Shown here: one piece after another, positions 1 to 64,000 of the stretch
Numbering within the stretch: position 1 is the first letter of the stretch
Layout: every line of letters starts with the position of its first letter
Source of the DNA: Candidatus Helarchaeota ASGARD archaeon Hel_GB_B
GTDB taxonomy: Archaea > Asgardarchaeota > Lokiarchaeia > Helarchaeales > HEL-GB-B
Reading direction: 5' to 3'
Length of the DNA stretch: 64,000 bases
Assembly (NCBI GenBank): GCA_005191425.1
Contig: SUPR01000001.1
Coordinates: 5,762-69,761 of the forward strand
The notes under the pieces: generated by a model
Database searches by the model: none
What the model saw: the letters and a program-made list of their open reading frames with translations, nothing else
Told to the model about the DNA's origin: nothing
Program-made: the position numbers and the translations under genes

Positions 1-579
1 AAATGATGAATAACTTTTATAATATATATAATCTAACAACTCTTTCTCCATTTTTTCCATAAAATTAGTACCTAAAGGTACAATAACAAAACCATAATCA
101 GTAATATATTCGATAATTTTATTCATAGATTTGATCGATAACTTAGAAATATCCTTTTTTATATCCTCAAATTTTAAAATTAATACAGGCTGGTTCTCTA
201 AAAGAGTGTAAAAGAGAGAATATGTATTATTCTTAAAAAACAATTTATTATGAACTGACAATAAAAAATTTTTAAGTTCAATGTTCAATTTATTGATTTC
301 AGAATTGTCATTATAATAAAATATTATAAAAAAACCAAACCCACCAATTGTAGCCGCCCATACTGCCATTAATATATAATTAGAATATTCACTAAACAAA
401 AAAAGCGAAATTATATAAAATAAATATATAAAAATCAAAAATAATAGATATAAATATTTGAAATATGGCTTAATTTTATCATATTTTTTTTGTAAATAAT
501 TTTCTCTATGGTTTATTATTTTTGATTTTTCATTGAGGATTTTTTGAATTTTTTCCTTTATATTGTTTTGATTATTCAT
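1..579 (-). CDS. Partial membrane protein of unknown function. The 5' part (ATG at 579-577 on the minus strand) is in the window; the ORF runs off the window start with no stop.
   Basis: Hand translation gives MNNQNNIKEKIQKILNEKSK... with two hydrophobic segments (LYLLFLIFIYLFYIISLFLF, ILMAVWAATIGGFGFFIIFYY). No stop codon found before position 1. It overlaps the stop of the upstream gene by 8 nt. It is absent from the ORF track because it is incomplete. Confidence 0.35.
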   Translation of the reverse strand, partial: MNNQNNIKEKIQKILNEKSKIINHRENYLQKKYDKIKPYFKYLYLLFLIFIYLFYIISLFLFSEYSNYILMAVWAATIGGFGFFIIFYYNDNSEINKLNIELKNFLLSVHNKLFFKNNTYSLFYTLLENQPVLILKFEDIKKDISKLSIKSMNKIIEYITDYGFVIVPLGTNFMEKMEKELLDYIYYKSYSSF

Positions 580-2467
580 TTTCTTTATCCATTTCATTGA
601 TAAGATTTTTAAGAATGTTTTTTAATTCGTTATCAGGGAGATATATTATATTTTGTAATTTGGAATAGGTTAGATTAGAATTTTCTTTTATATATTTTTT
701 TAACCAATTTTGAAATCTAATTTTATCTAATATGACCAAGGTTGAATTATTTTTCGCAATAATATAGCGTAAATTATTATCATTATTAACCAATTTTCTA
801 ATTGTATTATCAAATTTTTTAAATGTAATATTGTTCTTTTTACAAAATTCCGTTATTTTAATGGTTTTATTTGAATTTAATAGCTTATATATTAATTTTT
901 CAATTCTTTTTGATTTGTTTAAAATTATATATCCAATAGTAAAAATTAAAGTCAATATTATTATTAATAATATTAACAAAAGTAGATAAAAAGGGTTCAT
1001 ATAAAATGGGTTTACTATTAAGTTCAACGAATAAATGCCGAGAATATTGCTAAAATAATAAATTATTATAGAAACTGAAGCGTTTCCAGGAGGAGATGTC
1101 CATGACATAGTTAATTTTAAGCTAAAATTGTTTTCTCCGGGAGTTATATTAATTAGTTTATATGTTTCATATATCCGATCGCTAGAAAAAATTAAGATGG
1201 TAATATTTATCGAATAATTATAATAATTGTTATAATTAACATTCATTACAATATTTTCTCCAGGATATACAGTAATTTTTGGACAATTAAATTTAAAACT
1301 ATAGGGCTTATTAATTATTATTGACAAATTACGAAAGTATATTTGTAAATCACTACCATTAAACGATTTATTTATATAAATTTTAACGATAAGATAGGTT
1401 TTTTTTGGTAGTGCATTATATTGACATTTAATATTACCGTCTATCTTTCTATTTAATTCATATTTATAGAGCACACCAGTAAGCTCATCATTTTCAAAAA
1501 ATTGGGAAATAAAATTTATTCTATAAGAAAAATTGGAATCACAATAATTTGAAATCGTAAGGTTGTAAAATAGCGAGTTGAACAATAAAATCTGGGAATT
1601 ATAATTAAAATTTGTGATAAATGGAGTGCTAAAAAATCGGTTAATAACTAACGAATAAATCCAATTACCAATTGTAGTAAAATTTAATGTATCAATCCAA
1701 TCAGCATGTACCCTGATAAAATACCCCCGCCCGTTTTTAGGTTGAAATAAAATAGGATCAGCCAAATCACCATTTTGACAATATAATTCGTAATAAATAG
1801 AATTTGACTCCAATAAACTAATAGAAGTGAAAATATCATTAGTATGAGAAAATAATTTCGGAATATAGTATTTTCCAAGCGTCGTTGGAATTACAAGTTG
1901 ATCAGACCTAGTTATAATATAATTCATATCTAAGACTTTTTGACCACCATTATGTCCATATTCTTTGTTTGTCCCATTTGGATAACTTATCCAATAAAAC
2001 TCTTCACATCCAGTCCAGAGAATTATTCCTCCATTGTCCAACCATTTTTCAATTAATGAATTTTCAGACCCATTCCAAATAAAATATGGAAGGATACCCA
2101 TTGAAACTATTAAAATTCCTTTAGAATTATTCTCTAAAAAGTTAAGTAAATGTATATCGTCTAAGATATTGCTCTTAATTCCAAAATTATTAAAACTTGT
2201 ATTTAAAAAATCAGCTAATTCTTTAGAATATGAGATCCAAGGGGCAGAATAATTGTCATCATAAAAAATAACAACAGGTAATAAATTATTTTTTGAATTA
2301 CTATAAATATTGCCATTATTTAGAAATTTTTGAGGGACTTGACCAAAATTAGTCAGATTTACATTTAAAATAAATGAAAAAAAATAACCTGATGCAATAA
2401 ATAATAAAATACCATATAATTTTGTTTTTCTCAAATAAATGACCAATAAAAATGTTAGTTTAATCAA
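572..2467 (-). CDS. Large type-I membrane / surface protein. It has an N-terminal signal-anchor, a ~480-aa ectodomain with about 16 N-glycosylation sequons, a C-terminal TM helix and a short cytoplasmic tail. Candidate surface (S-layer-like) glycoprotein.
   Basis: N-terminus MIKLTFLLVIYL...LLFIASGYFFSF is hydrophobic. There are many N-x-S/T sequons (NLT, NTS, NGS, NGT, NFT, NKS, NYS, NIT, NAS...). A TM segment FYLLLLILLIIILTLIFTIGYIIL lies near the C-terminus. It sits next to a nucleotide-sugar / glycosyltransferase cluster. Confidence 0.6.
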   Translation of the reverse strand: MIKLTFLLVIYLRKTKLYGILLFIASGYFFSFILNVNLTNFGQVPQKFLNNGNIYSNSKNNLLPVVIFYDDNYSAPWISYSKELADFLNTSFNNFGIKSNILDDIHLLNFLENNSKGILIVSMGILPYFIWNGSENSLIEKWLDNGGIILWTGCEEFYWISYPNGTNKEYGHNGGQKVLDMNYIITRSDQLVIPTTLGKYYIPKLFSHTNDIFTSISLLESNSIYYELYCQNGDLADPILFQPKNGRGYFIRVHADWIDTLNFTTIGNWIYSLVINRFFSTPFITNFNYNSQILLFNSLFYNLTISNYCDSNFSYRINFISQFFENDELTGVLYKYELNRKIDGNIKCQYNALPKKTYLIVKIYINKSFNGSDLQIYFRNLSIIINKPYSFKFNCPKITVYPGENIVMNVNYNNYYNYSINITILIFSSDRIYETYKLINITPGENNFSLKLTMSWTSPPGNASVSIIIYYFSNILGIYSLNLIVNPFYMNPFYLLLLILLIIILTLIFTIGYIILNKSKRIEKLIYKLLNSNKTIKITEFCKKNNITFKKFDNTIRKLVNNDNNLRYIIAKNNSTLVILDKIRFQNWLKKYIKENSNLTYSKLQNIIYLPDNELKNILKNLINEMDKENE

Positions 2468-2560
2468 ATTATTAAAAAGATATATTTATGAATATTTGTC
2501 AACCAAATCATATTTATTACTATTAAATAAATATTTTACTAAAAAATTGGTGATCTTAAA

Positions 2561-3598
2561 ATGAAAATAATAGTAACTGGTGGGTCTGGTTTTATCGGCT
2601 CAAATTTAGTTTATAATTTAATGCAAGACCAAGAAAACGAAATTTTTATAATCGATAGTTTGATTAGGGAGGGGTCTCAGTATAATTATGAATGGTTATC
2701 TGGCCAATTTAAGAGTTACGAGAATTTTCATTTTATTCAAGAAGATATAAGAAAATTTGATAGTATTAAAAATTATTTTAAAGATGTAGACATGGTTTTT
2801 CATATAGCAGGGCAAGTTGCGGTGACTACATCAGTAATAGATCCGATAACTGATTTTGAGATTAATGCTAGAGGTACCTTAAATATATTAGAGAGTTCTA
2901 GATTGTCAAATAATGACCCAATTATTTTATTTACATCAACAAATAAGGTGTATGGAAATTTAGAAATCTATGATGTTGTTTTAAGAAATAACAGATGGGA
3001 TTTTAAAGATTTAAAAAAAGGTAATAGTGAAACCACACCTGTAGATTTTCATAGTCCTTATGGGTGTTCTAAAGGGACTGCTGATTCTTATATGAAGGAT
3101 TATTATAGAATTTATGGCTTAAAGACTATTGTTTTTAGGATGTCTTGCATTTATGGCACAAGGCAATTTGGAAATGAAGACCAAGGCTGGGTTGCTCATT
3201 TTATAATTTCAAGCATTTTAAACAAAAAATTAACAATTTATGGCGATGGTAAACAAGTAAGAGATATTTTATTTGTAGATGATTTGATAAATGCAATGAA
3301 ATTAGCTACTACTAATATTGATAAAACAAAAGGAAATGTTTATAATATTGGTGGTGGGCCAAGTAATGTAATATCGCTTCTAGAATTAATTGAAATACTT
3401 GAAAATAAACTAAAAAGGAAAATACCACTGAATTTCGATGATTGGAGACCTGGAGACCAAAAAGTTTACTATTCAAATATTACAAAGGCTAATAATGATT
3501 TTAAATGGACCCCAAATATTAATAAAATTGACGGTATTTCAAAATTATACAATTGGGTAATAGAAAACAAGGAAATGATCAAAAAAATATTTAAATAA
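2561..3598 (+). CDS. NAD-dependent epimerase/dehydratase (extended SDR; UDP-sugar 4-epimerase or dehydratase-like)
   Basis: N-terminal Rossmann motif VTGGSGFIGSNL. Catalytic YxxxK (YGCSKGTADSYM). Length 345 aa. Confidence 0.8.
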   Translation: MKIIVTGGSGFIGSNLVYNLMQDQENEIFIIDSLIREGSQYNYEWLSGQFKSYENFHFIQEDIRKFDSIKNYFKDVDMVFHIAGQVAVTTSVIDPITDFEINARGTLNILESSRLSNNDPIILFTSTNKVYGNLEIYDVVLRNNRWDFKDLKKGNSETTPVDFHSPYGCSKGTADSYMKDYYRIYGLKTIVFRMSCIYGTRQFGNEDQGWVAHFIISSILNKKLTIYGDGKQVRDILFVDDLINAMKLATTNIDKTKGNVYNIGGGPSNVISLLELIEILENKLKRKIPLNFDDWRPGDQKVYYSNITKANNDFKWTPNINKIDGISKLYNWVIENKEMIKKIFK

Positions 3599-3619
3599 CT
3601 CAAGAGGGGTTATATTTAT

Positions 3620-4516
3620 ATGAAAATTAAAAAAGCAATAATTCCAAGCGCTGGACTGGGGACTCGCTTATTACCTGCCACTTTTGCACAACCAAAAGAA
3701 ATGTTGCCAGTGGGTAGAAAACCAACTATTCAATATGTAGTTGAGGAACTGGCAAATGCAGGTATTTCAGATATTTTAATTATAACCGGACGAAATAAAC
3801 GCGCAATTGAAGACCATTTCGATATAGATTATACATTACTTGAAAATCTTAAACAACATGGAAAAAATAAATTACTAGAACAAATGAGTTTTTTAGAAAA
3901 ATTGAAAGTTAATATATTTATTACTCGACAATCAAAACCCACAGGACTTGCAGACGCCGTTCTTCTAGGAGAAGCATTTATCGAAAATGAACCATTTGCA
4001 GTCGCATTGGGAGACACGATTATAAAATCTTCTAAAAAGAATAATAACTATCTAAAAAGGTTATGCGAGTTCCACCTCAAAAAAAATTCTTATGGAACTA
4101 TTGGAGTTGAACCAGTCAGCCTAGAACAAGTCTCAAAATACGGAATTATAGAAGGTAATCAAGATAATGAAGGAATTTACAAAGTATTAAACTTAATAGA
4201 AAAACCTTTACCTTCTGAAGCACCTAGTAATCTTGCTATTAACGGTAGATATGTTTTTAATCCTGAAATTTTTGACTGTATTAAAAAAACAAAAATTGGA
4301 ATTGGAAATGAACGACAATTGACGGATTCAATTCGAATTTTATTAGATTTAAAAAAGAATGATATTTGGGCTATCTGTATGAAAAAAGGAGAAAAACGAT
4401 ATGACATCGGAAATCCTCTAGATTATGCAAAAGCATTTATAGAATTATGTCTGGACGACTCAGAAATTAAAGATGATTTAATAATTTTTCTTAAAAAATT
4501 CATAAAGAATTTATAA
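3620..4516 (+). CDS. galU: UTP-glucose-1-phosphate uridylyltransferase (sugar-1-phosphate nucleotidyltransferase)
   Basis: KAIIPSAGLGTRLLPATFAQPKEMLPV is the classic GalU/NTP-transferase N-terminal signature. Length 298 aa. Confidence 0.75.
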   Translation: MKIKKAIIPSAGLGTRLLPATFAQPKEMLPVGRKPTIQYVVEELANAGISDILIITGRNKRAIEDHFDIDYTLLENLKQHGKNKLLEQMSFLEKLKVNIFITRQSKPTGLADAVLLGEAFIENEPFAVALGDTIIKSSKKNNNYLKRLCEFHLKKNSYGTIGVEPVSLEQVSKYGIIEGNQDNEGIYKVLNLIEKPLPSEAPSNLAINGRYVFNPEIFDCIKKTKIGIGNERQLTDSIRILLDLKKNDIWAICMKKGEKRYDIGNPLDYAKAFIELCLDDSEIKDDLIIFLKKFIKNL

Positions 4517-4529
4517 TTTCAAACTCATA

Positions 4530-5741
4530 ATGACTCAAATCGTTTTAATTGGTCCACCGTTAATAAGCATACCACCTAAAAGTGGAGGTGCAATCGAAAA
4601 ATATATTTTTGAATTGGGGACTTATCTATCAAAATTGAACTTTAAAATTATCATCTTTACAATAAAAGACATAAATAATAATAAAGTAGAAGTTTTAAAT
4701 GAAAATTTGAGGATAGTTAAGGTTAAAACTTTTCAAATACCAATTTTAAGAGGTATAATCTATAATTTTAAAGTTTTTCTACGATTACTCCAATTAAAAG
4801 AAAAGAAAATTATATGGACTAATGGTATTTCTCAGATTTTAATTATTATGATTATTAAATTATTTTCTAAAAATATTGCAACCATATTTACAACGCATAA
4901 TATAAGGCCATGGTTTAAGACGGGGACGCATTCAAAAGTTAGAGATATAATTGATCTGTTTTTAGGTATTCAATGTCTTAGATACTCGGATTTTATTATT
5001 ACGCTTACAAATAGGATGAAAAATTACTTGAATAATAGATTCTTAAAAGAAAATAAATTTGAAGTCATCCCAATAGGCATATCAAAAAACATCCTTAAAA
5101 AGTTCCCCTTAAAAAAATATCCCGAAGAACAAGCGAAAAAGCTTTTTCAAATTATTTATATCGGTCAAATTAATAAATTAAAAGGATTGGACATTCTTAT
5201 TGAATCTATACATCAAATAAATAATAGAAACTTAAATTATAAGTTATTTCTTAAGATAATTGGTCAACTTAGCAATGATATTGCTTCAGATATGCATAAA
5301 AAAAGAAAATATTTAACAAAAATTAGAAATTTAATAAAAAACCTTCAATTAAATAATTTTGTCGAATTTAAGGGAAAACTTGAGTCGAGTAAGGTTTTTA
5401 ATGAGATTTATGATTCAGATTTGTATGTTTTACCGTCAATGGGAGAAACTTTTAATTTAAGTGCATTAGAATCTCTTGCAATTGGTACTCCAATTGTAAT
5501 TACAAATAGTACAGGAATCTCAGAATATCTTACACATGGAAAAAATTGCCAAATCATTTTAAAGAGAAATTCTATATCGATAACCAATGCAATTTATTCT
5601 CTCTTGAAAAATTTAAGTCTAACAAATCAAATTAAGATTAATTCAAGAAAAATAGTGTCTGAAAAATTTCTGTGGGACAATTTAATTAAAAAATATGAAA
5701 AATTTATACGAAATATATTAGAGAAACATAAAATGAAGTGA
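4530..5741 (+). CDS. Glycosyltransferase, GT4 (GT-B) family
   Basis: C-terminal block FVEFKGKLES...LYVLPSMGETFNLSALESLAIGTPIVITNSTGISEYL is typical of GT1/GT4 retaining glycosyltransferases. Confidence 0.7.
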   Translation: MTQIVLIGPPLISIPPKSGGAIEKYIFELGTYLSKLNFKIIIFTIKDINNNKVEVLNENLRIVKVKTFQIPILRGIIYNFKVFLRLLQLKEKKIIWTNGISQILIIMIIKLFSKNIATIFTTHNIRPWFKTGTHSKVRDIIDLFLGIQCLRYSDFIITLTNRMKNYLNNRFLKENKFEVIPIGISKNILKKFPLKKYPEEQAKKLFQIIYIGQINKLKGLDILIESIHQINNRNLNYKLFLKIIGQLSNDIASDMHKKRKYLTKIRNLIKNLQLNNFVEFKGKLESSKVFNEIYDSDLYVLPSMGETFNLSALESLAIGTPIVITNSTGISEYLTHGKNCQIILKRNSISITNAIYSLLKNLSLTNQIKINSRKIVSEKFLWDNLIKKYEKFIRNILEKHKMK

Positions 5742-5754
5742 AATTTAAATCTTA

Positions 5755-6783
5755 TTAATGCCATTCGGCACTGCATTGTAAACATCGGTGTTTTTTAGCA
5801 TAAATTGGTCTTCCAGCTGCAATATATAAAATTCTACTCTTATCAATTTCCTCAACTACTCTCTTTGATCCGCATTTAGGACATCTCCAATGATCTTCTA
5901 GAGTAACATTTTCGGTAGCAGTAGTGTCTGGTGCATTAACTGCGGGAGTTGCAACAGGACTGGATACAGATTTTTCGGCGGGTACACTTTCAATTAACTT
6001 TTGACCTTCTTGAAATGCAGACTGAGGTTGAGGCGCTTGAGTTCGAGTTTGTAATGATTGAATTTGATATTGCAAGCTAGATATTTCTTCATTTAATTTT
6101 GCAATTTGTTGGTCTTTTTCATTAATAACTGACTGTAATTGAGCTATTTCAGAATCTTTTTGTGATATAATCTCTTGAGAACTACTAGCAGCCTGTAACT
6201 GAGCTTCTAACTCTTTAATTTTTTCTTCATTTTGGCGTATCTCATTTAATAATTCATCATTGTCTTTCATTAGACTTATAATTTCATTTTCTTTTTCCTT
6301 AATTTTTGAGTCAAACTGAGCAGTATTCTGATTTATTTGCACCATTTGATCTCTTAAGGACTGTATCTCATTATCTTTTTCGGCTATTATTGAATCTTTT
6401 TCATTAATTATTTTATCTTTATTTGCAATTTCGGCTTTAACTGTATTTACAGCTTCTTGAACATCATTTATTGCTTGTTTTAATTCCTTAATGTGATTAT
6501 CTTTAGTGGTCAATTGTAATTTTAAATCACTTATTATCTTAGTATTTTCGTCATTAGTTTGTTCTAATTCTGCTAATTTATCACTTAATGTTTTTTCTTG
6601 GACTTTTAGCTGCTCTTCTAAATCCTTTATTTTTGAATTTGCTTCTTGATTTAAAATTTGAACCTTTTTTAATTCAGCTTCAAGCATAACAATTTTTTTC
6701 TTGCGGTCTAAAAGATATATACCTGAAACTTTATAAGATTTCTCTGGCTTTTCTTGTATCTTTTCCCAATCTGGTTCTTCCAT
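5755..6783 (-). CDS. Coiled-coil protein with a C-terminal C4 zinc ribbon
   Basis: About 230 aa of heptad-like, E/K/Q-rich sequence, then a proline-rich linker and CPKCGSKRVVEE...HRCLQCSAEWH. Confidence 0.6.
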   Translation of the reverse strand: MEEPDWEKIQEKPEKSYKVSGIYLLDRKKKIVMLEAELKKVQILNQEANSKIKDLEEQLKVQEKTLSDKLAELEQTNDENTKIISDLKLQLTTKDNHIKELKQAINDVQEAVNTVKAEIANKDKIINEKDSIIAEKDNEIQSLRDQMVQINQNTAQFDSKIKEKENEIISLMKDNDELLNEIRQNEEKIKELEAQLQAASSSQEIISQKDSEIAQLQSVINEKDQQIAKLNEEISSLQYQIQSLQTRTQAPQPQSAFQEGQKLIESVPAEKSVSSPVATPAVNAPDTTATENVTLEDHWRCPKCGSKRVVEEIDKSRILYIAAGRPIYAKKHRCLQCSAEWH

Positions 6784-6959
6784 TCATATCACCTAAATAT
6801 AGACCTAAATAAAGGCAAAAATAAAAATCATGTCCTATTTTTCTAAAATTTATAATTTATAATAATTTTATTCATATTGTAATGATGTATTTTTCAAGTA
6901 ATATTTATTTTATTGATATTTAATTATATTGAAAATTATAATTTTACGAAATAATAAAA

Positions 6960-7877
6960 TTATTCAGTTTCTATATGGATCCACCCTTTTAGTTGATATT
7001 TGTTAATCACATCAAGTATCTCAGTTTCCGATTTCTTTGTTAATTCAGCAATTTGTTTAATAGAATGTTTCCCATCACAAAATTGAATAACTTGGCCCTC
7101 TTCAAATGAAAATTTTTTATCAATGTATTTTTCTAATAAAATGGGATAAAGCTCGATATCACCTTCATTTTCTTTTTCAGATATATCAGGAGTAGCACTG
7201 ATATATGTTTTACCAATAATTTTACTTTTATATAATTCGTCTTCGGATATAGTAGTAATTATTTCAATCCAACCTTTGTCTTTATATGTATTTATTATTG
7301 ATAAAATCTCTGCTTTTGGCAATTTTACTTGCTTAATTATTTCGGCGATTGTTTTTTCACCATCGCATAATTTTAATACAAGCCCTTCGTTATATGCATA
7401 TTTTTTATCTTTATATTGCTGCCTCAAAAGGGGGCACTGTATTTCTTCTAAACTTTTTGGAATTTCTCTTTTCTTTAACTTAATTATTTTATGAGCATTC
7501 TTTTCAATTTCTTCCATTTGAACAATGTTTTCAATATACTCATTAATTTTAGGAGTATAATTCTTAACTATACCTTGAAACAGTAAAATATTTCCGCTTT
7601 GCCCCTTTTCTAAATAAATTGCAACTAATATATTTTCAGATATCCGAAAAAAACCTAAAGGCGCAGAAATTGGTAGTGAATACTGCCCAATATTTATGTT
7701 CAAATTTTTATAAAAATCCTCGATTATATCTTTTTGTGCGTCTAATTGTTTATCATAGTAATAGTATTTACCATTTAAATCTAAAATTGCAAGATATGGT
7801 GTATCTGCAATAATTGATTTCATTTTTGTTTTTATTTCCTTGACCAAATTATCAAATGGATTGAAAGTCATCTTCAA
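6960..7877 (-). CDS. Hypothetical protein with an N-terminal roadblock/LC7-like domain followed by two tandem ~65-aa winged-helix-like repeats
   Basis: N-terminus (PYLAILDLNGKYYYY...NILVAIYLEKGQSGNILLF) has a roadblock-like beta-alpha-beta pattern. An internal repeat is present: KKYAYNEGLVLKLCDGEKTIAEIIKQVKLPKAEILSIINTYKDKGWIEI versus KKFSFEEGQVIQFCDGKHSIKQIAELTKKSETEILDVINKYQLKGWIHI. Confidence 0.45.
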   Translation of the reverse strand: MKMTFNPFDNLVKEIKTKMKSIIADTPYLAILDLNGKYYYYDKQLDAQKDIIEDFYKNLNINIGQYSLPISAPLGFFRISENILVAIYLEKGQSGNILLFQGIVKNYTPKINEYIENIVQMEEIEKNAHKIIKLKKREIPKSLEEIQCPLLRQQYKDKKYAYNEGLVLKLCDGEKTIAEIIKQVKLPKAEILSIINTYKDKGWIEIITTISEDELYKSKIIGKTYISATPDISEKENEGDIELYPILLEKYIDKKFSFEEGQVIQFCDGKHSIKQIAELTKKSETEILDVINKYQLKGWIHIETE

Positions 7878-7898
7878 TACCTCATTTTAAATTATTAT

Positions 7899-9101
7899 TC
7901 AATATAAATAAAGGTTTTCTACAATATTAATTGTTTTATCAAATAATTTTTCTCTTGAATCTCCCAAAATCTGAATAGTTAATATTGGGTCACCCTTTTT
8001 TATTATTGTCCCTAATGATGGAATATCAAAAAATATTGGCTTTTTAAAACTTTTATTAACTTTAAAGTCATTTTTTGCATATGGTATAATCTTAATTCCA
8101 TATTTATTTTTTGGGAATTGTGGGCGAATTATTTTCCCTTTACAAGAATCTATATGCAGTTTAACCATATTAAAACCAGATAATAACTCTAATAATTCCA
8201 TTGTACCTGGGAACCGCGGATTTACCTCCATAAAATAAATATTACCGCCATAAATTTTAAGATCAACTCCATTTATTCCACGTAATTTTAAAAATTTTAG
8301 CAAATCCTTGGTTGATTTTATTATTTTGTTTTTTATTTTATTATCTAAATCAATTGGTATAATATTTCCACAATATGCAAAAGGAGTAGGTGCATTACAT
8401 TGTTTTAATCCAATTAATTGCTCATTTATTGAAATTATATGCACTTCTTCTTCATTATTTAAGGAAGTTATACTAATATCCTTGCCAGGGATATATTCTT
8501 GTACCACCATGTCCGCCTTTTTCTCATCTCCTAATAAAAATTTCCAAGATGCATTAATATTTTCTTCACTATTTATTCTTAAAATTCCGCGTCCGCCTCC
8601 ACTAGCCCATGAAGCACGCAACACAAGTGGATACCCATTTTCTTTACCAAAATCAATAATCTGACTTGGTTTATAAACAATTTTAGATTTTGGGACTTTT
8701 AGACCAAATTGCCCGACTTTTTTATTTAAATTGATACGATCTCTTGCTCTTTTTATTTTTATCGGTTCATTACCTTCAACCCAGACCAATTTTGAAATAT
8801 TTTGCCAAATATCATATCGATCGTCTAATCCACTACCAATTAATGCCGTATTGATTTCTGGATGCTTTTCTATCATTTTCTTGGTTAAATAAAACAAAAT
8901 ATCACTAAATTGTACATTTTTACCCAAGATATTTTCTTTTTTATCTTCAAAATCACGTACTACTAAGATATCATTTGCTATTTTCCGGAGATCTTGGTCT
9001 CCCCAGTAATCTATTACATTTACTTTTAGCCCCAATGCCTTGGCAGATGCCGCAATCGGTCTTGAATTCACACCTATTACTAAAATTGATTCACTATTCA
9101 A
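7899..9101 (-). CDS. ATP-grasp domain protein (uncharacterised archaeal carboligase-like, COG2232-like)
   Basis: Pre-ATP-grasp N-terminal domain ILVIGVNSRPIAASAKALG. ATP-grasp core PLVLRASWASGGGRGI...MVVQEYIPG...YFMEVNPRFPGT. Confidence 0.65.
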   Translation of the reverse strand: MNSESILVIGVNSRPIAASAKALGLKVNVIDYWGDQDLRKIANDILVVRDFEDKKENILGKNVQFSDILFYLTKKMIEKHPEINTALIGSGLDDRYDIWQNISKLVWVEGNEPIKIKRARDRINLNKKVGQFGLKVPKSKIVYKPSQIIDFGKENGYPLVLRASWASGGGRGILRINSEENINASWKFLLGDEKKADMVVQEYIPGKDISITSLNNEEEVHIISINEQLIGLKQCNAPTPFAYCGNIIPIDLDNKIKNKIIKSTKDLLKFLKLRGINGVDLKIYGGNIYFMEVNPRFPGTMELLELLSGFNMVKLHIDSCKGKIIRPQFPKNKYGIKIIPYAKNDFKVNKSFKKPIFFDIPSLGTIIKKGDPILTIQILGDSREKLFDKTINIVENLYLY

Positions 9102-9203
9102 ATTATATCAATCGAAAATTTAATTTAAATTAATTTTTAATTCTTTATTTTTCAAAATACTTAAAATTATTTATTAAAAATTATTATCATTATTTTACTG
9201 GAA

Positions 9204-9992
9204 GTGAAAATTAAATTGAAAATCACTTTTCTTGGAACAATTGGGTCCGCACTAAGTTCAACTTTAACATATTCTAGTATCCTTATAAATAATGACCTAT
9301 TACTTGATTGCGGCGAAGGTACTACTCAAAAATTAATTTTACTTGACAAAATTGATACAATTAATACTATATGTATTACACACCTCCATAATGACCACTT
9401 TTTAGGAATATTCTCTCTATTATGGTATTATTGGATTATTTCTCAAAGAACTAGACCATTAAAAATCATTGGGCCTCCACAGATAGATTACACGATTAGA
9501 ACAATTTTAAAATTAATTAATACACCTTCAAATGCCTTAAAATTTGATTTGGACTTTATGGTCCTTAAAGATTCCAATAAATTTCAATTGGTCAATGTAA
9601 ATGACTATATAATTACTGCTGCTAAAGTTGAACATATCCCAATTACTTTCGCGTATAAAGTTGAAGAAAAACTCTCAAATAAATCTCTTTGTTATACAGG
9701 TGATACAAGACCTGTTGAAAATATTATTAAATTGTCTTCAGGTTGTACATTATTAATTTGTGAAGCAACATTCCCGGACTCTTTAGCAGATTTCGCCCAT
9801 AAATATTACCATTGCACACCATCAGATGCCGTAAAATTGGCAACTCAAGCTAATATAAGAAAACTTGCATTAACTCACATTTCAGCTGCATTCCATAATG
9901 AAAACATCTTGAAAAAAATTAAAGAACAATCTGAAAAGAAATTTATGAATGAAGTAATAATGGCAAAAGATTTGATGACATTAAACATTTAA
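9204..9992 (+). CDS. rnz: Ribonuclease Z-like MBL-fold metallo-hydrolase
   Basis: ITFLGTIGS...LLDCGEGTTQKL and the HxHxDH motif ITHLHNDHFLG. C-terminal HCTPSDAVKLATQANIRKLALTHIS matches the RNase Z C-terminal motif. Confidence 0.6.
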   Translation: MKIKLKITFLGTIGSALSSTLTYSSILINNDLLLDCGEGTTQKLILLDKIDTINTICITHLHNDHFLGIFSLLWYYWIISQRTRPLKIIGPPQIDYTIRTILKLINTPSNALKFDLDFMVLKDSNKFQLVNVNDYIITAAKVEHIPITFAYKVEEKLSNKSLCYTGDTRPVENIIKLSSGCTLLICEATFPDSLADFAHKYYHCTPSDAVKLATQANIRKLALTHISAAFHNENILKKIKEQSEKKFMNEVIMAKDLMTLNI

Positions 9993-10306
9993 TCTTGAAC
10001 TGTCTCTAATAACGATACAGTATTCCAAATTCTTGTTCTAGCATATAATGGACAATTTGGATCTTGTGAAATTTCGTCTAATATCGAAATAGCGTTTGAT
10101 GCCTTATGAGCTGGTGTACCTTCACCTGATTTTAAAACATTTATAGCTTCATCTGCTGCTCTACGTATATTTCTAGGTACCGAATTATCATTGCTTATTT
10201 GTGTTAATAATTGTATTATTTGTGCAATAATTTCTTCAGGGTCTTCTTCATCTTCATCCCATTCTTCTTCATCTTCATTCTCTTCTTCATCAGAATCCTG
10301 AGCCAT
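9989..10306 (-). CDS. UPF0147-family small archaeal protein with an acidic N-terminal extension
   Basis: Core NDNSVPRNIRRAADEAINVLK...ISILDEISQDPNCPLYARTRIWNTVSLLETV resembles conserved UPF0147 proteins. The N-terminus is strongly acidic (DSDEEENEDEEEWDEDEEDPEE). Confidence 0.5.
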   Translation of the reverse strand: MAQDSDEEENEDEEEWDEDEEDPEEIIAQIIQLLTQISNDNSVPRNIRRAADEAINVLKSGEGTPAHKASNAISILDEISQDPNCPLYARTRIWNTVSLLETVQD

Positions 10307-10698
10307 TTTTAATCACATCTCTTATGTTTTAAAATTTGGTTAAAATTAAGTTATTCTTTATTTTAATTTTATTTCCGTTTTTTTATTTGATTATTAAAAA
10401 AATATTTTTAATTATTGGTAAATAATTCAGTATTACTTTTAAAAATTTTTAAATTTATCTTTTTATTAATTTAAAACACATTTCTAAATTATATATTAAT
10501 TAAATCTTTATTCTCCTCTAATTTTGCCCATAATTATATTTCACCACGCCATTTATTCAAAGGTATTCTATTTATTATTATTATTTAAAATTGTTATTTA
10601 ATCAAGTATTCCCAAGATAATATACAGATAATCTATGGATTAATGAAATATAATTTACCTTATATTTCAATAATAGCAATAATCCAAGCTGATTAAAA

Positions 10699-11754
10699 AT
10701 GATTGATACTTCAATGGTTTCATTAATCGATTCACCTGAAAATGAAAAAAAGCTGTCCAACAGTTCAATTAAACTAATTGACGAGTTCTTTGAATTTAAT
10801 AGAAAACTTGGAAAGTCTGATTCATTGATTAGAAATTATAGATATGATATTATGCATTTCGTTAATTCGTGTAATATTGAAAATATTGAAAATACGATTG
10901 TAGAAGATATTGAGGACTACATTGCAATTTTACGTGAAAGAAAGTGTTCAGGAGCTACTATTAACCGCAGATTGTGTGCTTTGAAAACTTTATTTAGATT
11001 TCTTAGACGTAAATACCACAGAACATTAAGACGTGAAAAACGAAACCATAACAATCCTGATTTGCTAGACCAAATAAGATCATTAATTGAAGAATATGAT
11101 GATATTTTAAATTTGGAATCTGTTCAATCTATTAAAAAAGAGAAATTACCATTCAATATGGAAGAAATAGCTGCAATGCTATCCGAAATTAAAAAGCCAG
11201 AAAATAACAGGTATTCAATGGAAGGAATTAGAAACTACCTAATAATAAAATTGAGCGCTGTTGGGACTGGTGCTAGAAACACAGCAATTAGACAACTTCT
11301 AATAAAAGACCTCTCTTGCTCAAAATGCGATGGAAATTGCGATAAATGCATCCCTACAATTAATATCCAAAGAAAAGGTAAAAAAGAATTCAATAGAACT
11401 AAAGTCAGGGTAAAAATTGAAAAAGAAACTTGTAAGGAACTCAGAAATTACCTAAAAATGCTTAACTTTACTGATGTAAATCAACCTGTTTTCCTCTCTA
11501 GGAAAAAAAACTTTTTATCTATAGCTCAAATGAACCGAATTTTACAGAAAGCAATGGAACTTGCAAATATAGACCCTAAGGGTAGAACATTTCACTCTCT
11601 TCGACATACCTTTATCACAGAATGTATTAAAAATGGGACACCTTGGGGACATATGATGATCCAAGTCGACCACAAAGCAAAACTGGGTATAACAGCAAAA
11701 TATGAACACTTACAACCCGAAGACCTAATAATCAAGTTCCCTAAATTGCCTTGA
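10699..11754 (+). CDS. Tyrosine site-specific recombinase (XerA/XerC/XerD-like integrase)
   Basis: N-terminal SAM-like core-binding region (SGATINRRLCALKTLFRFL). C-terminal catalytic box HSLRHTFITECIKNG...Y (R-H-R-Y family). Contains a Cys-rich insertion CSKCDGNCDKC. Confidence 0.75.
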   Translation: MIDTSMVSLIDSPENEKKLSNSSIKLIDEFFEFNRKLGKSDSLIRNYRYDIMHFVNSCNIENIENTIVEDIEDYIAILRERKCSGATINRRLCALKTLFRFLRRKYHRTLRREKRNHNNPDLLDQIRSLIEEYDDILNLESVQSIKKEKLPFNMEEIAAMLSEIKKPENNRYSMEGIRNYLIIKLSAVGTGARNTAIRQLLIKDLSCSKCDGNCDKCIPTINIQRKGKKEFNRTKVRVKIEKETCKELRNYLKMLNFTDVNQPVFLSRKKNFLSIAQMNRILQKAMELANIDPKGRTFHSLRHTFITECIKNGTPWGHMMIQVDHKAKLGITAKYEHLQPEDLIIKFPKLP

Positions 11755-11854
11755 TTATTTATACTTTTTAATTTTTCACTAAATTTTATCCTATTGAATT
11801 TTCCCCAATTTTTATAATTTTAGATTTTTATAATAAAAACCTAATAAAATTAGA

Positions 11855-12820
11855 TTAATATAACTTCTCTAATTCAGTACCACATTTAGGACATCTATAT
11901 CTTGCAGGTTTTGGGACTTTATATTGAACATTACAATATCTACATATCATAGGATAACTCTTTTTTTCTTGTTGTTGTCTGGCTTGTTCTATGAGCTTAT
12001 TACAATAGTCGATTTGCTCTTGTAACCAAGTCATTCCATCTTCAAATTTGACTTTACTTGCATATTCATATGCTTGCTTAAATAGATTTAACGCTTCATG
12101 ATGATCCCCAGATTGTAATCTGGATAACGCTACATTTGAAAGCTTTTTATAATTTTCCAATGCTTTTAAATATGCTTGCTGGTCAAATGATTCTTGAGCC
12201 TCTACAGTTTCTCCCTGTTGATTTGCTTGCGATACTTGCGTCTGAGTTTGCGTTGCTGTAGACGCTGTGCTACTTATTGTCGGCATGCCAATGTCTTCTC
12301 GCTCACCTATTAATAATTTAGTTAATGCATAAAATACCTCGTTTACACTTTGCCCTGATTTTGCAGATGATTCAATATAACTAACCCCTCTTTGGGCTGC
12401 AAACTCCCGCGCCTCTTCCACTGACACTTCACGATCTGGTAAGTCGGCCTTATTTCCCACTAATACCCACGGAATATTACTGCCACAATTTGTGAATACC
12501 TCATTGAACCATGTATTAGATAAACTCTCAAAACTCTTACGATTCGTAATATCAAAAGCAAAGATCGCACCAGAAGCACCTTTATAGTAAAGTGGACGAA
12601 TATAAGCGAACCTTTCCTGCCCACCAGTGTCCCATATTTGTAATTTGACTTTCTTTCCATTAATTTCAATTGTTTTTATTGAGAAATCTACCCCAATTGT
12701 CATTTTATATTGGTCTCTAAAAATTCCTTGCGCAAAACGGGTAGTTAATGCTGTCTTACCTACACCACCTGATCCGATCACAATTATCTTAAATAAATAG
12801 TCAAAATCTCCATTTGTCAT
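11855..12820 (-). CDS. Rab-like small GTPase (Ras superfamily) with a C-terminal extension ending in a C4 zinc ribbon
   Basis: G1 GSGGVGKT, switch I TIGVDF (RabF1-like), G3 WDTGGQERF, G4 NKAD, G5 SAK; YYKGA (RabF4-like). The C-terminal ~120 aa ends in CRYCNVQYKVPKPARYRCPKCG. Confidence 0.8.
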   Translation of the reverse strand: MTNGDFDYLFKIIVIGSGGVGKTALTTRFAQGIFRDQYKMTIGVDFSIKTIEINGKKVKLQIWDTGGQERFAYIRPLYYKGASGAIFAFDITNRKSFESLSNTWFNEVFTNCGSNIPWVLVGNKADLPDREVSVEEAREFAAQRGVSYIESSAKSGQSVNEVFYALTKLLIGEREDIGMPTISSTASTATQTQTQVSQANQQGETVEAQESFDQQAYLKALENYKKLSNVALSRLQSGDHHEALNLFKQAYEYASKVKFEDGMTWLQEQIDYCNKLIEQARQQQEKKSYPMICRYCNVQYKVPKPARYRCPKCGTELEKLY

Positions 12821-13424
12821 ACTGATTCACTCACAAGTTCTCAAATACTATATTTATGTTTGATAATTTTAATATTTAATCAGATTAATCAATTTTGATT
12901 TTATTATAATCAATTATAATTTAAAAGCTTTTTTTAATTTAAGAATAATTTTTTATTTGTCATAGAAATTACAAAAGTAAATATAATAAAAAATTACAAA
13001 TAAGTGGGATTTTTTATTTACTAAATTTTTTCAACATGAATTCTAGAACAACTTAACAAATCAAACTGCTTAAATTCTATTTTATTTATTATTTTGAAAC
13101 CATTTAAAAAGATTTAAACCTAGATAGTTATATTTCCATAAATGTTATGTCCATATAAATTTATTTTATAGATTTTAATTGAATTTATAATAATTAACTA
13201 ATTTTAAAAAGAGATTAAATGGTTATTTCTTGACGAATTTTTTAATTACTTTGCTTATTTTTAATTTTGTTTGTTTGATTTTCCTTCGAAATAAAATGTT
13301 TTTCACTAAAATTTAGCATTTTGTTTGTTATTTTGTTAAATATTTTTAATGATAATTTTATATTTTATATTGATGTTAATAATTATTAACTTAAATCGAT
13401 GATTTAACTTTAGGCGGATAAAAA

Positions 13425-14129
13425 ATGTTCGAAATTGATGATGTTTTAAATGAATACCATTTTGTAAAGCGATTGAATAAATATACAGGAATTATAAAAA
13501 AGGGTAAAAGTTCAGAAAAAGTTTACGTACCGAATCCAGGACGTCTAAAGAATTTATTAGTCCCCAACGCCCCTGTTTTTGTTAAAAAAACAGACAAGCC
13601 AAACAGAAAAACTCAATTTGATCTATTAGCGGTAAAAAATAAAGAAGACATAATTGTGGGTATTGATTCCCGACTACCAAATTGGTTATTTGAGTTTCTT
13701 CTTAAAAATAATGAAATTGAAGAATTAAAAAACTATTCGATAAAAAAGAAAGAATATAGAATAGGGAATTCACGTATTGATTATCTCCTTGAAAATAAGA
13801 AAAAAAAGTACTTGGTCGAATTAAAAATTTGTACTTTAGTCGAAAAAAGTACCTTATTATTCCCGGACGCAGTTTCAGCTAGGTCTACGAAGCATTTATT
13901 AGATTTAATTAAAATAAATAAACAAGAATACCAGATTATAGTATATTTTCTAGGGCTTAGGTCTGACCCAACTAACTTTAGACCAAACTCAGAAGTAGAC
14001 CCTAAATTTAGTGATGCTTTTAATTCGGCACTAAAAGAATCCATTGATTTAATACCTGTTAAGTCCGATATAGAATATAAAAACAATAAACTTCTATTTT
14101 CTAATTTTGAGAAAATCCCTATAGCCTAA
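13425..14129 (+). CDS. sfsA: SfsA-family protein (sugar fermentation stimulation protein homolog; nuclease-like fold)
   Basis: YVPNPGRLKNLL...NRKTQFDLL...RIDYLLE...YLVELKICTLVEKSTLLFPDAVSARSTKHLLDL parallels the E. coli SfsA blocks (HCPNTG..., RIDFML, YIEVKSVTL...FPDAVTERGQKHLREL). Confidence 0.75.
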   Translation: MFEIDDVLNEYHFVKRLNKYTGIIKKGKSSEKVYVPNPGRLKNLLVPNAPVFVKKTDKPNRKTQFDLLAVKNKEDIIVGIDSRLPNWLFEFLLKNNEIEELKNYSIKKKEYRIGNSRIDYLLENKKKKYLVELKICTLVEKSTLLFPDAVSARSTKHLLDLIKINKQEYQIIVYFLGLRSDPTNFRPNSEVDPKFSDAFNSALKESIDLIPVKSDIEYKNNKLLFSNFEKIPIA

Positions 14130-14402
14130 TTAATTCCTCTTTTTATTTTAAACTTCCTTTTTAGTCCAAATTTCAATATATCGATATATAATAATTTTTA
14201 AATTTGGACTTGTCGGTCTTTTAATAAAAAAATTAAAAATAAAGTATCCTCTAATTCTTATTGAATATTATAGACTAAAAATTGTAAATTAAAGAGATAT
14301 TTAGAAAAATACGCCCATATTTCAATTGATATTTTAAAAAAATTACGCTAAAAAATTGAGAATTTTTCTAAATACAATTTATTATTCCTACAAACTGGAA
14401 CT

Positions 14403-14960
14403 GTGAAGAATAAAATGGAACTGAATATCGTCTGGGGTATTACAGGTTGCGGAGATTTTATTCAAGAAACTTTTGATTTGATAAAATTGATTGTAGATAA
14501 ATATAAAATTAATATTACAATTATTATCTCTAAACAAGGTGAGATGGTCTTAAAATGGTATAAATTATATAAGCCACTCATGAGTCTATTTCCTAAATGC
14601 TTTTGCGAGATTGGTCCTAATCAACCTTTTCTGGCAGGGCCATTACAACGCGGTAAATATGATTTTTTATTCGTCTGTCCTGCTTCTGGAAATACAGTTG
14701 CAAAAATAGTCTATGGAATTGCCGATACCTTAATTACAAATTGCGTTGCTCAAACAATTAAAGGTTTTGTACCTGTTTACATTTTTCCCGTTGATCAGCG
14801 GCCTGGAGATATCACTACAACTCTACCCAATGGACAAAAGCTTAAATTAAGAATGAGAAAAATTGATTTAAAAAATGTGGAATTATTAAGAAATATGGAA
14901 GGTATCACAGTACTTTCTCACCCAAAAGAAATCATAAAGGTCATTGAAAAAAGAATTTAA
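14403..14960 (+). CDS. afpA: Archaeoflavoprotein AfpA (HFCD flavoprotein family)
   Basis: IVWGITGCGDF...FVCPASGNTVAKIVYGIADTLITNCVAQTIKGFVPVYIFPVDQ closely matches AfpA signature blocks. Confidence 0.7.
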   Translation: MKNKMELNIVWGITGCGDFIQETFDLIKLIVDKYKINITIIISKQGEMVLKWYKLYKPLMSLFPKCFCEIGPNQPFLAGPLQRGKYDFLFVCPASGNTVAKIVYGIADTLITNCVAQTIKGFVPVYIFPVDQRPGDITTTLPNGQKLKLRMRKIDLKNVELLRNMEGITVLSHPKEIIKVIEKRI

Positions 14961-15271
14961 ATTTTTAATAAAAGCATATACTCTAAAAATTAAACAATTT
15001 CTACTTTTATTTTTTCTTATTTCTATTTCATTTATTATTCTTTCATCAAATGTGAAAATTCTTTCCATATAATATATAAAATTCAATGTCTTTTCCATAT
15101 TGACTCCATCCTCCCGGTTTTAAACTTTTTTTATTTTAACAATTAAAAAAATAAAGTTTACTCTTTTACTAATGTAATTTTAAAAGTAATTTAAAAATTT
15201 GAACATAAATTCTTAGTTAATAAAATATAAGAATCAAATTAAAATTAAAAAAAATAAAAAAATTGAGATAA

Positions 15272-16456
15272 TTAATCTGGGTGGCCTAAGATTGTCACAG
15301 AACAAACAGAATAAGCTCCACCTAAATTATGTGCAAGCGCAAGATTTGGATCTTTTACTTGCTCGCCTAACGCTTTTCCTTGTAATTGTTTATAACATTC
15401 CCAGATCATTCTACAGCCTGTAGCACCAATTGGATGCCCAAAGCACTTTAGTCCACCAGATGGATTGACAGCTACTTGGCCATCAACATTGAAAAACCCT
15501 TCTTTTAATTTTGTTGGAGCCTCACCTATTTCACAAAACCCTAAATCTTGGCAATTTAATAATTCGGTTATTGTAAAACAGTCATGGACTTCAGCAAGCG
15601 AAATTTCTTGAGCAGGGTTAGTAACGCCAGCTTCATGATATGCGAGTTCAGCAGCTCTTCTGGTAGCAGGGAATTTAATAAAATCGAATTTTGGGTCGTA
15701 CCAGGGAGTTGCGGTTTCAACGGCAACGGCATTTGCTTTAACAATGATATAATCAGAGTTAAAAGAGGGAGCCAATTCTGGAGTGGTGATAACAAGTGCG
15801 GCGGACCCATCAGACATAGCGCAGCAATCGTATCTGCCCAATGGATCAGCAATCATAGGAGCGTTCATTGCGTCTTCAATGGTAATAGCACGCCTAAAGT
15901 GAGCTTTGGGATGTTTTACGCCATTTTTATGGTTTTTGACGGCGACTCTAGCCAAATCTTCTTTAGTCCAGCCGTGTTCATGAAAAGACCTGGTAGCTGC
16001 AAAGCAGAACATAGCAGGCGCCGAGGGCAATGGAAGAAGAGGATGGCCCATTTGTTTAAAGCCAGGTAGCCCGGATGAGCCTTCGTCCATTAACTTTTCA
16101 ACGCCACAAGCCAGTACTACATCATTGACGCCAGATGCAACTGCAAAGCACGCATTTCTAAAGGCGTCCATACCAGATGCACAGAAATTTTCTACTCGAG
16201 TGATAGGTTTTCCATAGAGTTTTAAGGAGTCAGCAGCAGTAACACCAGCTAGGCCAGTAAACCAATATTGATTTCCAAGCCAGATAGCTTCGATAGTATT
16301 TTCAATTTCATCATGATCTTTAAAGCCAGCGTCATTAAAAGCTTCATAACCAGCTTCAATTAAAAGGTCTTCAACGCCCATATCCCATCTTTCGCCAAAT
16401 TTAGTAGCGCCACCACCAATAATTGCTACACGATCTCTAATACCTTTTTTACCCAT
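15272..16456 (-). CDS. Acetyl-CoA C-acetyltransferase (archaeal thiolase, mevalonate pathway)
   Basis: Thiolase fold with catalytic Cys context NFCASGMDA, and C-terminal GHPIGATGCRM...NLGGAYSV. Immediately downstream of the HMG-CoA synthase. Confidence 0.85.
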   Translation of the reverse strand: MGKKGIRDRVAIIGGGATKFGERWDMGVEDLLIEAGYEAFNDAGFKDHDEIENTIEAIWLGNQYWFTGLAGVTAADSLKLYGKPITRVENFCASGMDAFRNACFAVASGVNDVVLACGVEKLMDEGSSGLPGFKQMGHPLLPLPSAPAMFCFAATRSFHEHGWTKEDLARVAVKNHKNGVKHPKAHFRRAITIEDAMNAPMIADPLGRYDCCAMSDGSAALVITTPELAPSFNSDYIIVKANAVAVETATPWYDPKFDFIKFPATRRAAELAYHEAGVTNPAQEISLAEVHDCFTITELLNCQDLGFCEIGEAPTKLKEGFFNVDGQVAVNPSGGLKCFGHPIGATGCRMIWECYKQLQGKALGEQVKDPNLALAHNLGGAYSVCSVTILGHPD

Positions 16457-16458
16457 AT

Positions 16459-17916
16459 TTATTCAGCCTCCGCCTTTTTTACAGAAGGTTTACATTTATA
16501 ATAATAACCAATCATATTTTGGTGTTGTTCAAGGTCTCCGCCTTCATGTAATTTTCTAAAGATGATATCAACTTTATCCCCGATTTTAACTTCATAAGGA
16601 TTGCAATCGGTCATATTTAGGAGAATTCTGCCGCCACCATCAAGTTCGATAACGCACCTTGGGACAGGTGTTTCAAAGTATTCGGCTCCGATTAAGTGAT
16701 CAAGGGTAAAAGTATAAATGGTACCATGTCTGGGGAGTTTATAAAGTTCCCAATTATCTTTAGCTCCGCAGACCATACAAGCTCGCCAGTTTGGATATTG
16801 GACAGCACCACAATTTTTACATTTTATTCCATAGAGTTTATGAACTCTGAGGGCTTCTCTCCAGATCAAAACAGGGCTAGCTTTACGGGTTAATGGTTTT
16901 TTAGATTTAACAAGGTATCGATTTTTAAGATATGTATTATAATTATCAAGAGTTTTTTGTTTTCTAATGCGTTTCTTAACTTTCATTCTATCTTTGCTTA
17001 GTTCTTTTCCGGAACCCGTTCCAGTTAAATAGAAGGCATCAGCCCCATCACCATAACCACCTAGAAGGATATTTTGACCTTCTTTAACTTTTTCGAAGAC
17101 CGTGGCTAGAGATATAAAAGGTAACGGTGTACCTACGTTTGATAAGTCCATCCATAATGGGTCAACTACTGCTTTTTTATCAAATTTCATTATTTTAGCT
17201 ATAGTTCCATGGAATCGAGGGTCTGGAGCATAGTAAGCTGCTTTATCGACTTTATCAGGAGTCAATTCAAATTTTTCCATTAGTCCTTTAAAAGCACGTA
17301 CCATAGAATCGGTATAATTTAATTTAGTTTCGACTTTAATTTCGAATGTCCTTACAAATTCATCAAAAGATCGCCTATAAGGGCCAACAGTATTAGTGCT
17401 TATGGAATAATAACCCTCAATATTAGCAATGCCAGGTTCACTAGAAACTAATACCGAAGCAGCTGCGTCACCGAAAGCATATTCATACATAGTTAAAGGT
17501 TCAGGGTCTCTTTTATCAGAAGTTACAATTAATATATTTTTAGCATCACCTGCTTTGATAGTGTCGTAAGCAACTCGGAGAGCTGTTGTTGCTGCTCGAG
17601 TAGTTCCAAGGAAATCATTAGTTAAAATATCATCATTTAAGTCAAGGACAGTAGTAATAAGAGATGCATTTAATTTTTCAGCATATGGAGCAGTAGTGGA
17701 AGCAAAAAATAGACCATCAACAGATTTAAGGTCAATACCTTTTAAGCATTCAAGACCGGCTTCAACTGCCATTGTAATGCTGTCTTCGTCATAATTAGCT
17801 ACAGATTTTGTTCCAGGTACAATTGGAAAATCCCAAGCTTCACCAATTTTCTTTCTAGGGAGTTTATAACCTGGGAGATAAGTACCCCATGATTTTATAG
17901 ACACCAATTTTTCCAA
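16459..17916 (-). CDS. Hydroxymethylglutaryl-CoA synthase fused to a C-terminal DUF35 (Zn-ribbon + OB-fold) domain
   Basis: N-terminal ~350 aa is a thiolase-like condensing-enzyme fold (SIKSWGTYLPGYKL..., catalytic Cys region). The C-terminus carries CKNCGAVQYPNWRACMVCGAKD followed by an OB-fold-like segment, typical of DUF35. A 2-nt spacer separates it from the thiolase gene. Confidence 0.8.
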   Translation of the reverse strand: MEKLVSIKSWGTYLPGYKLPRKKIGEAWDFPIVPGTKSVANYDEDSITMAVEAGLECLKGIDLKSVDGLFFASTTAPYAEKLNASLITTVLDLNDDILTNDFLGTTRAATTALRVAYDTIKAGDAKNILIVTSDKRDPEPLTMYEYAFGDAAASVLVSSEPGIANIEGYYSISTNTVGPYRRSFDEFVRTFEIKVETKLNYTDSMVRAFKGLMEKFELTPDKVDKAAYYAPDPRFHGTIAKIMKFDKKAVVDPLWMDLSNVGTPLPFISLATVFEKVKEGQNILLGGYGDGADAFYLTGTGSGKELSKDRMKVKKRIRKQKTLDNYNTYLKNRYLVKSKKPLTRKASPVLIWREALRVHKLYGIKCKNCGAVQYPNWRACMVCGAKDNWELYKLPRHGTIYTFTLDHLIGAEYFETPVPRCVIELDGGGRILLNMTDCNPYEVKIGDKVDIIFRKLHEGGDLEQHQNMIGYYYKCKPSVKKAEAE

Positions 17917-18187
17917 CTCATATAATTTATCTATTTTTTATATGTTTTAATATTTGAAGTTATGTTTAAATTATTCTGGAAGTTTAGTTATTTCTTATTT
18001 TTGCTATTTTTATTCTTCCAAAAATTACGAATCAGTATAAATTAGATGATCAAGTTTTTAAAAAAAATTTTCTATGCAGTAAATTTTTTTTAAAGTATCA
18101 ACTAAATTAGAATTATTAAAAGATTTGAGTTCAATAGTTCAAGTGGGCGATAAATATTTATAAAAATGAGGGTTTAAATAATGAAAG

Positions 18188-19528
18188 TTGGTCAAAATGA
18201 ATAATATAAAAATTGGAAAAATTGGTATAATAGGACTCGGATATGTTGGGTTTATATCAGCTGTAGGATTTGCACTGAAAGGGTATAAAGTTAAATGTGT
18301 TGATATATTAGAAAACAATGTTAAGATGGCAAACAATGGTGAAGTGCCATTTTTTGAGCCGAATTTAAGAGAAAATCTTGGTAAAGTCCTTGAAAGTAAA
18401 AGATTTAGTGCGTCAAAGGATTATACAATATTAAAAGACACGGATATTTCGTTTATTTGTGTTGGGACGCCTTCATTAAAGACTGGAGAGATAGATTTAA
18501 AATATATAAAGAGTTCTGCGGAAAATTTGGGTAAAGTTCTTGGGACGATGGACCATTTTCATGTAGCTGTTGTAAAAAGTACAGTAGTACCGGGTACAAC
18601 AGAAGAAGTGGTATTACCAATTCTTGAGAAATTTTCAGGTAAGAAGTGTGGAGTAGATTTTTCTATAGCAATGACGCCCGAATTTTTAAAAGAGGGAGAT
18701 GCTATGAATGACTTTTTGAATCCAGATAGAACAGTTATAGGGGCATCAGACCAAAGAACAGCAAATTTATTAAAAAATTTGTTTATGCAATTAGGAGGAA
18801 AAATATTGATTGTTAGAAATCCAAGGACAGCTGAAATGATAAAATATGCAAATAATACTTTCTTAGCAATGAAAATTTCGTTTATAAATGAATTGGCAAA
18901 TATATCCAGGACAATTGGAGGAATAGATATTAATGAAGTAGCCCAAGGAATTGGTCTAGACCAGAGAATTTCCGGTAAATTCTTGAAGGCAGGGTGCGGT
19001 TTTGGTGGTTCATGTTTCCCTAAAGATGTAAAAGCAATTAAAGAATTTGCTAAAAATAGGGGGTATAACCCAATATTAATCAATGCTATTCTAGATGTTA
19101 ATGAAAAACAACCATTAATCATGATCAAAATTTTGAAAGAAGCAATTGGTAATTTAAAAGGGAAAAAGATTGCAATTTTAGGGTTATCTTTCAAACCGAA
19201 TACCTCGGATATGCGGGAAGCCCCTTCGATCAAAATAATAGACCAATTAGTAAAGGAAGGTGTAATACTTAATGCATACGACCCAGTTGCTATTGATGAG
19301 GCTAAAAAATTAATTAAAGGTACAATTAATTATTCAAACTCACTTTTAAATTGTATAAAAGGCGCCGATGCTTGTTTAATAATAACCGAGTGGGATGAAT
19401 TTCGAGAATTAACCCCAGATTTCTTTATAAAAAATATGAAAGAACCAATTATTATCGATGGACGTAAAATTTATGATTTTAATTTATTTTCGAGTAAATT
19501 AAAATATTATACGATTGGCCAAAAATAG
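18188..19528 (+). CDS. Nucleotide-sugar 6-dehydrogenase (UDP-glucose / UDP-N-acetyl-mannosamine dehydrogenase family)
   Basis: N-terminal NAD-binding IGIIGLGYVGFISAVGFA and catalytic-Cys motif GFGGSCFPKD. Length 446 aa. Confidence 0.8.
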   Translation: MVKMNNIKIGKIGIIGLGYVGFISAVGFALKGYKVKCVDILENNVKMANNGEVPFFEPNLRENLGKVLESKRFSASKDYTILKDTDISFICVGTPSLKTGEIDLKYIKSSAENLGKVLGTMDHFHVAVVKSTVVPGTTEEVVLPILEKFSGKKCGVDFSIAMTPEFLKEGDAMNDFLNPDRTVIGASDQRTANLLKNLFMQLGGKILIVRNPRTAEMIKYANNTFLAMKISFINELANISRTIGGIDINEVAQGIGLDQRISGKFLKAGCGFGGSCFPKDVKAIKEFAKNRGYNPILINAILDVNEKQPLIMIKILKEAIGNLKGKKIAILGLSFKPNTSDMREAPSIKIIDQLVKEGVILNAYDPVAIDEAKKLIKGTINYSNSLLNCIKGADACLIITEWDEFRELTPDFFIKNMKEPIIIDGRKIYDFNLFSSKLKYYTIGQK

Positions 19529-19632
19529 AAGTCTTTTTGAGTAAATTAAAAAATGATATCAATTTTTTAATTTTTTGAGTTATTTATTACAATTTTTTTA
19601 ATCTAGAAATTGATTTAAAATTAAAAACATGT

Positions 19633-19857
19633 TCATTTATGATTTTTTGACGAACTTTTCTTAATATGTTGAGCAAAAGAGCTAAATTTATAAAATAAAA
19701 GTGAATTATCAATTACATTTTCTTTACATTGACGACAAATCCAAATATTAGGTTCATATTCAATCCAATTTATATAAAATGAAACATTTTCCAGCTTTTC
19801 TGCTTGTTTTTTACAAATATTACATGTAATTTTAATACGAATCCCCCAATATGACAT
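19633..19857 (-). CDS. Small zinc-ribbon protein (hypothetical)
   Basis: CNICKK...CRQCKE. Sits 12 nt downstream of, and co-directional with, the VWA/MoxR pair. Confidence 0.35.
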   Translation of the reverse strand: MSYWGIRIKITCNICKKQAEKLENVSFYINWIEYEPNIWICRQCKENVIDNSLLFYKFSSFAQHIKKSSSKNHK

Positions 19858-19869
19858 AAATTTAGAGAA

Positions 19870-21048
19870 TTAAACTAGATTTTTAACAGCGTTTTCAATT
19901 CCTTCTAAAGTTAAAGGAAACATTGGAAAAATAGTCCGGATTACTTTTACCGTATAACCACCCCAGACATTTTCATTCATTGGGTTTAGCCAGACTGATT
20001 TTTTGAAATGTTGACGGAGTCTGTTTAACCAGACAATTCCAGCAGTCCCATCAGTATCTGTATAATATAAGCTGCCCCCACTGCACATGAGTTCTGAATG
20101 GGCCATAGAAGCATCACCGACCATTATCAATTTATAATCTTCATCACATTTCCTTAAAATATCGCTCGTATATATTGTTTCATCTTGGTTCATATCTTTA
20201 TATGAAATTTGATAAACACAATTATGAAAATAATAATATTTAAAATCTTTAAAAAATCTAAGTGAGTGAGCTGCGGAGAATAGTCGGTTTACTATATCAA
20301 TATACGGGTCCATTGAGCCGCCTGCGTCCATCATTAACAAGACTTTAATCCTATTTTTTCTTGGAGGTTGCATGCAAATTTCTAATTCACCTCCATTTTT
20401 ACATGTTTTATCGATAGTACCATCAAGGTCTAATTCATCTTCAATACCAACTCTTTTAAATCGACGGAGTTTCTTAAGTGCCATTTGAATTTGACGAATA
20501 TCAAGTCTAATGTCATTACGATAATTTCTATAATATCGTTGCATTGCAATTTTTACTGCTGTACCAGCGCCATGAGTACTAGAGAAGCTAATTCCAGTTG
20601 GATGGGCGCCATAATTTCCAAAAGGAGAAGTTCCACCAGTACCTATCCATCTATTGCCCCCATCATGTCGTTCTTTTTGTTCTTTCAATCTCTCTTCAAA
20701 CATTTTTAATAGTTCATCAAGCCCCAATTTTTTTAATTGCTCTAATTGCTCTTTTGTTAAATTTAATCTTTTAGGGTCTTCTAACCATTTTAAAATTTCA
20801 TCTCGAATTGAAATTGGAATATCTAAGCCTTGAAAATATTTAAGAAAAATGCGATCATATTCATCATAATATATAATGTCTTTTACAAGAAGAGAACGTG
20901 CTAAAAAGTAGAAATTCTCTAGATTACAATTTTCGAGTCCTAACTCCAATGCTTTAATTAATGTCATAAACTCGGTAATAGAAACCGGGATTCTGCTTTT
21001 TTTCAATTCATAGAAGAAATCAATAAACATTTTTTTATTCCCAATCAA
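19870..21048 (-). CDS. VWA-domain protein, partner of the MoxR-type AAA+ ATPase (CoxE/CbbO-like)
   Basis: Lies 3 nt downstream of the MoxR ATPase gene. C-terminal region (LLMMDAGGSMDPY...) has a VWA-like MIDAS context; overall architecture as in VWA partners of MoxR. Confidence 0.55.
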   Translation of the reverse strand: MIGNKKMFIDFFYELKKSRIPVSITEFMTLIKALELGLENCNLENFYFLARSLLVKDIIYYDEYDRIFLKYFQGLDIPISIRDEILKWLEDPKRLNLTKEQLEQLKKLGLDELLKMFEERLKEQKERHDGGNRWIGTGGTSPFGNYGAHPTGISFSSTHGAGTAVKIAMQRYYRNYRNDIRLDIRQIQMALKKLRRFKRVGIEDELDLDGTIDKTCKNGGELEICMQPPRKNRIKVLLMMDAGGSMDPYIDIVNRLFSAAHSLRFFKDFKYYYFHNCVYQISYKDMNQDETIYTSDILRKCDEDYKLIMVGDASMAHSELMCSGGSLYYTDTDGTAGIVWLNRLRQHFKKSVWLNPMNENVWGGYTVKVIRTIFPMFPLTLEGIENAVKNLV

Positions 21049-21051
21049 TAA

Positions 21052-21897
21052 TTAATATGATGAACTACTTTTTAGAAATGAATAACTGGAACGTTTTGCA
21101 AGGTTCTCCAAATCTTGTTCTTTTTTTATTAAAGTTCCAATAAAAGGTACATTCTCTTTAAGGTCTTTCTCTGTTAAACCTGCTTTTATCAAGACCCCAA
21201 GCCAATCAATAAGCTCTGAGGTGCTGGGTTTCTTTCGTAAGTAAGGCACTTTTCTTAACTCGTAAAATTTGTCCATTGCATTCCATAATAGCGTTTTTTT
21301 GATGTTTGGATGGTGCACATAAATAATTTTTTCCATTAACTCTGGATCCGGAAATTCGATATAATGAAAAATACATCTCCTCAAAAATGCATCAGGTAAT
21401 TCTTTTTCAGCATTGGATGTGATAATCACGATTGGTCTATGCTTGGCTTTAATAATTTCATCAGTCTCCATAATATGAAATGACATTTCATCAAGTTCAT
21501 TTAATAAATCATTAGGAAATTCTATATCAGCTTTGTCAATTTCGTCTATCAATAAGACAACTTGTTCATCACTTGTAAATGCTTCACCTAACTTACCTAA
21601 TCGTATATAATTCTTGATATTCGATACATCTTTATCTCCAAATCGACTATCATAAAGCCTCTGGACAGTATCATATATGTAAAGTCCATCTTTTGCTTTT
21701 GTTGTACTTTTAATATTCCAAACAATTAGTCGTTTACCTAAAGCTTTAGCTATTGAATGAGCTAATAAAGTTTTACCAGTACCAGGTTCTCCTCTTATTA
21801 ATAATGGACGCTCAAGGGCTATCGCTACATTAACAATATTCTTTAATTGCTCACTTACGATATAATCATCAGATCCAAAATATTTCTCAAAATTCAT
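21052..21897 (-). CDS. MoxR-like AAA+ ATPase
   Basis: Walker A LIRGEPGTGKTLLAHSIAKALG, Walker B VLLIDEIDKA, sensor region ITSNAEKELPDAFLRRC. Confidence 0.8.
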   Translation of the reverse strand: MNFEKYFGSDDYIVSEQLKNIVNVAIALERPLLIRGEPGTGKTLLAHSIAKALGKRLIVWNIKSTTKAKDGLYIYDTVQRLYDSRFGDKDVSNIKNYIRLGKLGEAFTSDEQVVLLIDEIDKADIEFPNDLLNELDEMSFHIMETDEIIKAKHRPIVIITSNAEKELPDAFLRRCIFHYIEFPDPELMEKIIYVHHPNIKKTLLWNAMDKFYELRKVPYLRKKPSTSELIDWLGVLIKAGLTEKDLKENVPFIGTLIKKEQDLENLAKRSSYSFLKSSSSY

Positions 21898-22561
21898 TTT
21901 GTTTCCCGATTACTTTCATTCTTTTTTTTTATCGCTCTAAACAAAAATATGTAGACTATTAAAATTATTGGTGATCAATTTTAAATCATAATCTAAAAAT
22001 TATTTATTAAATTTTTTAATTCCAATTTTTTAAATAATTAGAGTTTATTTATTTTCCTTAGCTTGAAAATAGAAAAATAATTTTTTATTTATTCCATATG
22101 AATAGATTTCGGAATGACCCCAAGCATTTCTATCTTGCCTTTCTTTAATCTGAATATTTGATTTGGAGATTTTCTTAACTTCTTACTACCTTGTCCAAAT
22201 ATATTTTGCTTGATTATTATACTTCTTAATATTAACTTTTAAGATCTTTCTTCAATTATTTAATAAAGTTAGTATTAATTGTATTTTTTAGCATATCTAA
22301 TTGATGTTTTAAACTTCTTTGGGTTAAATTATTTTGGTAACAGGATTAAATTTTTGGAGTTGTATATATTATCTGTTTAATTAAACATAAGTAATTTTTT
22401 TAATATATATTTGGGAATTGCTCTTTTGATTTCCTCAATTAGGTCTATGAACTGGCTAATAAGGTCAGAAATTGATTTTTCAAGTGCATTTATTTCCAAA
22501 TCGAACTATTCCTCTTTGGATATTTTTATTAAATCAACAAGTTTAATTTATATGTTATTCA

Positions 22562-22981
22562 CTAAAAGACAATTTGGGGTGTGAAATAACGAATATATTG
22601 AATTTCTTTTTTATTATTTATTTTAGAAATAGTGTTTATTAGTTTAATCAATTTGGTTTCGGCATTTTCTAAGAATTCTTGATTAAAATTCTCTTTTAAT
22701 TCTATTGTAGTTATAATCGTATCGATTATATTAAGATAACTATCAATATCTTTGATTTCGTTTTGAATTAGATTAATTATATCTAAATATTTATTATGAT
22801 TATTTTTAATTTGTGAATTCATTTTCTTAAGTTTTTGAAATTTTTTATGATTAAATTCTATTTTTTTTAAGAATGCATTAATAATAAACAATCCCGTTGT
22901 AAACATTTCGGATATATTTCCTAACAAGAGTAATTTTCTTTCCAATTCGATCGGATCGTTTTTTTCATTTTCTAAGATCAT
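22562..22981 (-). CDS. Hypothetical low-complexity protein (possibly spurious ORF in an AT-rich spacer)
   Basis: ORF only. Composition is N/K/I-rich with no recognisable motif. Confidence 0.2.
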   Translation of the reverse strand: MILENEKNDPIELERKLLLLGNISEMFTTGLFIINAFLKKIEFNHKKFQKLKKMNSQIKNNHNKYLDIINLIQNEIKDIDSYLNIIDTIITTIELKENFNQEFLENAETKLIKLINTISKINNKKEIQYIRYFTPQIVF

Positions 22982-23745
22982 AAATTAGACCACCTTAATT
23001 TATCACTCCTTCTCTTTAACATTTTAATTATTTAAAAATAATATTATTAAATTCATTAGTAAAACCATTTTAAATAAGGTTTCTTTTATAATCTATGCTA
23101 TATTATATAGTTAAACCTATAAAAAATCCACAATAAATAATTTTTGGTAGTAATATCATTTTTTTTTAGATGGAGTATTATTAAAAAGAATAAATAGTTT
23201 TATTTTATAAAAAATAACAAAAAGATAGGCCGATTAAATTTCCATTTTCTCTAAAAGTTTTTGTCGGGGTTCTCTATCTAACTAATTAAAATAATGGATG
23301 TAATAACAGGCCAAACTATTTTTAGAACTAAAGAGAGATATCTTGGTAGAAGGTTGGTGAGTAAATAGTATGTATAAAAAGAAATGCGAATAATATTATA
23401 GTATGTATAATAATTTGGGTGGAAATATGAGTTATCAATACGAAATTACTGGATGTTTTTAATATAAAATATATTATTATGCATATCTACTCACATAATA
23501 TATAAAATTCAAAAGATTTTCGCCAGTATATTTTTTAAAAATATAGAAAAAGGAAAATGAGTGTGTTATTACCGGAGTGTCAGATCTCGGTAACTCAGTT
23601 TCTCGCAAACTTTTCAGATAATAATAGATTAAAAAGTCCCACTTTATTTTGGATATCAATTTTCTTTAAATAATCAAATAAAAAATTTTGAGATATGCAA
23701 AATTTAAAAATTTAATTTCAACGAAATTTAATTAAGGTGTAAAAA

Positions 23746-25011
23746 TTGTATAATCGACATTCTTCAAAAACAATAATAGGAGCAGATAGTGAAATTTTGA
23801 AGGGTAAGAAAATTGCTTTATGCATAACAGGTTCGGTAGCAGCTATGCAGACACCAATTATAGCAAGAAATTTAATGAGATATGGTGCAGAAGTTTTTCC
23901 TGTAATGACTAAAGCGGCAACTGAATTAATTAATCCAAATACACTACAATGGGCTACTGGAAATGAAGTTATTACTAAACTTACTGGAAGAGTTGAGCAT
24001 ATTACTCTTGCAGGAGATGAAATTGGTCATGTTGATATTATCTTGGTCTGTCCTGCTACTGCCAATACAATTAGTAAAATTGCGTGCGGAATTGATGATA
24101 CACCAGTTACTACTGTGGTTACTACTGCATTTGGAACTGGAATTCCAATTATTATTGTCCCTGCAATGCATGAAACAATGTATAACCACCCAATAGTTAT
24201 GAAAAACATTAAAGAATTAGAAAAATATGGTGTTAAATTCGTCGGTCCTAGAGTTGAAGAGAAAAAGGCAAAACTTGCTAAAGTAGACGAAATTGTCAAT
24301 ACTGTGATTAAAGAATTAACTACAAAATCACAAGATTTAAAGGGACTTAAATTTCTCATAACAACTGGCCCTACAAGAGAATATATTGATGCGATTAGAT
24401 ATATTAGTAATCCATCAAGTGGTAAAATGGGATTAGAAATTGCTATTAATGCAAAAAATAGAGGTGCAGATGTAACTCTTATTTATGGTGAAGGTACTAC
24501 TGTAGATATTCCGTCATATTTTGAAACAATTAAAGTCACTTCTACTGAAGATCTTTCTAATGCTATTTGTAATGAATTAGAAAAAAAACATTACGATGTT
24601 TTTATTTGCGCAGCAGCTATTAGTGACTTTACTGCAGTAAATAAATTAGACGAGAAAATCTCCTCAACGACCCCTGAACTATTAGTAAAATTAAAGCCAA
24701 CGCCTAAATGTATTGATAGAGCCCGAGAGGTAGATAAAAATATATATATATGTGGATTTAAAGCAGAATATCGAGTTTCTGAAGAAGAATTGGTCCAAAG
24801 AGCAAGAACAAAAATGAATGAAGCAAACATTAATTTAATGGTAGCTAATGATGTCGGAAAAGAAAAAAGAGGATTTAACACTGAAACTAATGAAGTCTTT
24901 TTAGTTTCAAATGATACTGTTGTCCATCTACCATTAGAAAACAAAAAGAAAATAGCTTCCAAAATTATTGATCATATTATTGATGATTTAAATGCTAAGA
25001 AGGAAAATTAA
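23746..25011 (+). CDS. coaBC: Bifunctional phosphopantothenoylcysteine decarboxylase / phosphopantothenate-cysteine ligase
   Basis: N-terminal flavoprotein domain (KKIALCITGSVAAMQTP...PATANTISKIACGIDD). C-terminal CoaB domain (ITTGPTREYIDAIRYISNPSSGKMG). Confidence 0.85.
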   Translation: MYNRHSSKTIIGADSEILKGKKIALCITGSVAAMQTPIIARNLMRYGAEVFPVMTKAATELINPNTLQWATGNEVITKLTGRVEHITLAGDEIGHVDIILVCPATANTISKIACGIDDTPVTTVVTTAFGTGIPIIIVPAMHETMYNHPIVMKNIKELEKYGVKFVGPRVEEKKAKLAKVDEIVNTVIKELTTKSQDLKGLKFLITTGPTREYIDAIRYISNPSSGKMGLEIAINAKNRGADVTLIYGEGTTVDIPSYFETIKVTSTEDLSNAICNELEKKHYDVFICAAAISDFTAVNKLDEKISSTTPELLVKLKPTPKCIDRAREVDKNIYICGFKAEYRVSEEELVQRARTKMNEANINLMVANDVGKEKRGFNTETNEVFLVSNDTVVHLPLENKKKIASKIIDHIIDDLNAKKEN

Positions 25012-25831
25012 ATTTAATTAATATTTTAGTTTCTATTTTAAATTTAAAAAGTGAATATATGTTAATAAAATAAATAATAATTCCCGTAGATTTTAATTTA
25101 TTATTATTTAATTTTTTTCTCTATAAGATTTTTTCTCTAAAAATTTTAAAAATAAGTAATTTTGAGTGAATCTTCTTAAATTATTCTAATTTCTTTATTC
25201 CAATTCATATTATGGCAAAAAATCTTTATTATAAACTTTTTATTCCATTTTTTTAACCAAAATACGAAAATTACATTTGAACATTCTTGAGTAGGCGCCC
25301 CCTATTATTTGTAAATATTTACCCAACATCAGTAATTAATTTTAAATCAAAAAGAGCACTACAACGCATTTTTTTCCATTTTGGTTTTATTTCCAATCTT
25401 GACTTATTTAAAACTTTTTGAAACTTTAATTTTCTTCTTATTTTTAAGTATTTAGAAAAACTTTTTATTTATTTTCTTTTCCTATAAAACAATTACAATT
25501 GATTTGATCTATTTTACAAGTTGAGTTTTTGTCGGTAATGGATTTTATTCATTGAAAAATTTTTTATTATAAAATAAAAAGATTTAAAAAGAAAGATTAG
25601 AGAATAAGTAAATTATGATTAAATAGATCGATTTTCGATATATTATAATCATTAATTTATCCCTAATCACCCATAATATAGATCAATATTATTATCACAA
25701 TTAATTATTAAAAATATAATTGTATGAAATTAATTAGGAGTTTAAATATCATCTAAACCGTAGAGATATTAATTAGCTAAATTAATACCCCATCGCTCCT
25801 AATTGACTATATTTAAAGATGTGGAATAAAA

Positions 25832-28800
25832 TTGGCACAAGTTGAAGTTATCACGAAAGATGTTATAATAGATGTACTGACAAATAACTGGCTAACAAAG
25901 CCAGAATTATTTAAAAAACTTCCACCGATAAGAGAACAGAGTACTGTAAAAGTTATTAATGATTATTTAGATACATTAACCCAAAAAGGAATTGTTACAA
26001 AAAAAATAATAAAAGGTAGAATTTGTTTTGGAATTTTTAAAGAAAAAGGGAACGAACCACATCTTAAACAAACAAAATTGGACCAAATAATGCCTAAAGA
26101 CCGGCAAATTAAAAAGACGGAGTCAAGAGTAAAAATAGGAAAAACTGTTTACACAAAAACAGTACCAAAGACAAAAGTAACTAAATCCAATAAAAAGACT
26201 TCAAATAAAATAAAAAAATCTGTGGATAATACTCAACTTAAAACTAAAAAAGAAAAAGGTACACCGAAAACAGATTCGATTGAAAAAAAGGACAATATTA
26301 AAAAAGAATCTATCAAAAAAAAGGAAACTCCAGCTAAATCTGACCTAAAAAATAGACCAGACCAAAAGCCAAATTTACCAATTAAATCCAAATCTAAATC
26401 TGAAAGTAAATCAAAAGCCGCAACTGATATTAAATCAGATCAAGGAGCAGAATCACATCCAAAATCTAAAGAAACTCAAAAACCTGAATTTAAAGAAAAA
26501 ACCGAATTATCAAATATAATAGAAAAGGAGAAAATAAAAGTTAGCCACAAATATAAAAGACGAAAAATTAATAAATCAGGAATTTTACCGACACGAGAAT
26601 ATGTCATGAGCAAAAAAGAAGAAGTTGGTACAGATAGAGCTTATCAACAACTTTCTCCCGCTGAATTTTTTAAGAAGAATAAAGCAATTGCAGGTTTTGA
26701 TAATGATCAAAAGGCAGTTTATACAACAATTAGAGAATTAGTTGAAAATTCTATTGATGCAGCTGAAGCAATCGAAAAGCCCCCAGATATTTTTATAAAA
26801 ATGGAGTCGCTTCCGAATAATAGATATAAGATTACAATCCGTGATAATGGCTCAGGGGTACCTGATGAAGAGATCCCAAAATGTTTTGGTATATTATTAT
26901 ATGGATCTAAATATATAAGAAAACAAGGAAGAGGTGCATTTGGTTTTGGAGGTAAGATGGCAATATTATATGGACAGATATCAACATTAGAACCTGTCGA
27001 AATAAAAAGTTCTACTAATGGAAAAGAAATTTATTATTACAAAATGAGGATTGATATAAAAAATAATGAACCGATAATTGAAGAATATAAAGTAATACCA
27101 AATTCGGATAATTGGACAGGAACAGAAATATCATTTAAATTTAAAGGAGATTATCCTAGAGTACGAAAAAAAGTATTAGAATACTTAAATAAAACTGCAA
27201 TTATCACACCTCATGCAGAAATCGAATATATTGAACCAATAGATGAGCGATGTGAAAAATGTAGATCAGATAGAGTTGAAACTCTTGGAGATGTGATATA
27301 CTGTAAAAAATGTAGTAATAAATTTATTCATAATATAAATATTAATGATAATTTTACTTTAAAAAAGATATTTCAAAATAAAATCGGTGGAATTGATAAA
27401 GACCTCTTTAACAAAATAAAATTGGATTTGTCGGATATTTTAGACGCTGAAATTGATAAACTCAGTAATTTAAGAGAAATATATAATAAAATTGAAGATA
27501 TTTATGGAAGTCCAATAGGAATAACCAAGGATAATTTAATTAATAAAATTTTTAAATTAATTTTAAAAGGAATTAAGAACTTTACAATTATTTCTAAGAA
27601 ATATAAGAATATTTCAGAAATAGATGTTACTACAAAAAAAGAAATAATAGAATTAATTGAAAATATAAATAATTTGTTTAAATATGTGGGTGGAAAGTCA
27701 TTCCCAATTACAAGTTTAACACCCGCAAATATTAAAACAAAATTAGAACATGAAAAAAAATTTCTAACTAGAGCAAAAAATTTTGATGCTTTTCTTTTAG
27801 ATATAATTTCAGGACTTGGAAAAAAGACATTAAAAAAGGTAGAGGATGAATATGGAGAAAATTTAAAAATAGATATTTTCGAAGCAGAATCTAAAATTGA
27901 TATGAATAAATTATATAAAATATTATATAAAAATCTTACATCTGGATTAATAAACATTAAAGATTTGACATTTGAACAATTCAAACAACTTATAGAAGAA
28001 GTAAAAAAAGAAAAAATTAAATATATCTCTAAATTAAAAGATGGAGTCCTTGAATATATCAGAAAAGATGCGTTTCTATCTCAGAAAGAGCCCTATAAAT
28101 TTATAAATAATTCAGTGGAAAAATGTCCATATTGTAATTCATCAGATATAATACAAATTGGGGACTGGAGGCAATGTCAAGTAAGTTCATGCAAGCATAA
28201 TTATTTAAATATTTATAGACACATTTATAGAAGAGGTACTACAGAATTACCGCCAAACCCGACTGCCAGTCTTCCGCATCCGCACGGAATTGATGCAGAT
28301 ACATTATTAGAAATGATTAAAGCAGAATTAAGCGAATTTTATATCACCTATGAACCTATAGGTAATTATTCTATGCAAAAACTATTAAGAAAAAATATTA
28401 AAGGAATTGGAAAAGAAACACTCAATAAGATTGAAGAATTAACGCCCGAATCCCTTGAGAAAGATGCCGATAAATTTAGAAATGTTAATCAATTGTATAA
28501 GGCAATTGAAAAAGCAGTGGGACATCCAATAGGAAAAGTTGAGGGTAAAAAAACAGTTTACAACATTAATAATTTAAAATTTGAAGAATTTAAAGAAATT
28601 ATTAACAATGAACTTTCAAATAATACTAATTTAGACTCTATTTTGAAAAAGTTATTTTCAAGATTGCGGGTTAAAATCTTAAATGAAATTAAAAAAGAAT
28701 TAGATATACAAATCGACCAACAGATTCCTTCAAATATTGATTTAGAAAAGTTATACAAATTATTATTAAAAAAACTCCCTAAAACCAATTCAATTAATGT

Positions 28801-29878
28801 AAAAGAATTAACTCTTGAAAAATTAAAACAATTAATCGAAAATGTCAAAAAAGATAAACATGAAGAGTTTAGGAAAGCAAGCCCAAATTTTTATTCATTT
28901 ATGAATAAGAGATTTCAGAGGACCGGGAAAAAAACAATTAATAATTTCTGTGAATTTGCGCGGCAAAATTCAACATTAAAGCTTTATCCAGAAACTTTAC
29001 TAATGGACCTAGATAAAGATGCCATAGTTAAAATCACGGATTTACTTCAAAAATTTCCATTTATGAGGCCAGATGCTAGTTGTTTGGCTCCTATAGGAGA
29101 ACAATTGCTTTTAAAAGGAATTATGAAGGAGATGAACCCTGAATGGGCTAGTACAGTCCAAAGACCACCTGAAGTTTGTGAAGGACATCCATTTATAATT
29201 GAGATGGGACTTGCTTATGGAGGAAAAATAGATTCTTCGGGTGATTATTTACAAAGATTTGCTAACCGTATTCCATTACTTTATGAATCAAGTATGGGTG
29301 TTTGTGCTACTGCAATTAAAAAAATCAATTGGAGACATTATAAATTAGATTTAGATAAAATGCCAATACATATTTTTATTCACATAGTATCTACGAAAAT
29401 ACCGTGGGGACGCTTTGGCAAGGAATATATTGCAAATAAACCAGAAATTAGGTCAGAAATAGAAAAAGGGATCAAATACTTAGCGGGACAACTCCGTACT
29501 TATTTGAGTAAAATTAGAAAAAAGGAATCTATTAAAAAGAAAGTTTTTAAATTGAAAATTTTTGGCCGCGCATTAATAGAGCCTTTAGCAGAATTAGTTG
29601 AAGCAGATCCATCGATCATCGTTAGAATAATATATAATTATATTATAAGTAAAAGACCAAAAAAAGAAAAAAGTAAAAATCTGTATAAGAATTTTTCAAA
29701 CTTTTTTGATGATTTAAGTCTTTTTGATAAATTAGATTTAGAATATCTGAAATTACTGGTTAAAGAAAAAAGTAAGAATCCATTTAAGAATTTCTTAAAT
29801 TTTTTTGATAACTTTAATTATATAAACTTATTAATTAAACTAAAAATAAATGATCAAGATGTCGACCAAAAGAGTTAG
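25832..29878 (+). CDS. top6B: DNA topoisomerase VI subunit B, strongly expanded (1348 aa). It has an N-terminal wH-like domain, a Lys-rich low-complexity linker, a GHKL ATPase, a ~530-aa insertion, an H2TH/transducer region and a repeat-containing tail.
   Basis: Bergerat-fold motifs VYTTIRELVENSIDA, ITIRDNGSGVP, GRGAFGFGGKMAILYG. Transducer block MRPDASCLAPIGEQ...GHPFIIEMGLAYGG...IPLLYESSMGV...IFIHIVSTKIPWG. Directly followed by, and overlapping, top6A. Confidence 0.85.
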   Translation: MAQVEVITKDVIIDVLTNNWLTKPELFKKLPPIREQSTVKVINDYLDTLTQKGIVTKKIIKGRICFGIFKEKGNEPHLKQTKLDQIMPKDRQIKKTESRVKIGKTVYTKTVPKTKVTKSNKKTSNKIKKSVDNTQLKTKKEKGTPKTDSIEKKDNIKKESIKKKETPAKSDLKNRPDQKPNLPIKSKSKSESKSKAATDIKSDQGAESHPKSKETQKPEFKEKTELSNIIEKEKIKVSHKYKRRKINKSGILPTREYVMSKKEEVGTDRAYQQLSPAEFFKKNKAIAGFDNDQKAVYTTIRELVENSIDAAEAIEKPPDIFIKMESLPNNRYKITIRDNGSGVPDEEIPKCFGILLYGSKYIRKQGRGAFGFGGKMAILYGQISTLEPVEIKSSTNGKEIYYYKMRIDIKNNEPIIEEYKVIPNSDNWTGTEISFKFKGDYPRVRKKVLEYLNKTAIITPHAEIEYIEPIDERCEKCRSDRVETLGDVIYCKKCSNKFIHNININDNFTLKKIFQNKIGGIDKDLFNKIKLDLSDILDAEIDKLSNLREIYNKIEDIYGSPIGITKDNLINKIFKLILKGIKNFTIISKKYKNISEIDVTTKKEIIELIENINNLFKYVGGKSFPITSLTPANIKTKLEHEKKFLTRAKNFDAFLLDIISGLGKKTLKKVEDEYGENLKIDIFEAESKIDMNKLYKILYKNLTSGLINIKDLTFEQFKQLIEEVKKEKIKYISKLKDGVLEYIRKDAFLSQKEPYKFINNSVEKCPYCNSSDIIQIGDWRQCQVSSCKHNYLNIYRHIYRRGTTELPPNPTASLPHPHGIDADTLLEMIKAELSEFYITYEPIGNYSMQKLLRKNIKGIGKETLNKIEELTPESLEKDADKFRNVNQLYKAIEKAVGHPIGKVEGKKTVYNINNLKFEEFKEIINNELSNNTNLDSILKKLFSRLRVKILNEIKKELDIQIDQQIPSNIDLEKLYKLLLKKLPKTNSINVKELTLEKLKQLIENVKKDKHEEFRKASPNFYSFMNKRFQRTGKKTINNFCEFARQNSTLKLYPETLLMDLDKDAIVKITDLLQKFPFMRPDASCLAPIGEQLLLKGIMKEMNPEWASTVQRPPEVCEGHPFIIEMGLAYGGKIDSSGDYLQRFANRIPLLYESSMGVCATAIKKINWRHYKLDLDKMPIHIFIHIVSTKIPWGRFGKEYIANKPEIRSEIEKGIKYLAGQLRTYLSKIRKKESIKKKVFKLKIFGRALIEPLAELVEADPSIIVRIIYNYIISKRPKKEKSKNLYKNFSNFFDDLSLFDKLDLEYLKLLVKEKSKNPFKNFLNFFDNFNYINLLIKLKINDQDVDQKS
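29663..29830 (+). repeat. Imperfect ~45-bp direct repeat inside the 3' end of top6B. It encodes the duplicated peptides KSKNLYKNFSNFFDD and KSKNPFKNFLNFFDN.
   Basis: aaaagtaaaaatctgtataagaatttttcaaacttttttgatga versus aaaagtaagaatccatttaagaatttcttaaatttttttgataa, about 100 bp apart. Confidence 0.5.
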
Positions 29879-31082
29879 AAGTAGTAGTAAAAAGTCTACT
29901 GTAAAAAAGAAAACTACTAAAAATTCCAATAAAAAATTGACTAGTAAAAAAGAGGTTGAAAAAGAAAAAAAGAAGGAAATTTCAGAAGAATCATTAATTG
30001 TTATAGAAAATATTGATTTTTATGCAAATCAAATTTTAAAAGGATTTATTAATGGTAATCCAACCATAGAAATTCCAATTAGAGGAAAATCAAATGTTGA
30101 ATATGATGAAGAGAGGGGGATTATTAAAGTATTAGATAAATCAAAAGTTTCTGAACGATCTTTTCAAAATATTGCACATACAAAAAAATTTATGCAGTAC
30201 ATTATGGTCTTGAATTTTTGTAAAAAATTATTGAAGACAAACTCGACTTCTGATTTAAGAGATTTATATTATAGTTTAAAGAGAAAAATACCAGGGACAA
30301 GAAATAAAACATTTGATTCACAAGAAGAATCAAATCCAATTATTGAAGATATAGAAGTAGCTATGGACATATGGAGAGAACGATTACATATTTCTGCAGA
30401 TCCAAAGGGGTACATCGTTGGTGATATTATTTTTACTCAAAAATTAAAAAATAAAGACCAAAGAATTGATTGTAATGAGATGGGTACCGGTTGGGGAATT
30501 CCGAGTAATGTAGAAAGGGACATTTTAGAAATAGAAAATGTAAATGCAAAATATTTATTGGCTATTGAATCTGCAGGAATGTACAGCAGACTGGTTGAGG
30601 AAAATTTTCATGAAAATAATAAGTGTATATTAATTGCATTAAAAGGCCAAGCAAGTAGAGGGACTAGAAGATTAATAAATCGGATTGCTTATGAAAAGAA
30701 TATACCAGTTTATGTATTCGTAGATGGAGATCCATGGGGTTTTTATATTTATTCAGTGCTTAAATTCGGTAGTATGTCGTTATCTTTTATAGGGAGTAAA
30801 CTGGCTACACCTAAAGCAAAATTTATTGGAATGACGATGGAGGATATAAGCGACTATAAGTTAGAAGATTCAACTCATCCGTTAAGTAAAGTAGACATTA
30901 AAAGAATAGATGACCTATTGGATTTACCATGGTTCCAAAATGATGAATGGCAAACTGAACTAAAATTGATGAAAAAAATTCAAAAACGTATCGAACAACA
31001 GGCGCTTGCATCAAGGTCGTTAGATTTTGTAGCCACGACTTATTTACCTGAAAAAATTAAAAATAAGAAATTTTTACCTTAA
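29850..31082 (+). CDS. top6A: DNA topoisomerase VI subunit A (Spo11 family)
   Basis: CAP/winged-helix with catalytic Tyr context RDLYYSL. Toprim domain with AIESAGMYSRL (Glu) and FVDGDPWGFYI (DxD). Lys-rich N-terminal tail; the start may be the internal Met at 29859. Confidence 0.85.
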   Translation: MIKMSTKRVRSSSKKSTVKKKTTKNSNKKLTSKKEVEKEKKKEISEESLIVIENIDFYANQILKGFINGNPTIEIPIRGKSNVEYDEERGIIKVLDKSKVSERSFQNIAHTKKFMQYIMVLNFCKKLLKTNSTSDLRDLYYSLKRKIPGTRNKTFDSQEESNPIIEDIEVAMDIWRERLHISADPKGYIVGDIIFTQKLKNKDQRIDCNEMGTGWGIPSNVERDILEIENVNAKYLLAIESAGMYSRLVEENFHENNKCILIALKGQASRGTRRLINRIAYEKNIPVYVFVDGDPWGFYIYSVLKFGSMSLSFIGSKLATPKAKFIGMTMEDISDYKLEDSTHPLSKVDIKRIDDLLDLPWFQNDEWQTELKLMKKIQKRIEQQALASRSLDFVATTYLPEKIKNKKFLP

Positions 31083-31954
31083 TTAGAAAATTTTTGTTCA
31101 TATTTTAAATTACGTTGTTTTCGCTCTTCTGCGAGTTGTTTTAGAAATTCTAGTTGACGGAATCCCCAACGAGCTCTTCCAATAGAGACACCTGGAGCCC
31201 AAGTCCTTAGTATATCTAATTCTTCTTGTGTTGGAAGTGGTGTTTGTTTCAAATCATCAGCAACTTTTAAGTCCCAAGGGACAGAACGAAGTAACTTTTT
31301 TAGGTTCACTTTAGGGTGTATAGACTCTAGATAAATTTCTTTAGTATCTTTTTCGAATTTAAAAACACCTTTTTGAGTAATAACGGCATGCGGCCCACCA
31401 GGAAGTCCTGCTTCTTCGCGAGAATTTCCTCCTTTTAGCCAGCCGGGCGTGGTAATATATGGTAATTCATTAACAAATCTACCATGTCGCATCATAATAA
31501 CAATTCTTTTCGCATAACCACCAATTTCATTAGCACCACCAGAACCAGCTATACGTTTATCGGGGAAACGTTGAAAAGAAGTATTAATATTTCCATATTT
31601 ATCTATTTGAGAGGCGCCTAGAAATCCCACATCAAAATATCCGCCAAATAAATAATAGCCGAAAATTTCGATTAGTTCACAAGATGCAGCACAACCTTTC
31701 ATTGCGGTCATATCAGCTATGTGTATAGGAGGTCGATACAAGTTAAATTCAATTATTCCTCCTTCCATAATTAAAGTGAGGTTTTTTCCAGATTTTTTAG
31801 CTAATAATGCAGCAAGAATAGGATAGCCTTGCCCTACGAATACGACATCTCCATCATTTAATTCGCGAGAGGCAGCAGAACACATAATTTCTTCATATGT
31901 AAGTTTAATCGTTTTAATTTTCATCAACCTCCACTTCAAACATTTCAGGTGCAT
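31079..31954 (-). CDS. CoA-transferase family I, beta subunit (glutaconate/3-oxoacid CoA-transferase B-like)
   Basis: DGDVVFVGQGYPILAALLAK...YYLFGGYFDVGFLGASQID is typical of subunit B. The true start is probably the internal Met at ~31924, giving an 11-nt overlap with the alpha-subunit stop. Confidence 0.55.
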   Translation of the reverse strand: MHLKCLKWRLMKIKTIKLTYEEIMCSAASRELNDGDVVFVGQGYPILAALLAKKSGKNLTLIMEGGIIEFNLYRPPIHIADMTAMKGCAASCELIEIFGYYLFGGYFDVGFLGASQIDKYGNINTSFQRFPDKRIAGSGGANEIGGYAKRIVIMMRHGRFVNELPYITTPGWLKGGNSREEAGLPGGPHAVITQKGVFKFEKDTKEIYLESIHPKVNLKKLLRSVPWDLKVADDLKQTPLPTQEELDILRTWAPGVSIGRARWGFRQLEFLKQLAEERKQRNLKYEQKFSN

Positions 31955-32936
31955 CTAAAATATCATCCATTTTCAGTTCAAGGAGCTCCATATCCTTTAG
32001 AAATGAAGAACCTAAATTGACAGATGCAGAAGGATAGACCCTAGCTCGGAGTTTATGCAAAGGTTGCATACCATAGACGTCAGTATAATGTTCGATATAA
32101 TGATATCGATCTTCAATATTATAAATCCATTCATCTACCCAAGAGGAGAAGAGAGATTTTGAAACAGATGCAGCTGAATATAGTCCTACCATCATCCTAT
32201 CCATATCATAATAACCAAGGACTTCTGATGGGTGAGCACCCCAAGGTTCAATACATATTGCATCAACTCTAAAACCAGGAATGATAGTATTATTAGGCGA
32301 TAATCTTACAACTTCACGGGGTACCATTTCCTCAGCCGAAACAATAATTCTTTTACTTGCAAGAGCTCCATGTTTAACAGTACCAAGAGCACCCCAAAGT
32401 TGAGCATTTCCATCTTGATCAACTCTTTGGCAATGGACAATTGCAACATCAGGTTTTATTGCAGGGACAAGAAGTACTTTTTCTTTAGGATTAAACGGAT
32501 TGTCAATTAATTTAAACATTCCTTCTTTATGACGATTCCAGATATCAGTATATAAAATAGATGGTTTTGCTGGAAAAAATGGTAAATTTAATGCACCAGC
32601 CATTAGCATTGCAGCTACAGTATAATTGGTATAATCTTGAACTTCAATATTATATTCAACTACTCCTCTATCAAAGGCTCTCTGCCCTTTAACTATTCTA
32701 TATGACCATGATGAAATGACTTTTTTAAGGCAACCACAGCCTGCCAGCAAATCAAGCTCGTGCATACAAGTGGCTTGTACTGCAGTTAAATTTTTCTTTT
32801 TTTGTCTAATTATTTCATGTATTAATGCATATGGTCCTGCAGTACCACAGCTTGTAATTGATAAAGTATCTCCATCATGGACAAATTTTTTAATTGCTTC
32901 TTTTGTGGACATTAATTTGGGAGATTCATTTATCAT
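31914..32936 (-). CDS. CoA-transferase family I, alpha subunit (GctA-like)
   Basis: STKEAIKKFVHDGDTLSITSCGTAGPYALIHEI is a subunit-A N-terminal signature. Paired with the beta subunit immediately downstream. Confidence 0.55.
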   Translation of the reverse strand: MINESPKLMSTKEAIKKFVHDGDTLSITSCGTAGPYALIHEIIRQKKKNLTAVQATCMHELDLLAGCGCLKKVISSWSYRIVKGQRAFDRGVVEYNIEVQDYTNYTVAAMLMAGALNLPFFPAKPSILYTDIWNRHKEGMFKLIDNPFNPKEKVLLVPAIKPDVAIVHCQRVDQDGNAQLWGALGTVKHGALASKRIIVSAEEMVPREVVRLSPNNTIIPGFRVDAICIEPWGAHPSEVLGYYDMDRMMVGLYSAASVSKSLFSSWVDEWIYNIEDRYHYIEHYTDVYGMQPLHKLRARVYPSASVNLGSSFLKDMELLELKMDDILDAPEMFEVEVDEN

Positions 32937-33332
32937 TTTTGTACACTTTTTTCTTAAAAGAATATAGATTAAATATTAAAATTTTTTATTTCATAGAAGA
33001 TTTTTTGAATTTTATTATATAAATTAAAATTAATTATAGAAATGGAAATAGAAAATTAAACATTAGAATAATATGGTAAATTTTATAATATTTTCTGGAT
33101 GTTTTGAATCTATAAATAATTAAAGAATAATAAATACTCTTAAAAATATATGAGAATTTCAAAATCAAAGTATTTAAAATAATTTTAATATTTAGTTTTT
33201 TTCCAATAAAATTAATAATTAAAATAAAAAATATTAAGGAAAAGGTTTTTTTTACTTTAATACATGAAGTTTAATAGAAGATCCTTTAAATTAATAATGT
33301 ATACAAAAAAATAAAAATAAAAGTAGGTTCAA

Positions 33333-34751
33333 TTGACGATTACTATAATGAAATTTGGCGGAAGTTGTCTGAAAGACGCTGGTTCATTTAAAAAAACATT
33401 ATCTGCAATTAAAAAATTTAAGAACGATAAATTAGTACTAGTTTGTTCAGCCCTTAATGGAGTTACTAATTATTTATTGGAAACAAGTTTAGAGATTGAA
33501 AACAGAACATATAAACCTGAAGAACGATTAGCTTTTTTAAGAAACAGACATATAGAACTTGCCAAAAATGTAATATCTAATAAAAAATTTTTGGAACAAT
33601 GTATAAAATTTATTGAAAATTCACTTGAAAGGTTACAAAATACATTATACGGAGTATACGAAATAGGTTCTACGACTCGCTCCACAGATTTTATACTCTC
33701 GTTCGGTGAGCGTTTATCGACATATATATTATATGAATTTTTGCAATCAAATAATTTTAAAGCAGAATACAAGAGCGCTGACAAGTTCATTTATACAAAT
33801 ATTGAGTATAAGAACCAATTGCCTTTATTTGAAAAAAGTAAAGAAGCAATTTTAGAAGAATTCAAAGAATCAATTAAAGATAGAATTTGTGTAGTAACAG
33901 GCTACATTTCAAGAAATATAAGAGGAAATGTAACAACTTTAGGAAGAGGAGGTAGCGACTTAACCGCGACGATATTAGGTTATAGCTTAAAAGATTTAGA
34001 CACAGACATTAAAATAATTTTATGGAAAGATGTCCCAGGGCTTTTAACAGCAAATCCAAAAGTAGAAAACAAAGCGAGGCTCATTAAAACAATTTCTTTT
34101 GAAGAAGCGCGCGAAATGGCTTATTTTGGGTCAAAAGTTTTACACCCATTATGTATAATTCCGGCACAAAAAGCTGGAATTCCCATCGAATTACGAAACA
34201 TTAATGACCAAAATTCTGAGATGTTTACTACAATAGGAAATTTTAGGAGAGGCCCAGAAACGCATAAATTGCATCCCGTAAAAGCAATTACTTCATCTAA
34301 TGCAGCAATGATTACTGTTAGTGGTGAAGCAATGGTATCATTGCCAGGGACTGCAGCTCGAATATTTAATGTTATGGGAGATAATAATATTAATGTAATA
34401 ATGATTTCACAAAGCTCGTCTGAAAATAATATTACATTTTTAGTAGAAGACAAGGAAAATGAAATATCTAAAGCAAAAACAGCTCTTGAAAATTCTGAAT
34501 TTTTCGGAAAAAAATTTTTTGATATTAAAATTGATGATAATGTTAGTTTAATAGCAGTAGTTGGACCAATGGCATATATCCCGGGTATTGCAGGAAAATT
34601 GTTTAGTTTAATGGGTGAAAATAAAATTAATATACGTGCTATAGCTCAAGGTAGCTCTGAATTAAATATTTCGTTCGTTATCGATAGAGACCAATGTCAG
34701 AAAGCAATTAAAATAATTCATGAAGGATTTGAATTATATAAAGAAAATTAA
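33333..34751 (+). CDS. lysC: Aspartate kinase with two C-terminal ACT domains
   Basis: MKFGGSCLKD..., LVCSALNGVTN, GRGGSDLTATILG; tandem ACT-like C-terminus. The likely start is the Met at ~33348 (MKFGG). Confidence 0.8.
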   Translation: MTITIMKFGGSCLKDAGSFKKTLSAIKKFKNDKLVLVCSALNGVTNYLLETSLEIENRTYKPEERLAFLRNRHIELAKNVISNKKFLEQCIKFIENSLERLQNTLYGVYEIGSTTRSTDFILSFGERLSTYILYEFLQSNNFKAEYKSADKFIYTNIEYKNQLPLFEKSKEAILEEFKESIKDRICVVTGYISRNIRGNVTTLGRGGSDLTATILGYSLKDLDTDIKIILWKDVPGLLTANPKVENKARLIKTISFEEAREMAYFGSKVLHPLCIIPAQKAGIPIELRNINDQNSEMFTTIGNFRRGPETHKLHPVKAITSSNAAMITVSGEAMVSLPGTAARIFNVMGDNNINVIMISQSSSENNITFLVEDKENEISKAKTALENSEFFGKKFFDIKIDDNVSLIAVVGPMAYIPGIAGKLFSLMGENKINIRAIAQGSSELNISFVIDRDQCQKAIKIIHEGFELYKEN

Positions 34752-34762
34752 GGGAGGAAAAA

Positions 34763-35338
34763 TTGCATATTAATACACATATTGCTCTTGGGATCATAAT
34801 AACATTATTATACTCATATTTATTAAATCCCATATTTATAGAAGTGTTTATCGTATTTTGTTTTAGCTTTTTAATTGATTTCGATTTTATACTATCAAAA
34901 TATGCAAAAAATAGAAATCATCGAGTACTACCTACACATGGAATAATGATTTATTTATTTCTAATCCCATTCGGTTTCTTATTACCAATTTTCTTTTTTT
35001 TAAGTGTTGCAGGTGTTGTTCATGTATTTATAGATTGTATTGATTGGGGGACAGCCATATTAAGTCCCTTTTCTAAGAAGATCTATTTTGGAATACTCCC
35101 CAAACCACCTGAAAATATTATCTCTGAAAAATCGTTAAATAAGAGGCAATGCTGGTTTACTTTAACATATTATAAATCAAAAATTTTAATGAGTATTGAA
35201 ATAATCATTTTTATAATTTCAATTATTTCTATTATATTAATCAATTTTTTTTATTGGTGGTTTTTAATTTTTTATTTTCTTTTTCTTTTTATTCATTTAT
35301 TTTCTTTCTATAAATGTAAAAACTTAAAAGATAAATAG
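34763..35338 (+). CDS. Integral membrane protein (possibly a DUF457-like membrane-bound metal-dependent hydrolase)
   Basis: MHINTHIALG N-terminus and 4-5 hydrophobic helices; no strong motif. Confidence 0.35.
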   Translation: MHINTHIALGIIITLLYSYLLNPIFIEVFIVFCFSFLIDFDFILSKYAKNRNHRVLPTHGIMIYLFLIPFGFLLPIFFFLSVAGVVHVFIDCIDWGTAILSPFSKKIYFGILPKPPENIISEKSLNKRQCWFTLTYYKSKILMSIEIIIFIISIISIILINFFYWWFLIFYFLFLFIHLFSFYKCKNLKDK

Positions 35339-35392
35339 AAAAGAGTCCAATTTATAGAATAATATTTTAAAAATATTTTTGAAGTGTAAATT

Positions 35393-36157
35393 ATGTTACA
35401 TTCATTTCATGTTATTGAGAAAATAAGTGGAAGATCAATTTTTTCTAAATTATTTAAAGAGTTATTGATAGATCCAGCACTATTAAGTGGGTTTCTTTCA
35501 GCTATGAATTCATTTGCAATGAGTGAATTAGCAGATAAGGGAATTGAAAATATTGATATGAAAAATATTCGTTGGGTTTATATTGATGATAAAGATTTAT
35601 TATTTATTATTGGCGCAGATAAAGAAGATGAAGCAGAAATGCTAAAGAACCAACTAAAAGTCCTCAAGGATTCTTTTATTGAGTTTTTTTACATCAAGGA
35701 TGGGTTCAGTAATATCAACTGGGATGGTAATACAACTATTTTCCAAGATTTTGAGCCTGTTTTGGAGGAAAATGTTAAGAGCTGGGAAGAAGCTAAAAAA
35801 GTAAAAAATGCAGCAGCATTAATGGACTTGCTAGATATTTATCAAAATTTATTTGCTAAGCTTGCATTATTTCCAGAAGCAAAACCACTTGATTTAGAAA
35901 ATATCGATATCATGGAAATGGCATTTGATGAACAAAATGCATCATGGAACGTCCATAAATTAGCTAAATTAGATGAACAAGATTTAAGAGCGAAACTTAA
36001 GGACGTAATCAGTAAATTTGTAATAATTTTGCAAAAAACTGCAAAAGATTATTATACCAAAATCAAGACCTTTGTTTTTCCATACATTAGAGAAGATTGG
36101 CAACGAATTAAAGATGCTAAAATGGACGAAGATATAATTAATTTATTCTTAACTTAG
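35393..36157 (+). CDS. Hypothetical protein with an N-terminal longin/roadblock-like domain
   Basis: Residues 1-100 (LLSGFLSAMNSFAMSELAD...WVYIDDKDLLFIIGADKEDEAEMLKNQLKVLKDSFIEFF) follow a beta-beta-alpha-beta-beta-alpha longin/roadblock-type pattern. The rest is a helical acidic region. Confidence 0.35.
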   Translation: MLHSFHVIEKISGRSIFSKLFKELLIDPALLSGFLSAMNSFAMSELADKGIENIDMKNIRWVYIDDKDLLFIIGADKEDEAEMLKNQLKVLKDSFIEFFYIKDGFSNINWDGNTTIFQDFEPVLEENVKSWEEAKKVKNAAALMDLLDIYQNLFAKLALFPEAKPLDLENIDIMEMAFDEQNASWNVHKLAKLDEQDLRAKLKDVISKFVIILQKTAKDYYTKIKTFVFPYIREDWQRIKDAKMDEDIINLFLT

Positions 36158-36466
36158 ATAATTGATAATTAAATTAAGAAATTTCTTGTTAATTTTCATT
36201 AAAAATTTCATATATAATAACATTCTATAAATCCAATTATATAATCAATTATCTTTCACGAAAAATTTATATAATTTTCTTTCATTATGCAAAAATTGTA
36301 ATTAATATGAATAAATTTAATAAATCATAATTCAAATTTATATTATCAAGATGAATGAAATCCAAATTTTACAAATTTTAAAATGGATTAGAGAAACGAT
36401 AGCTCAATTCAAGAAAGAACCTAATTTTTTCTTTATTAAATTTTTTTGACTTGGTGAAGATATTTA

Positions 36467-37153
36467 ATGAAAAAAAAATCAAAAGAAAATAATTTAAATA
36501 ACGATAATAAAAAAGAAACCCATTTAAAGTTCATTAAAAAATGGAAAGAATATACAGAAGTTACTAATGCAGGGCCAATATATAGACGATTTTTTGTAAA
36601 AAATGGTTTTGATGGAGCTCTTACAATTTTAGGCGTTATAATTGGCGCTTGGCTTGCAAATGGAGGTTTATGGGAAATACCCGCAAGTTTAATTTTTTCA
36701 GCCCAAGAAGTCCAATTTATAATATTGACAGGGCTTGGCGCTTCACTTTCAATGGGTATTTCAGGTCTTTGGGGTAGTTTTTTGACAGAATCTGCAGAAA
36801 GGAAAAAAGAATTGGATGATTTAGAAAAATCAATGGTAGTAACAAAAGGAAAATTTAAAAATACATATATTACTAGAGCTCAGCGTTTTGCAGCGATCTT
36901 TGCAGCTATAATAGATGGGGTCTCGCCAGCTATATTTGCAATAATTTGTTTGATTCCATTTTTTGTTGGGTTTTTCTTCCCCTTAGGATATTTTATTTTT
37001 ATTGGTTCATTGATTCTAACATATTTGATGCTATTTTTACTGGGAACTTTTCTTGGAAAAATATCTAAAAAGAACATTTTAATTTATGGCTTAAAAATGG
37101 CTTCTGCAGGAGTTGTTGTAGCACTTATTTTCATGTTTCTACCGACAGCATAA
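36467..37153 (+). CDS. VIT1/CCC1-family membrane protein (putative Fe/Mn transporter)
   Basis: NGFDGALTILGVIIG resembles the ANDGLVS motif of the VIT family. Two hydrophobic blocks separated by a cytoplasmic helical segment. Confidence 0.4.
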   Translation: MKKKSKENNLNNDNKKETHLKFIKKWKEYTEVTNAGPIYRRFFVKNGFDGALTILGVIIGAWLANGGLWEIPASLIFSAQEVQFIILTGLGASLSMGISGLWGSFLTESAERKKELDDLEKSMVVTKGKFKNTYITRAQRFAAIFAAIIDGVSPAIFAIICLIPFFVGFFFPLGYFIFIGSLILTYLMLFLLGTFLGKISKKNILIYGLKMASAGVVVALIFMFLPTA

Positions 37154-37473
37154 TATCTATAATAATCAAAATTAATTATTTTTGACTTTTTACAAAATCC
37201 TATGCTTTAAAAATTAAACACTTTTCATTTTAATATTTTTTCACTATTTTTCCACCGCAATTCTCTATTTCTTTTAATACAAGTCCCATCCATCTTTCTA
37301 ACATTTTTCTCCTATTTCCCCCTTTCAACATAATAAGAAAAACAGTCCCGAAATCTTTTAATAAAGTGGACGGGATAGAGGCGTTTGGGGTCACGCCAAT
37401 ATCTGTTCGTATAGAATAAAAATAAAATTTATTTTCCTATTATTAGCATAGGAAAATGAATAAACCCTTATTT

Positions 37474-38112
37474 TTATATTTTTATGTCTAAATATTCTGA
37501 AATTAATTTTTTAAGTTCTGAATAGTTATTAGCTACTGGGAAATTTGGAAATTCTTTAACTACATTTGGAGGCGGACTAAAAAGAATACCAAACGTGGCA
37601 TCAGATAACATTCCAATATCATTATATGAATCACCTATTGCAATTACTTTGTAATTCATTTGAAGTAGTGCGTTAACTGTTTTTCGTTTCATGTCATTTA
37701 TTCTAATACGATAATTTTTGATCATTCCAGCATTATTTACTTCAAGGTCATGACACAATAAAGTCGGATAGTTCATTTTTTTCATTAATAACATACCAAA
37801 TTCAATAAAAGTATCAGAAACAATTAAAAATTGGGTATGTCTACGAAGCCATTCTATAAAATCAAGAGCACCTGGTAAAAGTTCCATTTCATTTATGATT
37901 TTTTGAATATCTTTTAGAGTGATATGACGCTCTTTTAAAATTCTTATACGATTTTTCATTAATTCATCATAATCAGAAATATCTCTGGTCGTAAGTTTTA
38001 ATTCCTCAATTCCAGTCTTCTTTGCAATATTGATCCAAATTTCGGGAGTGAAAATGCCTTCAAGATCTAAGCAAATCATGAACATAATAATTAGGGATGA
38101 TACAAAATTCAT
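37474..38112 (-). CDS. HAD-superfamily phosphatase (phosphoserine-phosphatase-like)
   Basis: Motif IV GDSYNDIGML; motif II LIVSDT; conserved Lys region. Motif I is atypical (LDLEGIFT). Confidence 0.65.
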   Translation of the reverse strand: MNFVSSLIIMFMICLDLEGIFTPEIWINIAKKTGIEELKLTTRDISDYDELMKNRIRILKERHITLKDIQKIINEMELLPGALDFIEWLRRHTQFLIVSDTFIEFGMLLMKKMNYPTLLCHDLEVNNAGMIKNYRIRINDMKRKTVNALLQMNYKVIAIGDSYNDIGMLSDATFGILFSPPPNVVKEFPNFPVANNYSELKKLISEYLDIKI

Positions 38113-38247
38113 TTAAATGTTGCTTAAAAATATTCAGATTGAAATTGATATTGATTATTATTAAAACAAATTATTTAAAAATTATTTATCAATTTAAGAT
38201 TTATCTAAATAATAGTAAATTAAAATAAAAAAACTAAAATCTGGTAA

Positions 38248-38754
38248 GTGGAAATTTTGAATGTAGAAATGGAATTGGAATTGGTAGATTCTCCGGGTCA
38301 ACTAATAAAAATATTAGTACCAATTGGAAAGTTTGGTGGAAATATTATTAATATTTTTCATATTAGAGATCGCATAAAAAATAATTATGTTCCAGTTATT
38401 CTTAATTTTGATATCCCAGACATTAACAAATTAAATAAAATAAAAGAAAAATTACAAGAAATTGGAATCAAAATTATTAGATTAGAAAGAGATGTCGGTG
38501 CATATAAAGGACATGTTATTCTTATTGGTCATGTATTTGATTCAGATATTAATGATACAATAGATGAAGTAATTAATATTAACATTGAAAAAATTCAAAT
38601 AAGAAAAATAAGTGCATTAATTAGAGACCCAAAGAAGCCATCGTCCGTAAAATTTTTAATCCAAACAGAAACTGAAGATTTAATGGAAAAAGCATACCAG
38701 AAATTTGAAGAGATATCAAAACACAAAAATCTATTAATGATCAAGGAACTTTAA
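38248..38754 (+). CDS. Small ACT-domain-like protein preceding homoserine dehydrogenase
   Basis: Sits 5 nt upstream of hom, as in many archaea. Two beta-alpha-beta-beta-alpha-beta-like halves (ELELVDSPGQLIKIL...). Confidence 0.4.
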   Translation: MEILNVEMELELVDSPGQLIKILVPIGKFGGNIINIFHIRDRIKNNYVPVILNFDIPDINKLNKIKEKLQEIGIKIIRLERDVGAYKGHVILIGHVFDSDINDTIDEVININIEKIQIRKISALIRDPKKPSSVKFLIQTETEDLMEKAYQKFEEISKHKNLLMIKEL

Positions 38755-38759
38755 TAAAA

Positions 38760-39785
38760 ATGAAGGAATTTAAATTCATTATTATAGGATTTGGGACTGT
38801 AGGTCGGTCTTTAGCTAAATTGGTTGTTAAAAAAAATGAGCAATTTAAAAAGAAGTGGGGAATTAATCTCAAATGTGTTGCTATTTTTGAGTATAATGGC
38901 GCTTTTGTTGATGAAATAAATGGGCTCGATCTCAAGACCATAGTTGATTTGCCCCCAAATGAATTTAGTTCATCTCCAAATTGGAAAAATGGTTATCTTG
39001 CAAATGACCACTTAAATTCAATTGATAGTAATATAGTCGTTGAATTGACTAAAACCAATATTAAAGATGCAGAGCCGGCTTATACATATATTAAAACATC
39101 ACTGCTCAATAATAGAGATGTCGTGACTTCTAATAAAGGCCCATTATCATTATATTACCCAGAATTGATGAAAATAGTCAGCAGCAATAATAGACTGTTT
39201 AGGTTTGAAGCTTCTGTAGGGGGTATAATCCCAATTTTGGGGACTTATAAAAATTTGTTGCTGGCAAATAAAATAATAGCCATTTCAGGAATATTAAACG
39301 GGACATCTAATTACATTTTAACTAAAATGACACTTGAAAAAATACCATTTGATATCGCATTAAAAGAAGCTCAAGAAAATGGATATGCTGAAGCTGACCC
39401 TTCTTTAGACATTCAAGGTATTGATGCAGCCTCTAAGTTAGTAATCTTAGCAAATAGTATTTTAGGTTATGAATCCTCACTTTCAAATGTCAAAAGACAA
39501 GGGATTGATAAAATAACCCCTGAAGCAATAGAACTTGCAAGAGAAGAAAGATATGTAATCAAACATGTGGCAGTTGCAAGGGACGGAAAATTAGAAGTTG
39601 CGCCCAAATTAATTCCTGAAAATCATACCCTAAATATTAGTGGGACTAAAAACATTATCATATTAAAAACTGAAGAAGCTGGAGAAATTGTCCTTAGCGG
39701 AAGAGGAGCTGGCGGAATTGAAGCAGCTTCAGCTGTACTCTCCGATATTTTGTATATTTGTAAAACAAGAAAAAAAGAAATATAA
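38760..39785 (+). CDS. hom: Homoserine dehydrogenase
   Basis: NAD-binding IIGFGTVGRSLAKLV and catalytic region VVTSNKGPL. Length 341 aa. Confidence 0.8.
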   Translation: MKEFKFIIIGFGTVGRSLAKLVVKKNEQFKKKWGINLKCVAIFEYNGAFVDEINGLDLKTIVDLPPNEFSSSPNWKNGYLANDHLNSIDSNIVVELTKTNIKDAEPAYTYIKTSLLNNRDVVTSNKGPLSLYYPELMKIVSSNNRLFRFEASVGGIIPILGTYKNLLLANKIIAISGILNGTSNYILTKMTLEKIPFDIALKEAQENGYAEADPSLDIQGIDAASKLVILANSILGYESSLSNVKRQGIDKITPEAIELAREERYVIKHVAVARDGKLEVAPKLIPENHTLNISGTKNIIILKTEEAGEIVLSGRGAGGIEAASAVLSDILYICKTRKKEI

Positions 39786-39800
39786 TTTAAAATTTATACT

Positions 39801-40208
39801 TTAAAATGGACTCTGTAGTGGATTATACCCAGTTAATCCTAATATGACATTATTTGTAATTACGATAAATAGAATTGTTAAGAAGGAAATTAAAACTGCT
39901 TTTTGCCACTCAATGTCCATAAGCCAATAGGTCAGGAAAATCAGTATAAAAAAAGCAACATATGGACTTAGGTTCTGAAATAATTGAGTCATATAGGGAG
40001 GAATATAAATAGGTATCTGGTCTAGTGCCATTGCTAAATACGGGATTAATAATACAATGATAATTCCAAGTAATATAGAAACTGCAATTCGTCTTTTTGC
40101 TTTGTATTTGCCTGCAATTATAAGAACAGATAAATACATAGCTAAAATAGCAATTACTATCATTACCGTCAAATATATTAAATTTACAATCCACTCTAAT
40201 TGCATCAT
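39801..40208 (-). CDS. Small integral membrane protein (hypothetical)
   Basis: Four hydrophobic helices; no motif. Confidence 0.35.
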   Translation of the reverse strand: MMQLEWIVNLIYLTVMIVIAILAMYLSVLIIAGKYKAKRRIAVSILLGIIIVLLIPYLAMALDQIPIYIPPYMTQLFQNLSPYVAFFILIFLTYWLMDIEWQKAVLISFLTILFIVITNNVILGLTGYNPLQSPF

Positions 40209-40439
40209 AAACTTTTACACCTAAATTTAAATTTTAATATCAGTTATTAAAATTTTTTTTTAAAACGTTCAACACAATGTTTTAAAAATTCATATACAAA
40301 TTTGGATTTAATTAGATTTTGAATATTCTTTTAAAAAAGATTATAGTAAATTTTAGTATTTTATAAATTATGAGAAAACTTTAAATTTTTAGTTAAAAAA
40401 AAGTTTCTTAACCATAATAATAATAAAGGATTAATAAAA

Positions 40440-41018
40440 ATGGAAATTTTTGAGGTCTTAGATAGTGGAGAAACGCGCTTCTTGACAGTAAATACCGTTA
40501 AAGAAGCCCTTCGACCTGATAAAGTAATTATTATTTTAGACCATGACAAAAAATCAGTTTATATTCACGTTGGTAAAAATGCTTCAACTCGTCTGAAGTT
40601 TTCAAGTGCGAGGTCTTCACGGTCAATACTTCAAGAACGAAATTTGGCTTATAGAGTTAAGACTATTGATGAAGAGGATCTACCATCATGGTTTGAGAGT
40701 ATTACCAATAAGATAGTTAGAGATAATATAAGGGCTGAACCCCCACCACTTGAAATTCTAAAAATATTAAGAAAAATAGAAAACGCAGAACCTATTGAAG
40801 GATATAAAAGTGAAGCTGCTATTGTTAAAAATAAATTTTATAATTTAGAAACTACAGCTACTACAATTATGGGACAAAACCATTCTATTGAAAAATTTAA
40901 AGAAGTCCGAGATCTACCTGAGGGTTTTTATGTATTACCAAATACATATAAAGCAAGACTAATCATCGAAAAAGGTAAAGTTGTGGGAATTGAACTATTA
41001 AAAGAACGACCTACTTAA
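40440..41018 (+). CDS. Gelsolin/villin-type domain protein (candidate Asgard-type gelsolin)
   Basis: KVIIILDHDKKSVYIHVGKNASTRLKFSSARSS matches the gelsolin-repeat core pattern (D-x-F-I-L-D ... I-Y-x-W-x-G ... S-S). Length 192 aa, possibly two repeats. Confidence 0.4.
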   Translation: MEIFEVLDSGETRFLTVNTVKEALRPDKVIIILDHDKKSVYIHVGKNASTRLKFSSARSSRSILQERNLAYRVKTIDEEDLPSWFESITNKIVRDNIRAEPPPLEILKILRKIENAEPIEGYKSEAAIVKNKFYNLETTATTIMGQNHSIEKFKEVRDLPEGFYVLPNTYKARLIIEKGKVVGIELLKERPT

Positions 41019-41163
41019 GATTAATTTTTATGCCCTTTTTTAAAATTTATTAATTTATTTTGATATTTATTAAATTAAACAAATTTATACCCCAAACTAA
41101 TGGGATTTATGGATTAATTTTAATTTACTAATAATTGCCCAAGATTACATAAATTGAGAAATA

Positions 41164-41697
41164 ATGAGCGAAGAAATTTATAAATTTTTTGAGGAACTTG
41201 TCAGAGACTATAAAATTCTATTAGAATTAGTTCCAGTTAATAATAACGCTATAAATATAATTACCCAATATTTCCCGCTTAATTTCGAGGCTAATTTTAT
41301 AATATCTGACACTGGAGAAGAATTTTTTATTAGAATCTCCCCAGAATCCAATGTAATAAAGAAAAGAAGAAATCCATTTTCTATCATGACTATTATTACG
41401 GATAAAAATACCTTATTAAAGATAATTAGAAGACAAACTTCAATATTACGCGAATTTAATTTTCAAAATTTACATATATCTAATTTAAAACAAGTTTATA
41501 TGTATCGAATTATTTTATTAGGGATGTTAATACAATCTAAAGCAGAATATGATAATAGAAGAAAAATTCTGCGGTTCTTACCAATTAAAATTATCAGAAA
41601 TTTCTTGTTGATATTTTTAGAAGATAAATCATTTGTTCTTATTAAATTGATTTTAAAAAAATTAATTCCAAAAATTATGGGTATTCTAGTTAAATAA
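41164..41697 (+). CDS. Hypothetical protein
   Basis: ORF only; weak resemblance to SCP2-like alpha/beta. Confidence 0.3.
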   Translation: MSEEIYKFFEELVRDYKILLELVPVNNNAINIITQYFPLNFEANFIISDTGEEFFIRISPESNVIKKRRNPFSIMTIITDKNTLLKIIRRQTSILREFNFQNLHISNLKQVYMYRIILLGMLIQSKAEYDNRRKILRFLPIKIIRNFLLIFLEDKSFVLIKLILKKLIPKIMGILVK

Positions 41698-41716
41698 AAT
41701 AAGATGATTAATAAAA

Positions 41717-42109
41717 ATGAGTGAATTATTTAACAAAATAGAATTTTTCTGTCAAGCATACAAAAAGAATTCTAAAAAATTACTTAATTTTAAAATAGGG
41801 AGTATTTCTAACTATTATCCCCAGGGAATTAAAGTTAATATTATAGTATTAGACAATAAAATTGAAAATTATACCCTGTTAATATCAGATACTTCTTGTA
41901 AAGTTGTAAAAGGATTTTCTTCATCCCAATTAAATTTATCAGCCCTACCAGATGTGTGGGACAAGATTTTTTCAGGTAAATACCGGGTAATTAAAGGAAT
42001 TATGGAGGGTAAAATAAAAGTAAGGGGGATAAGGTCAATGGTCAGTCCGTTGATAATATTATCATCATTATTTTATTTATATTCGGAGGATTTTGATAAT
42101 AATGACTAA
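41717..42109 (+). CDS. SCP2-like (sterol-carrier-protein-2 fold) small protein
   Basis: C-terminal SALPDVWDKIFSGKYRVIKGIMEGKIKVRGIRSMVSPL resembles the SCP2 motif (GKLNP..AFM.GKLKI.GD). Confidence 0.35.
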   Translation: MSELFNKIEFFCQAYKKNSKKLLNFKIGSISNYYPQGIKVNIIVLDNKIENYTLLISDTSCKVVKGFSSSQLNLSALPDVWDKIFSGKYRVIKGIMEGKIKVRGIRSMVSPLIILSSLFYLYSEDFDNND

Positions 42110-43568
42110 AAATACAGTTGCTGAAGATATTGCAGAATTTGTAGTAAATTTGAAATATAAAGATATCCCCAACCGTATTATCAAAAAGGCAAAAGATCAA
42201 ATATTAGGAGTAATTGCTGCAATTTATGCGGGCTCACTTACAGATGAAGGAAAAATAATAATTAATACAGTTAAACAATTTGGTGATAAAGAGGAATCAA
42301 GTTTAATACCTTCGGGATTTAAAACTTCAGTAAGAAGTAGTGTATTATGTAATTCGAGCGTAGGAGTTGCTCTTGACTATGTAGATTATCTATTAAGTGG
42401 GCATACGGGAGTCTCGGCAGTTCCGGTCTCTCTTGCAGTCGGAGAATCATTGAATTCTACAGGAAAAGAAGTTATAACAGCTCAGATCATTGCAAATGAA
42501 ATAGAAGGAAGATTAGGAACAAGCGTATTTCTAGGGCCACAAAATGGACAATTATGGTCGTATATTCATTTAATTGGTGGAGCAGTAGCTGCTTCACGAT
42601 TATTAGGTCTTAATGAAGATCAAGTAGCTAACGCAATTGGAATTGCACTCGCCCAAAGCACATATACAATTTTTAGAGGTTATTTTGCAATGGCAAAACT
42701 TTTTGTAAGCGGACTCCCTGCCCAAATTGGAGTTCAAGCTGCTTATTTTGCAAAAAATGGCTTAAGAGGGGCTCATGATATCATTGAGCACCCATTGGGG
42801 TTCTGTAATTTAATGGCAGATATACCATTAAAATTTATTACTAATTCCGCATTGGGTAAAGCTTGGGTTACAGATACTCTCTGTTATAAAATTTATCCAG
42901 GTTGCGCTTATGTCGATGCTATTGCAGATTGTATTCTTGATTTACATAAAGAATTTGATATTAATTACAAGGAAATTAAGAGAGTTGAAGTATTCTCAAG
43001 TATTTTAACCACGGCGATGGACGATTTTGCAGCACCATTTACTACGATAGATTCGCTAAAAAAAGAACAGACTCATGTAGCGCTAAATTTTACAGTACCT
43101 TATACAGTGGCAGCAACTCTTATAGATAAAGAATTGACACCACGACAATTTAAAAAAGAAAGATATTTGAACCCAGAAATACATAATCTTGCTAATAAAG
43201 TAAAAATAATACCAGATTCTAAAATTTCATCAGAAATCCTGGGTACTTTGCCAGCTATTAAAATTCCAAGCTTAAAAGAGATTATATCTGGAAAATATTC
43301 GTTAGCAGATATAAATTTAGATGATGTAACAGTTGCTTTTGCCGGCGCAGTAAAGATAATAATGAATAACGGAAAAAAATACTATAAAAAACAAAATATT
43401 CCTTATGGAGCTCCAGGAAATCCTTATGATTTAAAGAAAAAATTTACACAAGAAGCTATAAATATATTACCAAGCGAAAAAATAGACCCAGCAATTCGCG
43501 CTATAAATAATATTGAAGCCATCGAAAATATTGGTGATTTAATACAAAAAATTTGTTCTCAAATATAA
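42093..43568 (+). CDS. MmgE/PrpD-family protein (2-methylcitrate dehydratase-like)
   Basis: Size 491 aa with an all-helical N-terminal half. ALDYVDYLLSGHTGVSAVPVSLAVGE resembles the PrpD HDFDDT...HPS block. Confidence 0.5.
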   Translation: MIIMTKNTVAEDIAEFVVNLKYKDIPNRIIKKAKDQILGVIAAIYAGSLTDEGKIIINTVKQFGDKEESSLIPSGFKTSVRSSVLCNSSVGVALDYVDYLLSGHTGVSAVPVSLAVGESLNSTGKEVITAQIIANEIEGRLGTSVFLGPQNGQLWSYIHLIGGAVAASRLLGLNEDQVANAIGIALAQSTYTIFRGYFAMAKLFVSGLPAQIGVQAAYFAKNGLRGAHDIIEHPLGFCNLMADIPLKFITNSALGKAWVTDTLCYKIYPGCAYVDAIADCILDLHKEFDINYKEIKRVEVFSSILTTAMDDFAAPFTTIDSLKKEQTHVALNFTVPYTVAATLIDKELTPRQFKKERYLNPEIHNLANKVKIIPDSKISSEILGTLPAIKIPSLKEIISGKYSLADINLDDVTVAFAGAVKIIMNNGKKYYKKQNIPYGAPGNPYDLKKKFTQEAINILPSEKIDPAIRAINNIEAIENIGDLIQKICSQI

Positions 43569-44025
43569 TTATGCTCATTAACTTTTTACTCTATAAATAT
43601 TTAAATTCATTTACCAATGGTCCAACTATTATCCTATAATTTACTACTTGTTTATATTATTAAAGAGATTTCGAATGAATTTTCAATTTATTTTTCAATT
43701 ATTAACAGCATTAATTTGTTGTTATTTTATTTATATTCAATTCATCTAAAAAATACAAATTTCTCGTCTATTAAAGCAAAATTTGTCAATTTTTATTGAA
43801 TTAAAATTAATTGCACCTAACGAATGTAAATAAAAAATTTATATTAAAAATTCGAATTCTGTGGACTTTACCTAAGATAAATATCAATGATTAATATAGA
43901 TAAAAATTAATATAATTAAATTATTTTTTACTTTTTTAGGATGTTCGACTTTTGTATAATTCTAATTTAGACTTTCAAATTTTATGAATACAATAAATTT
44001 TTAAGAAAAATATGGAAAAAAAAGG

Positions 44026-44100
44026 TGGTCAGGCATCTAAAAATTCAATTATATGAATTGAGGGATGAAATATGGCTAATTTCTTAATGGAGCCTGACCA
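44026..44100. other. Perfect 9-bp inverted repeat (tggtcaggc / gcctgacca) with a 57-nt spacer in an intergenic region
   Basis: Read directly from the sequence. Only a low-complexity 65-aa ORF overlaps it. Confidence 0.4.
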
Positions 44101-44269
44101 TATTTTAAATGGTCTAGAAACCAAAAATATAATAGTTATTAAGTTATAAAAAATTTTGTAAAATAGATTTTTATTTGTTTTTTTATACAAATTATAGACC
44201 AGAATAATTGAGCAATTAGTCCACAAAAATTTTTGAAGAATAGTAAATTTTTATCAATGTGAAACAATT

Positions 44270-44758
44270 ATGAGTATAAATAATAAAATAAAATATGACT
44301 TTAAGAATAAATCACTAGCTGATATCCTGCTTGACGAGCTAAAGTATCTAAGGTCAAGGACAGGTATTAGAGTAAGCATCATTTTATCTCAAAGTGGTAA
44401 AATACTGTCAATTCATGAGGATGCAGCATATGTGCCCGACCAATTAAGATATGGAGCAAGAAATCAACATATTGATAAAGAATATTTATCAAAATGGATT
44501 GTTTCTACTTCTAGGACTATAGAATTCGTTTCAGAAAAAATGTTTACCGATGGAATAAAATTTATTATTTTAGAAGGAAATGATAAGAAAGAAGCAATAA
44601 TAATGAATTATAAAGACCCAGATCCAGATATTTCCTTTATTTTAATGGGTTTATTAACAAAAGCTGGATCAATTGGACTTGGATATCAAGAAATAAAAGA
44701 GAGTTCTGAAAGAATAAAAGATATTTTAATAAGCTATAAAAATTATCAGAATTTATAA
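44270..44758 (+). CDS. Roadblock/LC7-domain protein
   Basis: LADILLDELKYLRSRTGIRVSIILSQSGKILSIHED...GIKFIILEGNDKKEAIIMNYKDPDPDISFILMGLLTKAGSIGLG follows the roadblock beta-alpha-beta-beta-alpha-beta pattern. Confidence 0.45.
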   Translation: MSINNKIKYDFKNKSLADILLDELKYLRSRTGIRVSIILSQSGKILSIHEDAAYVPDQLRYGARNQHIDKEYLSKWIVSTSRTIEFVSEKMFTDGIKFIILEGNDKKEAIIMNYKDPDPDISFILMGLLTKAGSIGLGYQEIKESSERIKDILISYKNYQNL

Positions 44759-44938
44759 TATAATTAGGTATTATTAAAGAATAGTGATATTTTTATTAAG
44801 TATATTGAGAAAATAAATATATGAATTAATGACAAGATTTTTATGATGTTTTAATAAAATCTTAAATTTCAATTATAAATCGTTTTAGTATAAAGATTAA
44901 CCAAATCAAATTTCAGAAAGTTCAGGAGTTTAGAAATT

Positions 44939-45331
44939 TTGTCAGAATTTGCTAGATTTATGGAATCTATTTCATCAGAAGCAACTGAAACAAAGATAAA
45001 TGAACTTTCTGATGTCCTTAATAAAGTACTTCAGATAATAACAAAAGCACTTGATGATTTAACTGTAAAGATGGTCGGACTTGAAGAAGAAATATATTTT
45101 TTAGAGCAAAAGATTGAAAATATCCAGAGGAGGTCAAAGAATATTCAAGCATCACTGTCCAGACAAGAGGTAAGCCAGAAGGTAGTGACTAATAAAGAAA
45201 CTAAACCACCAACTACCCAAACACAGATTAATCAACCTCAAAAACAAACCACAGAAAATGTAAAACCTGTACCCCTTAGATCTGCAGTAAATACTGAACT
45301 TAAAGATCTATTTAAAAAATTGAAAAAATAA
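44939..45331 (+). CDS. Small coiled-coil protein, paralog 1 of a tandem pair, with a conserved C-terminal amphipathic motif
   Basis: N-terminal coiled coil, Pro/Thr/Gln-rich linker, C-terminal VNTELKDLFKKLKK. Its stop is immediately followed by the start of paralog 2. Confidence 0.5.
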   Translation: MSEFARFMESISSEATETKINELSDVLNKVLQIITKALDDLTVKMVGLEEEIYFLEQKIENIQRRSKNIQASLSRQEVSQKVVTNKETKPPTTQTQINQPQKQTTENVKPVPLRSAVNTELKDLFKKLKK

Positions 45332-45774
45332 TGATGTTCAAAATGAGTGATAATTTTTTTAATATTTTAATGAAATCATCTACGGCTTCAATTGATGAAA
45401 AAATAAAGAAACTAAGCATGGTATTAGACAAAATTATGGAAGTTGCAATCAAGTCAATAAGTGGAATTGAAAATCAAGTTCAAACTTTTGACGCAATATT
45501 AGCAGAAATTAGAAATAAAATTGAAGGACTAGAAGCTAATTTGACCGTTTTGGAACAGAAACAAGAAGCAATGGCAAAATCAAGTATTGGTAGCAGTACA
45601 ACATTAGAAACGCCAATGCCCTCCCAATCTTCTCGTCCAGTTGAAACAAAACCTATAAATAAACCATTGGCACCTCCTGTATCAGCATCAACTCCAAAAC
45701 CAACTCGGCCAATTAACCCCAGAGCTGAATTACAATCAGAATTAAAAGCACTTTTTTCAAAAATGAAGCGTTAA
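45331..45774 (+). CDS. Small coiled-coil protein, paralog 2 of the tandem pair
   Basis: Same architecture as paralog 1; C-terminal RAELQSELKALFSKMKR aligns with ...TELKDLFKKLKK. Confidence 0.5.
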   Translation: MMFKMSDNFFNILMKSSTASIDEKIKKLSMVLDKIMEVAIKSISGIENQVQTFDAILAEIRNKIEGLEANLTVLEQKQEAMAKSSIGSSTTLETPMPSQSSRPVETKPINKPLAPPVSASTPKPTRPINPRAELQSELKALFSKMKR

Positions 45775-45785
45775 AAAAAGAAGTT

Positions 45786-46697
45786 TTATTTATTAAAAAA
45801 ATTTAATATTTCAGTTGCACCACTTTTTAATGCAAGCCCTGCTAATTGAGTAGAGGAATTAGGGCCAATTTGAGTTATTATTAAAAATCCGCTTTTTTTG
45901 TTAGGAATTTTTACTGGCATTAAAATTAATTTGCCTCGTTCACCATCAATTGTTGAGAAGGTCTTACCAATATTAAAAGCATCGCCCACAGAATTTGCAG
46001 ACAATGCCACTGTTGATGCAATTAATGAACCAATATTGACATCAATTTCATGTGGAAAAGTCGAGAATAAAACACGCCCCTCAGTGGTAGAAATTAATGC
46101 AGCTATTGCTCCAGCTTTTGTTTTTATAGTTTCCATGATTTTATTTAGAGCTTTCATTGTTTCTTCATCATATAAAGGGACATTTTCTTTAGGTCCAATT
46201 AAAAATTTGCACATTTTATCTCCTTTGGCAATACATTCAGTTTCATTTATCTCAACTTCAGAATCGAATAATACACTAGCCATACCTTTTAATATTCCTT
46301 GAATACCAAAACATGATGCTATTCCTTCTTCGTAAGCTTCAGGGGAGTTTTGAATCTCAATATATATTTTTTTATTATCTTCATCTATATTTATATTCCC
46401 CAATGTTGCACCCCAGCCTCCTCGTTCTAAGCTTCTTAAGATAAACCTAAACGCGGTATTTTTATCTGCTTTTTTCTTATCTATAACAAGTTCCATAAAT
46501 CTTTTACCAATATCTTCTCCAATTTTAATATAAATTGGCCGAAGACCCTCTTTTAAAAATTTATTTGCAGTGAGATACATCTGTCTAAAATGTTCAATAT
46601 GAAGTATAATTATTCTGAAATTGAAGCCTTTAATTTCTCCTTTAAAAATAGAAAAATCTTTGAAAGTAAAATTTTTAGTCTCTTCTAACAAGCCCAT
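45786..46697 (-). CDS. V4R (Bet3/TRAPP-like) domain fused to a C-terminal roadblock/LC7 domain
   Basis: V4R signature SCFGIQGILKG...EVEINETECIAKGDKMCKFLI (C-x-G ... E-x-E-C-x-x-G-D-x-x-C-x-F). C-terminal IAALISTTEGRVLFSTF...GERGKLILMPV...GFLIITQIG roadblock pattern. Confidence 0.7.
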   Translation of the reverse strand: MGLLEETKNFTFKDFSIFKGEIKGFNFRIIILHIEHFRQMYLTANKFLKEGLRPIYIKIGEDIGKRFMELVIDKKKADKNTAFRFILRSLERGGWGATLGNINIDEDNKKIYIEIQNSPEAYEEGIASCFGIQGILKGMASVLFDSEVEINETECIAKGDKMCKFLIGPKENVPLYDEETMKALNKIMETIKTKAGAIAALISTTEGRVLFSTFPHEIDVNIGSLIASTVALSANSVGDAFNIGKTFSTIDGERGKLILMPVKIPNKKSGFLIITQIGPNSSTQLAGLALKSGATEILNFFNK

Positions 46698-46760
46698 ATT
46701 TTACACCTTTTATTATTAAAAAAGATAAATCATTTAAAATAAAAATAGAGTTAGATAGAT

Positions 46761-49700
46761 TTAAACTCTTGTAATTTTGGTAGATGAAGCCATCCAAATG
46801 GGTCCAATTATTTCGTGAATTAACGCTACCAAAGTTTCTTGTTGAGATACTAATGCAGTTAATTGTGTTAGGTCGTATTTTTCAGAATATGGTGCAATTA
46901 ATACTTCTTCACCGTCTCTACCAACTGCAAATAGGTTCATCTCAGGTCTTTGCCTTATTTGTACATTTCCTAATTCTAGCAACTCTCTAACCTGGTCTTT
47001 TGCTTCGTTCAAGATACGAGATGCAACAATTATTCTTATTCTTCGACTAGCGGATTTAATAGTTTCTAGAGGCAGGTCACTAAAATCAGGAGCTACAATA
47101 GATACAGTTGATTTTGTTCTCATAAGAATGTCCCGGATATATTCTTTTATTGCCTCAACACCTACTAATGGCCAAGTAAGTTCGCCGGATTTCGCTAGTA
47201 TATTAGTAGTTTCCTGCCATACTGCTCTTAGAAGTTGACTTACTTTTAAGGTTTCACCTTCAGCTTCTCTGAATGTAAATGCCGCATCTTTATTAGTGTT
47301 TGTAAGTCGCTCTGTTAATATAGAATCGGTTTCATCTAATTTTGCAGCTAATTTTTCATTTAATGAATTTGCGTTTGATTCATAGTCAGTTTGGTGTTGG
47401 CTAGCTAATTGTAGTAAATCAGTTTCTAGTTTTGCAGCATCTGCTTGGAATCCTGCGGCATGGTTGGAAATTGTTTCTTTACATTCCTCATAAGTTTTGG
47501 TAGTCAATTCTTTAATTTGTGCTAAATATTTATTATCAATTTCGTTTATATCGTTTTTTATTTGTGAAAATCCTTCATTCATAGTATTAGATATTTGCTC
47601 TTGGACATCATTTGCCATTTTATTAACTCGTTCGTTATCATTGTTGACAAAATCTTTAATAGTATTTTTCATTTGATTTAATGCTTCGTGGCCACGGTTT
47701 TTAACATCATCTACTCGTTTAATTTCGGTCTGTACTATATTTGCGACATCATCTTTTTTCTCGTCTATCGATTTATTCATATTAGCTGTTATTTCATCTA
47801 ATTCTCCTAACTTATTATCATCAATTTCTTGAAGATTTTTCTTATGCTCCTGGATTATATTTGCAAGCAATGAAATAGATTTATTACGAATTTCATGTGA
47901 TTGTGATTCAACATTACCTACTCTTAAGTCTAATGCTTTATAAAATTCATCACGCATTGAATCAAGTTCGTTTTGATATTCTTTGATTCTATCATCTAGA
48001 GTATCAGAAAGAACTTGCTCCAATTTACTTGTATCTTCTTGTAAAAGTTTATTTTGGCCGGAAATCTTGGATAAAAATTCGTCTTTCAATTTATTTAGTA
48101 AGTCGCTGTATCTTTTTATGACATCATCTGATTTACTAACTATCGAGTCCTTCATTTTGTAAAAATCTAATTCTATTGCTTCTACTTGAGAATTAATTAT
48201 TTCTTGAGACTGGTCACCATATTTAGAAGCATTATCCTTGAACCAATTTAAGTTATTATTATTATATTTGTCAAAAACAGCAGATACATTTTCCTTTTTA
48301 GTATTTATCGATGAAATTTCGGAACTGATAATATCAGCAAGATTTTCAGTAGTATCGTTTGACCATTTGTCTAAAGATTCATTTACCTTATCTTGATAGT
48401 CTTTAATATTTACTTCTAACTCTTTAACTAAATTTTTTGATGTTTCATTTATGGTATTAATTAATTGTTCATTAGCCCCGCGTTCTTCCTTAATTTTTTC
48501 ATTTAATTTTCTAATAGCATTATCAATAATTTCCTTAATTTCAGGTCTGTCTTTACTATATTCTTTTAATTCATTTTCCAGTTCTTTTTCCCAGTCACGG
48601 AGATTATGAATTGTTTTTGTTATTTCCCCTGATGAAACATTTTTAATTGAGTCGACCTTGGTCTGAATTTCGTCATGTAAAGTTTTCGATAAAGATTTTA
48701 TCTTATTTTTTTCTTCAGATTTCAGATTTTTAATTGAATTATTTGCTTTTGATTTTAAATCATCCAAATTTTTGTTTAAATTAGAAATACTTGCATCTAA
48801 TTCTTGATTGAATTCACTCCTTGCGGAATTTATTTCATCTGTTAATTGAGCTAAACGCTCGTCTAAATTCGAAGTTAATGTTTTTTCCAAATCAGTTGAC
48901 CCGGCTTGAAGCCTTTTAATTTGACTTGTAAATTTGTCAAGAAATTCCTGTTGTATATCACCAACTAATTGCTTGAACCTTGAAATTAAATCATTTGTAA
49001 AATTTGCTACATCATTTGTAAATTGATAGAATTCGGTATCTCGTTTAGTAATTTCATTATTAAACAATTTTTCAGCAGTTTCACGAAAATTGCTGGCTCT
49101 ATTTTTAAACCATTCCATATGATTATTTTGTGAATTTTGAATTTCAGACCTTAATTCCTTATCTTTTTCCCAAGTAGCTTCAATTTCCTTTTTTATCATT
49201 TCTAAGAATTCGTCTGATAAATTTTTATGCCATTCATCATAGGCAGTGTAATTTTGATTGCGATTACTATTAATAATATCATTTACTCCTTTGACATATT
49301 CGACCATTATTCGATCAGTGAATTCATCAAATACGCCATCAATGCGAGTATTAAGTAGATTTAATCCTTCTACATTTTCGGCAGAGACTTTATCGAGAAT
49401 TTCATTGCCGTAATTGTCCAAGACATTATCAATATTATTATTTAAATTATTTAATTCATTTTTATGTTCATCGGCTGTAGTATCATGTATATTTTTAGTT
49501 TTTTGCATTAATTCATTATATCTATTTTCCAGGTCATTAGCCAAAGTGTCTTCATATTCATGAATTAATTTATTGTGGTCATCATTACGCTGATTAAAAT
49601 TGTTAGTTATCTCTTCTTTTCTCGATTCCACATCAGAATTTAATTTTATTACTTGATTTGTAATTAAATTAGAAATTCCATCTCTAGCATTAATTGTATC

Positions 49701-50132
49701 TTTGGCAAATTGTTCTAATTGAGTATTTATAGCCTCTGCTACTTGATCTTTAAGAGTTATGACCTCTTGCTTTAAGTCATTAATATGTTTATTAATGTTA
49801 GAATCGAAATCCTCTCGTTGTTTGATAGTTTTTTCTCTATATTGATCCAAAAATTGAGTAAAGGCAGAATAAGGGACGACTGGCATATATCTATTTATAT
49901 CTTTAGCTGCTGAACCTATTGCAACAGCAAGGTTATTATCTAAAAATTTTTGTATTGTATTTCTCGCTTCTTCCATTGAGATATTTGCCAATGCCGCTAA
50001 AGATGATTCAGTTATATATCCTTTTGCATATAATGCGACAAAGGCTCTTGCTTCAGCTTCTGTTAATGTAACACCTCGTTCTTTAAAAGTATCTATAATT
50101 ATTTGAAACATATTTTGGTTTTGTACACTCAT
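46761..50132 (-). CDS. Giant (1123 aa) coiled-coil protein with an N-terminal TrmB-like winged HTH and a ~170-aa globular C-terminal domain
   Basis: N-terminus FQIIIDTFKERGVTLTEAEARAFVALYAKGYITESSLAALANISMEEARNTIQKFL is a TrmB-type wHTH. About 850 aa of E/K/N/D-rich heptad-like sequence with no Walker motifs. The C-terminal domain is non-repetitive. Confidence 0.7.
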   Translation of the reverse strand: MSVQNQNMFQIIIDTFKERGVTLTEAEARAFVALYAKGYITESSLAALANISMEEARNTIQKFLDNNLAVAIGSAAKDINRYMPVVPYSAFTQFLDQYREKTIKQREDFDSNINKHINDLKQEVITLKDQVAEAINTQLEQFAKDTINARDGISNLITNQVIKLNSDVESRKEEITNNFNQRNDDHNKLIHEYEDTLANDLENRYNELMQKTKNIHDTTADEHKNELNNLNNNIDNVLDNYGNEILDKVSAENVEGLNLLNTRIDGVFDEFTDRIMVEYVKGVNDIINSNRNQNYTAYDEWHKNLSDEFLEMIKKEIEATWEKDKELRSEIQNSQNNHMEWFKNRASNFRETAEKLFNNEITKRDTEFYQFTNDVANFTNDLISRFKQLVGDIQQEFLDKFTSQIKRLQAGSTDLEKTLTSNLDERLAQLTDEINSARSEFNQELDASISNLNKNLDDLKSKANNSIKNLKSEEKNKIKSLSKTLHDEIQTKVDSIKNVSSGEITKTIHNLRDWEKELENELKEYSKDRPEIKEIIDNAIRKLNEKIKEERGANEQLINTINETSKNLVKELEVNIKDYQDKVNESLDKWSNDTTENLADIISSEISSINTKKENVSAVFDKYNNNNLNWFKDNASKYGDQSQEIINSQVEAIELDFYKMKDSIVSKSDDVIKRYSDLLNKLKDEFLSKISGQNKLLQEDTSKLEQVLSDTLDDRIKEYQNELDSMRDEFYKALDLRVGNVESQSHEIRNKSISLLANIIQEHKKNLQEIDDNKLGELDEITANMNKSIDEKKDDVANIVQTEIKRVDDVKNRGHEALNQMKNTIKDFVNNDNERVNKMANDVQEQISNTMNEGFSQIKNDINEIDNKYLAQIKELTTKTYEECKETISNHAAGFQADAAKLETDLLQLASQHQTDYESNANSLNEKLAAKLDETDSILTERLTNTNKDAAFTFREAEGETLKVSQLLRAVWQETTNILAKSGELTWPLVGVEAIKEYIRDILMRTKSTVSIVAPDFSDLPLETIKSASRRIRIIVASRILNEAKDQVRELLELGNVQIRQRPEMNLFAVGRDGEEVLIAPYSEKYDLTQLTALVSQQETLVALIHEIIGPIWMASSTKITRV

Positions 50133-50146
50133 TTTATATTTCCTCC

Positions 50147-52030
50147 TTATGAACTACCTCCTTCTATGGCTACTTTTGTTCTATTTAACTTTTCTACAAA
50201 ATCAGCCAACCCTAAATTTTGGAATTTTTGAATGGAATCCTCCAAAATGTCCTTGGCTTTATCTACTTGCCCTTGAATTGCATATACATTTGATAAGTTA
50301 GTATAAAATTGCCATGCATAAAAATATTCATTATTTGAAAAGAATGTCTTTGCTGCTTTTGTTAGTACATTTATTACTTCATTTGTGGCATTTATTTCTT
50401 CGAAATACTTTTTAGCTTGAGTATAGTTTGCTCTGGCTAATGGATATGCCTTGTCCTTAATGCAATCTTCGGCTTTTTCGACAAATAAATTAGCCAATTT
50501 ATTTATTAATTCTTTCACTTTTTCGGGTTCTCCTAAGCTTCTATTTACATCAATTGCATTAATGAGGACATCCCTGCCATAATCTAATAACCCTTTTTCG
50601 AGGAACTTTTCTGTAAAACTTTCCAAAATATTTGCGGCTTTTTCTTTTTCATTAACTTTTACGAGACTATCCCCTGCAAGTAATATAAACTTAAAAACTT
50701 CATTATAATATCCATAATTATAATAATTCATAGCTATATCATAATAACCATTTGCGATATGCTCAACTGCAGATACCAGTCCCGCTGTTAGAGAATCAGA
50801 TCTTAGACGTTCTAATTCTTCGAATTGAAAATCTTCCAATAATCTTCCATTTTCAGCCAAATTCATTGCAACTTTAATTAGACCTCTTGCTTGCGCATCT
50901 ACTGCAATATCACCCAAACTACTTCGTAAATAAATCCAAAAACTGTCTAATGTAATATAATAAACACTATCTTCTTTACTCAAATATTTTCCAATCATTT
51001 TTTCAAGTATTGGTTTGATATCTTCACTTTTTGCGCCAATCGAACGAGCTATTATATCAATATCTGCAAAATTTGCATTTTCCATTGCAAATGACTGTAA
51101 TATTTTTCTTTCGTCCTCAGTTAATTCTTTAAGTTCTCGTCCAAAACCTTCTTTAACTCCGCCTTCAGCTTTAAACCATACATCTTTACCTAGTTCTCTT
51201 GTATCGCCTCTATTTTCATACAACCATCCGCCATTATAAACTAAATAAAGAGGAATTCCACCACTATGTCTTAATAAATTCTCTTTTATCTCTTCACTAA
51301 ATTTAATTCCTGCTGCATCTGCTCTTTTATCAAGTAATTCTATTGCATCAGCATTATTTAAAGTTGGTAAACCTATTTCGTGAAAATCCTCTAATACATA
51401 ACGAACTTTTGGATAATACTTTTCCCAAACAGACATCAAAAAGAGAACAGGGAGGTTTGGATTTTTTACATCCGTTTTTATAGCGTCTACTATTGCTTTT
51501 AATACATCAAATGCATTGTCATGATTTAATATTATAAATCTTTCAACAAGATTAGAAACAATTAGAATACCTTTTTTATTGAATTTATTACCTTGAATAT
51601 TTTTAATAATTTTAGGTAATTTTTTAACAATTTTTTTCAAAAAAGAATCAATATACTTACTCATATCAGGGATTTCATAGCTGCTTTTTAAAAGCGGAGC
51701 TTTTTTACCTGGTTTTGTAATAGGTTTCTTTTTGTCCACGGGTTTCGTTATTTCATCTAATTCATTGCTTATTACATCGAAATAACCTTCAATATTTATC
51801 AATGGTACATCATATCTAATTACCAGAAAACCATTTGATGAAGCTATGGACTCGATTTGTTTTAAAAAACTTCTTCTACCAATTCCTTCGCGTCCATGTA
51901 ATATTAAGCCATGTGAAATATTTTCTCGGTCAGCTATTTTTTGCAAAATTCCTGAAAATTGATCTATTTCTCTTTTTCTTCCCACAAAGAATTTCGCTGG
52001 GCATGTTTCTAATTTAAATGGGTCCGTCAT
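50147..52030 (-). CDS. Arch-ATPase-like (PF01637-type) P-loop protein with a C-terminal TPR-like helical repeat region; the Walker A is degenerate
   Basis: FVGRKREIDQFSGIL...LILHGREGIGRRSFLKQIE aligns with the Arch_ATPase block FvGRe.El..L...vyGpRRvGKTsLl, but the Walker A Lys-Thr is replaced (GIGRRS). The C-terminal ~250 aa has TPR/helical repeats (YYNYGYYNEVF..., AWQFYTNLSNVYAIQGQVDKA). Confidence 0.6.
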   Translation of the reverse strand: MTDPFKLETCPAKFFVGRKREIDQFSGILQKIADRENISHGLILHGREGIGRRSFLKQIESIASSNGFLVIRYDVPLINIEGYFDVISNELDEITKPVDKKKPITKPGKKAPLLKSSYEIPDMSKYIDSFLKKIVKKLPKIIKNIQGNKFNKKGILIVSNLVERFIILNHDNAFDVLKAIVDAIKTDVKNPNLPVLFLMSVWEKYYPKVRYVLEDFHEIGLPTLNNADAIELLDKRADAAGIKFSEEIKENLLRHSGGIPLYLVYNGGWLYENRGDTRELGKDVWFKAEGGVKEGFGRELKELTEDERKILQSFAMENANFADIDIIARSIGAKSEDIKPILEKMIGKYLSKEDSVYYITLDSFWIYLRSSLGDIAVDAQARGLIKVAMNLAENGRLLEDFQFEELERLRSDSLTAGLVSAVEHIANGYYDIAMNYYNYGYYNEVFKFILLAGDSLVKVNEKEKAANILESFTEKFLEKGLLDYGRDVLINAIDVNRSLGEPEKVKELINKLANLFVEKAEDCIKDKAYPLARANYTQAKKYFEEINATNEVINVLTKAAKTFFSNNEYFYAWQFYTNLSNVYAIQGQVDKAKDILEDSIQKFQNLGLADFVEKLNRTKVAIEGGSS

Positions 52031-52566
52031 ATTAAAAACCTTTTTTATTTTAATTTATCCTTAATATATATGTGTGGTTTTAAAAATTTTGAACATTGAA
52101 TTATTTTAAATTATATTGATCTTTAATATTTATATGTTTAATTTAAAGGTTTAATTTAAAGAGATTTTGATGATTTTTTAAAAATACAAATTTTAATTTT
52201 TTAATTTATATTTTTAGGAATTTCTGTATTACACATAAAAATATTAGACTTTTTGAGAGAAATATCCGTTATTTATATTTTTAAATATTTTGTTATTATA
52301 TTTTCTGACTGTAAAAAAGCAGATTTTAGATTAGACATATTTAAAATACAATAAATTACTGATAAAAAGGTTAGTAATTTAATATCTTACATTTTATAAT
52401 TTTTTTTATAAGTCAGATTAACTGAAATTTATATTGATTAAGTTTAAATAAAATAATAATGTTTCAAATATTAATTTTTTAATCGATAACGAAATATAAA
52501 TATAATAACTACTAATAGTTAATATCAAAATCACTATTTAATTTGTTTTCACTTTAAAAAGTTAAT

Positions 52567-53235
52567 TTAAAAAAAGGTGTTAATGAAAGAAATTATCGAA
52601 TAACCATTGAATTGGAGATATACTTCAATAATTGAGATTATTAATATGATAAGAAGAAAAATGTAATTATTAAAAATTCGCCAAATCCGATCATTTGTAT
52701 AAATTATTTCACTATTTTTTGGATTTTTAATATTTAAAATTTTACATAAACCCATTCCTAAGAATAATCCCGAAAATATACTTATAATCGCAAATAAGGC
52801 ATCTTCAGAATAATCAAATATACCTACTAAAAACCGGTAATTCACTATTAGGTCAAATAAAACTAACATTATAATTAATGTACAGACTCCAGAAATGATT
52901 ACTGCTATAATAGAATTTTTTGATAATTGGATTATAGGTTGCACCATAAAAACTATGCAAATTAAAATTAATAGAATGTACGGAATGAATTCATAATATT
53001 GAGCAAAAATTAACGGTACACCTAATGATATTGTAGAAATTATATCCAATATAGTAAAAAATAAAAACATTTCACCTGCTAAAAAATAAAATAAAGACCC
53101 CCAGCTTAATTTTGGTTTTTCATCTGATTTTAGACCCCAGAAATTAAAACTACTAATAACTTTCGGTATAAAAAATAAAATTATCCCAAATAAATAATAA
53201 GAAATTCTTAAATCAATCATTTTTACAATCTCCAT
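52567..53235 (-). CDS. Integral membrane protein (hypothetical)
   Basis: Six predicted hydrophobic helices. Overlaps the upstream gene's stop by 13 nt. Confidence 0.4.
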   Translation of the reverse strand: MEIVKMIDLRISYYLFGIILFFIPKVISSFNFWGLKSDEKPKLSWGSLFYFLAGEMFLFFTILDIISTISLGVPLIFAQYYEFIPYILLILICIVFMVQPIIQLSKNSIIAVIISGVCTLIIMLVLFDLIVNYRFLVGIFDYSEDALFAIISIFSGLFLGMGLCKILNIKNPKNSEIIYTNDRIWRIFNNYIFLLIILIISIIEVYLQFNGYSIISFINTFF

Positions 53236-54431
53236 GGGTTTGTTTGGTTTAATGTTAAACTATCAAATATAACACCATTTTGATCAATTGCATGTATTGT
53301 TAATCGGGTATTATTTATTTCAACATGACAAAACTCGTAAACTGACCTAATTATCGCAGAATTTGGGTGAGTATTATAAGCCATAGCTTCTAACTCTGCT
53401 CCGCCACCACCTGTAATTATATAATGAGTCCCATTTACATTCAGTCTCTCGTAATAATGAATATGTCCATTGAATACAACATCCACTTTATAACGTTCTA
53501 ATAATGGAATAATTTCTTGTACCACTTTATATTTCCCTGCAGATGCATAAGCAGGATAATGCCAGTACCCAATTATCCAATTTATATTTTTACTTGCATT
53601 TGCTTTAAATAATGTTTCATTCAACCAATCTAGTTCAGCTTGGCTAATTCCGTTTCTATTAATATAAGTTTCGGTATTTATATCAAGAGCAAAAAAACAA
53701 GTATTACTATAATTGAAAGCATAATAAAAATCATTATGAGTATAATTCATAAAATATTCAAACCTATGACCATAATCAGGTGCATATTCAATAGTTTCAT
53801 GGTTACCAATTGAGCACATATAAGGGTGAGTGCTTGCATAATCATTAATATCTATGCTATCAAAAAAGCGCTGCCAGTGGTCCTCTCGATTTGGAGCTAA
53901 GACAATATCTCCAATATTTAAAATAAAATTTGGATTTGTTTCTATCATTTTTTTCATGATAATTCTCTGAGCAGAATACCCAAAAAAATCAGGCCTTGTA
54001 TCTCCTACCACATTAAATGAAAAAACAGGTTTATTTGATGACGGTGCAGTCCTAAATTTATAATCTTTATTCATATAATATAAATTACATTCACTGCTAT
54101 TAATTTTATAATGATATTCTGTGTCCGGCTTTAAAGATGTAATATTAAAATGATGAATTCTTACAGCTACGGGGTCACTTATGTTAAGGTCTAAATAACT
54201 AGAATTTTTTCCCAAAAATACAGTTGTTATACATTTTTTCGGGGTTTGAAATGATATCCCAATAGCACTAGAAGCATTTCCAGTAACAATTGAAAGATAC
54301 GGAGCTTTTTCATAATAATTATTATTAACCCCAAAATTAAAATCTCCTGAAAATATTACCAACATAAATGCCCCATATATAATAATAAATAAAAAGATTT
54401 TCGCGAGAATTTTTTTACCCATTTTTCTCAA
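53223..54431 (-). CDS. Calcineurin-like metallophosphoesterase (purple-acid-phosphatase-like), secreted or membrane-anchored
   Basis: N-terminal signal/TM segment. MPE motifs GDTRPD, GDIV, GNHE, GHIHYYER. A PAP-like N-terminal beta domain. Confidence 0.75.
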   Translation of the reverse strand: MRKMGKKILAKIFLFIIIYGAFMLVIFSGDFNFGVNNNYYEKAPYLSIVTGNASSAIGISFQTPKKCITTVFLGKNSSYLDLNISDPVAVRIHHFNITSLKPDTEYHYKINSSECNLYYMNKDYKFRTAPSSNKPVFSFNVVGDTRPDFFGYSAQRIIMKKMIETNPNFILNIGDIVLAPNREDHWQRFFDSIDINDYASTHPYMCSIGNHETIEYAPDYGHRFEYFMNYTHNDFYYAFNYSNTCFFALDINTETYINRNGISQAELDWLNETLFKANASKNINWIIGYWHYPAYASAGKYKVVQEIIPLLERYKVDVVFNGHIHYYERLNVNGTHYIITGGGGAELEAMAYNTHPNSAIIRSVYEFCHVEINNTRLTIHAIDQNGVIFDSLTLNQTNPWRL

Positions 54432-54971
54432 ACCTATTAAATCAGTTTAGTATTTTAATAAAAATATTATATAATTAAAAAGATATCAGATAATATTTAT
54501 ATTTTATTATTCATTTCTTAAAAAAATATTAAATAGTCGAGACTTGGAAAATATCCAAATTTTTTTATCCTCATTTTAATTACTTGAGTCCTTAAATGTC
54601 AATTATTAATGAAAATAATTGATATAAACACGTAAAATTGTTATAACCAAATCAATTTAATATTATAAACAAAAAATTAAAAAGCATCTTAGATATAAGA
54701 AAAGAACAGATATATTAAATGCACTTTGACCAGAAATATACGGTATAGAATGATGTAAAATTTGGTATTCTAAAATTTACTTGAATTATAATTAGAAACC
54801 ATTTTGGTTCATGACAAAATAGTTTAATTTAAAATTCATATGTTAAATTATTCTTTTTTTGAAATTAATTTTATGTTTTCTGTTTAAATTATTTGTTTAA
54901 AATATTTTTAGCCTAACTTTTAAAAATTCTTGTTATTTATTTGAATTATTAAGTGTCAATAAAGGGAGTTT

Positions 54972-55475
54972 ATGCAAGTCTATATTACAACACTTGGGCG
55001 ATCTGAATGGGCAGTTATCAATAGTTATTATGCAGTTGTTAAAAATAAGAGATATTACCCAGATTTAATTTATATCATAACTGAAGATTTGTTCCAAGAT
55101 AGAATTCACAAGATAATAGATGGTCTAAATATCATTTCAAATGAGTTTGGATTTAATCCAGAATATAAATTGACAATTGTAAAAGAATCCGAGTTTTCTG
55201 ATGCAAAGAATAAAATCGATATAATCGCAAAAGATTTAGAAAATTCTAATAATATGATTGCCGTAGATATTACATCTGGTCGAAAAGTATTAGTAATTAA
55301 TATTCTCTTATTAATATTCTATTCAAAAATAAAAGTTCAACATATTTTTTATTTAGCAATAAAGACAATTAAAGGGGTTAATAAACCATATGAAATGATA
55401 CCAATTCAAATTCAATCATTAAGAGATTTTATCCAAGAAATTAATGAGGTGAAAAATAGACCAAATGGCACATGA
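54972..55475 (+). CDS. CARF-domain protein (cyclic-oligoadenylate sensor-like Rossmann domain), standalone
   Basis: MQVYITTLGRSEWAV (compare the Csm6/Csx1 TLGTS loop) and AVDITSGRKVLVI (compare the CARF D-[IL]-T-[SH]-G-[TF]-[KR] motif). Length 167 aa. Confidence 0.55.
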   Translation: MQVYITTLGRSEWAVINSYYAVVKNKRYYPDLIYIITEDLFQDRIHKIIDGLNIISNEFGFNPEYKLTIVKESEFSDAKNKIDIIAKDLENSNNMIAVDITSGRKVLVINILLLIFYSKIKVQHIFYLAIKTIKGVNKPYEMIPIQIQSLRDFIQEINEVKNRPNGT

Positions 55476-56472
55476 AACAATAATTAATCCCCCAGAATTA
55501 CAAATTTTATTGAACAAATTTGACGACTATTCGATATCATTTCCTGCTTTTTCTAAAGATACAATTTTAACTGCAACACCATTTAATGATTGTTATAAAA
55601 TAAAAGTAAATGATAATTATTTTGATTCCGATCGAGATGGTCTTAACATTTTTAACGATATTTATTATTCAGAAATACCAAATAATCAAGATTTTCTAGA
55701 ATGTCTCTTGTCAAGTAATTGTATTACCTATCCTAACGTGGGAGATTTTGAGTATATAAGAAAATCATATAAAAATATCCATAAAAAGGTATATTTTGCT
55801 GTGGATACAAATATTCTCTATCATAGGTTTATCTCTTTCTCTAAATTAAAAGAAGAGAAAATCGTATTAGCACCTACCATTAAAGATGAAATAGAGTCAT
55901 CAATAAATTATAAATATAATAGGGAGGAAATTAATGAAATTAAAAAAATTGTAAGATATAACAAAAATTTATTTGATGAATTTAGAAATAGACGCATAAA
56001 AAAGTCAAGAAAGGCAGCATATCTTGCATTAAATGAGCTAAAACTTTTAAATATCCTTAATATAGACAGCGTAAAAATAGAGCAAGAAAATTATGAACAA
56101 AATGATTTAAAAATTGTTAGAGAGTTAAAAGCTTTTGAAAATGACTCAGGAGCGTTGGTAGTATTATTAACAGCAGATAGAGCAATGGTAGATTTCTGCA
56201 GAATAGAGTCCTTAGATTATTTTAATTTTGATTATCCAAACACATTTAATATAAATACATGTTCGGCACAACAATTTAGGTCTTTAATTTTTAATTTAGC
56301 CGTTGTTTTTGGATTTATAAAATTAAATTCGACAATAATATTCGGCGAATTTTCAGGAAAACACGAGTTAGACAATTTGAAAATTAGATTTTTAAACAAA
56401 AACTTGTATAATAAATTCGAAAAAGATTTAAGCATCTGCCGGAAGTTAGAAAAACTAAATTTTGATTTTTAA
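55465..56472 (+). CDS. PIN-domain nuclease with a ~110-aa N-terminal domain of unknown function; overlaps the CARF gene by 11 nt
   Basis: VYFAVDTNILYHRF (first Asp), PTIKDEIE (Glu), VVLLTADRAMVDF (third Asp), ESLDYF; the spacing fits the PIN fold. Confidence 0.5.
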   Translation: MAHETIINPPELQILLNKFDDYSISFPAFSKDTILTATPFNDCYKIKVNDNYFDSDRDGLNIFNDIYYSEIPNNQDFLECLLSSNCITYPNVGDFEYIRKSYKNIHKKVYFAVDTNILYHRFISFSKLKEEKIVLAPTIKDEIESSINYKYNREEINEIKKIVRYNKNLFDEFRNRRIKKSRKAAYLALNELKLLNILNIDSVKIEQENYEQNDLKIVRELKAFENDSGALVVLLTADRAMVDFCRIESLDYFNFDYPNTFNINTCSAQQFRSLIFNLAVVFGFIKLNSTIIFGEFSGKHELDNLKIRFLNKNLYNKFEKDLSICRKLEKLNFDF

Positions 56473-56677
56473 AAATAATTTAAAACGAAATAAAAGTTCA
56501 TTTTTTACTAATTATTATTTTTTTATATTAATTTTATAGAATTTATAGAATTTTTATAATCTATATAAATTTTGAAATCTTTAACAAATTAAGAATTTTA
56601 TATGGTAAACTTTTTAAAAGTTTATAGTTTTCAAAACTTGAAAAAAATGGTGTTGTCATTTATGAAAAGGTGTCATA

Positions 56678-57589
56678 TTGGAACGAGTTAAAGTATTTGT
56701 CCCGGGCCATTTAACTGGCTTTTTTGAAATTTGCAATGGACCTAATTTATTATCGACCGGTTCTAGAGGCGGTGGGTTATCGATCAATAGTGGTATGCTT
56801 ACTGAAATTTTAGTTAAAAATTATGATGAAGATGTAATTAATATAAAAATTAATGGTAAAAAAGTAAATAATGCAATTGTAAGTAAATATATTGTAGATT
56901 ATTTTTTGAAACAAGTAAAACCAAATAATTATTATGTAGAAATAAATCATACTACTGAATTTCCAATTGGAAATGGGTTTGGGATGTCTGGGGGTGGTGC
57001 TTTAGGAATTTCCTATGGATTGAATATACTCTTAGAGTTGAACAAAACTAGGAATGAATGCGCTCAGATTGCACATATAGCAGAAGTAAATAGTAAGACG
57101 GGTTTAGGTGATGTGATTGCACAAACCTTTGGAGGCGTAGAGATAAGAGTGGAACCTGGAGCACCTGGAATTGGAGTTCTAGAAAATATACTATTTATCC
57201 CAAATTTGAAGGTAGTTTGTTATACAAATGGAAAAATAGATACTAATTCAATTATAAGTAATAAAGATCGAATAAATGATATTAATAAAGCTGGGAATAT
57301 GTTAGTAAAAAAACTATTGAAATCACCATCTATTTCCAATTTAATGGAATTATCATTCCAATTTGCTCAAAGTTCTGAGCTGATAACGGATGATGTTTTA
57401 GATTTATTAAAAATCCTTCATTCATATGGGTTTCAAAATGCATCTCAGATTATGTTAGGTCGTTCAATTTTTTGTATAGTAAATGAGAATGAAGTGGATA
57501 AAGTTAAAGAAATAATTAATGACCATACGTCTAAAGGAAATATATTTATTGCAAATATTGACAATCAAGGAGCAAGAATAATAGGTTAA
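56678..57589 (+). CDS. GHMP-family kinase, candidate archaeal pantoate kinase
   Basis: GHMP motif PIGNGFGMSGGGALG. Start VFVPGHLTGFFEI. Sits at the head of the pantoate/CoA cluster. Confidence 0.55.
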   Translation: MERVKVFVPGHLTGFFEICNGPNLLSTGSRGGGLSINSGMLTEILVKNYDEDVINIKINGKKVNNAIVSKYIVDYFLKQVKPNNYYVEINHTTEFPIGNGFGMSGGGALGISYGLNILLELNKTRNECAQIAHIAEVNSKTGLGDVIAQTFGGVEIRVEPGAPGIGVLENILFIPNLKVVCYTNGKIDTNSIISNKDRINDINKAGNMLVKKLLKSPSISNLMELSFQFAQSSELITDDVLDLLKILHSYGFQNASQIMLGRSIFCIVNENEVDKVKEIINDHTSKGNIFIANIDNQGARIIG

Positions 57590-57594
57590 TATAA

Positions 57595-58401
57595 ATGATA
57601 GAAATACCAGATGATCATCCAAGGGCTGAATCGCTTAGAATAAGGCATGTAATGGAAAAAGGATACATGAATAGAATTGTTGCATTAGCAGGGTTAATTG
57701 CACATGGTAGAGGAGAAGCTTTTGATTACATTATTGGAGAGAAAACAACTCCTCCAGCATTAAAGTCAATAGAAGCAGCATTATCTATGATTAAATTAGC
57801 AAAATATCCAGTATTTAGTATTAACGGAAATACAGCGGCTCTTGCACCAAATGAGATTGTCAAATTTGCAGAAATCTCGGGAATAAAATTGGAAATCAAT
57901 TTGTTTTATAGAACGGAGGAACGTATACAGGCGATTAAAAAACATTTATTAGATGTAGGGGCTAAAGAACTTTTTGGTATCTCAGATAGAAAAGCACAAA
58001 TTCAGGAGTTATCAAGCAATAGAAGGTTTGTTGATAAAGATGGAATATTAAAATCAGATGTAATATTAGTACCTTTAGAAGATGGAGATAGGACTGAAGC
58101 ACTAAGAAAAATGGGAAAAATAGTTATTGCCATTGATTTAAATCCTCTCAGTAGAACTGCCCAATGGGCAAATATTACTATAGTAGATAATTTTTTAAGA
58201 GTTATTAAATTATTTATTGAAAAATGGCCAGATATTGAAAAAAAATCAGAATCAGAACTAAAACAAATAGTGAGAAATTTTGATAATAAAGAGAATTTAA
58301 GAGAAATGATAAAATATTCAATTGATTATTTAAATAAAATTTCAAATAAAGGAATATATATTGATGAAGTTTTGAATTTCGGATATAAAATAAGAATATA
58401 G
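57595..58401 (+). CDS. Candidate archaeal phosphopantothenate synthetase (4-phosphopantoate:beta-alanine ligase, COG1701-like)
   Basis: About 270 aa. Conserved-looking N-terminal HPRAESLRIRHVMEKGY...GLIAHGRGEAFDYIIGE. Lies between the GHMP kinase and panE. Identity rests mainly on context and a remembered family pattern. Confidence 0.45.
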   Translation: MIEIPDDHPRAESLRIRHVMEKGYMNRIVALAGLIAHGRGEAFDYIIGEKTTPPALKSIEAALSMIKLAKYPVFSINGNTAALAPNEIVKFAEISGIKLEINLFYRTEERIQAIKKHLLDVGAKELFGISDRKAQIQELSSNRRFVDKDGILKSDVILVPLEDGDRTEALRKMGKIVIAIDLNPLSRTAQWANITIVDNFLRVIKLFIEKWPDIEKKSESELKQIVRNFDNKENLREMIKYSIDYLNKISNKGIYIDEVLNFGYKIRI

Positions 58402-58408
58402 TGATTAT

Positions 58409-59722
58409 ATGAGTAAAAATTATAGTGAGAATGTAAAAGTCCAAGTTGCACTTGATTTAATGAATCTTGATCGTGCTGTTCAGATTGCTAAAGAAGCTGT
58501 TGAAGGTGGAGTAGATTGGATAGAAGTAGGGACACCATTAATAAAGTCAGAAGGAATGAATGCAGTTAGAACGCTTAAAAAAGAATTTCCAGACCATAAA
58601 ATTGTAGCAGATATGAAAATTATGGATGTTGGAAGTTTAGAAGTAGAAATGGCTTCTAAAGCAGGGGCAGATATTGTAATAATTTTAGGTGTTAGTGATA
58701 ATTCTACTATTTTGGAGGCTGTTGAAGCGGGTAAAAAATATGGGTCCCAAATTATGGTAGATTTAATTAATGTAAATAATTATATTGAGCGAGCTATTAC
58801 TTTAGAAAAAATGGGTGTAGACATAATCTGTATTCACATTGGAATAGACCAGCAAGTTTTGGGTATGAACCCTGTGAAAATAACAAAAGAAATAAATGAG
58901 GTAATTTCTAATGTAAAATTGGCTATTGCAGGTGGTCTTAATTCAGAGACTGCACCTTTAGCTGTAGAAGCAGGTGCTGAAGTTCTTATCATTGGGCATG
59001 CTATAACGGCTGCTGAAAGCCCCACAGAAGCAGTCAAAACAATTAAAAAGGCAATAAAAACTGGAAAACCGATTGAATCAAAATTGATGAAAAAATATAA
59101 CGAACAAGAATTTTATAAAGTCTTTTCATTAGTTTCAACTCCAAATATCTCAGATGCAATGCACAGACACCCATGTCTTGAGGGTATACGACCTGTTTGG
59201 AAAGGTGCGAAATTAGTCGGGAGAGCAGTAACTGTAAGATGTTATAATGGTGATTGGAGTAAACCAGTTGAAGCAATAGATATAGCACAAAAAGGAGACG
59301 TTATTGTAATTGATGAGGGTGGAGGCGACATTGCAGTTTGGGGAGAATTAGCCAGCTGGTCATGCAAAATGAAAGGGATTAATGGAGTAGTTATCGATGG
59401 CGCAATTAGAGATGTTGAGGACATAGCAAAAATTGAGTTCCCTGCATTTTCTAGATTCATAAAGTCCAATGCAGGAGATCCTAAAGGTTTTGGCGAGGTT
59501 AATATTGAAATTGACTGCGGAGGACAAAAAATTAGACCAGGTGATTGGATAATTGGTGATGATAATGGTGTTATTGTTATTCCAAAGGAAAAAGCTCAAG
59601 AGATGGCAAATAGAGCAATAATGATCCATGAAAATGAAAATCGAATTAGAGAAGAAATTAAAAGAGGTAGTACTTTATCTAAAGTTTTGAAATTAAAAAA
59701 ATGGGAAAAAGTATTAGGTTAA
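58409..59722 (+). CDS. Fusion protein: N-terminal 3-hexulose-6-phosphate synthase-like (OMPDC-family TIM barrel) plus C-terminal RraA/MenG-like (class II aldolase/decarboxylase family)
   Basis: N-terminal VQVALDLMNLDRAVQIAKEAVEGGVDWIEVGTPLIK...IVADMKIMDVG (HPS/KGPDC-type). C-terminal ISDAM...GRAVTV...KGDVIVIDEGGGDIAVWGELAS...GVVIDGAIRDVEDI...FPAFSRF (RraA family). Confidence 0.7.
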   Translation: MSKNYSENVKVQVALDLMNLDRAVQIAKEAVEGGVDWIEVGTPLIKSEGMNAVRTLKKEFPDHKIVADMKIMDVGSLEVEMASKAGADIVIILGVSDNSTILEAVEAGKKYGSQIMVDLINVNNYIERAITLEKMGVDIICIHIGIDQQVLGMNPVKITKEINEVISNVKLAIAGGLNSETAPLAVEAGAEVLIIGHAITAAESPTEAVKTIKKAIKTGKPIESKLMKKYNEQEFYKVFSLVSTPNISDAMHRHPCLEGIRPVWKGAKLVGRAVTVRCYNGDWSKPVEAIDIAQKGDVIVIDEGGGDIAVWGELASWSCKMKGINGVVIDGAIRDVEDIAKIEFPAFSRFIKSNAGDPKGFGEVNIEIDCGGQKIRPGDWIIGDDNGVIVIPKEKAQEMANRAIMIHENENRIREEIKRGSTLSKVLKLKKWEKVLG

Positions 59723-59732
59723 GGTTATATAA

Positions 59733-60650
59733 TTGAAGATTGGTGTTATGGGCGCCGGAGCAATTGGAAGTTTATTTGGTGGCTATTTAAAAAAGTCAGG
59801 GCAAGATGTTATCCTAATAGGAAAAGAATGGAACGTAAAACCCATTAAAGAACATGGACTGGAGCTTGTTCCTTTTAATTCTGAGGATACTCTGAACATA
59901 AAAATAGAAGCAACAACTGACCCTGCTACGTGTGGATTCCAAGATTTGGTAATTTTAACAGTAAAAGCTTATGACACAAAATCAGCGCTAATTGATGCAG
60001 AACCAATAATAAAATCTGGACACACTCGTATTTTATGTTTACAAAATGGTTATGGTACCGAAATTATAGCATCACAATTATATGGCAAATCTTCAACATT
60101 AAGAGGTGTAACTTCACATGGAGCAGTTATTACACCCGGGCACGTAATTCACACTGGTTTAGGTGATACGTTTATTGGTCAGTTAGACCCTAACACCAAA
60201 ATTGATGATATTATAGAAATTTTCAATCAAGCTAATATAAAAACAAAATTTGTTGAAAACATCCAAGATATTATTTGGAGTAAAGTATTGGTTAATGCTT
60301 CAATAAATCCATTTGGCGCATTAACAAAATTAAGAAATGGTCAATTACTTGAAAATTCTGATATTGTAGAATGTATGAAACAAGTTATAAGGGAAGGAGT
60401 TAATGTCCTTAATTCACATGGAATAAAATTAAATATCAATAATGCAATTGAAAATGCAATTAGAGTAGCCAAAATGACTGCGTTGAATAAAAACAGTATG
60501 TTGCAAGACATTGAGAAAGGACGCCGTACAGAAATAGATTATATAAATAAAGCGATATCAGAATTAGGTAAAGAAAATGGGATAAAAACCCCTATGAATT
60601 ATTTATTAACTGCTTTGATAAAAGGATTAGAATATTCTATTAAAAATTAA
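59733..60650 (+). CDS. panE: 2-dehydropantoate 2-reductase (ketopantoate reductase)
   Basis: MKIGVMGAGAIGSLFGGYL Rossmann; ApbA/PanE length and C-terminal helical domain. Confidence 0.75.
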   Translation: MKIGVMGAGAIGSLFGGYLKKSGQDVILIGKEWNVKPIKEHGLELVPFNSEDTLNIKIEATTDPATCGFQDLVILTVKAYDTKSALIDAEPIIKSGHTRILCLQNGYGTEIIASQLYGKSSTLRGVTSHGAVITPGHVIHTGLGDTFIGQLDPNTKIDDIIEIFNQANIKTKFVENIQDIIWSKVLVNASINPFGALTKLRNGQLLENSDIVECMKQVIREGVNVLNSHGIKLNINNAIENAIRVAKMTALNKNSMLQDIEKGRRTEIDYINKAISELGKENGIKTPMNYLLTALIKGLEYSIKN

Positions 60651-60663
60651 ATGGTTTAATAAA

Positions 60664-61866
60664 ATGCAAGAATTTGGAGTACCTGAAAAAGAAATTATTT
60701 TAAGACTAACAAAACTATTAAAAGACGATAAAAAATATGACTCAGGAAGAATTCTTGGGTCTATGTGTACAAAACCACTTACTATTGCAATAAAAATTTA
60801 CCAAGATTTTTTCGATAAAAACTTAGGAGACCCCGGATTATTTCCTGCAACATGGGCTATTGAACGCGATGTTATACGTATGATGAGTACTTTATTAAAT
60901 AATCCAAACGGTGTCGGTTACTGCTGCTCGGGTGGTACTGAGGCAAACCTTATTGCAATGAGAATGGCAAGAAATTCTCATGATATTAAACATCCAGAAA
61001 TTATTGTCCCTCTTTCAGCTCATGCTTCATTTGATAAAGCAGCTGATTTAATGAATTTAGACATAATTAAAGTACCTTTAAATGAAAATTATCAAGTTGA
61101 CGTTGAAGGCGTGAGAGCTGCTATTTCAAAAAATACCGTTGCGATTGTTGGAATTGCTGGGACTACATCATTAGGTGTCATTGACCCAATCAAAGAATTA
61201 AATGAAATTGCTATAGAAAATGACATATATTTTCACGTGGACGCGGCATTTGGTGGACTTGTTTTGCCATTTTTAAAACGACTTGGATATAATATCCCTA
61301 AATTTGACTTTACTCTTGATGGTGTTAAATCAATTACAGCAGACCCACATAAAATGGGAATGTCTCCGATAGGTACTGGTGGTATAATTTTTAGAGATGC
61401 CTCAATTGTTAGGTCCAATGCTTTTGAAATACCATATCTAGCTGGTGGTAATTTTAAACAGGCAACAATAATAGGAACGAGGTCTGGAGCATCAGTAATA
61501 GCAACATGGGCAATATTCAAATATTTAGGAATAGATGGCTACTCAAAAATAGTTAAAAAATGTATGAATCTTACACATATCCTTTCAAAAGGAATTAAAC
61601 AAATTGATGGCGTATCTCCAGTGATAGACCCAATTATTAATATAGTGGGCTTTGAGTCTGACCGCTACAATATACATACTATTGATAGGGAATTAAGAAA
61701 ACGGGGATGGGCTTTAGGTGCATTTCCAAATTTCTTAAGAATTGTAGTAATGCCGCATATTAGAAAATGCCATATTGATGAATTTTTATCTGACTTAGAA
61801 GATATTGTTCATCATTTAAAGGAAAAATCAAGTTATGTACAAAAAACACCCGTAAAAGCATTTTAA
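60664..61866 (+). CDS. mfnA: MfnA-type PLP-dependent decarboxylase (archaeal L-aspartate/L-tyrosine decarboxylase; likely beta-alanine supply for CoA)
   Basis: GSMCTKP, GGTEANLIAM, SITADPHKMGMSPIGTGGIIFRD (PLP-Lys). 400 aa. Confidence 0.75.
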   Translation: MQEFGVPEKEIILRLTKLLKDDKKYDSGRILGSMCTKPLTIAIKIYQDFFDKNLGDPGLFPATWAIERDVIRMMSTLLNNPNGVGYCCSGGTEANLIAMRMARNSHDIKHPEIIVPLSAHASFDKAADLMNLDIIKVPLNENYQVDVEGVRAAISKNTVAIVGIAGTTSLGVIDPIKELNEIAIENDIYFHVDAAFGGLVLPFLKRLGYNIPKFDFTLDGVKSITADPHKMGMSPIGTGGIIFRDASIVRSNAFEIPYLAGGNFKQATIIGTRSGASVIATWAIFKYLGIDGYSKIVKKCMNLTHILSKGIKQIDGVSPVIDPIINIVGFESDRYNIHTIDRELRKRGWALGAFPNFLRIVVMPHIRKCHIDEFLSDLEDIVHHLKEKSSYVQKTPVKAF

Positions 61867-62082
61867 TATCACAATTTTTTTGTCCTATTATATATTATAC
61901 TACCTATTTACTTTTTTTGATTACTCTTAATGAGTTTATTAATTTTAATATTCTAAATAATTCTTGTTTTGAATCCTAAACTCTTCTGAACATTAATTTT
62001 TTAGCATGAGTTCAAAATTTTTATAAATTTATATTTTATTTTTGATTTTATATTAGAAAATTATATTATATTTAAGGTCTTT

Positions 62083-63222
62083 ATGATGGAAAATGATTAT
62101 AAAATGGAGTTAGAAGCTCTACCATATTTTAAACAACATAAATCTTATCAAGTTTCTACACATGCCCATGATAGATTAGTTGCAAATTATGGACATTTAA
62201 AAAAGTTTTATGAACAAGGTATAAAACATAGAGATCATGTATCTATCGGCCCTGGAGAAACCTTCACATTCCCAGAAATGATTGGCCCCGGAAAAATTAA
62301 CAATATATGGTTTACAGCAATGCCTATGATAAAAGCCAAAAAAGGACAACCTATGAAAGAGCCAAAAAGTATTTTAACTTTACTTAGACGCCCTAATTTA
62401 TTAAAAAGAATAAATAAATATCATAAATTCCCATTTTTATTAAAACATCTATATATTAGAATATATTTTGATAATTCTAAAACTCCAAGTGTTGACGCCC
62501 CTTTTGGTGTCTTTTTCGGCTCGGGATTTGGAGAGTACAAACATTTTATGTCTAGATATATTGGTATGACGGCAGGTTCTTACATTTGTCAATTTCATAT
62601 GCCTTTTTGGAAAAAAGCTAAAGTAGAGATAGTTAATACATTAGAAGATAGAGGCATTTTGGCTTTTTTTGGAGCCATTACATATATGCGATATGATTCA
62701 GATAAATATCTCGAAAATCAAGGATATTTTCATGCAAAATATTATAGTGAAGAACCTACTTCTGAAAAAAAACCATATACAATTCTTGATATACCTAATG
62801 GTAAAGGACATTTTATGGGTCTAGTTTTAAATACGCAGAGTTTAAAAAGAAAAAATGGCTTTTTAAATCTAGAAGGAAATATGGAAATCTATGTTGATGG
62901 AGAAACAGAACCTTCATTGGAATATACTGGGACTGAAGATGTATTTCAAGGTGCATGGTATTATACAAAATTGAGCACAAGAAATCAATCAGAATTTTAT
63001 ACTCCGTATCATGGACTGACAGTTAAATCGTTAAATAAATGGGACACAATAATGGGATATTTACTTCAACCAAGAATACATTGTAAATCTAGTCAATATA
63101 GATTCTTTCCTGAAGGTATACCATTTAAAAAAAGCTTTAAATGTATAATTCATCATGGAGAATTTGACGAAATCCCTTGTAATTATAATTCTGTAGCTTA
63201 TTGGTATCAAAACACACCATAA
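62083..63222 (+). CDS. Hypothetical protein (possibly a DUF2961-like beta-sandwich)
   Basis: ORF of 379 aa; GTEDVFQGAWYY and IGPGKINNIWFT blocks are reminiscent of DUF2961, from memory only. Confidence 0.35.
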   Translation: MMENDYKMELEALPYFKQHKSYQVSTHAHDRLVANYGHLKKFYEQGIKHRDHVSIGPGETFTFPEMIGPGKINNIWFTAMPMIKAKKGQPMKEPKSILTLLRRPNLLKRINKYHKFPFLLKHLYIRIYFDNSKTPSVDAPFGVFFGSGFGEYKHFMSRYIGMTAGSYICQFHMPFWKKAKVEIVNTLEDRGILAFFGAITYMRYDSDKYLENQGYFHAKYYSEEPTSEKKPYTILDIPNGKGHFMGLVLNTQSLKRKNGFLNLEGNMEIYVDGETEPSLEYTGTEDVFQGAWYYTKLSTRNQSEFYTPYHGLTVKSLNKWDTIMGYLLQPRIHCKSSQYRFFPEGIPFKKSFKCIIHHGEFDEIPCNYNSVAYWYQNTP

Positions 63223-63365
63223 TTTATTTCTTTTAATGATTGTTCAATATTTAATTAAATAATCTTAATAAAAATTAAGGAAATGTAATATTTAAAAATT
63301 AAAACATAGAATAGATGTACAATTATTATTATGGTGATAATATTTCAATGGATGTGAACAAAGAA

Positions 63366-64000
63366 ATGTATAACAAGAATTTACCAAAACAAATTATGAA
63401 TTTTAAATTAAAAGACTATGTCGGAATATTAACTGGTGGTGGGCCTGCACCTGGATTAAATGCTACAATACAATCATTTGTTTATACTGCTTACGAAAAT
63501 AATATAGGGGTTTTGGGTTTTCATGATGGGTATGCAGGTATTTTAAATAAAGACTTTAGTATTTTAGTTCCAGAAGCATTAGACCCTAACAGGACTCATA
63601 TATCTTCTATAAATAATATTAACGTAATAAGCGTTACAGGTATTGTGGGACAACCTGGTTCTATCCTACGAAATTCTAGGACAAATTTAATGAAGATAGA
63701 GGGTGGAATTAAAAAGGCTAAAGAAAACCTTGATGAATTAAATATTAGAGCTTTAGCATGCTTGGGCGGTGACGATACATTATCTGTCGCAAATGAACTA
63801 AATAAAAGTGGAATAAATGTAGTAGGTGCACCAAAAACTATTGATAATGATGTACCTGGAACAGATTATTGTTTTGGATTTGATACGGCTATTAACGCAG
63901 TAGCAAACTTCATTAGAAATTTATATTGGGATGCAAAAACAACTAATGGCGTAATGGTGGTAGAAACCATGGGAAGACGTGCAGGCTGGATTGCATTGGA
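63366..64000 (+). CDS. pfkA: 6-phosphofructokinase (ATP- or PPi-dependent), 5' portion; continues beyond the window
   Basis: GILTGGGPAPGLNATIQSFV, LGGDDTLSVANEL, MVVETMGRRAGWIAL. An in-frame stop lies upstream at 63354-63356; the first ATG is at 63366 (alternative 63396). Confidence 0.75.
   Translation, partial: MYNKNLPKQIMNFKLKDYVGILTGGGPAPGLNATIQSFVYTAYENNIGVLGFHDGYAGILNKDFSILVPEALDPNRTHISSINNINVISVTGIVGQPGSILRNSRTNLMKIEGGIKKAKENLDELNIRALACLGGDDTLSVANELNKSGINVVGAPKTIDNDVPGTDYCFGFDTAINAVANFIRNLYWDAKTTNGVMVVETMGRRAGWIAL

Follow-up and report, generated by a model that had tools for sequence, protein, structure and literature searches.

Three tightly packed genes lie on the minus strand of the window, the 64,000-nucleotide stretch of the Helarchaeota Hel_GB_B genome that was analysed. 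They encode a predicted STAND-class NTPase, a giant rod protein and a fusion of V4R and Roadblock domains (Table 1). The open reading frames confirm the genes, coordinates and gaps of 14 nt (NTPase/giant) and 63 nt (giant/V4R-Roadblock) given in the first-pass annotation. Homologues of all three products are conserved at 37–81% identity, so these are real genes and not chance ORFs. A GGAGG motif stands 8 nt ahead of the giant's ATG, inside the 14-nt gap.

On the plus strand, the cluster is flanked by a gene for a 162-aa protein and by genes for two paralogous small coiled-coil proteins. The 162-aa protein is probably a divergent Roadblock-like protein; the L015 member of its family matches a standalone-Roadblock HMM at E = 3e-4, and linkage of the gene to the cluster persists in that distant locus. 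The small coiled-coil proteins share a conserved, basic and amphipathic C-terminal motif, R-A-x-N-x-ELKxLFxKxKK, and the gene for the first of them also accompanies the cluster in L011 and L015. A CARF+PIN gene pair is found 3 kb from the cluster. Within the window, no Rfam match, no standalone Roadblock gene of the kind seen upstream of the NTPase in sister species and no second giant paralogue were found. The 1348-aa ORF at 25832-29878, a candidate for the latter, was rejected as Topo VI-B.

Table 1. Genes of the cluster, their domains and the flanking small genes, in window coordinates.
Feature	Position	Strand	Extent	Basis or character
V4R-Roadblock gene	45786-46697	minus	303 aa	
V4R domain	46188-46562	minus	aa about 46-170	
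Roadblock/LC7 domain	45798-46154	minus	aa about 182-300	Pfam, PDB profile
Giant rod protein gene	46761-50132	minus	1123 aa	
TrmB/TrmBL2-type winged helix including RYxPVxP wing	49833-50132	minus	aa 1-100	ortholog profile, alignment
Acidic hendecad (11/3) coiled-coil rod	47253-49832	minus	aa 101-960	periodicity, phase analysis
PLD-like "TrmB middle" domain without HKD motif	46761-47183	minus	aa 984-1123	fold comparison
Predicted STAND-class NTPase gene	50147-52030	minus	627 aa	
Probably divergent Roadblock-like protein	44270-44758	plus	162 aa	hhalign to Roadblock domain, E 0.011
Small coiled-coil protein	44939-45331	plus		helical N-terminal part, Pro/Gln/Ser-rich linker, conserved basic C-terminal motif
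Paralogue of small coiled-coil protein	45331-45774	plus		C-terminal motif common to both

The N-terminal winged helix of TrmB type that had been proposed for the giant is borne out by the ortholog profile, which matches TrmBL2 (PDB 5bpd) at E = 6e-5 over 99 positions. The single sequence scores 15.1 bits against Pfam TrmB (PF01978; E = 0.02, cut-off 25.6), and the paralogue in L080 passes the same threshold (31.2 vs. 25.6). The wing motif RYxPVxP is invariant in the ortholog alignment. As in TrmB and TrmBL2 (PDB 5bpd, 3qph, 2f5t), where it forms the dimer coiled coil, a helix follows directly after the winged helix, and, as in TrmBL2, the second sugar-binding subdomain is absent. Unlike these proteins, the giant has a hendecad rod of about 860 aa in place of the ~30-residue dimerisation helix, its gene is paired with that of a STAND NTPase, and its DNA binding is putative. 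In the recognition helix, the R-T-Y residues found in TrmBL2 are lost and the opening positions are acidic and conserved (SMEEARNT vs. PAPRTYDV in TrmBL2), so the head could be a protein-binding module. To our knowledge, DNA binding is common to all winged helices of the TrmB family that have been characterised.

The middle of the giant, previously described as about 850 aa of uninterrupted coiled coil, is indeed long, helical and amphipathic, but it is built of 11/3 hendecads and divided into three in-register segments (about 101–222, 277–497 and 541–915). In four orthologs, the periodogram of the rod peaks at a period of 3.66–3.68, with power at 3.5 at noise level. A canonical heptad coiled coil was rejected because the period is 3.67 and not 3.5; a heptad protein of the window, used as a control, does peak at 3.50. 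The rod carries an internal duplication (aa 305–470 vs. 594–759) and a net charge of −55. Its hydrophobic seam is narrow (3–4 of 11 positions) and keeps a constant phase over 120–375 residues; fully extended, the rod would be about 130 nm long. An 11/3 hydrophobic period is also found in hendecad right-handed coiled coils, such as the A/V-ATPase peripheral stalk (PMC3293630), tetrabrachion and the ZorA tail, and in the 11/22-mers of apolipoproteins. The rod matches ZorA tail models and Pfam Apolipoprotein at the sequence level (for the latter, 61.6 bits in the window giant and 96.3 bits in the L080 paralogue), and is far longer than the A/V-ATPase stator stalks. Apolipoprotein-like lipid-binding helices were considered on the strength of the Pfam match; however, the narrow seam, which is not a wide lipid-binding face, favours a coiled coil, and proline punctuations are missing.

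The globular C-terminal domain expected from the first pass is confirmed, and features the conserved motifs RTKST, RQRPE and RDxEEVLIAP. Its profile gave no significant match by sequence in the PDB; the link to TrmB came from fold comparison, in which the PLD-like fold is nearest to TrmB. The domain is HKD-less and predicted to be catalytically dead. The two AF2 models made for the cluster reach modest confidence (pLDDT 64 and 54), and the Roadblock half of the 303-aa protein is modelled unreliably. An SMC/Rad50-type ATPase with cryptic Walker motifs, named earlier as an identity of the giant that would contradict the first reading, was looked for with a negative outcome: there were no SMC or Rad50 family matches and no Walker heads. 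This identity was rejected, the N terminus being a winged helix and the C terminus PLD-like.

A purely structural, cytoskeleton-like rod is one way to read these domains. In such a rod, the winged helix and the PLD-like domain would be protein–protein end-pieces, the NTPase an assembly chaperone and the small basic-tailed coiled-coil proteins adaptors to membranes or filaments. The very long, in-register and acidic rod, the acidic recognition helix and the linkage of the small proteins with their conserved amphipathic tail to the cluster all agree with it, as does the existence of a multi-paralogous family of 450–1900 aa, as if fixing different distances. It is nevertheless unlikely, given the invariant wing and the DNA binding common to the characterised relatives of the head; moreover, no transmembrane segment or known filament-forming domain was found.

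Judged from its sequence, the 627-aa protein is a STAND-class P-loop NTPase (AAA_16/ATPase_2/NB-ARC-like) with a C-terminal SNAP/TPR-like alpha-solenoid. SNAP matches are present in all seven family members searched against Pfam, AAA_16 matches in five (best E 1e-9), and ATPase_2 (the Arch_ATPase family; 6e-7), NB-ARC and nSTAND1 matches in two each. The window copy itself stays under the cut-offs for both AAA_16 (18.6 bits, cut-off 32.6) and SNAP (21.5 bits). The earlier Arch_ATPase/TPR assignment stands. By sequence, the profile retrieved nothing from the PDB beyond a TPR match to Hop and P-loop noise from mS29. The reported replacement of the Walker A lysine is present (GREGIGRRS) and is a true one, since GIGK[TS]S is retained in distant homologues. 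Loss extends to the Walker B aspartate, with IVSNLVE in the window copy vs. VFIDKIE or IFVDNVE in distant homologues. Both losses are confined to the window's own clade, in which Walker A reads GIGRRS or GIGRKS. This clade, with both catalytic residues recently lost and the gene pair kept, presents a natural case of a switch turning into a scaffold. The order of a STAND NTPase and a TPR-like solenoid working with an HTH DNA-binding module recalls the MalT/LAL-type STAND regulators (AAA_16 NTPase, TPR-like sensor and HTH); unlike in these, the HTH resides on the separate giant protein, the solenoid is SNAP-like and the NTPase is catalytically dead in the window clade.

The cluster might also be an anti-virus defence system in which the STAND NTPase has a TPR sensor and a coiled-coil arm bears a PLD-fold effector. 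Apart from the PLD fold and the nearby CARF+PIN pair, this is suggested by weak nSTAND1, BrxC/D and NB-ARC matches in two of the seven NTPase homologues and by PADLOC matches to ZorA tails, LmuB and JetC. However, the PADLOC matches are limited to coiled-coil segments, the tail has no HKD and is nearest to TrmB, the cluster occupies a syntenic core-genome site beside housekeeping genes in several species, and it is still retained where the NTPase is dead. We rejected the defence system, PADLOC having yielded coiled-coil matches only, and regard it as highly improbable.

The V4R and roadblock fusion recognised in the first pass is sustained, both domains lying above their Pfam thresholds. V4R (PF02830) scores 44.8 bits against a gathering cut-off of 31 (the V4R region of MsvR scores 42 bits), and Robl_LC7 (PF03259) scores 26 bits against a cut-off of 23. 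The Roadblock domain profile matches the 9jue Roadblock in the PDB at E = 3.8e-4 and MglB at E = 0.1. The invariant residues of the V4R domain are C129, E152, C155 and C163, and its predicted fold is of the small-molecule-sensor type with a Cys/Glu/Cys/Cys site, not of the TRAPPC3 type. Membership in TRAPP Bet3/TRAPPC3 (PF04051) was not supported, with no match to this family in the 303-aa protein. Unlike the sensory domains of PoxR, DmpR and MopR and the prokaryotic V4R protein MJ1460, the V4R domain here has Roadblock as its fusion partner in place of an AAA+/HTH output module. A V4R/Bet3 superfold joined to a small regulatory alpha/beta domain of longin/Roadblock type is shared with TRAPPC3/Bet3 of eukaryotes and Thorarchaeota and with the Heimdall fusion of longin to TRAPPC3 (PMC10933270).

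On a GTPase-regulatory or tethering reading of the cluster, V4R-Roadblock would be a TRAPP/Ragulator-like platform with a GEF or GAP role towards a small GTPase, and the rod a golgin-like tether. The Roadblock domain is genuine, and Roadblock/MglB proteins are known partners of GTPases (PMC10933270); in sister species, 2–3 standalone Roadblock genes lie directly upstream of the NTPase, whose solenoid is SNAP-like. A Ras-like gene occurs near the cluster only in L014 and L021; in L014 (Hel_GB_A) it lies two genes from V4R-Roadblock, and in one lineage a Ras-like gene stands beside the ArsA-like neighbour. An Arf-like gene lies about 4 kb from the L089 giant, which belongs to another subfamily. 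Such occasional proximity is expected, because Asgard genomes encode many small GTPases (PMC10933270). No Ras-like gene was found with the cluster in the window, L007, L011, L012 or L015, and no longin or TRAPP partner is conserved in the neighbourhood. The gene at 11855-12820, to which the cluster had been linked as a Rab-like GTPase, is of the Ras family (191 bits) and 33 kb away; with no GTPase conserved in the neighbourhood, this link is not supported. The golgin comparison is not supported either: as a member of the TrmB family, the giant combines a winged-helix head, a hendecad rod and a PLD-like tail, and no golgin-type ends (GRIP, GRAB or TM; membrane- or GTPase-binding) were found on it. 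Together with the sensor-type V4R, this makes a GTPase-linked tether improbable.

The gene neighbourhood is conserved across Helarchaeota-type Asgard genomes. In all related loci whose flank could be read, the NTPase gene directly neighbours the giant gene and runs in the same direction; a second, distant giant subfamily (L080/L089) shows this pairing again. V4R-Roadblock is always within about 5.5 kb of the pair, on the opposite strand in most lineages. The three-gene operon first proposed is not supported, universal co-direction being restricted to NTPase and giant. Some of the lineages also encode, close by, another Roadblock-like protein and small coiled-coil proteins.

These distances and orientations would fit a functional unit of NTPase and giant only, with V4R-Roadblock and the small genes as unrelated neighbours held by inherited synteny. 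In addition, the 63-nt gap contains T-runs and a TATA-like TTTAAAT, so V4R-Roadblock may have its own promoter, and in one clade the gene points away from an ArsA/Get3-like ATPase gene across a common promoter region, and the product of that ATPase gene may be its real partner there. Against this, the linkage of V4R-Roadblock is kept in four sublineages in which the giants are 37–47% identical to that of the window and the other flanking genes are unrelated, and members of the fusion family turned up solely in the clade bearing this NTPase+giant orthogroup. We therefore doubt that the functional unit ends with the pair.

The giant belongs to a multi-paralogous rod family of at least 304 clusters at 50% identity, of which 72 of the 79 full-length members have the winged-helix head. 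Its named members come exclusively from Asgard lineages (Helarchaeota, Lokiarchaeota, Thorarchaeota, Hodarchaeota, Atabeyarchaeia, Freyarchaeota, Sigynarchaeota and Baldrarchaeia). Most other subfamilies are without an NTPase or V4R neighbour, so these partners are not intrinsic to the family. The neighbours of other giant subfamilies are housekeeping genes (e.g., LeuC/D, peptidase U32, DNA ligase, aminotransferase), which leaves the family with no general partner. No description of the rod family or of the gene cluster was found in the searchable literature.

The reading that we put forward, tentatively and at somewhat less than even confidence, is that the cluster encodes a sensor-regulated, probably DNA-anchored rod scaffold or long-range regulator and not a vesicle-tethering machine. 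The scaffold assembly suggested at first pass remains reasonable. In the working we propose, the rod would, like TrmB and TrmBL2, dimerise in parallel via the helix after the winged helix, and the paired heads would bind DNA. The tail domains would self-associate, comparably to the tetramerisation of TrmBL2, or dock on the NTPase solenoid. The NTPase would serve as a nucleotide-dependent assembly switch, frozen as a pseudo-enzyme in the window's clade. V4R-Roadblock would sense a small hydrophobic or redox ligand and relay the ligand state through dimerisation of its Roadblock domain, for which the 162-aa Roadblock-like protein is a possible partner.

A bolder extension, which we offer as speculative and rather unlikely, takes TrmB-rods for Asgard-wide DNA-anchored rods or rulers of about 50–280 nm that bridge or position chromatin (nucleoid–nucleoid or nucleoid–envelope/cytoskeleton). 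They would be a prokaryotic forerunner of nucleoskeletal and chromosome-tethering proteins, with one Helarchaeota paralogue put under a STAND NTPase switch and a V4R-Roadblock sensor.

The cell biology of Asgard archaea, the nearest known relatives of eukaryotes, is mostly inferred from genes. For this locus, the proto-trafficking reading is removed: V4R, Roadblock and coiled coil are here no evidence for TRAPP or golgin function. Instead, a new Asgard family is brought out, in which a TrmB-type head is set on a hendecad rod of widely varying length. If the heads bind DNA, these proteins would be the first candidates in Asgard archaea for rod-shaped organisers or tethers of chromatin that act over long range.

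The three minus-strand genes, separated by gaps of 14 and 63 nt, lie exactly where the first-pass annotation had placed them, and homology searches found conserved homologues for all three proteins. The cluster genes are identical to those on contigs of Candidatus Helarchaeota MAGs; the G+C content of the window is ~28%. GGAGG is located 8 nt 5′ of the ATG of the gene for the 1123-aa protein (hereafter, the giant). The 63-nt gap before the V4R-Roadblock gene contains T-runs, TTTAAAT and AGGTG, which make an independent promoter for this gene plausible.

Positions of the cluster genes and of other features in the window and in related loci on other contigs (L numbers)
Feature	Location	Strand	Basis
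ATPase, 627 aa	50147-52030	-	ORF calling
Giant, 1123 aa	46761-50132	-	ORF calling
V4R-Roadblock protein, 303 aa	45786-46697	-	ORF calling
Heptad coiled-coil protein, 342 aa	5755-6783	-	
Tyrosine recombinase	10699-11754	+	
Ras-family GTPase	11855-12820	-	
Topo VI subunit B, 1348 aa	25832-29878	+	
Topo VI subunit A	29850-31082	+	
Putative longin-like protein, 254 aa	35393-36157	+	
Homologue of the putative longin-like protein	L011 4632-5225		
Tandem small proteins	44939-45331; 45331-45774	+	
Kin of the small proteins	L011 17059-17445; L015 17777-18178		
Split CARF/PIN pair	54972-55475; 55465-56472	+	
Three standalone Roadblock/LC7 genes	L006 1983-4121; L008 1876-3744		
Two Cys-rich proteins, 167-192 aa	L015 8273-9349; L011 8256-9343		
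IS605 OrfB/Cas12f-like TnpB	L080 225-1439		

The middle of the giant (aa ~100-960) contains one proline and has a net charge of -55. In four orthologs the hydrophobic periodicity has its maximum at 3.66-3.68 residues, with power at 3.50 at noise level; the same script places the peak of the crescentin-like heptad control from the window at exactly 3.50. The phase against an exact 11/3 reference is constant over segments ~101-222, 277-497 and 541-915, and the hydrophobic seam occupies only 3-4 of 11 wheel positions, the remainder being acidic or Asn-rich. This combination of period, constant phase and narrow seam indicates a straight (hendecad) coiled-coil rod, ~130 nm long if extended, at a rise of 0.15 nm for each residue. 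The period rules out a heptad coiled coil, and so narrow a seam is unlike a wide lipid-binding face. Features of SMC/Rad50 proteins, an alternative identity, are absent, and the matches to Pfam Apolipoprotein and PADLOC/NCBIfam ZorA-tail models are due to the 11/22-residue periodicity. Residues 305-470 and 594-759 constitute an internal duplication (Smith-Waterman score 248 vs. 47 ± 9 in shuffles). The control protein itself has sub-threshold crescentin, tropomyosin and ATG16 matches.

The head profile (first ~120 residues, six orthologs) matches the winged helix and following helix of TrmBL2 (5bpd, 5bqt and 5box; E 6e-5 to 7e-5). The last 140 residues gave no match to the PDB by sequence, and the HxK motif is absent from the tail, where RTKST, RQRPE and RDxEEVLIAP are conserved. 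A tail-domain profile searched against 1.84 billion cluster representatives retrieved 304 proteins at E <= 1e-3 (111 at E <= 1e-10), the majority measuring 450-1900 aa and carrying the domain at their very C-terminal end. The 3.66 period was found in nearly all long members tested, and an N-terminal TrmB-like winged helix in 72 of the 79 full-length long members after profile iteration. All taxonomically named clusters are Asgard (Helarchaeota, Lokiarchaeota, Thorarchaeota, Hodarchaeota, Atabeyarchaeia, Freyarchaeota, Sigynarchaeota, Baldrarchaeia and 'Promethearchaeota'), and one 2.8-Mb Atabeyarchaeia genome has two paralogues. Some members carry the JGI label 'sugar-specific transcriptional regulator TrmB'; no account of the family turned up in literature searches. 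The giant is a new form within the TrmB family.

The window ATPase alone falls under Pfam cut-offs (AAA_16, 18.6 bits; SNAP, 21.5 bits). Among seven family members, Pfam detected a SNAP-like solenoid in all, AAA_16 in five (best E 1e-9), and ATPase_2, NB-ARC and nSTAND1 in two each; these matches identify the protein as an NTPase of the STAND class that ends in a SNAP/TPR-like alpha-solenoid. The P-loop was correctly described as degenerate: the Walker A lysine, kept in aligned homologues at 41-69% identity (GIGKKS, GIGKTS, GIGKSS), is replaced in the window protein and in homologues P0008 and P0009 (GIGRRS or GIGRKS). The Walker B aspartate is also kept in two homologues at 41-44% identity (VFIDKIE, IFVDNVE), whereas the region reads (I/V)(I/V)SN(L/F)xE in these three proteins and in 69%-identity homologues. 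The loss of both catalytic residues is recent and clade-specific. Homology searches found the family in Helarchaeota-type contigs only.

Both domains proposed for the 303-aa protein exceed Pfam cut-offs (V4R, 44.8 bits against 31; Robl_LC7, 26 against 23), and its aa 46-167 align with the V4R part of MsvR (NCBIfam). A six-homologue profile hits Roadblock structures (9jue, E 3.8e-4) and the V4R domains of MopR and MJ1460, with a weak match to MglB. Overall, the AF2 model is of low quality (pLDDT 54), but its V4R core (70-84) is usable. C129, E152, C155 and C163 are invariant and fit a zinc site of the Cys/Glu/Cys/Cys composition found in PoxR/DmpR-type sensors. Zinc sites occur in both Thor-TRAPPC3 and PoxR, Asgard proteins of the former kind are probably ligand-binding, and a longin-TRAPPC3 fusion is known from a Heimdall genome (Tran et al. 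2024, PMC10933270); a V4R-Roadblock fusion is absent from that report.

In all related loci with sufficient flank (window clade L001-L006 and L008; L007, L011, L012, L014, L015, L017, L020-L025), the ATPase and giant genes lie next to each other in the same direction, ~2-50 nt apart. In a distant giant subfamily (L080/L081/L089; tail ~31% identical), whose giant passes Pfam TrmB and Apolipoprotein cut-offs, an AAA_16 ATPase is also upstream, followed by a 769-aa hendecad protein, the giant and a membrane protein; in L080, the TnpB gene directly precedes this operon. Remaining giant subfamilies have housekeeping neighbours only. The partnership with the STAND NTPase and V4R-Roadblock is Helarchaeota-specific.

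Of the proposed three-gene arrangement, the ATPase-giant pair and the linkage of V4R-Roadblock are conserved, but the latter is directly 3′ of the giant and co-directional only in the window clade and L019. Elsewhere it is convergent and immediately downstream (L011, L025), on the opposite strand ~1 kb downstream (L014/L021, L015) or 3-5.5 kb away (L022, L007, L012). The Hel_GB_A-like clade has it in a divergent pair with an ArsA/Get3-like ATPase; in L014/L021 a 165-aa Ras-like GTPase comes next. A 130-aa small coiled-coil protein (L011, L015) and a 162-aa, probably Roadblock-like, protein (L015; hhalign E 0.011, Roadblock HMM E 3e-4) remain linked; other neighbours in these loci are almost all unrelated to the window's.

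In the tandem paralogous small proteins, a Pro/Gln/Ser-rich linker joins the helical N-terminal half to a basic motif, strongly conserved, at the C terminus. This motif, R-[SA]-A-x-[NQ]-x-ELKxLFxKxK[KR], resembles a membrane-targeting amphipathic helix or docking peptide. In sister Helarchaeota species, the ATPase gene is directly preceded by the three standalone Roadblock/LC7 genes, of which one weakly matches LAMTOR5; the window has none in its 64 kb, and their place is taken by a membrane protein, a metallophosphatase and the CARF/PIN pair. Directly upstream of the ATPase in L015 and L011 are Cys-rich proteins with CPxC ... C ... C patterns that, to judge by eye, may be V4R-like; the window yielded no homologue.

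The CARF/PIN genes overlap by 11 nt; the CARF gene matches PADLOC CARF_m1 (E 2e-53) and is Csa3_N-like. The match of the pair to fused CARF_PIN models suggests an RNase module responsive to cyclic oligonucleotides; no CRISPR context is visible. Topo VI-B, followed and overlapped by Topo VI-A, is ~2x the usual size; the positions of its GHKL ATPase (aa 292-413) and transducer (aa 1080-1237) indicate an unassigned insertion of ~650 aa and a 290-aa N-terminal extension, and domain search reported no intein domain. The Ras-family GTPase (191 bits), adjoined by the tyrosine recombinase gene, is extended at its C terminus by 150 aa that weakly match TPR and lunapark-type zinc-ribbon models (E 1e-3, under cut-off). 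The putative longin-like protein weakly matches longin domain 1 of FUZ/MON1/HPS1 (E 9e-4, under cut-off), and its 25%-identical homologue lies ~5 kb upstream of the ATPase in L011.

The giant would dimerise in parallel, like TrmB and TrmBL2. Its heads may bind DNA, with the caveat that the recognition helix starts acidic, and its tails may self-associate or dock onto the solenoid of the NTPase, a putative assembly switch frozen in the window clade. V4R would sense a small ligand or redox state and pass the signal via Roadblock dimerisation. Further caveats to this scheme are the high acidity of the rod and the absence of both partners from most rod subfamilies. The TRAPP/golgin/Rab-like reading of the first-pass annotation is unsupported on each of its three legs; for the Roadblock component alone, it may hold. 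What stands is a conserved, undescribed scaffold-like module, and it is not trafficking-like. The chief interest of the cluster lies in the Asgard-wide TrmB-rod family.

Follow-up and report, generated by a model that had tools for sequence, protein, structure and literature searches.

In a Helarchaeota archaeon, a gene for a CARF sensor is directly followed by a gene for a PIN nuclease, and we consider the two products to be a two-subunit, ligand-gated RNase, a split form of the fused CARF-PIN effectors encoded by one translationally coupled operon (probability roughly 0.55). This reading is based on homology, fold, conservation of the motifs and of the operon, co-inheritance of the partners, and the correspondence of both to a single fused protein. 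The pair lies in a window of 64 kb, i.e., the whole stretch of DNA that was analysed, and its features are as follows.

54972-55475, + strand: standalone CARF sensor gene of the CARF_m1 type, 167 aa (PADLOC, Pfam, AF2, Foldseek)
54993-55004, + strand: CARF motif I, L8-G9-R10-S11, directly after strand 1 (conservation, Sso2081 alignment)
55266-55286, + strand: CARF motif II, D99-I-T101-S-G103-R104-K105, directly after strand 4 (conservation, Sso2081 alignment)
55446-55452, + strand: SD-like GAGGTGA (read from the sequence)
55465-55475, + strand: 11-nt overlap of CARF stop and PIN start (read from the sequence)
55465-56472, + strand: PIN-domain nuclease partner gene, 335 aa, three domains
55465-55764, + strand: N-terminal domain of the PIN protein, residues 1-100, with helix E11-L-Q-I-L-L-N17 (conservation)
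55777-56244, + strand: PIN catalytic core, residues 105-260, with acidic D114, E142, D214 and D238
56257-56469, + strand: C-terminal alpha/beta domain of the PIN protein, residues 265-335 (conservation, AF2 model)
56501-56524, + strand: oligo-T tracts 3' of the PIN stop, T6 at 56501-56506 and T7 at 56518-56524 (read from the sequence)

Both ORFs start with ATG, and the start codon of the PIN gene (55465-55467) lies inside the end of the CARF ORF, the TGA stop of which is at 55473-55475. The coordinates agree exactly with the sequence-only reading, which had reported ORFs of 167 and 335 aa with an 11-nt overlap. The overlap is best interpreted as translational coupling, both genes being predicted to form one operon. 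Oligo-T is a type of termination signal in archaea, and the tracts downstream of the PIN stop are a possible terminator. In the flanking intergenic regions, nothing was found except AT-rich low-complexity repeats. The GC content of the pair (25.7%) is unremarkable against that of the window (28.5%), and gives no sign of recent transfer.

The first protein is a CARF domain. It matches the PADLOC model 'CARF_m1--CARF' (PDLC01971) with E=2.3e-53, residues 1-158 being aligned to positions 1-155 of the 156-position profile, and this significant full-length match makes it a member of the CARF_m1 clade, for which PADLOC holds standalone models (PDLC01971/01972) and a CARF_PIN fusion model (PDLC01973). 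The names of the CARF_m1 clade reportedly come from Makarova et al. (2020) in NAR. A match to Pfam Csa3_N was also obtained (30.3 bits, cutoff 27). The CARF superfamily is defined by a six-stranded Rossmann-like core in which strands 5 and 6 form a hairpin, and its signatures are a polar S/T at the end of strand 1 and [DN]X[ST]XXX[RK] right after strand 4 (PMC4012209). The AF2 model of protein 1 (pLDDT 89.4) has a six-stranded Rossmann-like topology, with strands at residues 2-8, 32-38, 64-70, 95-99, 122-130 and 148-152, and its best 50 Foldseek matches in the PDB include nothing but CARF proteins, the majority with cA4 or cA6 in the structure. The model and these matches agree with the fold definition, while S11 provides the S/T after strand 1 and D99-I-T101-S-G-R-K105 the signature after strand 4. 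Across 78 sequences, G9 of motif I is invariant and L8, R10 and S11 are at least 90% conserved; in motif II, T101, G103 and K105 are invariant and D99 and R104 at least 90% conserved. Y127 is invariant in the same 78 sequences, and the family to which protein 1 belongs also has an invariant K-P-Y-x-M-I-P loop, residues 138-144, between strands 5 and 6. A generic Rossmann-fold protein lacking the ligand pocket, which the sequence-only reading had named as a possible refutation, does not fit these pocket motifs, invariant or nearly so as they are.

The partner is a PIN-domain protein. Pfam PIN_4 (PF13638) matches residues 113-242 (23.6 bits, cutoff 21.9), the AF2 model has a pLDDT of 94.2, and four invariant acidic residues of the core (D114, E142, D214 and D238) make up the predicted acidic active site on the PIN fold. 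Both CARF motifs (T7-L-G-R-S11 and D99-I-T-S-G-R-K105) and all three PIN motifs (V113-D-T-N116, D141-E-I-E144 and L235-T-A-D-R239) that had been quoted from the sequence are present, and the Csa3_N and PIN_4 matches above their cutoffs and the CARF_m1 match indicate that they are more than chance resemblances. Thus, the profile searches proposed as a check both gave significant matches, and profile, structural and comparative evidence agree on a CARF sensor and a PIN nuclease. The PIN residues had been assigned to the C-terminal half of the protein; the residues are as described, but the core is central (about residues 105-260), with conserved domains on both sides. The N-terminal domain has an invariant N17, and conservation reaches at least 90% at E11, L12, Q13 and L15. 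The C-terminal domain (265-335), confidently modelled by AF2, has invariant G283 and E295 and at least 90% conserved G294 and K299, and is partly covered, up to residue 313, by the fused CARF_PIN profiles. An exhaustive search with the N-terminal domain alone as the query retrieved it solely at the N-terminus of the PIN family, besides low-complexity matches, and revealed no other architecture. The short PIN paralogs L046 and L083 lack this domain and also lack a CARF gene, and the domain may well be what couples the PIN protein to the CARF protein. No match to either protein was found in NCBIfam or PHROGs, and single-sequence PDB searches with both proteins gave nothing useful.

Proteins 1 and 2 jointly tile the PADLOC CARF_PIN fusion model. 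Among its 465 positions, 1-154 are covered by protein 1 and 228-451 by residues 75-307 of protein 2, and 73 positions are left for residues 1-74 of protein 2. Therefore, the N-terminal domain of protein 2 fills the linker place of fused CARF-PIN; the domain that had been recognised from the sequence is there, but it is not the extra one that it was taken for. The best non-artefact sequence-profile match is 9JXW, which also ranks fifth among the Foldseek matches of protein 1. In the same PDB profile search, matches to TAL effectors were artefacts, in which many insignificant repeat matches were summed on one helical segment, and they were removed by masking of that segment. Homology to fused CARF-PIN effectors (9JXW/SiRe_0806; PDLC01973, PDLC01068) extends over the CARF part as well as the linker-PIN part. 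The solved protein SiRe_0806 of Sulfolobus islandicus (PDB 9JXW) is a fused CARF-PIN, whereas the pair consists of separate polypeptides with 17-21% identity to it, encoded by two ORFs in place of the single polypeptide that characterises the fused effectors. ST0035 and Msed_1167 are related fused 'CARF+PIN' proteins; those of Sulfolobales are tied to CRISPR loci, whereas the pair described here is not. Judged from these sequence comparisons, the operon is the split, two-gene form of the catalogued fused CARF-PIN family.

The two-gene arrangement is conserved. In 79 of 85 related loci, the CARF gene is directly upstream of the PIN gene on the same strand, and the paired loci span Archaeoglobi, Thermococci, Methanomicrobia, Asgard and other archaea, at least eight archaeal classes altogether. 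The junction overlaps by 1-32 nt in 71 of the 79 pairs, and the pairwise divergences of the two partners are correlated (r=0.94). The 120 PIN hits and the 120 CARF hits include no fused form, and all 79 pairs, like the pair of the window, are two ORFs in different reading frames; Methanoculleus ORFs of about 500 aa were rejected as fusions, being long open frames in another reading frame. A frameshift or pseudogene origin of the split, a merger with a known fused family being the concern raised beforehand, is ruled out by the split and the overlapping junctions kept in 79 loci, and the split architecture is genuine. The CARF-PIN pair thus appears, from gene order and divergence, to be a near-obligate, co-inherited unit that is widespread in archaea, and the near-obligate pairing, the overlapping junctions and the co-divergence argue for one functional unit.

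Part of this family was catalogued before. Cluster 10 of the 2014 CARF census, 'pfam09670_only_CARF', contains OCC_10895, TK1203, TON_0464, TSIB_1996, TERMP_00825, BN140_1264 and others, flagged as standalone CARFs with 'no_toxin' (no effector). It is the same family as protein 1, to which the comparative data add a near-obligate downstream PIN partner: the CARF ORF next to the PIN gene OCC_10890 of locus L001 is 159 aa long and corresponds to OCC_10895, also 159 aa, and TON_0464 is the CARF of locus L089. With the CARF half in that census, standalone and PIN-fused CARF_m1 models in PADLOC, and the fused homolog 9JXW solved, the novelty of the pair had been overestimated in the sequence-only reading.

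A small gene followed by a PIN gene, with 4-nt-type overlaps, resembles vapBC operons, in which a small upstream gene likewise overlaps a downstream PIN-nuclease gene, and parallels with toxins were remarked on both in the sequence-only reading and in PMC4012209. In such a toxin-antitoxin-like module, the CARF protein would be a protein antitoxin that holds the PIN toxin inactive in the manner of VapBC, with no need of a small-molecule signal. We regard this as very improbable. VapBC combines a DNA-binding antitoxin with a VapC of about 130 aa, whereas here a CARF domain, with an invariant predicted ligand pocket and without a DNA-binding antitoxin fold, takes the upstream position, and the downstream protein is a 335-aa, three-domain PIN_4 protein. 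The invariant pocket would be unexplained without a ligand. In addition, each locus typically holds one copy of the pair, its synteny is stable and viral contigs yielded no relatives, all of which is unlike mobile toxin-antitoxin modules.

A further point is whether the CARF protein acts on the nuclease or on the signal. Once the helical region is masked, the best sequence matches of protein 1 in the PDB are the Crn1 ring nucleases Sso2081 and Sis0455, standalone cA4-specific CARF proteins of similar size and fold with LG.S and DIT.GRK motifs. These motifs, L-G-T-S11 and D-I-T-G-G-R105-K106 in Sso2081, align residue for residue with those of protein 1, although the match is weak (E=0.036, residues 7-125), and S11 and R104-K105 of protein 1 are placed opposite S11 and R105-K106 of Sso2081 in this weak alignment of motifs common to many CARFs. 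S11 of Sso2081 is reported to have a catalytic role. Protein 1 could therefore be thought of mainly as a Crn1-like ring nuclease that degrades cA4 and turns signalling off, the PIN protein being separate or loosely linked; its length (about 160 aa, the size of Crn1), the invariant Y127 and the CARF-only, 'no_toxin' census entry point the same way. We nevertheless find this improbable, given that the CARF gene is nearly always paired and co-diverges with a PIN gene across overlapping junctions, that both halves map to a single fused protein family, and that ring nucleases normally occur in type III loci, where the pair does not. Unlike Crn1, the family has an invariant K-P-Y-x-M-I-P loop and a PIN gene partner, and the overall match (E~0.04) is confined to motifs shared by many CARFs.

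In the two-subunit RNase that we favour, the CARF protein, presumably a homodimer like other CARFs, would bind a nucleotide second messenger in a pocket formed by L-G-R-S11 and D-I-T-S-G-R-K105. The likeliest ligand would be cyclic tetra-adenylate from a type III CRISPR Cas10 with its gene at another place in the genome. Contact between the subunits is probably non-covalent, with the CARF protein sitting on the N-terminal domain of the 335-aa protein, and the ligand would switch on the Mg-dependent PIN site (D114/E142/D214/D238), by activation rather than inhibition. The PIN site is then expected to cut RNA, slowing the infected cell, and the response may in addition be limited by breakdown of the ligand in the CARF pocket. 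By analogy, the same logic of a sensor that controls a nuclease would be shared with Csm6/Csx1 (CARF-HEPN) and Can2/Card1 (CARF-nuclease), and the CARF folds of TtCsm6, Can2 and Card1 match the model of protein 1 in Foldseek; however, the effectors of those proteins are HEPN or PD-D/ExK, whereas here the effector is a PIN domain on a separate chain outside cas loci.

The genomic context bears on the source of the ligand. The claim that no cas gene, cyclase or array is nearby holds for the whole 64-kb window: it contains no CRISPR-like repeats and no Rfam match, and the complete PADLOC list for its 50 ORFs of at least 90 aa includes no Cas, Csm, Cmr or CD-NTase model. Ten Pfam-annotated contexts of the pair are likewise free of Cas10, Csm and Cmr genes, and no CRISPR array was found within 1.3 Mb of flanks from 85 loci; four k-mer array candidates in the flanks were rejected, being 45-nt or 57-nt tandem repeats or repeats in coding sequence. 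Type I cas1-2-4-3 genes lie 6 kb from the pair in one locus. In PADLOC alignment mode with 106 flank ORF representatives, cas models are absent from the best 25 of 107 matched families. Thus, in the window, the contexts and the flanks alike, the pair does not adjoin a cas cassette or array as a type III ancillary effector would. An excisionase-type HTH gene is upstream of the pair in 22 of 32 Methanomicrobia, and in Thermococci DUF2284 takes this place in 15 of 21 cases. In 26 loci from five classes, the pair is immediately followed, on the same strand, by a gene for a HAD-IA hydrolase. Synteny that is stable at the genus level in Methanomicrobia and Thermococci resembles that of a core gene more than that of a defence-island gene. 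Some lineages have defence neighbours, namely McrBC-like genes in Archaeoglobi and restriction-modification methylases in Sigynarchaeota. A Pfam scan of ten large flank ORFs found McrB-like AAA_5 ATPases; the pAgo hits were not located among these ten.

Thermococcus kodakarensis has a single cas cluster, with types I-A and I-B only (PMC3737340), and TK1203 of this species is a counter-example to co-occurrence with Cas10 for the CARF half alone. The fused relative ST0035 binds cA4 weakly and is not activated by it (PMC6546367); no other tested CARF-PIN protein was found in the literature searched, which also returned nothing on 9JXW/SiRe_0806 or TK1202-TK1204. The absent physical link to type III systems, the T. 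kodakarensis genome, the stable synteny and the ST0035 result all argue against cA4 and type III CRISPR as the source of the signal. Some room is left for a CRISPR-independent module, a reading that we hold tentatively and think rather unlikely, in which a two-subunit CARF-gated PIN RNase serves stress or RNA-turnover control and its ligand is not a Cas10 product, e.g., a 2',3'-cyclic phosphate RNA end, another nucleotide alarmone or a metabolite, with a co-transcribed HAD phosphatase as partner in many lineages. Besides the position away from type III genes and arrays in the loci examined and TK1203 in a species without a type III system, the lineage-stable HTH and DUF2284 neighbourhoods, the recurrent HAD-IA gene and the viral contigs free of copies are in line with it, and the CARF domain of RtcR senses tRNA fragments, not cOA (PMC7790460). 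However, the pocket carries LG.S and DIT.GRK, the motifs of CARFs that bind cA4, identical in Sso2081, whereas RtcR-type CARFs mostly have no basic residue after strand 4. In addition, Sulfolobales have fused CARF-PIN relatives in association with type III loci (Msed_1167 cluster), the TK1203 evidence covers the CARF half, and some pairs adjoin the defence genes of Archaeoglobi and Sigynarchaeota. In the widest version of this reading, the CARF_m1-PIN operon, joined in many lineages by the gene for the HAD phosphatase, would encode a signalling RNase that is ancient in archaea, has been passed on mostly by vertical descent and works independently of CRISPR; in our estimate, this is likewise rather unlikely.

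All that the window contributes is a Helarchaeota representative of a family that had been catalogued before. The wider result is that a PIN nuclease is the near-obligate partner of a family that the 2014 census had entered as standalone CARFs without an effector, and in the literature searched we found no CARF-PIN effector with demonstrated ligand activation. The placement outside CRISPR loci and the genome with type I systems only bear on whether CARF signalling works without Cas10. If the module is CRISPR-independent, CARF signalling would operate outside CRISPR immunity, even in Asgard archaea and T. kodakarensis, and the signal sensed in the CARF pocket would be an endogenous nucleotide or an RNA end instead of a Cas10 product. 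Members of the family are carried by T. kodakarensis and T. onnurineus, both of which are genetically tractable, and this would make the question of Cas10-free CARF signalling experimentally approachable.

The two genes were found at the positions assigned to them by the sequence-only reading, with the overlap that it reported, and all the motifs that it quoted are present in the two proteins. The finding is real, and its domain-level interpretation as CARF plus PIN is correct. The features of the pair are as follows (window positions unless stated otherwise).

54972-55475 (+): CARF gene, encoding protein 1 (167 aa)
55465-56472 (+): PIN gene, encoding protein 2 (335 aa); its ATG falls within the 3' end of the CARF ORF, giving an 11-nt overlap
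12 nt upstream of the PIN ATG: SD-like GAGGTGA, read in the window sequence
After the PIN stop codon: oligo-T tracts, read in the window sequence
Protein 2, residues 1-100: N-terminal alpha/beta domain with a conserved E-L-Q-I-L-L-N helix
Protein 2, residues ~105-260: PIN_4 core, above the Pfam cutoff, with D114, E142, D214 and D238 invariant
Protein 2, residues 265-335: conserved C-terminal domain (AF2)

The GC content of the pair is 25.7%, versus 28.5% for the window. The CARF identity of protein 1 was borne out by profile matches, fold and signature motifs. Protein 1 matches the PADLOC model CARF_m1--CARF over the full length (E=2.3e-53) and scores above the gathering score of Pfam Csa3_N. 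Its AF2 model (78 homologs, pLDDT 89.4) contains six strands, the fifth and sixth of which are joined by a long loop, and CARF proteins account for all of the best 50 Foldseek matches in the PDB, including Can2, Cam1, SiRe_0806, TtCsm6, Csa3, Cad1, Card1, Sso2081 and Cdn1, with cA4 or cA6 bound in many of the structures. Of the two CARF signatures in PMC4012209, S/T following strand 1 and [DN]X[ST]XXX[RK] following strand 4, protein 1 has S11 for the first and D99-I-T101-S-G-R-K105 for the second; throughout the family these residues are invariant or reach at least 90% conservation. TAL effector matches in the first PDB profile search were dismissed as repeat artefacts. With the helical segment masked, Sso2081 and Sis0455, both cA4 ring nucleases, were the top matches; in this weak match (E=0.036), L-G-R-S11 is aligned to L-G-T-S11 and D-I-T-S-G-R104-K105 to D-I-T-G-G-R105-K106 of Sso2081. 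Since the pocket motifs of protein 1 are the same as in CARFs that bind cA4, cA4 would be the most likely ligand, and the pocket may also break its ligand down; that protein 1 is a ring nuclease only is less likely. The strand 5-6 loop carries an invariant K-P-Y-x-M-I-P motif (P139, M142, I143, P144; CARF residues 138-147, window 55383-55412), yet the AF2 monomer model is least confident there (block pLDDT 64-69). A loop that is invariant yet of low confidence would fit a partner-binding or ligand-lid surface.

Protein 2 is a PIN protein according to both its PIN_4 match and its invariant acidic residues, and its AF2 model (pLDDT 94.2, pTM 0.92) consists of three domains. The N-terminal domain, regarded as an extra one from the sequence alone, is indeed present, but it is not an addition. 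In the fused PADLOC model CARF_m1--CARF_PIN (465 positions), positions 1-154 are covered by protein 1 and 228-451 by residues 75-307 of protein 2; the 73 positions in between are left for the first 74 residues of protein 2, and therefore the domain sits where fused proteins have their inter-domain region. Two CARF families fused to PIN were reported in 2014 (PMC4012209), and one CARF-PIN protein, ST0035, showed weak cross-linking to cA4 and no activation by it (PMC6546367). No fused form occurs among the PIN and CARF matches listed, and a search with the N-terminal domain alone returned this CARF-PIN pair family only. Two short Archaeoglobus PIN paralogs, L046:623-1429 (268 aa) and L083:4597-5313 (238 aa), lack residues 1 to ~72-97 and have no upstream CARF gene; judging from these paralogs alone, the N-terminal domain may be the element that couples protein 2 to CARF. 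Both paralogs are overlapped at the 3' end by a shared unannotated gene (L046:1413-1829, L083:5297-5944), followed by a HAD gene ~600 nt downstream.

At least 120 PIN homologs of ~325-345 aa were found in Asgard archaea, Archaeoglobi, Thermococci, Methanomicrobia and MSBL1. A locus scan with one genome per species gave 113 related loci; 80 of these were retained, and five contigs fetched earlier brought the set to 85. A CARF_m1 gene lies directly upstream on the same strand in 79 loci, and the other six are contig-end cuts or short paralogs. In 71 of these 79 pairs the genes overlap (1-32 nt; exactly 4 nt in 38 pairs), in six they are separated by 2-19 nt, and the remaining two are outliers. 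The median lengths are 163 aa (CARF) and 335 aa (PIN). The pairwise identities of the two proteins, both averaging 0.50, are correlated at r=0.94, indicating that the genes are inherited together. A sequence error as the cause of the split is ruled out, since the two-gene form is common to 79 of 85 loci; the split goes back to the ancestor of a large family. That the pair is a toxin-antitoxin system is less likely.

The CARF component was catalogued in 2014 as cluster 10, "pfam09670_only_CARF" (OCC_10895, TK1203, TON_0464, TGAM_1329, TSIB_1996, TERMP_00825, BN140_1264), with all members labelled "no_toxin" (PMC4012209). However, OCC_10895 (159 aa) corresponds to the 159-aa CARF ORF overlapping the PIN gene OCC_10890 in the T. 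litoralis locus L001, and TON_0464 is the CARF of the T. onnurineus locus L089, followed by a 334-aa gene; the PIN partner was therefore not registered in that census. Later classification, as seen in the PADLOC model names, placed standalone and PIN-fused forms together as CARF_m1.

The absence of cas genes and arrays from the window also held. No CRISPR-like repeats were detected, and PADLOC, applied to the window ORFs of at least 90 aa (n=50), gave 23 weak families as its complete list, none of them a Cas, Csm, Cmr or CD-NTase model; these matches are compatible with housekeeping homologs. An Rfam search of the window gave zero matches. Pfam annotation marks the window as a housekeeping region, with genes for topoisomerase VI A and B, coenzyme A biosynthesis and a Ras-family GTPase. 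Candidatus Helarchaeota MAG records contain proteins identical to those encoded here. The Ras match (E=9.7e-57) probably stems from a 321-aa protein (11855-12820, -) with an N-terminal Rab/Ras-like GTPase P-loop (KIIVIGSGGVGKT); GTPases of this type are common in Asgard archaea. The region 46761-52030 (-), upstream of the pair and on the other strand, encodes two adjacent proteins: one of 1123 aa with apolipoprotein-like helical repeats (Pfam sub-threshold), and one of 627 aa that has a P-loop-like motif and whose C-terminus is SNAP/TPR-like.

Genomic contexts annotated with Pfam (ten, window included)
Window: Helarchaeota
L003: second Helarchaeota contig
L001: T. litoralis
L002: second T. litoralis-type contig
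L004: Methanoculleus sp. 7T
L005: A. fulgidus metagenome contig
L086: Sigynarchaeota
L087: 245-kb contig
L088: Thermococcus sp. Bubb.Bath
L089: T. onnurineus NA1

No Cas10, Csm or Cmr genes were found in these ten contexts, and no CRISPR arrays across 1.3 Mb of flanks. An intergenic 45-nt tandem repeat in Methanoculleus (L004:860-1254; 8.7 copies, 90% identity, ~8 kb from the pair) was rejected as an array. The sole cas genes near any copy examined are cas1-cas2-cas4-cas3 (adaptation and type I) at L088:1-3779, ~6 kb upstream of the pair with unrelated genes between. Relatives of the pair are absent from viral contigs, and PHROGs gave no match. In flank ORF set A5, two ORF clusters have strong PADLOC pAgo/PIWI matches (E down to 4e-63); no pAgo/PIWI ORF was recognised among ten large flank ORFs scanned with Pfam.

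The neighbourhood of the pair is stable within lineages. In 26 loci (L004:10972-11667, L087:10990-11676, L005:6128-6889 and 23 more) from Archaeoglobi, Methanomicrobia, Hadarchaeota, Nitrososphaerota and Thermoproteota, the gene that directly follows PIN, in the same orientation, encodes a generic HAD-IA hydrolase and often overlaps the PIN stop by 17 or 37 nt; this recurrence in five lineages suggests a three-gene CARF-PIN-HAD operon. The gene is absent downstream in Thermococci and Asgard archaea, the window included. A same-strand gene for metal-binding DUF2284 is immediately upstream in 15 of 21 Thermococci loci (L001:9065-9526, L088:9080-9541, L089:9081-9542); in L088 its end and the CARF start share 4 nt, and an additional 150-aa gene intervenes in L089. 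An excisionase-type HTH gene is upstream in 22 of 32 Methanomicrobia loci, for example the divergent 200-aa gene at L004:8575-9180 (-) (TIGR01764; DUF6573/HTH_17), and could be a local regulator or an integrated-element remnant. In some lineages the pair has defence genes as neighbours. In contrast to the housekeeping contexts elsewhere, the Archaeoglobi setting, with McrBC-like genes beside the pair, is a restriction-type neighbourhood. McrB-like AAA_5 ATPases (L008:4934-7171, L010:6307-8148, L013:5930-8173) and a McrBC-domain gene (L005:274-1563) lie 2-4 kb upstream there. In Sigynarchaeota (L086:1-9284), the genes immediately before the pair are an RNase H-like gene and four restriction-modification genes of the N6-methylase, Eco57I or MmeI type.

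The best-supported reading is that the pair is a two-subunit, ligand-gated RNase, in which a CARF dimer would sense a nucleotide signal and, in complex with its partner, control the PIN active site via the N-terminal domain of the PIN protein. The data establish the homology, folds and conserved motifs of the two proteins, as well as the conservation and co-inheritance of the operon; that the proteins form a complex, what the ligand and the substrate are, and in which direction the ligand would act on the nuclease are inferred. The main rival keeps the same build and places the ligand outside CRISPR. It is favoured by the stable synteny, the HAD partner gene, a consistent lack of linkage to type III genes, and the CARF family member TK1203 of T. 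kodakarensis, whose single cas cluster contains types I-A and I-B only (PMC3737340); RtcR, with a CARF domain sensing tRNA fragments (PMC7790460), provides a precedent. The pocket motifs argue for the cA4-gated RNase.

The pair is an Asgard addition to a known, catalogued family and not a novel kind of system. The independence of this family from CRISPR loci raises an experimentally testable question, which concerns the whole family rather than the window.

Follow-up and report, generated by a model that had tools for sequence, protein, structure and literature searches.

An HPS and RraA-like fusion protein in pantothenate/CoA gene clusters as a candidate folate-free ketopantoate synthase

Results

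A compact cluster of CoA precursor genes

The window, a 64,000-nt stretch of the Candidatus Helarchaeota (Asgard) MAG Hel_GB_B, carries a run of five + strand open reading frames (ORFs; 56678-61866) with intergenic gaps of 5, 7, 10, and 13 nt, encoding in order a pantoate kinase (PoK), a phosphopantothenate synthetase (PPS), an HPS domain fused to an RraA-like domain, a ketopantoate reductase (PanE), and an MfnA-type decarboxylase (Table 1). A first-pass annotation had reported five + strand genes spaced by 5-13 nt; all of the ORFs were recovered at those positions and the five gene identities were upheld by Pfam, NCBIfam, and solved-structure matches. The region upstream of the PoK gene is presumed to hold the promoter and the oligo-T tracts behind the last stop codon likely mark the end of the transcription unit, both based on a reading of the sequence alone.

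Table 1. Features of the five-gene cluster and the unlinked CoaBC gene, in window positions
Feature	Position	Strand	Evidence
CoaBC (phosphopantothenoylcysteine synthetase/decarboxylase)	23746..25011	+	PF02441, PF04127; next pathway steps
Presumed promoter region, five-gene cluster	56473..56677	.	205-nt AT-rich intergenic stretch
ORF1, pantoate kinase (PoK), 303 aa, TTG start	56678..57589	+	PF00288 GHMP N-terminal domain; 6JBC match
ORF2, phosphopantothenate synthetase (4-phosphopantoate--beta-alanine ligase, PPS), 268 aa	57595..58401	+	PF02006, NF010324, 3WDK
ORF3, HPS + RraA-like (HMG/CHA-aldolase-like) fusion, 437 aa	58409..59722	+	NF005442, 660.6 bits (cutoff 593)
ORF3 HPS domain, N-terminal, aa 10-212	58436..59044	+	PF00215; TIGR03128 HxlA, 231.6 bits (cutoff 200)
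ORF3 RraA-like / class II 2-oxo-acid aldolase-like domain, C-terminal, aa 244-390	59138..59578	+	PF03737, 163 bits
ORF4, ketopantoate (2-dehydropantoate) reductase PanE, 305 aa, TTG start	59733..60650	+	PF02558, PF08546, TIGR00745
ORF5, MfnA-type PLP decarboxylase, 400 aa	60664..61866	+	TIGR03812; 6JY1, 3F9T
Likely transcription-unit end	61867..61920	+	Oligo-T tracts right after the last stop codon, TATCACAATTTTTTTGTCC...CTTTTTTTGATT

The two top-scoring NCBIfam models for ORF1 are both pantoate kinase equivalogs, each under its cutoff (197 vs. 500 and 145 vs. 380 bits), while the match to the solved pantoate kinase 6JBC extends over the full length (E = 8e-43; next GHMP structure, 2e-5) and the Atabeyarchaeia ortholog passes KOfam K06982. 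ORF2 scores 236 bits on PF02006, 336 bits on NF010324 (cutoff 227), and 288 bits on NF041123, slightly under the cutoff of 300, and matches the solved PPS 3WDK (E = 6e-68). The PanE model (TIGR00745) gives ORF4 271 bits (cutoff 141). ORF5 scores 500 bits on the MfnA model (cutoff 299) and matches the solved L-tyrosine/L-aspartate decarboxylases 6JY1 (2e-97) and 3F9T (about 1e-97); it is presumed to be an aspartate decarboxylase supplying beta-alanine. The CoaBC gene (2e-126 in phmmer with the Bathyarchaeota CoaBC) lies 32 kb upstream and is unlinked to the cluster.

The window resembles the archaeal PoK/PPS pathway of Thermococcus kodakarensis (PMC6650551) in that PoK, PPS, and PanE cluster with a presumed PLP-dependent decarboxylase of aspartate, CoaBC being encoded elsewhere in the window. 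T. kodakarensis, however, has a canonical KPHMT (PanB; PMC6650551), whereas the Helarchaeota cluster has the fusion, and neither the cluster nor the rest of the window has panB. In agreement with the first-pass annotation, a search of all six translated frames of the window with a PanB HMM made from five PDB sequences gave no match at E ≤ 10.

Conserved active sites in both halves of the fusion

ORF3, which has 100% identity to a Helarchaeota MAG protein, contains both of the domains expected of it (Table 1). The fusion had initially been regarded as unusual, a view that does not hold, as it belongs to a catalogued family (NCBIfam PRK07028/equivalog NF005442) that counts at least 8000 homologs in databases and at least 560 loci in metagenomes.

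The HPS half can be aligned in full, along ~200 aa, with that of the solved HPS-PHI 9LJ9 (E = 8e-61), and in an AF2 model the domain fits 3F4W and 3AJX with a TM of 0.92. Residues D16, E39, D68, K70, D73, D118, and H143 are unchanged across 105 fusions, and positions 118, 146, and 174 (D, I/V/L, and A) are of the HPS type, not the KGPDC type. The HPS domain is closely related to those of the Thermococcales-type HPS-PHI and of Fae-HPS, in which the partner domain handles the substrate or product of HPS (PHI gives hexulose-6-phosphate, Fae captures formaldehyde), a logic that the fusion would share. The fusion differs from both in that its partner is an aldolase-like domain rather than an isomerase or Fae, in falling under both equivalog cutoffs (139 vs. 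274 for Fae-HPS; 230 vs. 500 on NF041755 for HPS-PHI, consistent with the absence of a PHI/SIS domain), and in being linked in genomes with CoA synthesis, not with sugar or C1 metabolism. Asgard metabolic reconstructions label the fusion 'HPS-PHI' and treat it as a RuMP enzyme; this label is a routine mislabel.

Among solved structures the top match of the RraA-like half is the Pseudomonas putida HMG/CHA aldolase 3NOJ (E = 2.5e-22), with which, as with catalytic RraA-like proteins (PF03737), it shares the fold (TM 0.80). The catalytic and metal-binding Arg123-Asp124 pair of 3NOJ corresponds to R334-D335 of the fusion (nt 59408-59413), invariant in 105/105 sequences, and the acidic position D102 corresponds to E313, conserved in 104/105. 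The two presumably use a common class II metal-enolate mechanism. The differences are an identity of only 24%, a score that falls short of the cutoff for the LigK/PcmE equivalog (116 vs. 304.5), the junction to HPS, and conserved C-terminal helices beyond the RraA-like domain (aa 393-436).

Recurrence of the fusion in archaeal CoA operons

Archaeal-type operons with PoK-PPS-fusion-PanE, followed by MfnA, CoaBC, or PPAT, occur in the Helarchaeota, Atabeyarchaeia, Bathyarchaeota, and further lineages, with intergenic spacing in the recurring operons mostly <30 nt or overlapping. The gene order is the same as or similar to that of the window in the P0064 lineage and at metagenome loci L020-22, 24, 63, 67, 70, 81, and 97, while in the Nezhaarchaeales the fusion lies directly upstream of PanE alone. 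All members of the Bathyarchaeota operon (PoK-PPS-fusion-PanE-CoaBC-PPAT) other than the fusion are CoA enzymes, and of the steps that lead from 2-oxoisovalerate to dephospho-CoA, only ketopantoate formation has no gene in it. In the closed genome of Atabeyarchaeia-1, genes 1060-1064 encode PoK, PPS, the fusion, PanE, and MfnA, identical in order to the window cluster, and CoaBC is also present; the complete published table of above-threshold KOfam hits for this genome has no K00606/panB, PanC, or PanD. For bulk RuMP flux, this genome encodes a Fae-HPS and a PHI separately. The link between the fusion family and pantothenate/CoA genes appears to be new.

Decay of panB beside the fusion in the Chloroflexota

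The fusion appears to have reached the Chloroflexota by transfer, entering bacterial-type pan operons. At L100 and L101 the order is PanG-PanD-PanB-PanC-fusion and at L058 it is PanD-PanD-fusion-PanB-ABM-PanC, while L079, with a fusion 92% identical to that of L058, reads PanD-fusion-PanC, with no more of panB than its final 41 codons left between fusion and PanC. L103 and L104 have PanG-PanD-fusion-PanC, and the spacer of L104 retains an ~18-nt trace of the panB 3' end. Read as an evolutionary series, these loci show panB decaying in situ beside the fusion, which takes the slot of PanB, and fusions placed in this slot also keep the invariant active sites of both halves.

Since intact PanB shares an operon with the fusion in some Dehalococcoidales (L058, L100, and L101), there is no strict either/or replacement everywhere and the fusion could assist rather than replace PanB. 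It could do so as a source of C1 units that forms no ketopantoate itself, with formaldehyde released by HPS feeding PanB or, where PanB is absent, another hydroxymethyltransferase (directly or after spontaneous condensation with THF/H4MPT), and with the RraA-like half in an accessory role (e.g., as an oxaloacetate decarboxylase or in scavenging). The three operons with PanB, the acceptance of free formaldehyde by PanB variants, and an HPS half that is a bona fide HPS would all fit such a supply. It would, however, leave Atabeyarchaeia-1 without a ketopantoate-forming enzyme, it does not explain why panB was deleted in situ and the fusion kept (L079, L103, and L104), and it does not account for an aldolase catalytic pair that never varies among the fusions, and we regard it as unlikely.

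A proposed route to ketopantoate

As judged from sequence and gene order, it is fairly probable that the five-gene unit is a phosphopantothenate (CoA precursor) operon of archaeal type, with the fusion filling the missing ketopantoate step. The fusion itself is, with similar probability, a candidate folate-free ketopantoate synthase, the HPS half of which would free formaldehyde for addition to 2-oxoisovalerate by the aldolase half. Ketopantoate is the aldol adduct of these two compounds, and the cleavage direction of HPS already serves archaeal pentose synthesis. In the proposed route, PHI would supply D-arabino-3-hexulose-6-phosphate from fructose-6-phosphate and the HPS half would cleave it to ribulose-5-phosphate and formaldehyde. 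The RraA-like half, as a divalent-metal class II 2-oxo-acid aldolase, would enolise metal-bound 2-oxoisovalerate, with R334 polarising the carbonyl and D335 and E313 holding the metal, and join formaldehyde to the enolate. PanE would convert the resulting ketopantoate to pantoate for phosphorylation by PoK, and PPS would ligate beta-alanine, derived from aspartate via MfnA, to yield 4'-phosphopantothenate. We infer the substrates of the fusion, the direction of its HPS reaction, and any channelling of formaldehyde between its halves; channelling is speculative because the domain orientation in the AF2 model (pLDDT 87.8) is uncertain (pTM 0.58). If the proposal is correct, the fusion carries out the first step of vitamin B5 synthesis, for which an enzyme is otherwise missing, and the hydroxymethyl carbon of pantoate comes from C1 of a hexose phosphate and not from methylene-tetrahydrofolate.

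The first-pass annotation had suggested the fusion as a non-orthologous substitute for PanB. That idea is considerably strengthened by the recurrent gene order in several archaeal phyla, the Atabeyarchaeia-1 cluster without K00606, the in-situ decay of panB in the Chloroflexota, and the invariant active sites, and weakened by the PanB kept beside the fusion in some Dehalococcoidales. PanB (EC 2.1.2.11, PF02548) and the fusion would share a product, a metal-assisted enolisation of 2-oxoisovalerate followed by C1 addition, and a Chloroflexota operon slot (compare L104 with L100 and L101). They are unrelated in sequence and fold, the PanB HMM having no match in the fusion, and PanB takes 5,10-methylene-THF where the fusion would use a carbon of hexulose-6-phosphate without folate. 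What is proposed for the C-terminal half is exactly the reaction of 2-dehydropantoate aldolase ('ketopantoaldolase', EC 4.1.2.12; 2-oxoisovalerate + formaldehyde = 2-dehydropantoate), an activity described in Escherichia coli extracts in the 1950s. We know of no dedicated gene or sequence for it and of no link made to the fusion family. Nor, to our knowledge, does any member of the RraA/HMG-CHA aldolase family use 2-oxoisovalerate, the proposed nucleophile, or formaldehyde, the proposed electrophile, which sets the fusion apart from the HMG/CHA aldolases. The EC 4.1.2.12 activity is probably a THF-independent side reaction of PanB. PanB is described as making ketopantoate from free formaldehyde without THF (Sugantino 2003, as cited in PMC7073904).

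Linkage frequency and other roles for the fusion

Pan/CoA genes lie within 3 kb of the fusion at 12 of 80 unbiased loci and in 7 of 30 sequence clusters (70% identity), compared with an expected 3–6% (enrichment P about 2e-3 to 5e-6, varying with assumptions), and no neighbour families other than PPS (the top family at position -1) and PanE recur coherently. Occurrence outside CoA contexts, which the first-pass annotation had named, together with a canonical panB elsewhere in the genome, as counting against its suggestion, is indeed widespread, with 68 of the 80 unbiased loci and 23 of the 30 sequence clusters lacking a pan/CoA gene within 3 kb; among these is the largest clade of all, a Thermoplasmata-like one in which a DUF362/4Fe-4S gene is conserved downstream.

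The many loci without pan/CoA neighbours, the canonical HPS half, and current annotations ('HPS-PHI', 'HPS/ribonuclease regulator'), with which published reconstructions agree, would be expected if the fusion were simply the HPS of the cell, serving pentose-phosphate synthesis or formaldehyde fixation, and its position in CoA operons were accidental or hitch-hiking. Against this stands linkage well above chance, found in 10 of 36 sequence clusters, in archaea as well as bacteria and beside either of two non-homologous pathway versions (PoK/PPS and PanC/PanD/PanG). The lack of a PHI/SIS domain, the Fae-HPS and PHI already present in Atabeyarchaeia-1, and the conserved aldolase half, which would go unexplained, also make this reading quite improbable.

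Equally doubtful is another role for the RraA-like half, such as the condensation of pyruvate and formaldehyde to 4-hydroxy-2-oxobutanoate, oxaloacetate decarboxylation, or regulatory protein binding like that of E. coli RraA: HMG/CHA aldolases do decarboxylate oxaloacetate and act on pyruvate (as in the names of 3NOJ and NF006731) and RraA proper is a protein inhibitor, but no such product feeds PanE, PoK, PPS, or PanC, and ORF3 falls far under the cutoffs of the RraA equivalogs (63 vs. 136 and 39 vs. 241) with the aldolase pair invariant. The placement of the fusion in the slot of PanB indicates the ketopantoate step over these other roles.

A compact pantoate and CoA gene cluster

Pantothenate and CoA synthesis has its first committed step in the formation of ketopantoate, and many archaeal genomes lack a recognisable PanB, the canonical ketopantoate-forming enzyme (KPHMT), a gap which, as Genschel reportedly set out in 2004, was recognised from the earliest reconstructions of the archaeal CoA pathway onwards. 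A 2019 paper on the 'entire pathway' still predicts further analogous enzymes (PMC6650551). Five + strand ORFs of the window, encoding pantoate kinase (PoK), phosphopantothenate synthetase (PPS), a fusion of HPS (3-hexulose-6-phosphate synthase) with an RraA-like domain, ketopantoate reductase (PanE) and an MfnA-type decarboxylase (Table), form as tight a cluster as the first-pass annotation had described, with gaps of 5, 7, 10 and 13 nt. Upstream of the cluster is a 205-nt AT-rich spacer, there are oligo-T tracts after its last stop codon, and the G+C content of the region (~28–33%) is like that of the remainder of the window. The fusion protein is 100% identical to one annotated in a Candidatus Helarchaeota MAG, which places the window in an Asgard archaeon.

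By sequence comparison, the identities of the four genes around the fusion are solid. PPS (NF010324, 336 bits, cutoff 227; solved structure 3WDK, E=6e-68), PanE (TIGR00745, 271 bits, cutoff 141) and MfnA (TIGR03812, 500 bits, cutoff 299; 6JY1 at ~E=1e-97) all exceed their equivalog cutoffs. PoK scores below the cutoffs of both NCBIfam PoK equivalogs and matches the solved PoK 6JBC over its full length (E=8e-43), the next GHMP structure being 38 orders weaker (2e-5). With PPS above its cutoff and PoK recognised through 6JBC, the two enzymes of an archaeal PoK/PPS phosphopantothenate operon are both present. The reported lack of panB from the window likewise held: a PanB HMM had no match at E<=10 in the six-frame translation, and as a control it recovered the true PanB of three bacterial loci (L058, L100 and L101) at 1e-101 to 1e-136. 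The fusion shows no homology to the PanB family (PF02548) in this search, and its proposed relation to PanB is one of analogy, not family membership. A CoaBC gene is within the window, but 32 kb from the cluster.

Table. Coordinates of the genes discussed, in the window and at other loci carrying fusion homologs (L handles).
Feature	Sequence	Coordinates	Strand	Type
PoK	window	56678-57589	+	ORF
PPS	window	57595-58401	+	ORF
HPS+RraA-like fusion	window	58409-59722	+	ORF
PanE	window	59733-60650	+	ORF
MfnA-type Tyr/Asp decarboxylase	window	60664-61866	+	ORF
Topoisomerase VI B subunit	window	25832-29878	+	ORF
Apolipoprotein-like coiled-coil protein	window	46761-50132	-	
SNAP/TPR-like protein	window	50147-52030	-	
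Csa3_N/CARF-like Rossmann protein	window	54972-55475	+	
PIN_4-domain protein	window	55465-56472	+	
DUF2961 protein	window	62083-63222	+	
Fusion homolog	L011	8001-9314		
MfnA-type, convergent with fusion	L004	11306-12448	-	
MfnA-type, convergent with fusion	L010	7329-8483	-	
DUF362/4Fe-4S protein	L035	8260-9261		
Pyruvoyl-type PanD, first of tandem	L058	187-567		
Pyruvoyl-type PanD, second of tandem	L058	596-973		

Domains and family of the fusion

The domain split read from the sequence was borne out, with HPS (PF00215) at aa 10-212 and the RraA-like domain (PF03737) at aa 244-390. The HPS domain exceeds the TIGR03128 (HxlA) cutoff (231.6 bits against 200), and the whole protein passes the equivalog NF005442/PRK07028, 'bifunctional hexulose-6-phosphate synthase/ribonuclease regulator' (660.6 bits against a cutoff of 593, with aa 8-434 covering positions 3-428 of the 430-position model). 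The architecture is therefore not unusual, as had been supposed, but a catalogued one with at least 8000 homologs in databases, and homologs 55–65% identical occur across Asgard lineages, Bathyarchaeota, Nezhaarchaeota, Thermoplasmata, Archaeoglobi and others. The family name is a domain description rather than a tested function.

Several better-characterized families do not accommodate the protein. It scores 229.8 bits against a cutoff of 500 for the HPS-PHI fusion (NF041755; KEGG K13831; PHI is the isomerase partner of HPS), with the match confined to aa 10-231, and the K13831 or 'HPS/PHI' labels that it carries are misassignments because its C-terminal half is PF03737, not SIS. Such labels ('hps-phi', K13831, 'HPS/PHI fusion protein') are given to this COG0269+COG0684 fusion (window; L011) in two Asgard metabolic reconstructions (PMC11291895, PMC10307638) and in many JGI names; RuMP-pathway inferences that take the fusion as a source of PHI may be wrong. 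The fusion shares with HMG/CHA aldolase the RraA-like fold and an Arg-Asp pair, yet falls outside the equivalogs (LigK/PcmE TIGR02798, 115.7 against 304.5; NF006731, 127.6 against 179). Scores for the RraA regulator of RNase E are also below cutoff (NF006875, 63.1 against 136; TIGR02998, 39.3 against 241), and an E. coli-type RNase E degradosome is not known from archaea. The equivalog cutoff for the Fae-HPS fusion was also failed.

A search for a solved structure of the fusion found none. In an AF2 monomer model (mean pLDDT 87.8, pTM 0.58) the N-terminal half superposes on the solved HPS structures 3F4W and 3AJX (TM 0.92) and the C-terminal half on the Pseudomonas putida HMG/CHA aldolase 3NOJ (TM 0.80); the domains are confident and their interface unreliable at this pTM, which leaves the model neutral on channelling. 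In an alignment of 105 fusions, archaeal and bacterial, the OMPDC-suprafamily residues for Mg2+ binding and catalysis, E39, D68, K70, D73 and H143 (KGPDC E33, D62, K64, D67 and H136), are invariant (105/105). At KGPDC positions 112, 139 and 169 the fusion has D118, I/V/L146 (I in the window) and A174, which are HPS-type rather than KGPDC-type and correspond to the E112D/R139V/T169A substitutions of the HPS-enhanced KGPDC mutant 1XBX; work from the Gerlt laboratory reportedly found these three positions significant for HPS activity. The HPS half is proposed to catalyse the interconversion of hexulose-6-phosphate with ribulose-5-phosphate and formaldehyde.

In the C-terminal aldolase half, R334-D335 align with Arg123-Asp124 of 3NOJ and are invariant in 105/105 fusions, and E313, at the position of 3NOJ D102, is invariant or nearly so. 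From work of the Seah laboratory we take Arg123 to be catalytic and Asp124 to be metal-binding. The RraA motif in the form G-X20-R-D-X2-E/D was set aside, as 3NOJ itself does not fit it (RDTQT), and the aligned R123/D124 numbering was used.

Archaeal gene neighbourhoods

The same five genes, PoK-PPS-fusion-PanE-MfnA, occur in the closed genome of Atabeyarchaeia-1 (genes 1060-1064: K06982, K09722, K13831/K08093/K10218, K00077 and K18933), with CoaBC at gene 2640. The published KOfam table, complete for that genome, lacks K00606 ('3-methyl-2-oxobutanoate hydroxymethyltransferase') and also PanC and PanD, so that a complete genome bears this cluster without a recognisable PanB. Other entries in the table are IlvD and GlyA, along with a Fae-HPS (gene 459) and a PHI (gene 708) encoded separately; the fusion is thus not the sole HPS of Atabeyarchaeia-1, which argues for a dedicated role.

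Related arrangements are PoK-PPS-fusion-PanE-CoaBC in the P0064 lineage, fusion-PanE in the Nezhaarchaeales, PanE ~3 kb from the fusion in a Promethearchaeota lineage and PoK-PPS-fusion-PanE-CoaBC-PPAT in the Bathyarchaeota. In this last operon the fusion stands among CoA enzymes: ketopantoate formation is the one pathway step that lacks a gene, and the fusion is the one gene that lacks a pathway role, all of the others encoding CoA enzymes. In two Thermoplasmatota genomes an MfnA-type gene runs convergently to the fusion and lies 7-8 nt from its stop codon (loci L004 and L010; see also L070). This adjacency is conserved and brings the fusion next to a gene for the beta-alanine step even at loci that have no PoK, PPS or PanE close by. 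At the other Thermoplasmata, Archaeoglobi and 'Methanobacteriota' fusion loci inspected, a pan/CoA neighbour was absent.

A metagenome scan was ranked by similarity to the fusion alone, and the best 80 of at least 560 loci were kept. A pan/CoA gene was present within 3 kb of the fusion at 12 of these 80 loci and on the same strand within 200 nt at 10 of them; clustered at 70% identity, 7/30 sequence clusters were linked, against a chance expectation of ~3–6% (P ~2e-3 to 5e-6, all rough estimates). Across all 105 loci, linkage was found in 10/36 clusters. The first-pass annotation had held that a fusion widespread outside CoA contexts, combined with a canonical panB elsewhere in the genome, would count against its proposal; most fusion loci do lack a pan/CoA neighbour. 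Pfam scans of the pooled neighbours identified only PPS (upstream) and PanE (downstream) as functionally coherent recurrent families.

In one large Thermoplasmata-like clade, by contrast, the fusion stop codon is overlapped by a DUF362/4Fe-4S gene. Its product, a DUF362 and 4Fe-4S ferredoxin-domain protein of 334 aa starting ~18 nt before that stop, accounts for 15/84 downstream neighbours (L033-L038, L041, L042, L045, L047, L048, L052, L061, L073 and L096). At these 15 loci nothing was found in favour of its being an alternative ketopantoate reductase or a pathway partner.

Bacterial pan operons and the decay of panB

Bacterial-type pan genes beside fusions were found with the PanB HMM and Pfam on pooled neighbours, having been missed by phmmer queries derived from the window. 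At the metagenome locus L058, whose fusion has homologs named as Dehalococcoidales/Chloroflexota and some as Desulfobacterales, a bona fide PanB directly follows the fusion (PanD-PanD-fusion-PanB-ABM-PanC). The further loci of the series L100-L106 were picked after L058 had been seen and are illustrative rather than a random sample. L100 (a 2.17-Mb contig) and L101 have PanG(DUF2520)-PanD-PanB-PanC-fusion, L079 has PanD-fusion-[panB remnant]-PanC, and L103 and L104 (74-kb contig) have PanG-PanD-fusion-PanC. DUF2520 proteins are PanG-type ketopantoate reductases according to Miller 2013, as cited in PMC4572677.

L079 and L058 are closely related (fusion 92% identical; DNA 84% identical across PanD-fusion), and the L079 remnant comprises only the last 41 codons of panB (HMM positions 227-261 of 261); the 68-nt spacer at L104 retains the 3'-terminal panB trace seen in L079. 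In a single clade panB first stands beside the fusion, is next cut down to a remnant and finally disappears, and the fusion is left in its slot. The absence of panB was judged at the locus for L079, L103 and L104, and within the window for the window's Helarchaeota MAG. In L058, tandem pyruvoyl-type PanD (aspartate decarboxylase) genes lie 5' of the fusion, and an ABM-domain gene lies between PanB and PanC that is absent in the relatives without panB.

The bacterial fusions, which carry an N-terminal extension of ~29 aa, share 81–90% mutual identity, 73% with a Promethearchaeota fusion and 47–58% with the other archaeal fusions compared. This pattern is consistent with, and suggests, an inter-domain transfer from Asgard-like archaea to bacteria.

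Proposed function

The fusion is linked with both archaeal-type and bacterial-type downstream enzymes, which ties it to pantoate/pantothenate synthesis either way; the pantoate branch is the common denominator of all linked clusters, and a functional link to this synthesis is very probable. That the fusion is itself the ketopantoate-forming enzyme is a somewhat favoured assignment, to which genomic context and the absence of panB from one closed genome point. The main rival, in which the fusion merely supplies a C1 unit to PanB or to another enzyme, suits the operons where PanB and fusion stand together, but leaves unexplained the closed genome without PanB, the decay of panB in situ and the invariant aldolase site. 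A purely RuMP enzyme would account for neither the recurrent operon linkage nor the conserved second domain.

Ketopantoate is formally the sum of formaldehyde and 2-oxoisovalerate. In the best-supported model, the HPS half of the fusion would release formaldehyde from hexulose-6-phosphate and its aldolase half would add it to the enolate of 2-oxoisovalerate, a full two-step mechanism whose chances appear evenly balanced. By analogy, the partner domain in HPS-PHI and Fae-HPS fusions likewise handles a substrate or product of HPS. PanB of Mycobacterium tuberculosis is described as condensing formaldehyde with 2-oxoisovalerate without THF (Sugantino 2003, as cited in PMC7073904). Taken jointly, there is an even prospect that the fusion makes ketopantoate on its own, needing neither folate nor methanopterin, that it passes formaldehyde directly to 2-oxoisovalerate, that it fills the long-missing first CoA step in many archaea (those of the Asgard, Bathyarchaeia and Nezhaarchaeota lineages, probably with others), and that, having been transferred from Asgard-like archaea, it is displacing PanB in Chloroflexota pan operons. 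That would couple pantoate synthesis to the reverse RuMP pathway, not to the C1-folate pool.

Neither the protein family nor the pathway around it is new. A full-text literature search returned no paper tying the HPS-RraA fusion to ketopantoate, pantothenate or CoA, and relative to that searchable literature the functional assignment of the fusion and the displacement of PanB are new; what is proposed is a familiar pathway whose first enzyme is non-homologous and whose C1 unit comes from a different source. For the archaeal PanB gap the fusion is a specific candidate that can be cloned and for which the assay is clear, which opens the question to direct test. If the proposal is true, the RraA/HMG-CHA aldolase family would gain a new activity and the very abundant 'HPS/ribonuclease regulator' family a physiological role; a biosynthetic C1 unit would be drawn from sugar phosphate in place of folate, RuMP-pathway inferences in Asgard reconstructions that read the gene as HPS-PHI would be corrected, and biocatalysis of pantoate or hydroxymethylation would have a THF-independent module on offer.

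Other genes in the window

Directly 3' of the CoA cluster, past a 216-nt spacer, lies a DUF2961 protein (198 bits) apparently unrelated to CoA synthesis. Just upstream of the cluster is an overlapping pair, a Csa3_N/CARF-like Rossmann protein (167 aa) and a PIN_4-domain protein (335 aa), which resembles an ancillary or defence module made up of a CARF sensor and a nuclease. At 1348 aa, the product of the topoisomerase VI B-subunit ORF is ~2x the usual length, and the positions of its HATPase (aa 292-413) and transducer (aa 1080-1237) domains imply large insertions, possibly inteins or extra domains. Two large adjacent - strand ORFs encode proteins of 1122 aa, whose apolipoprotein-like coiled-coil repeats score below the Pfam cutoff, and of 626 aa, weakly matched as SNAP/TPR-like; these products could be of the Asgard 'eukaryotic signature' type or simply low-complexity coiled coils.
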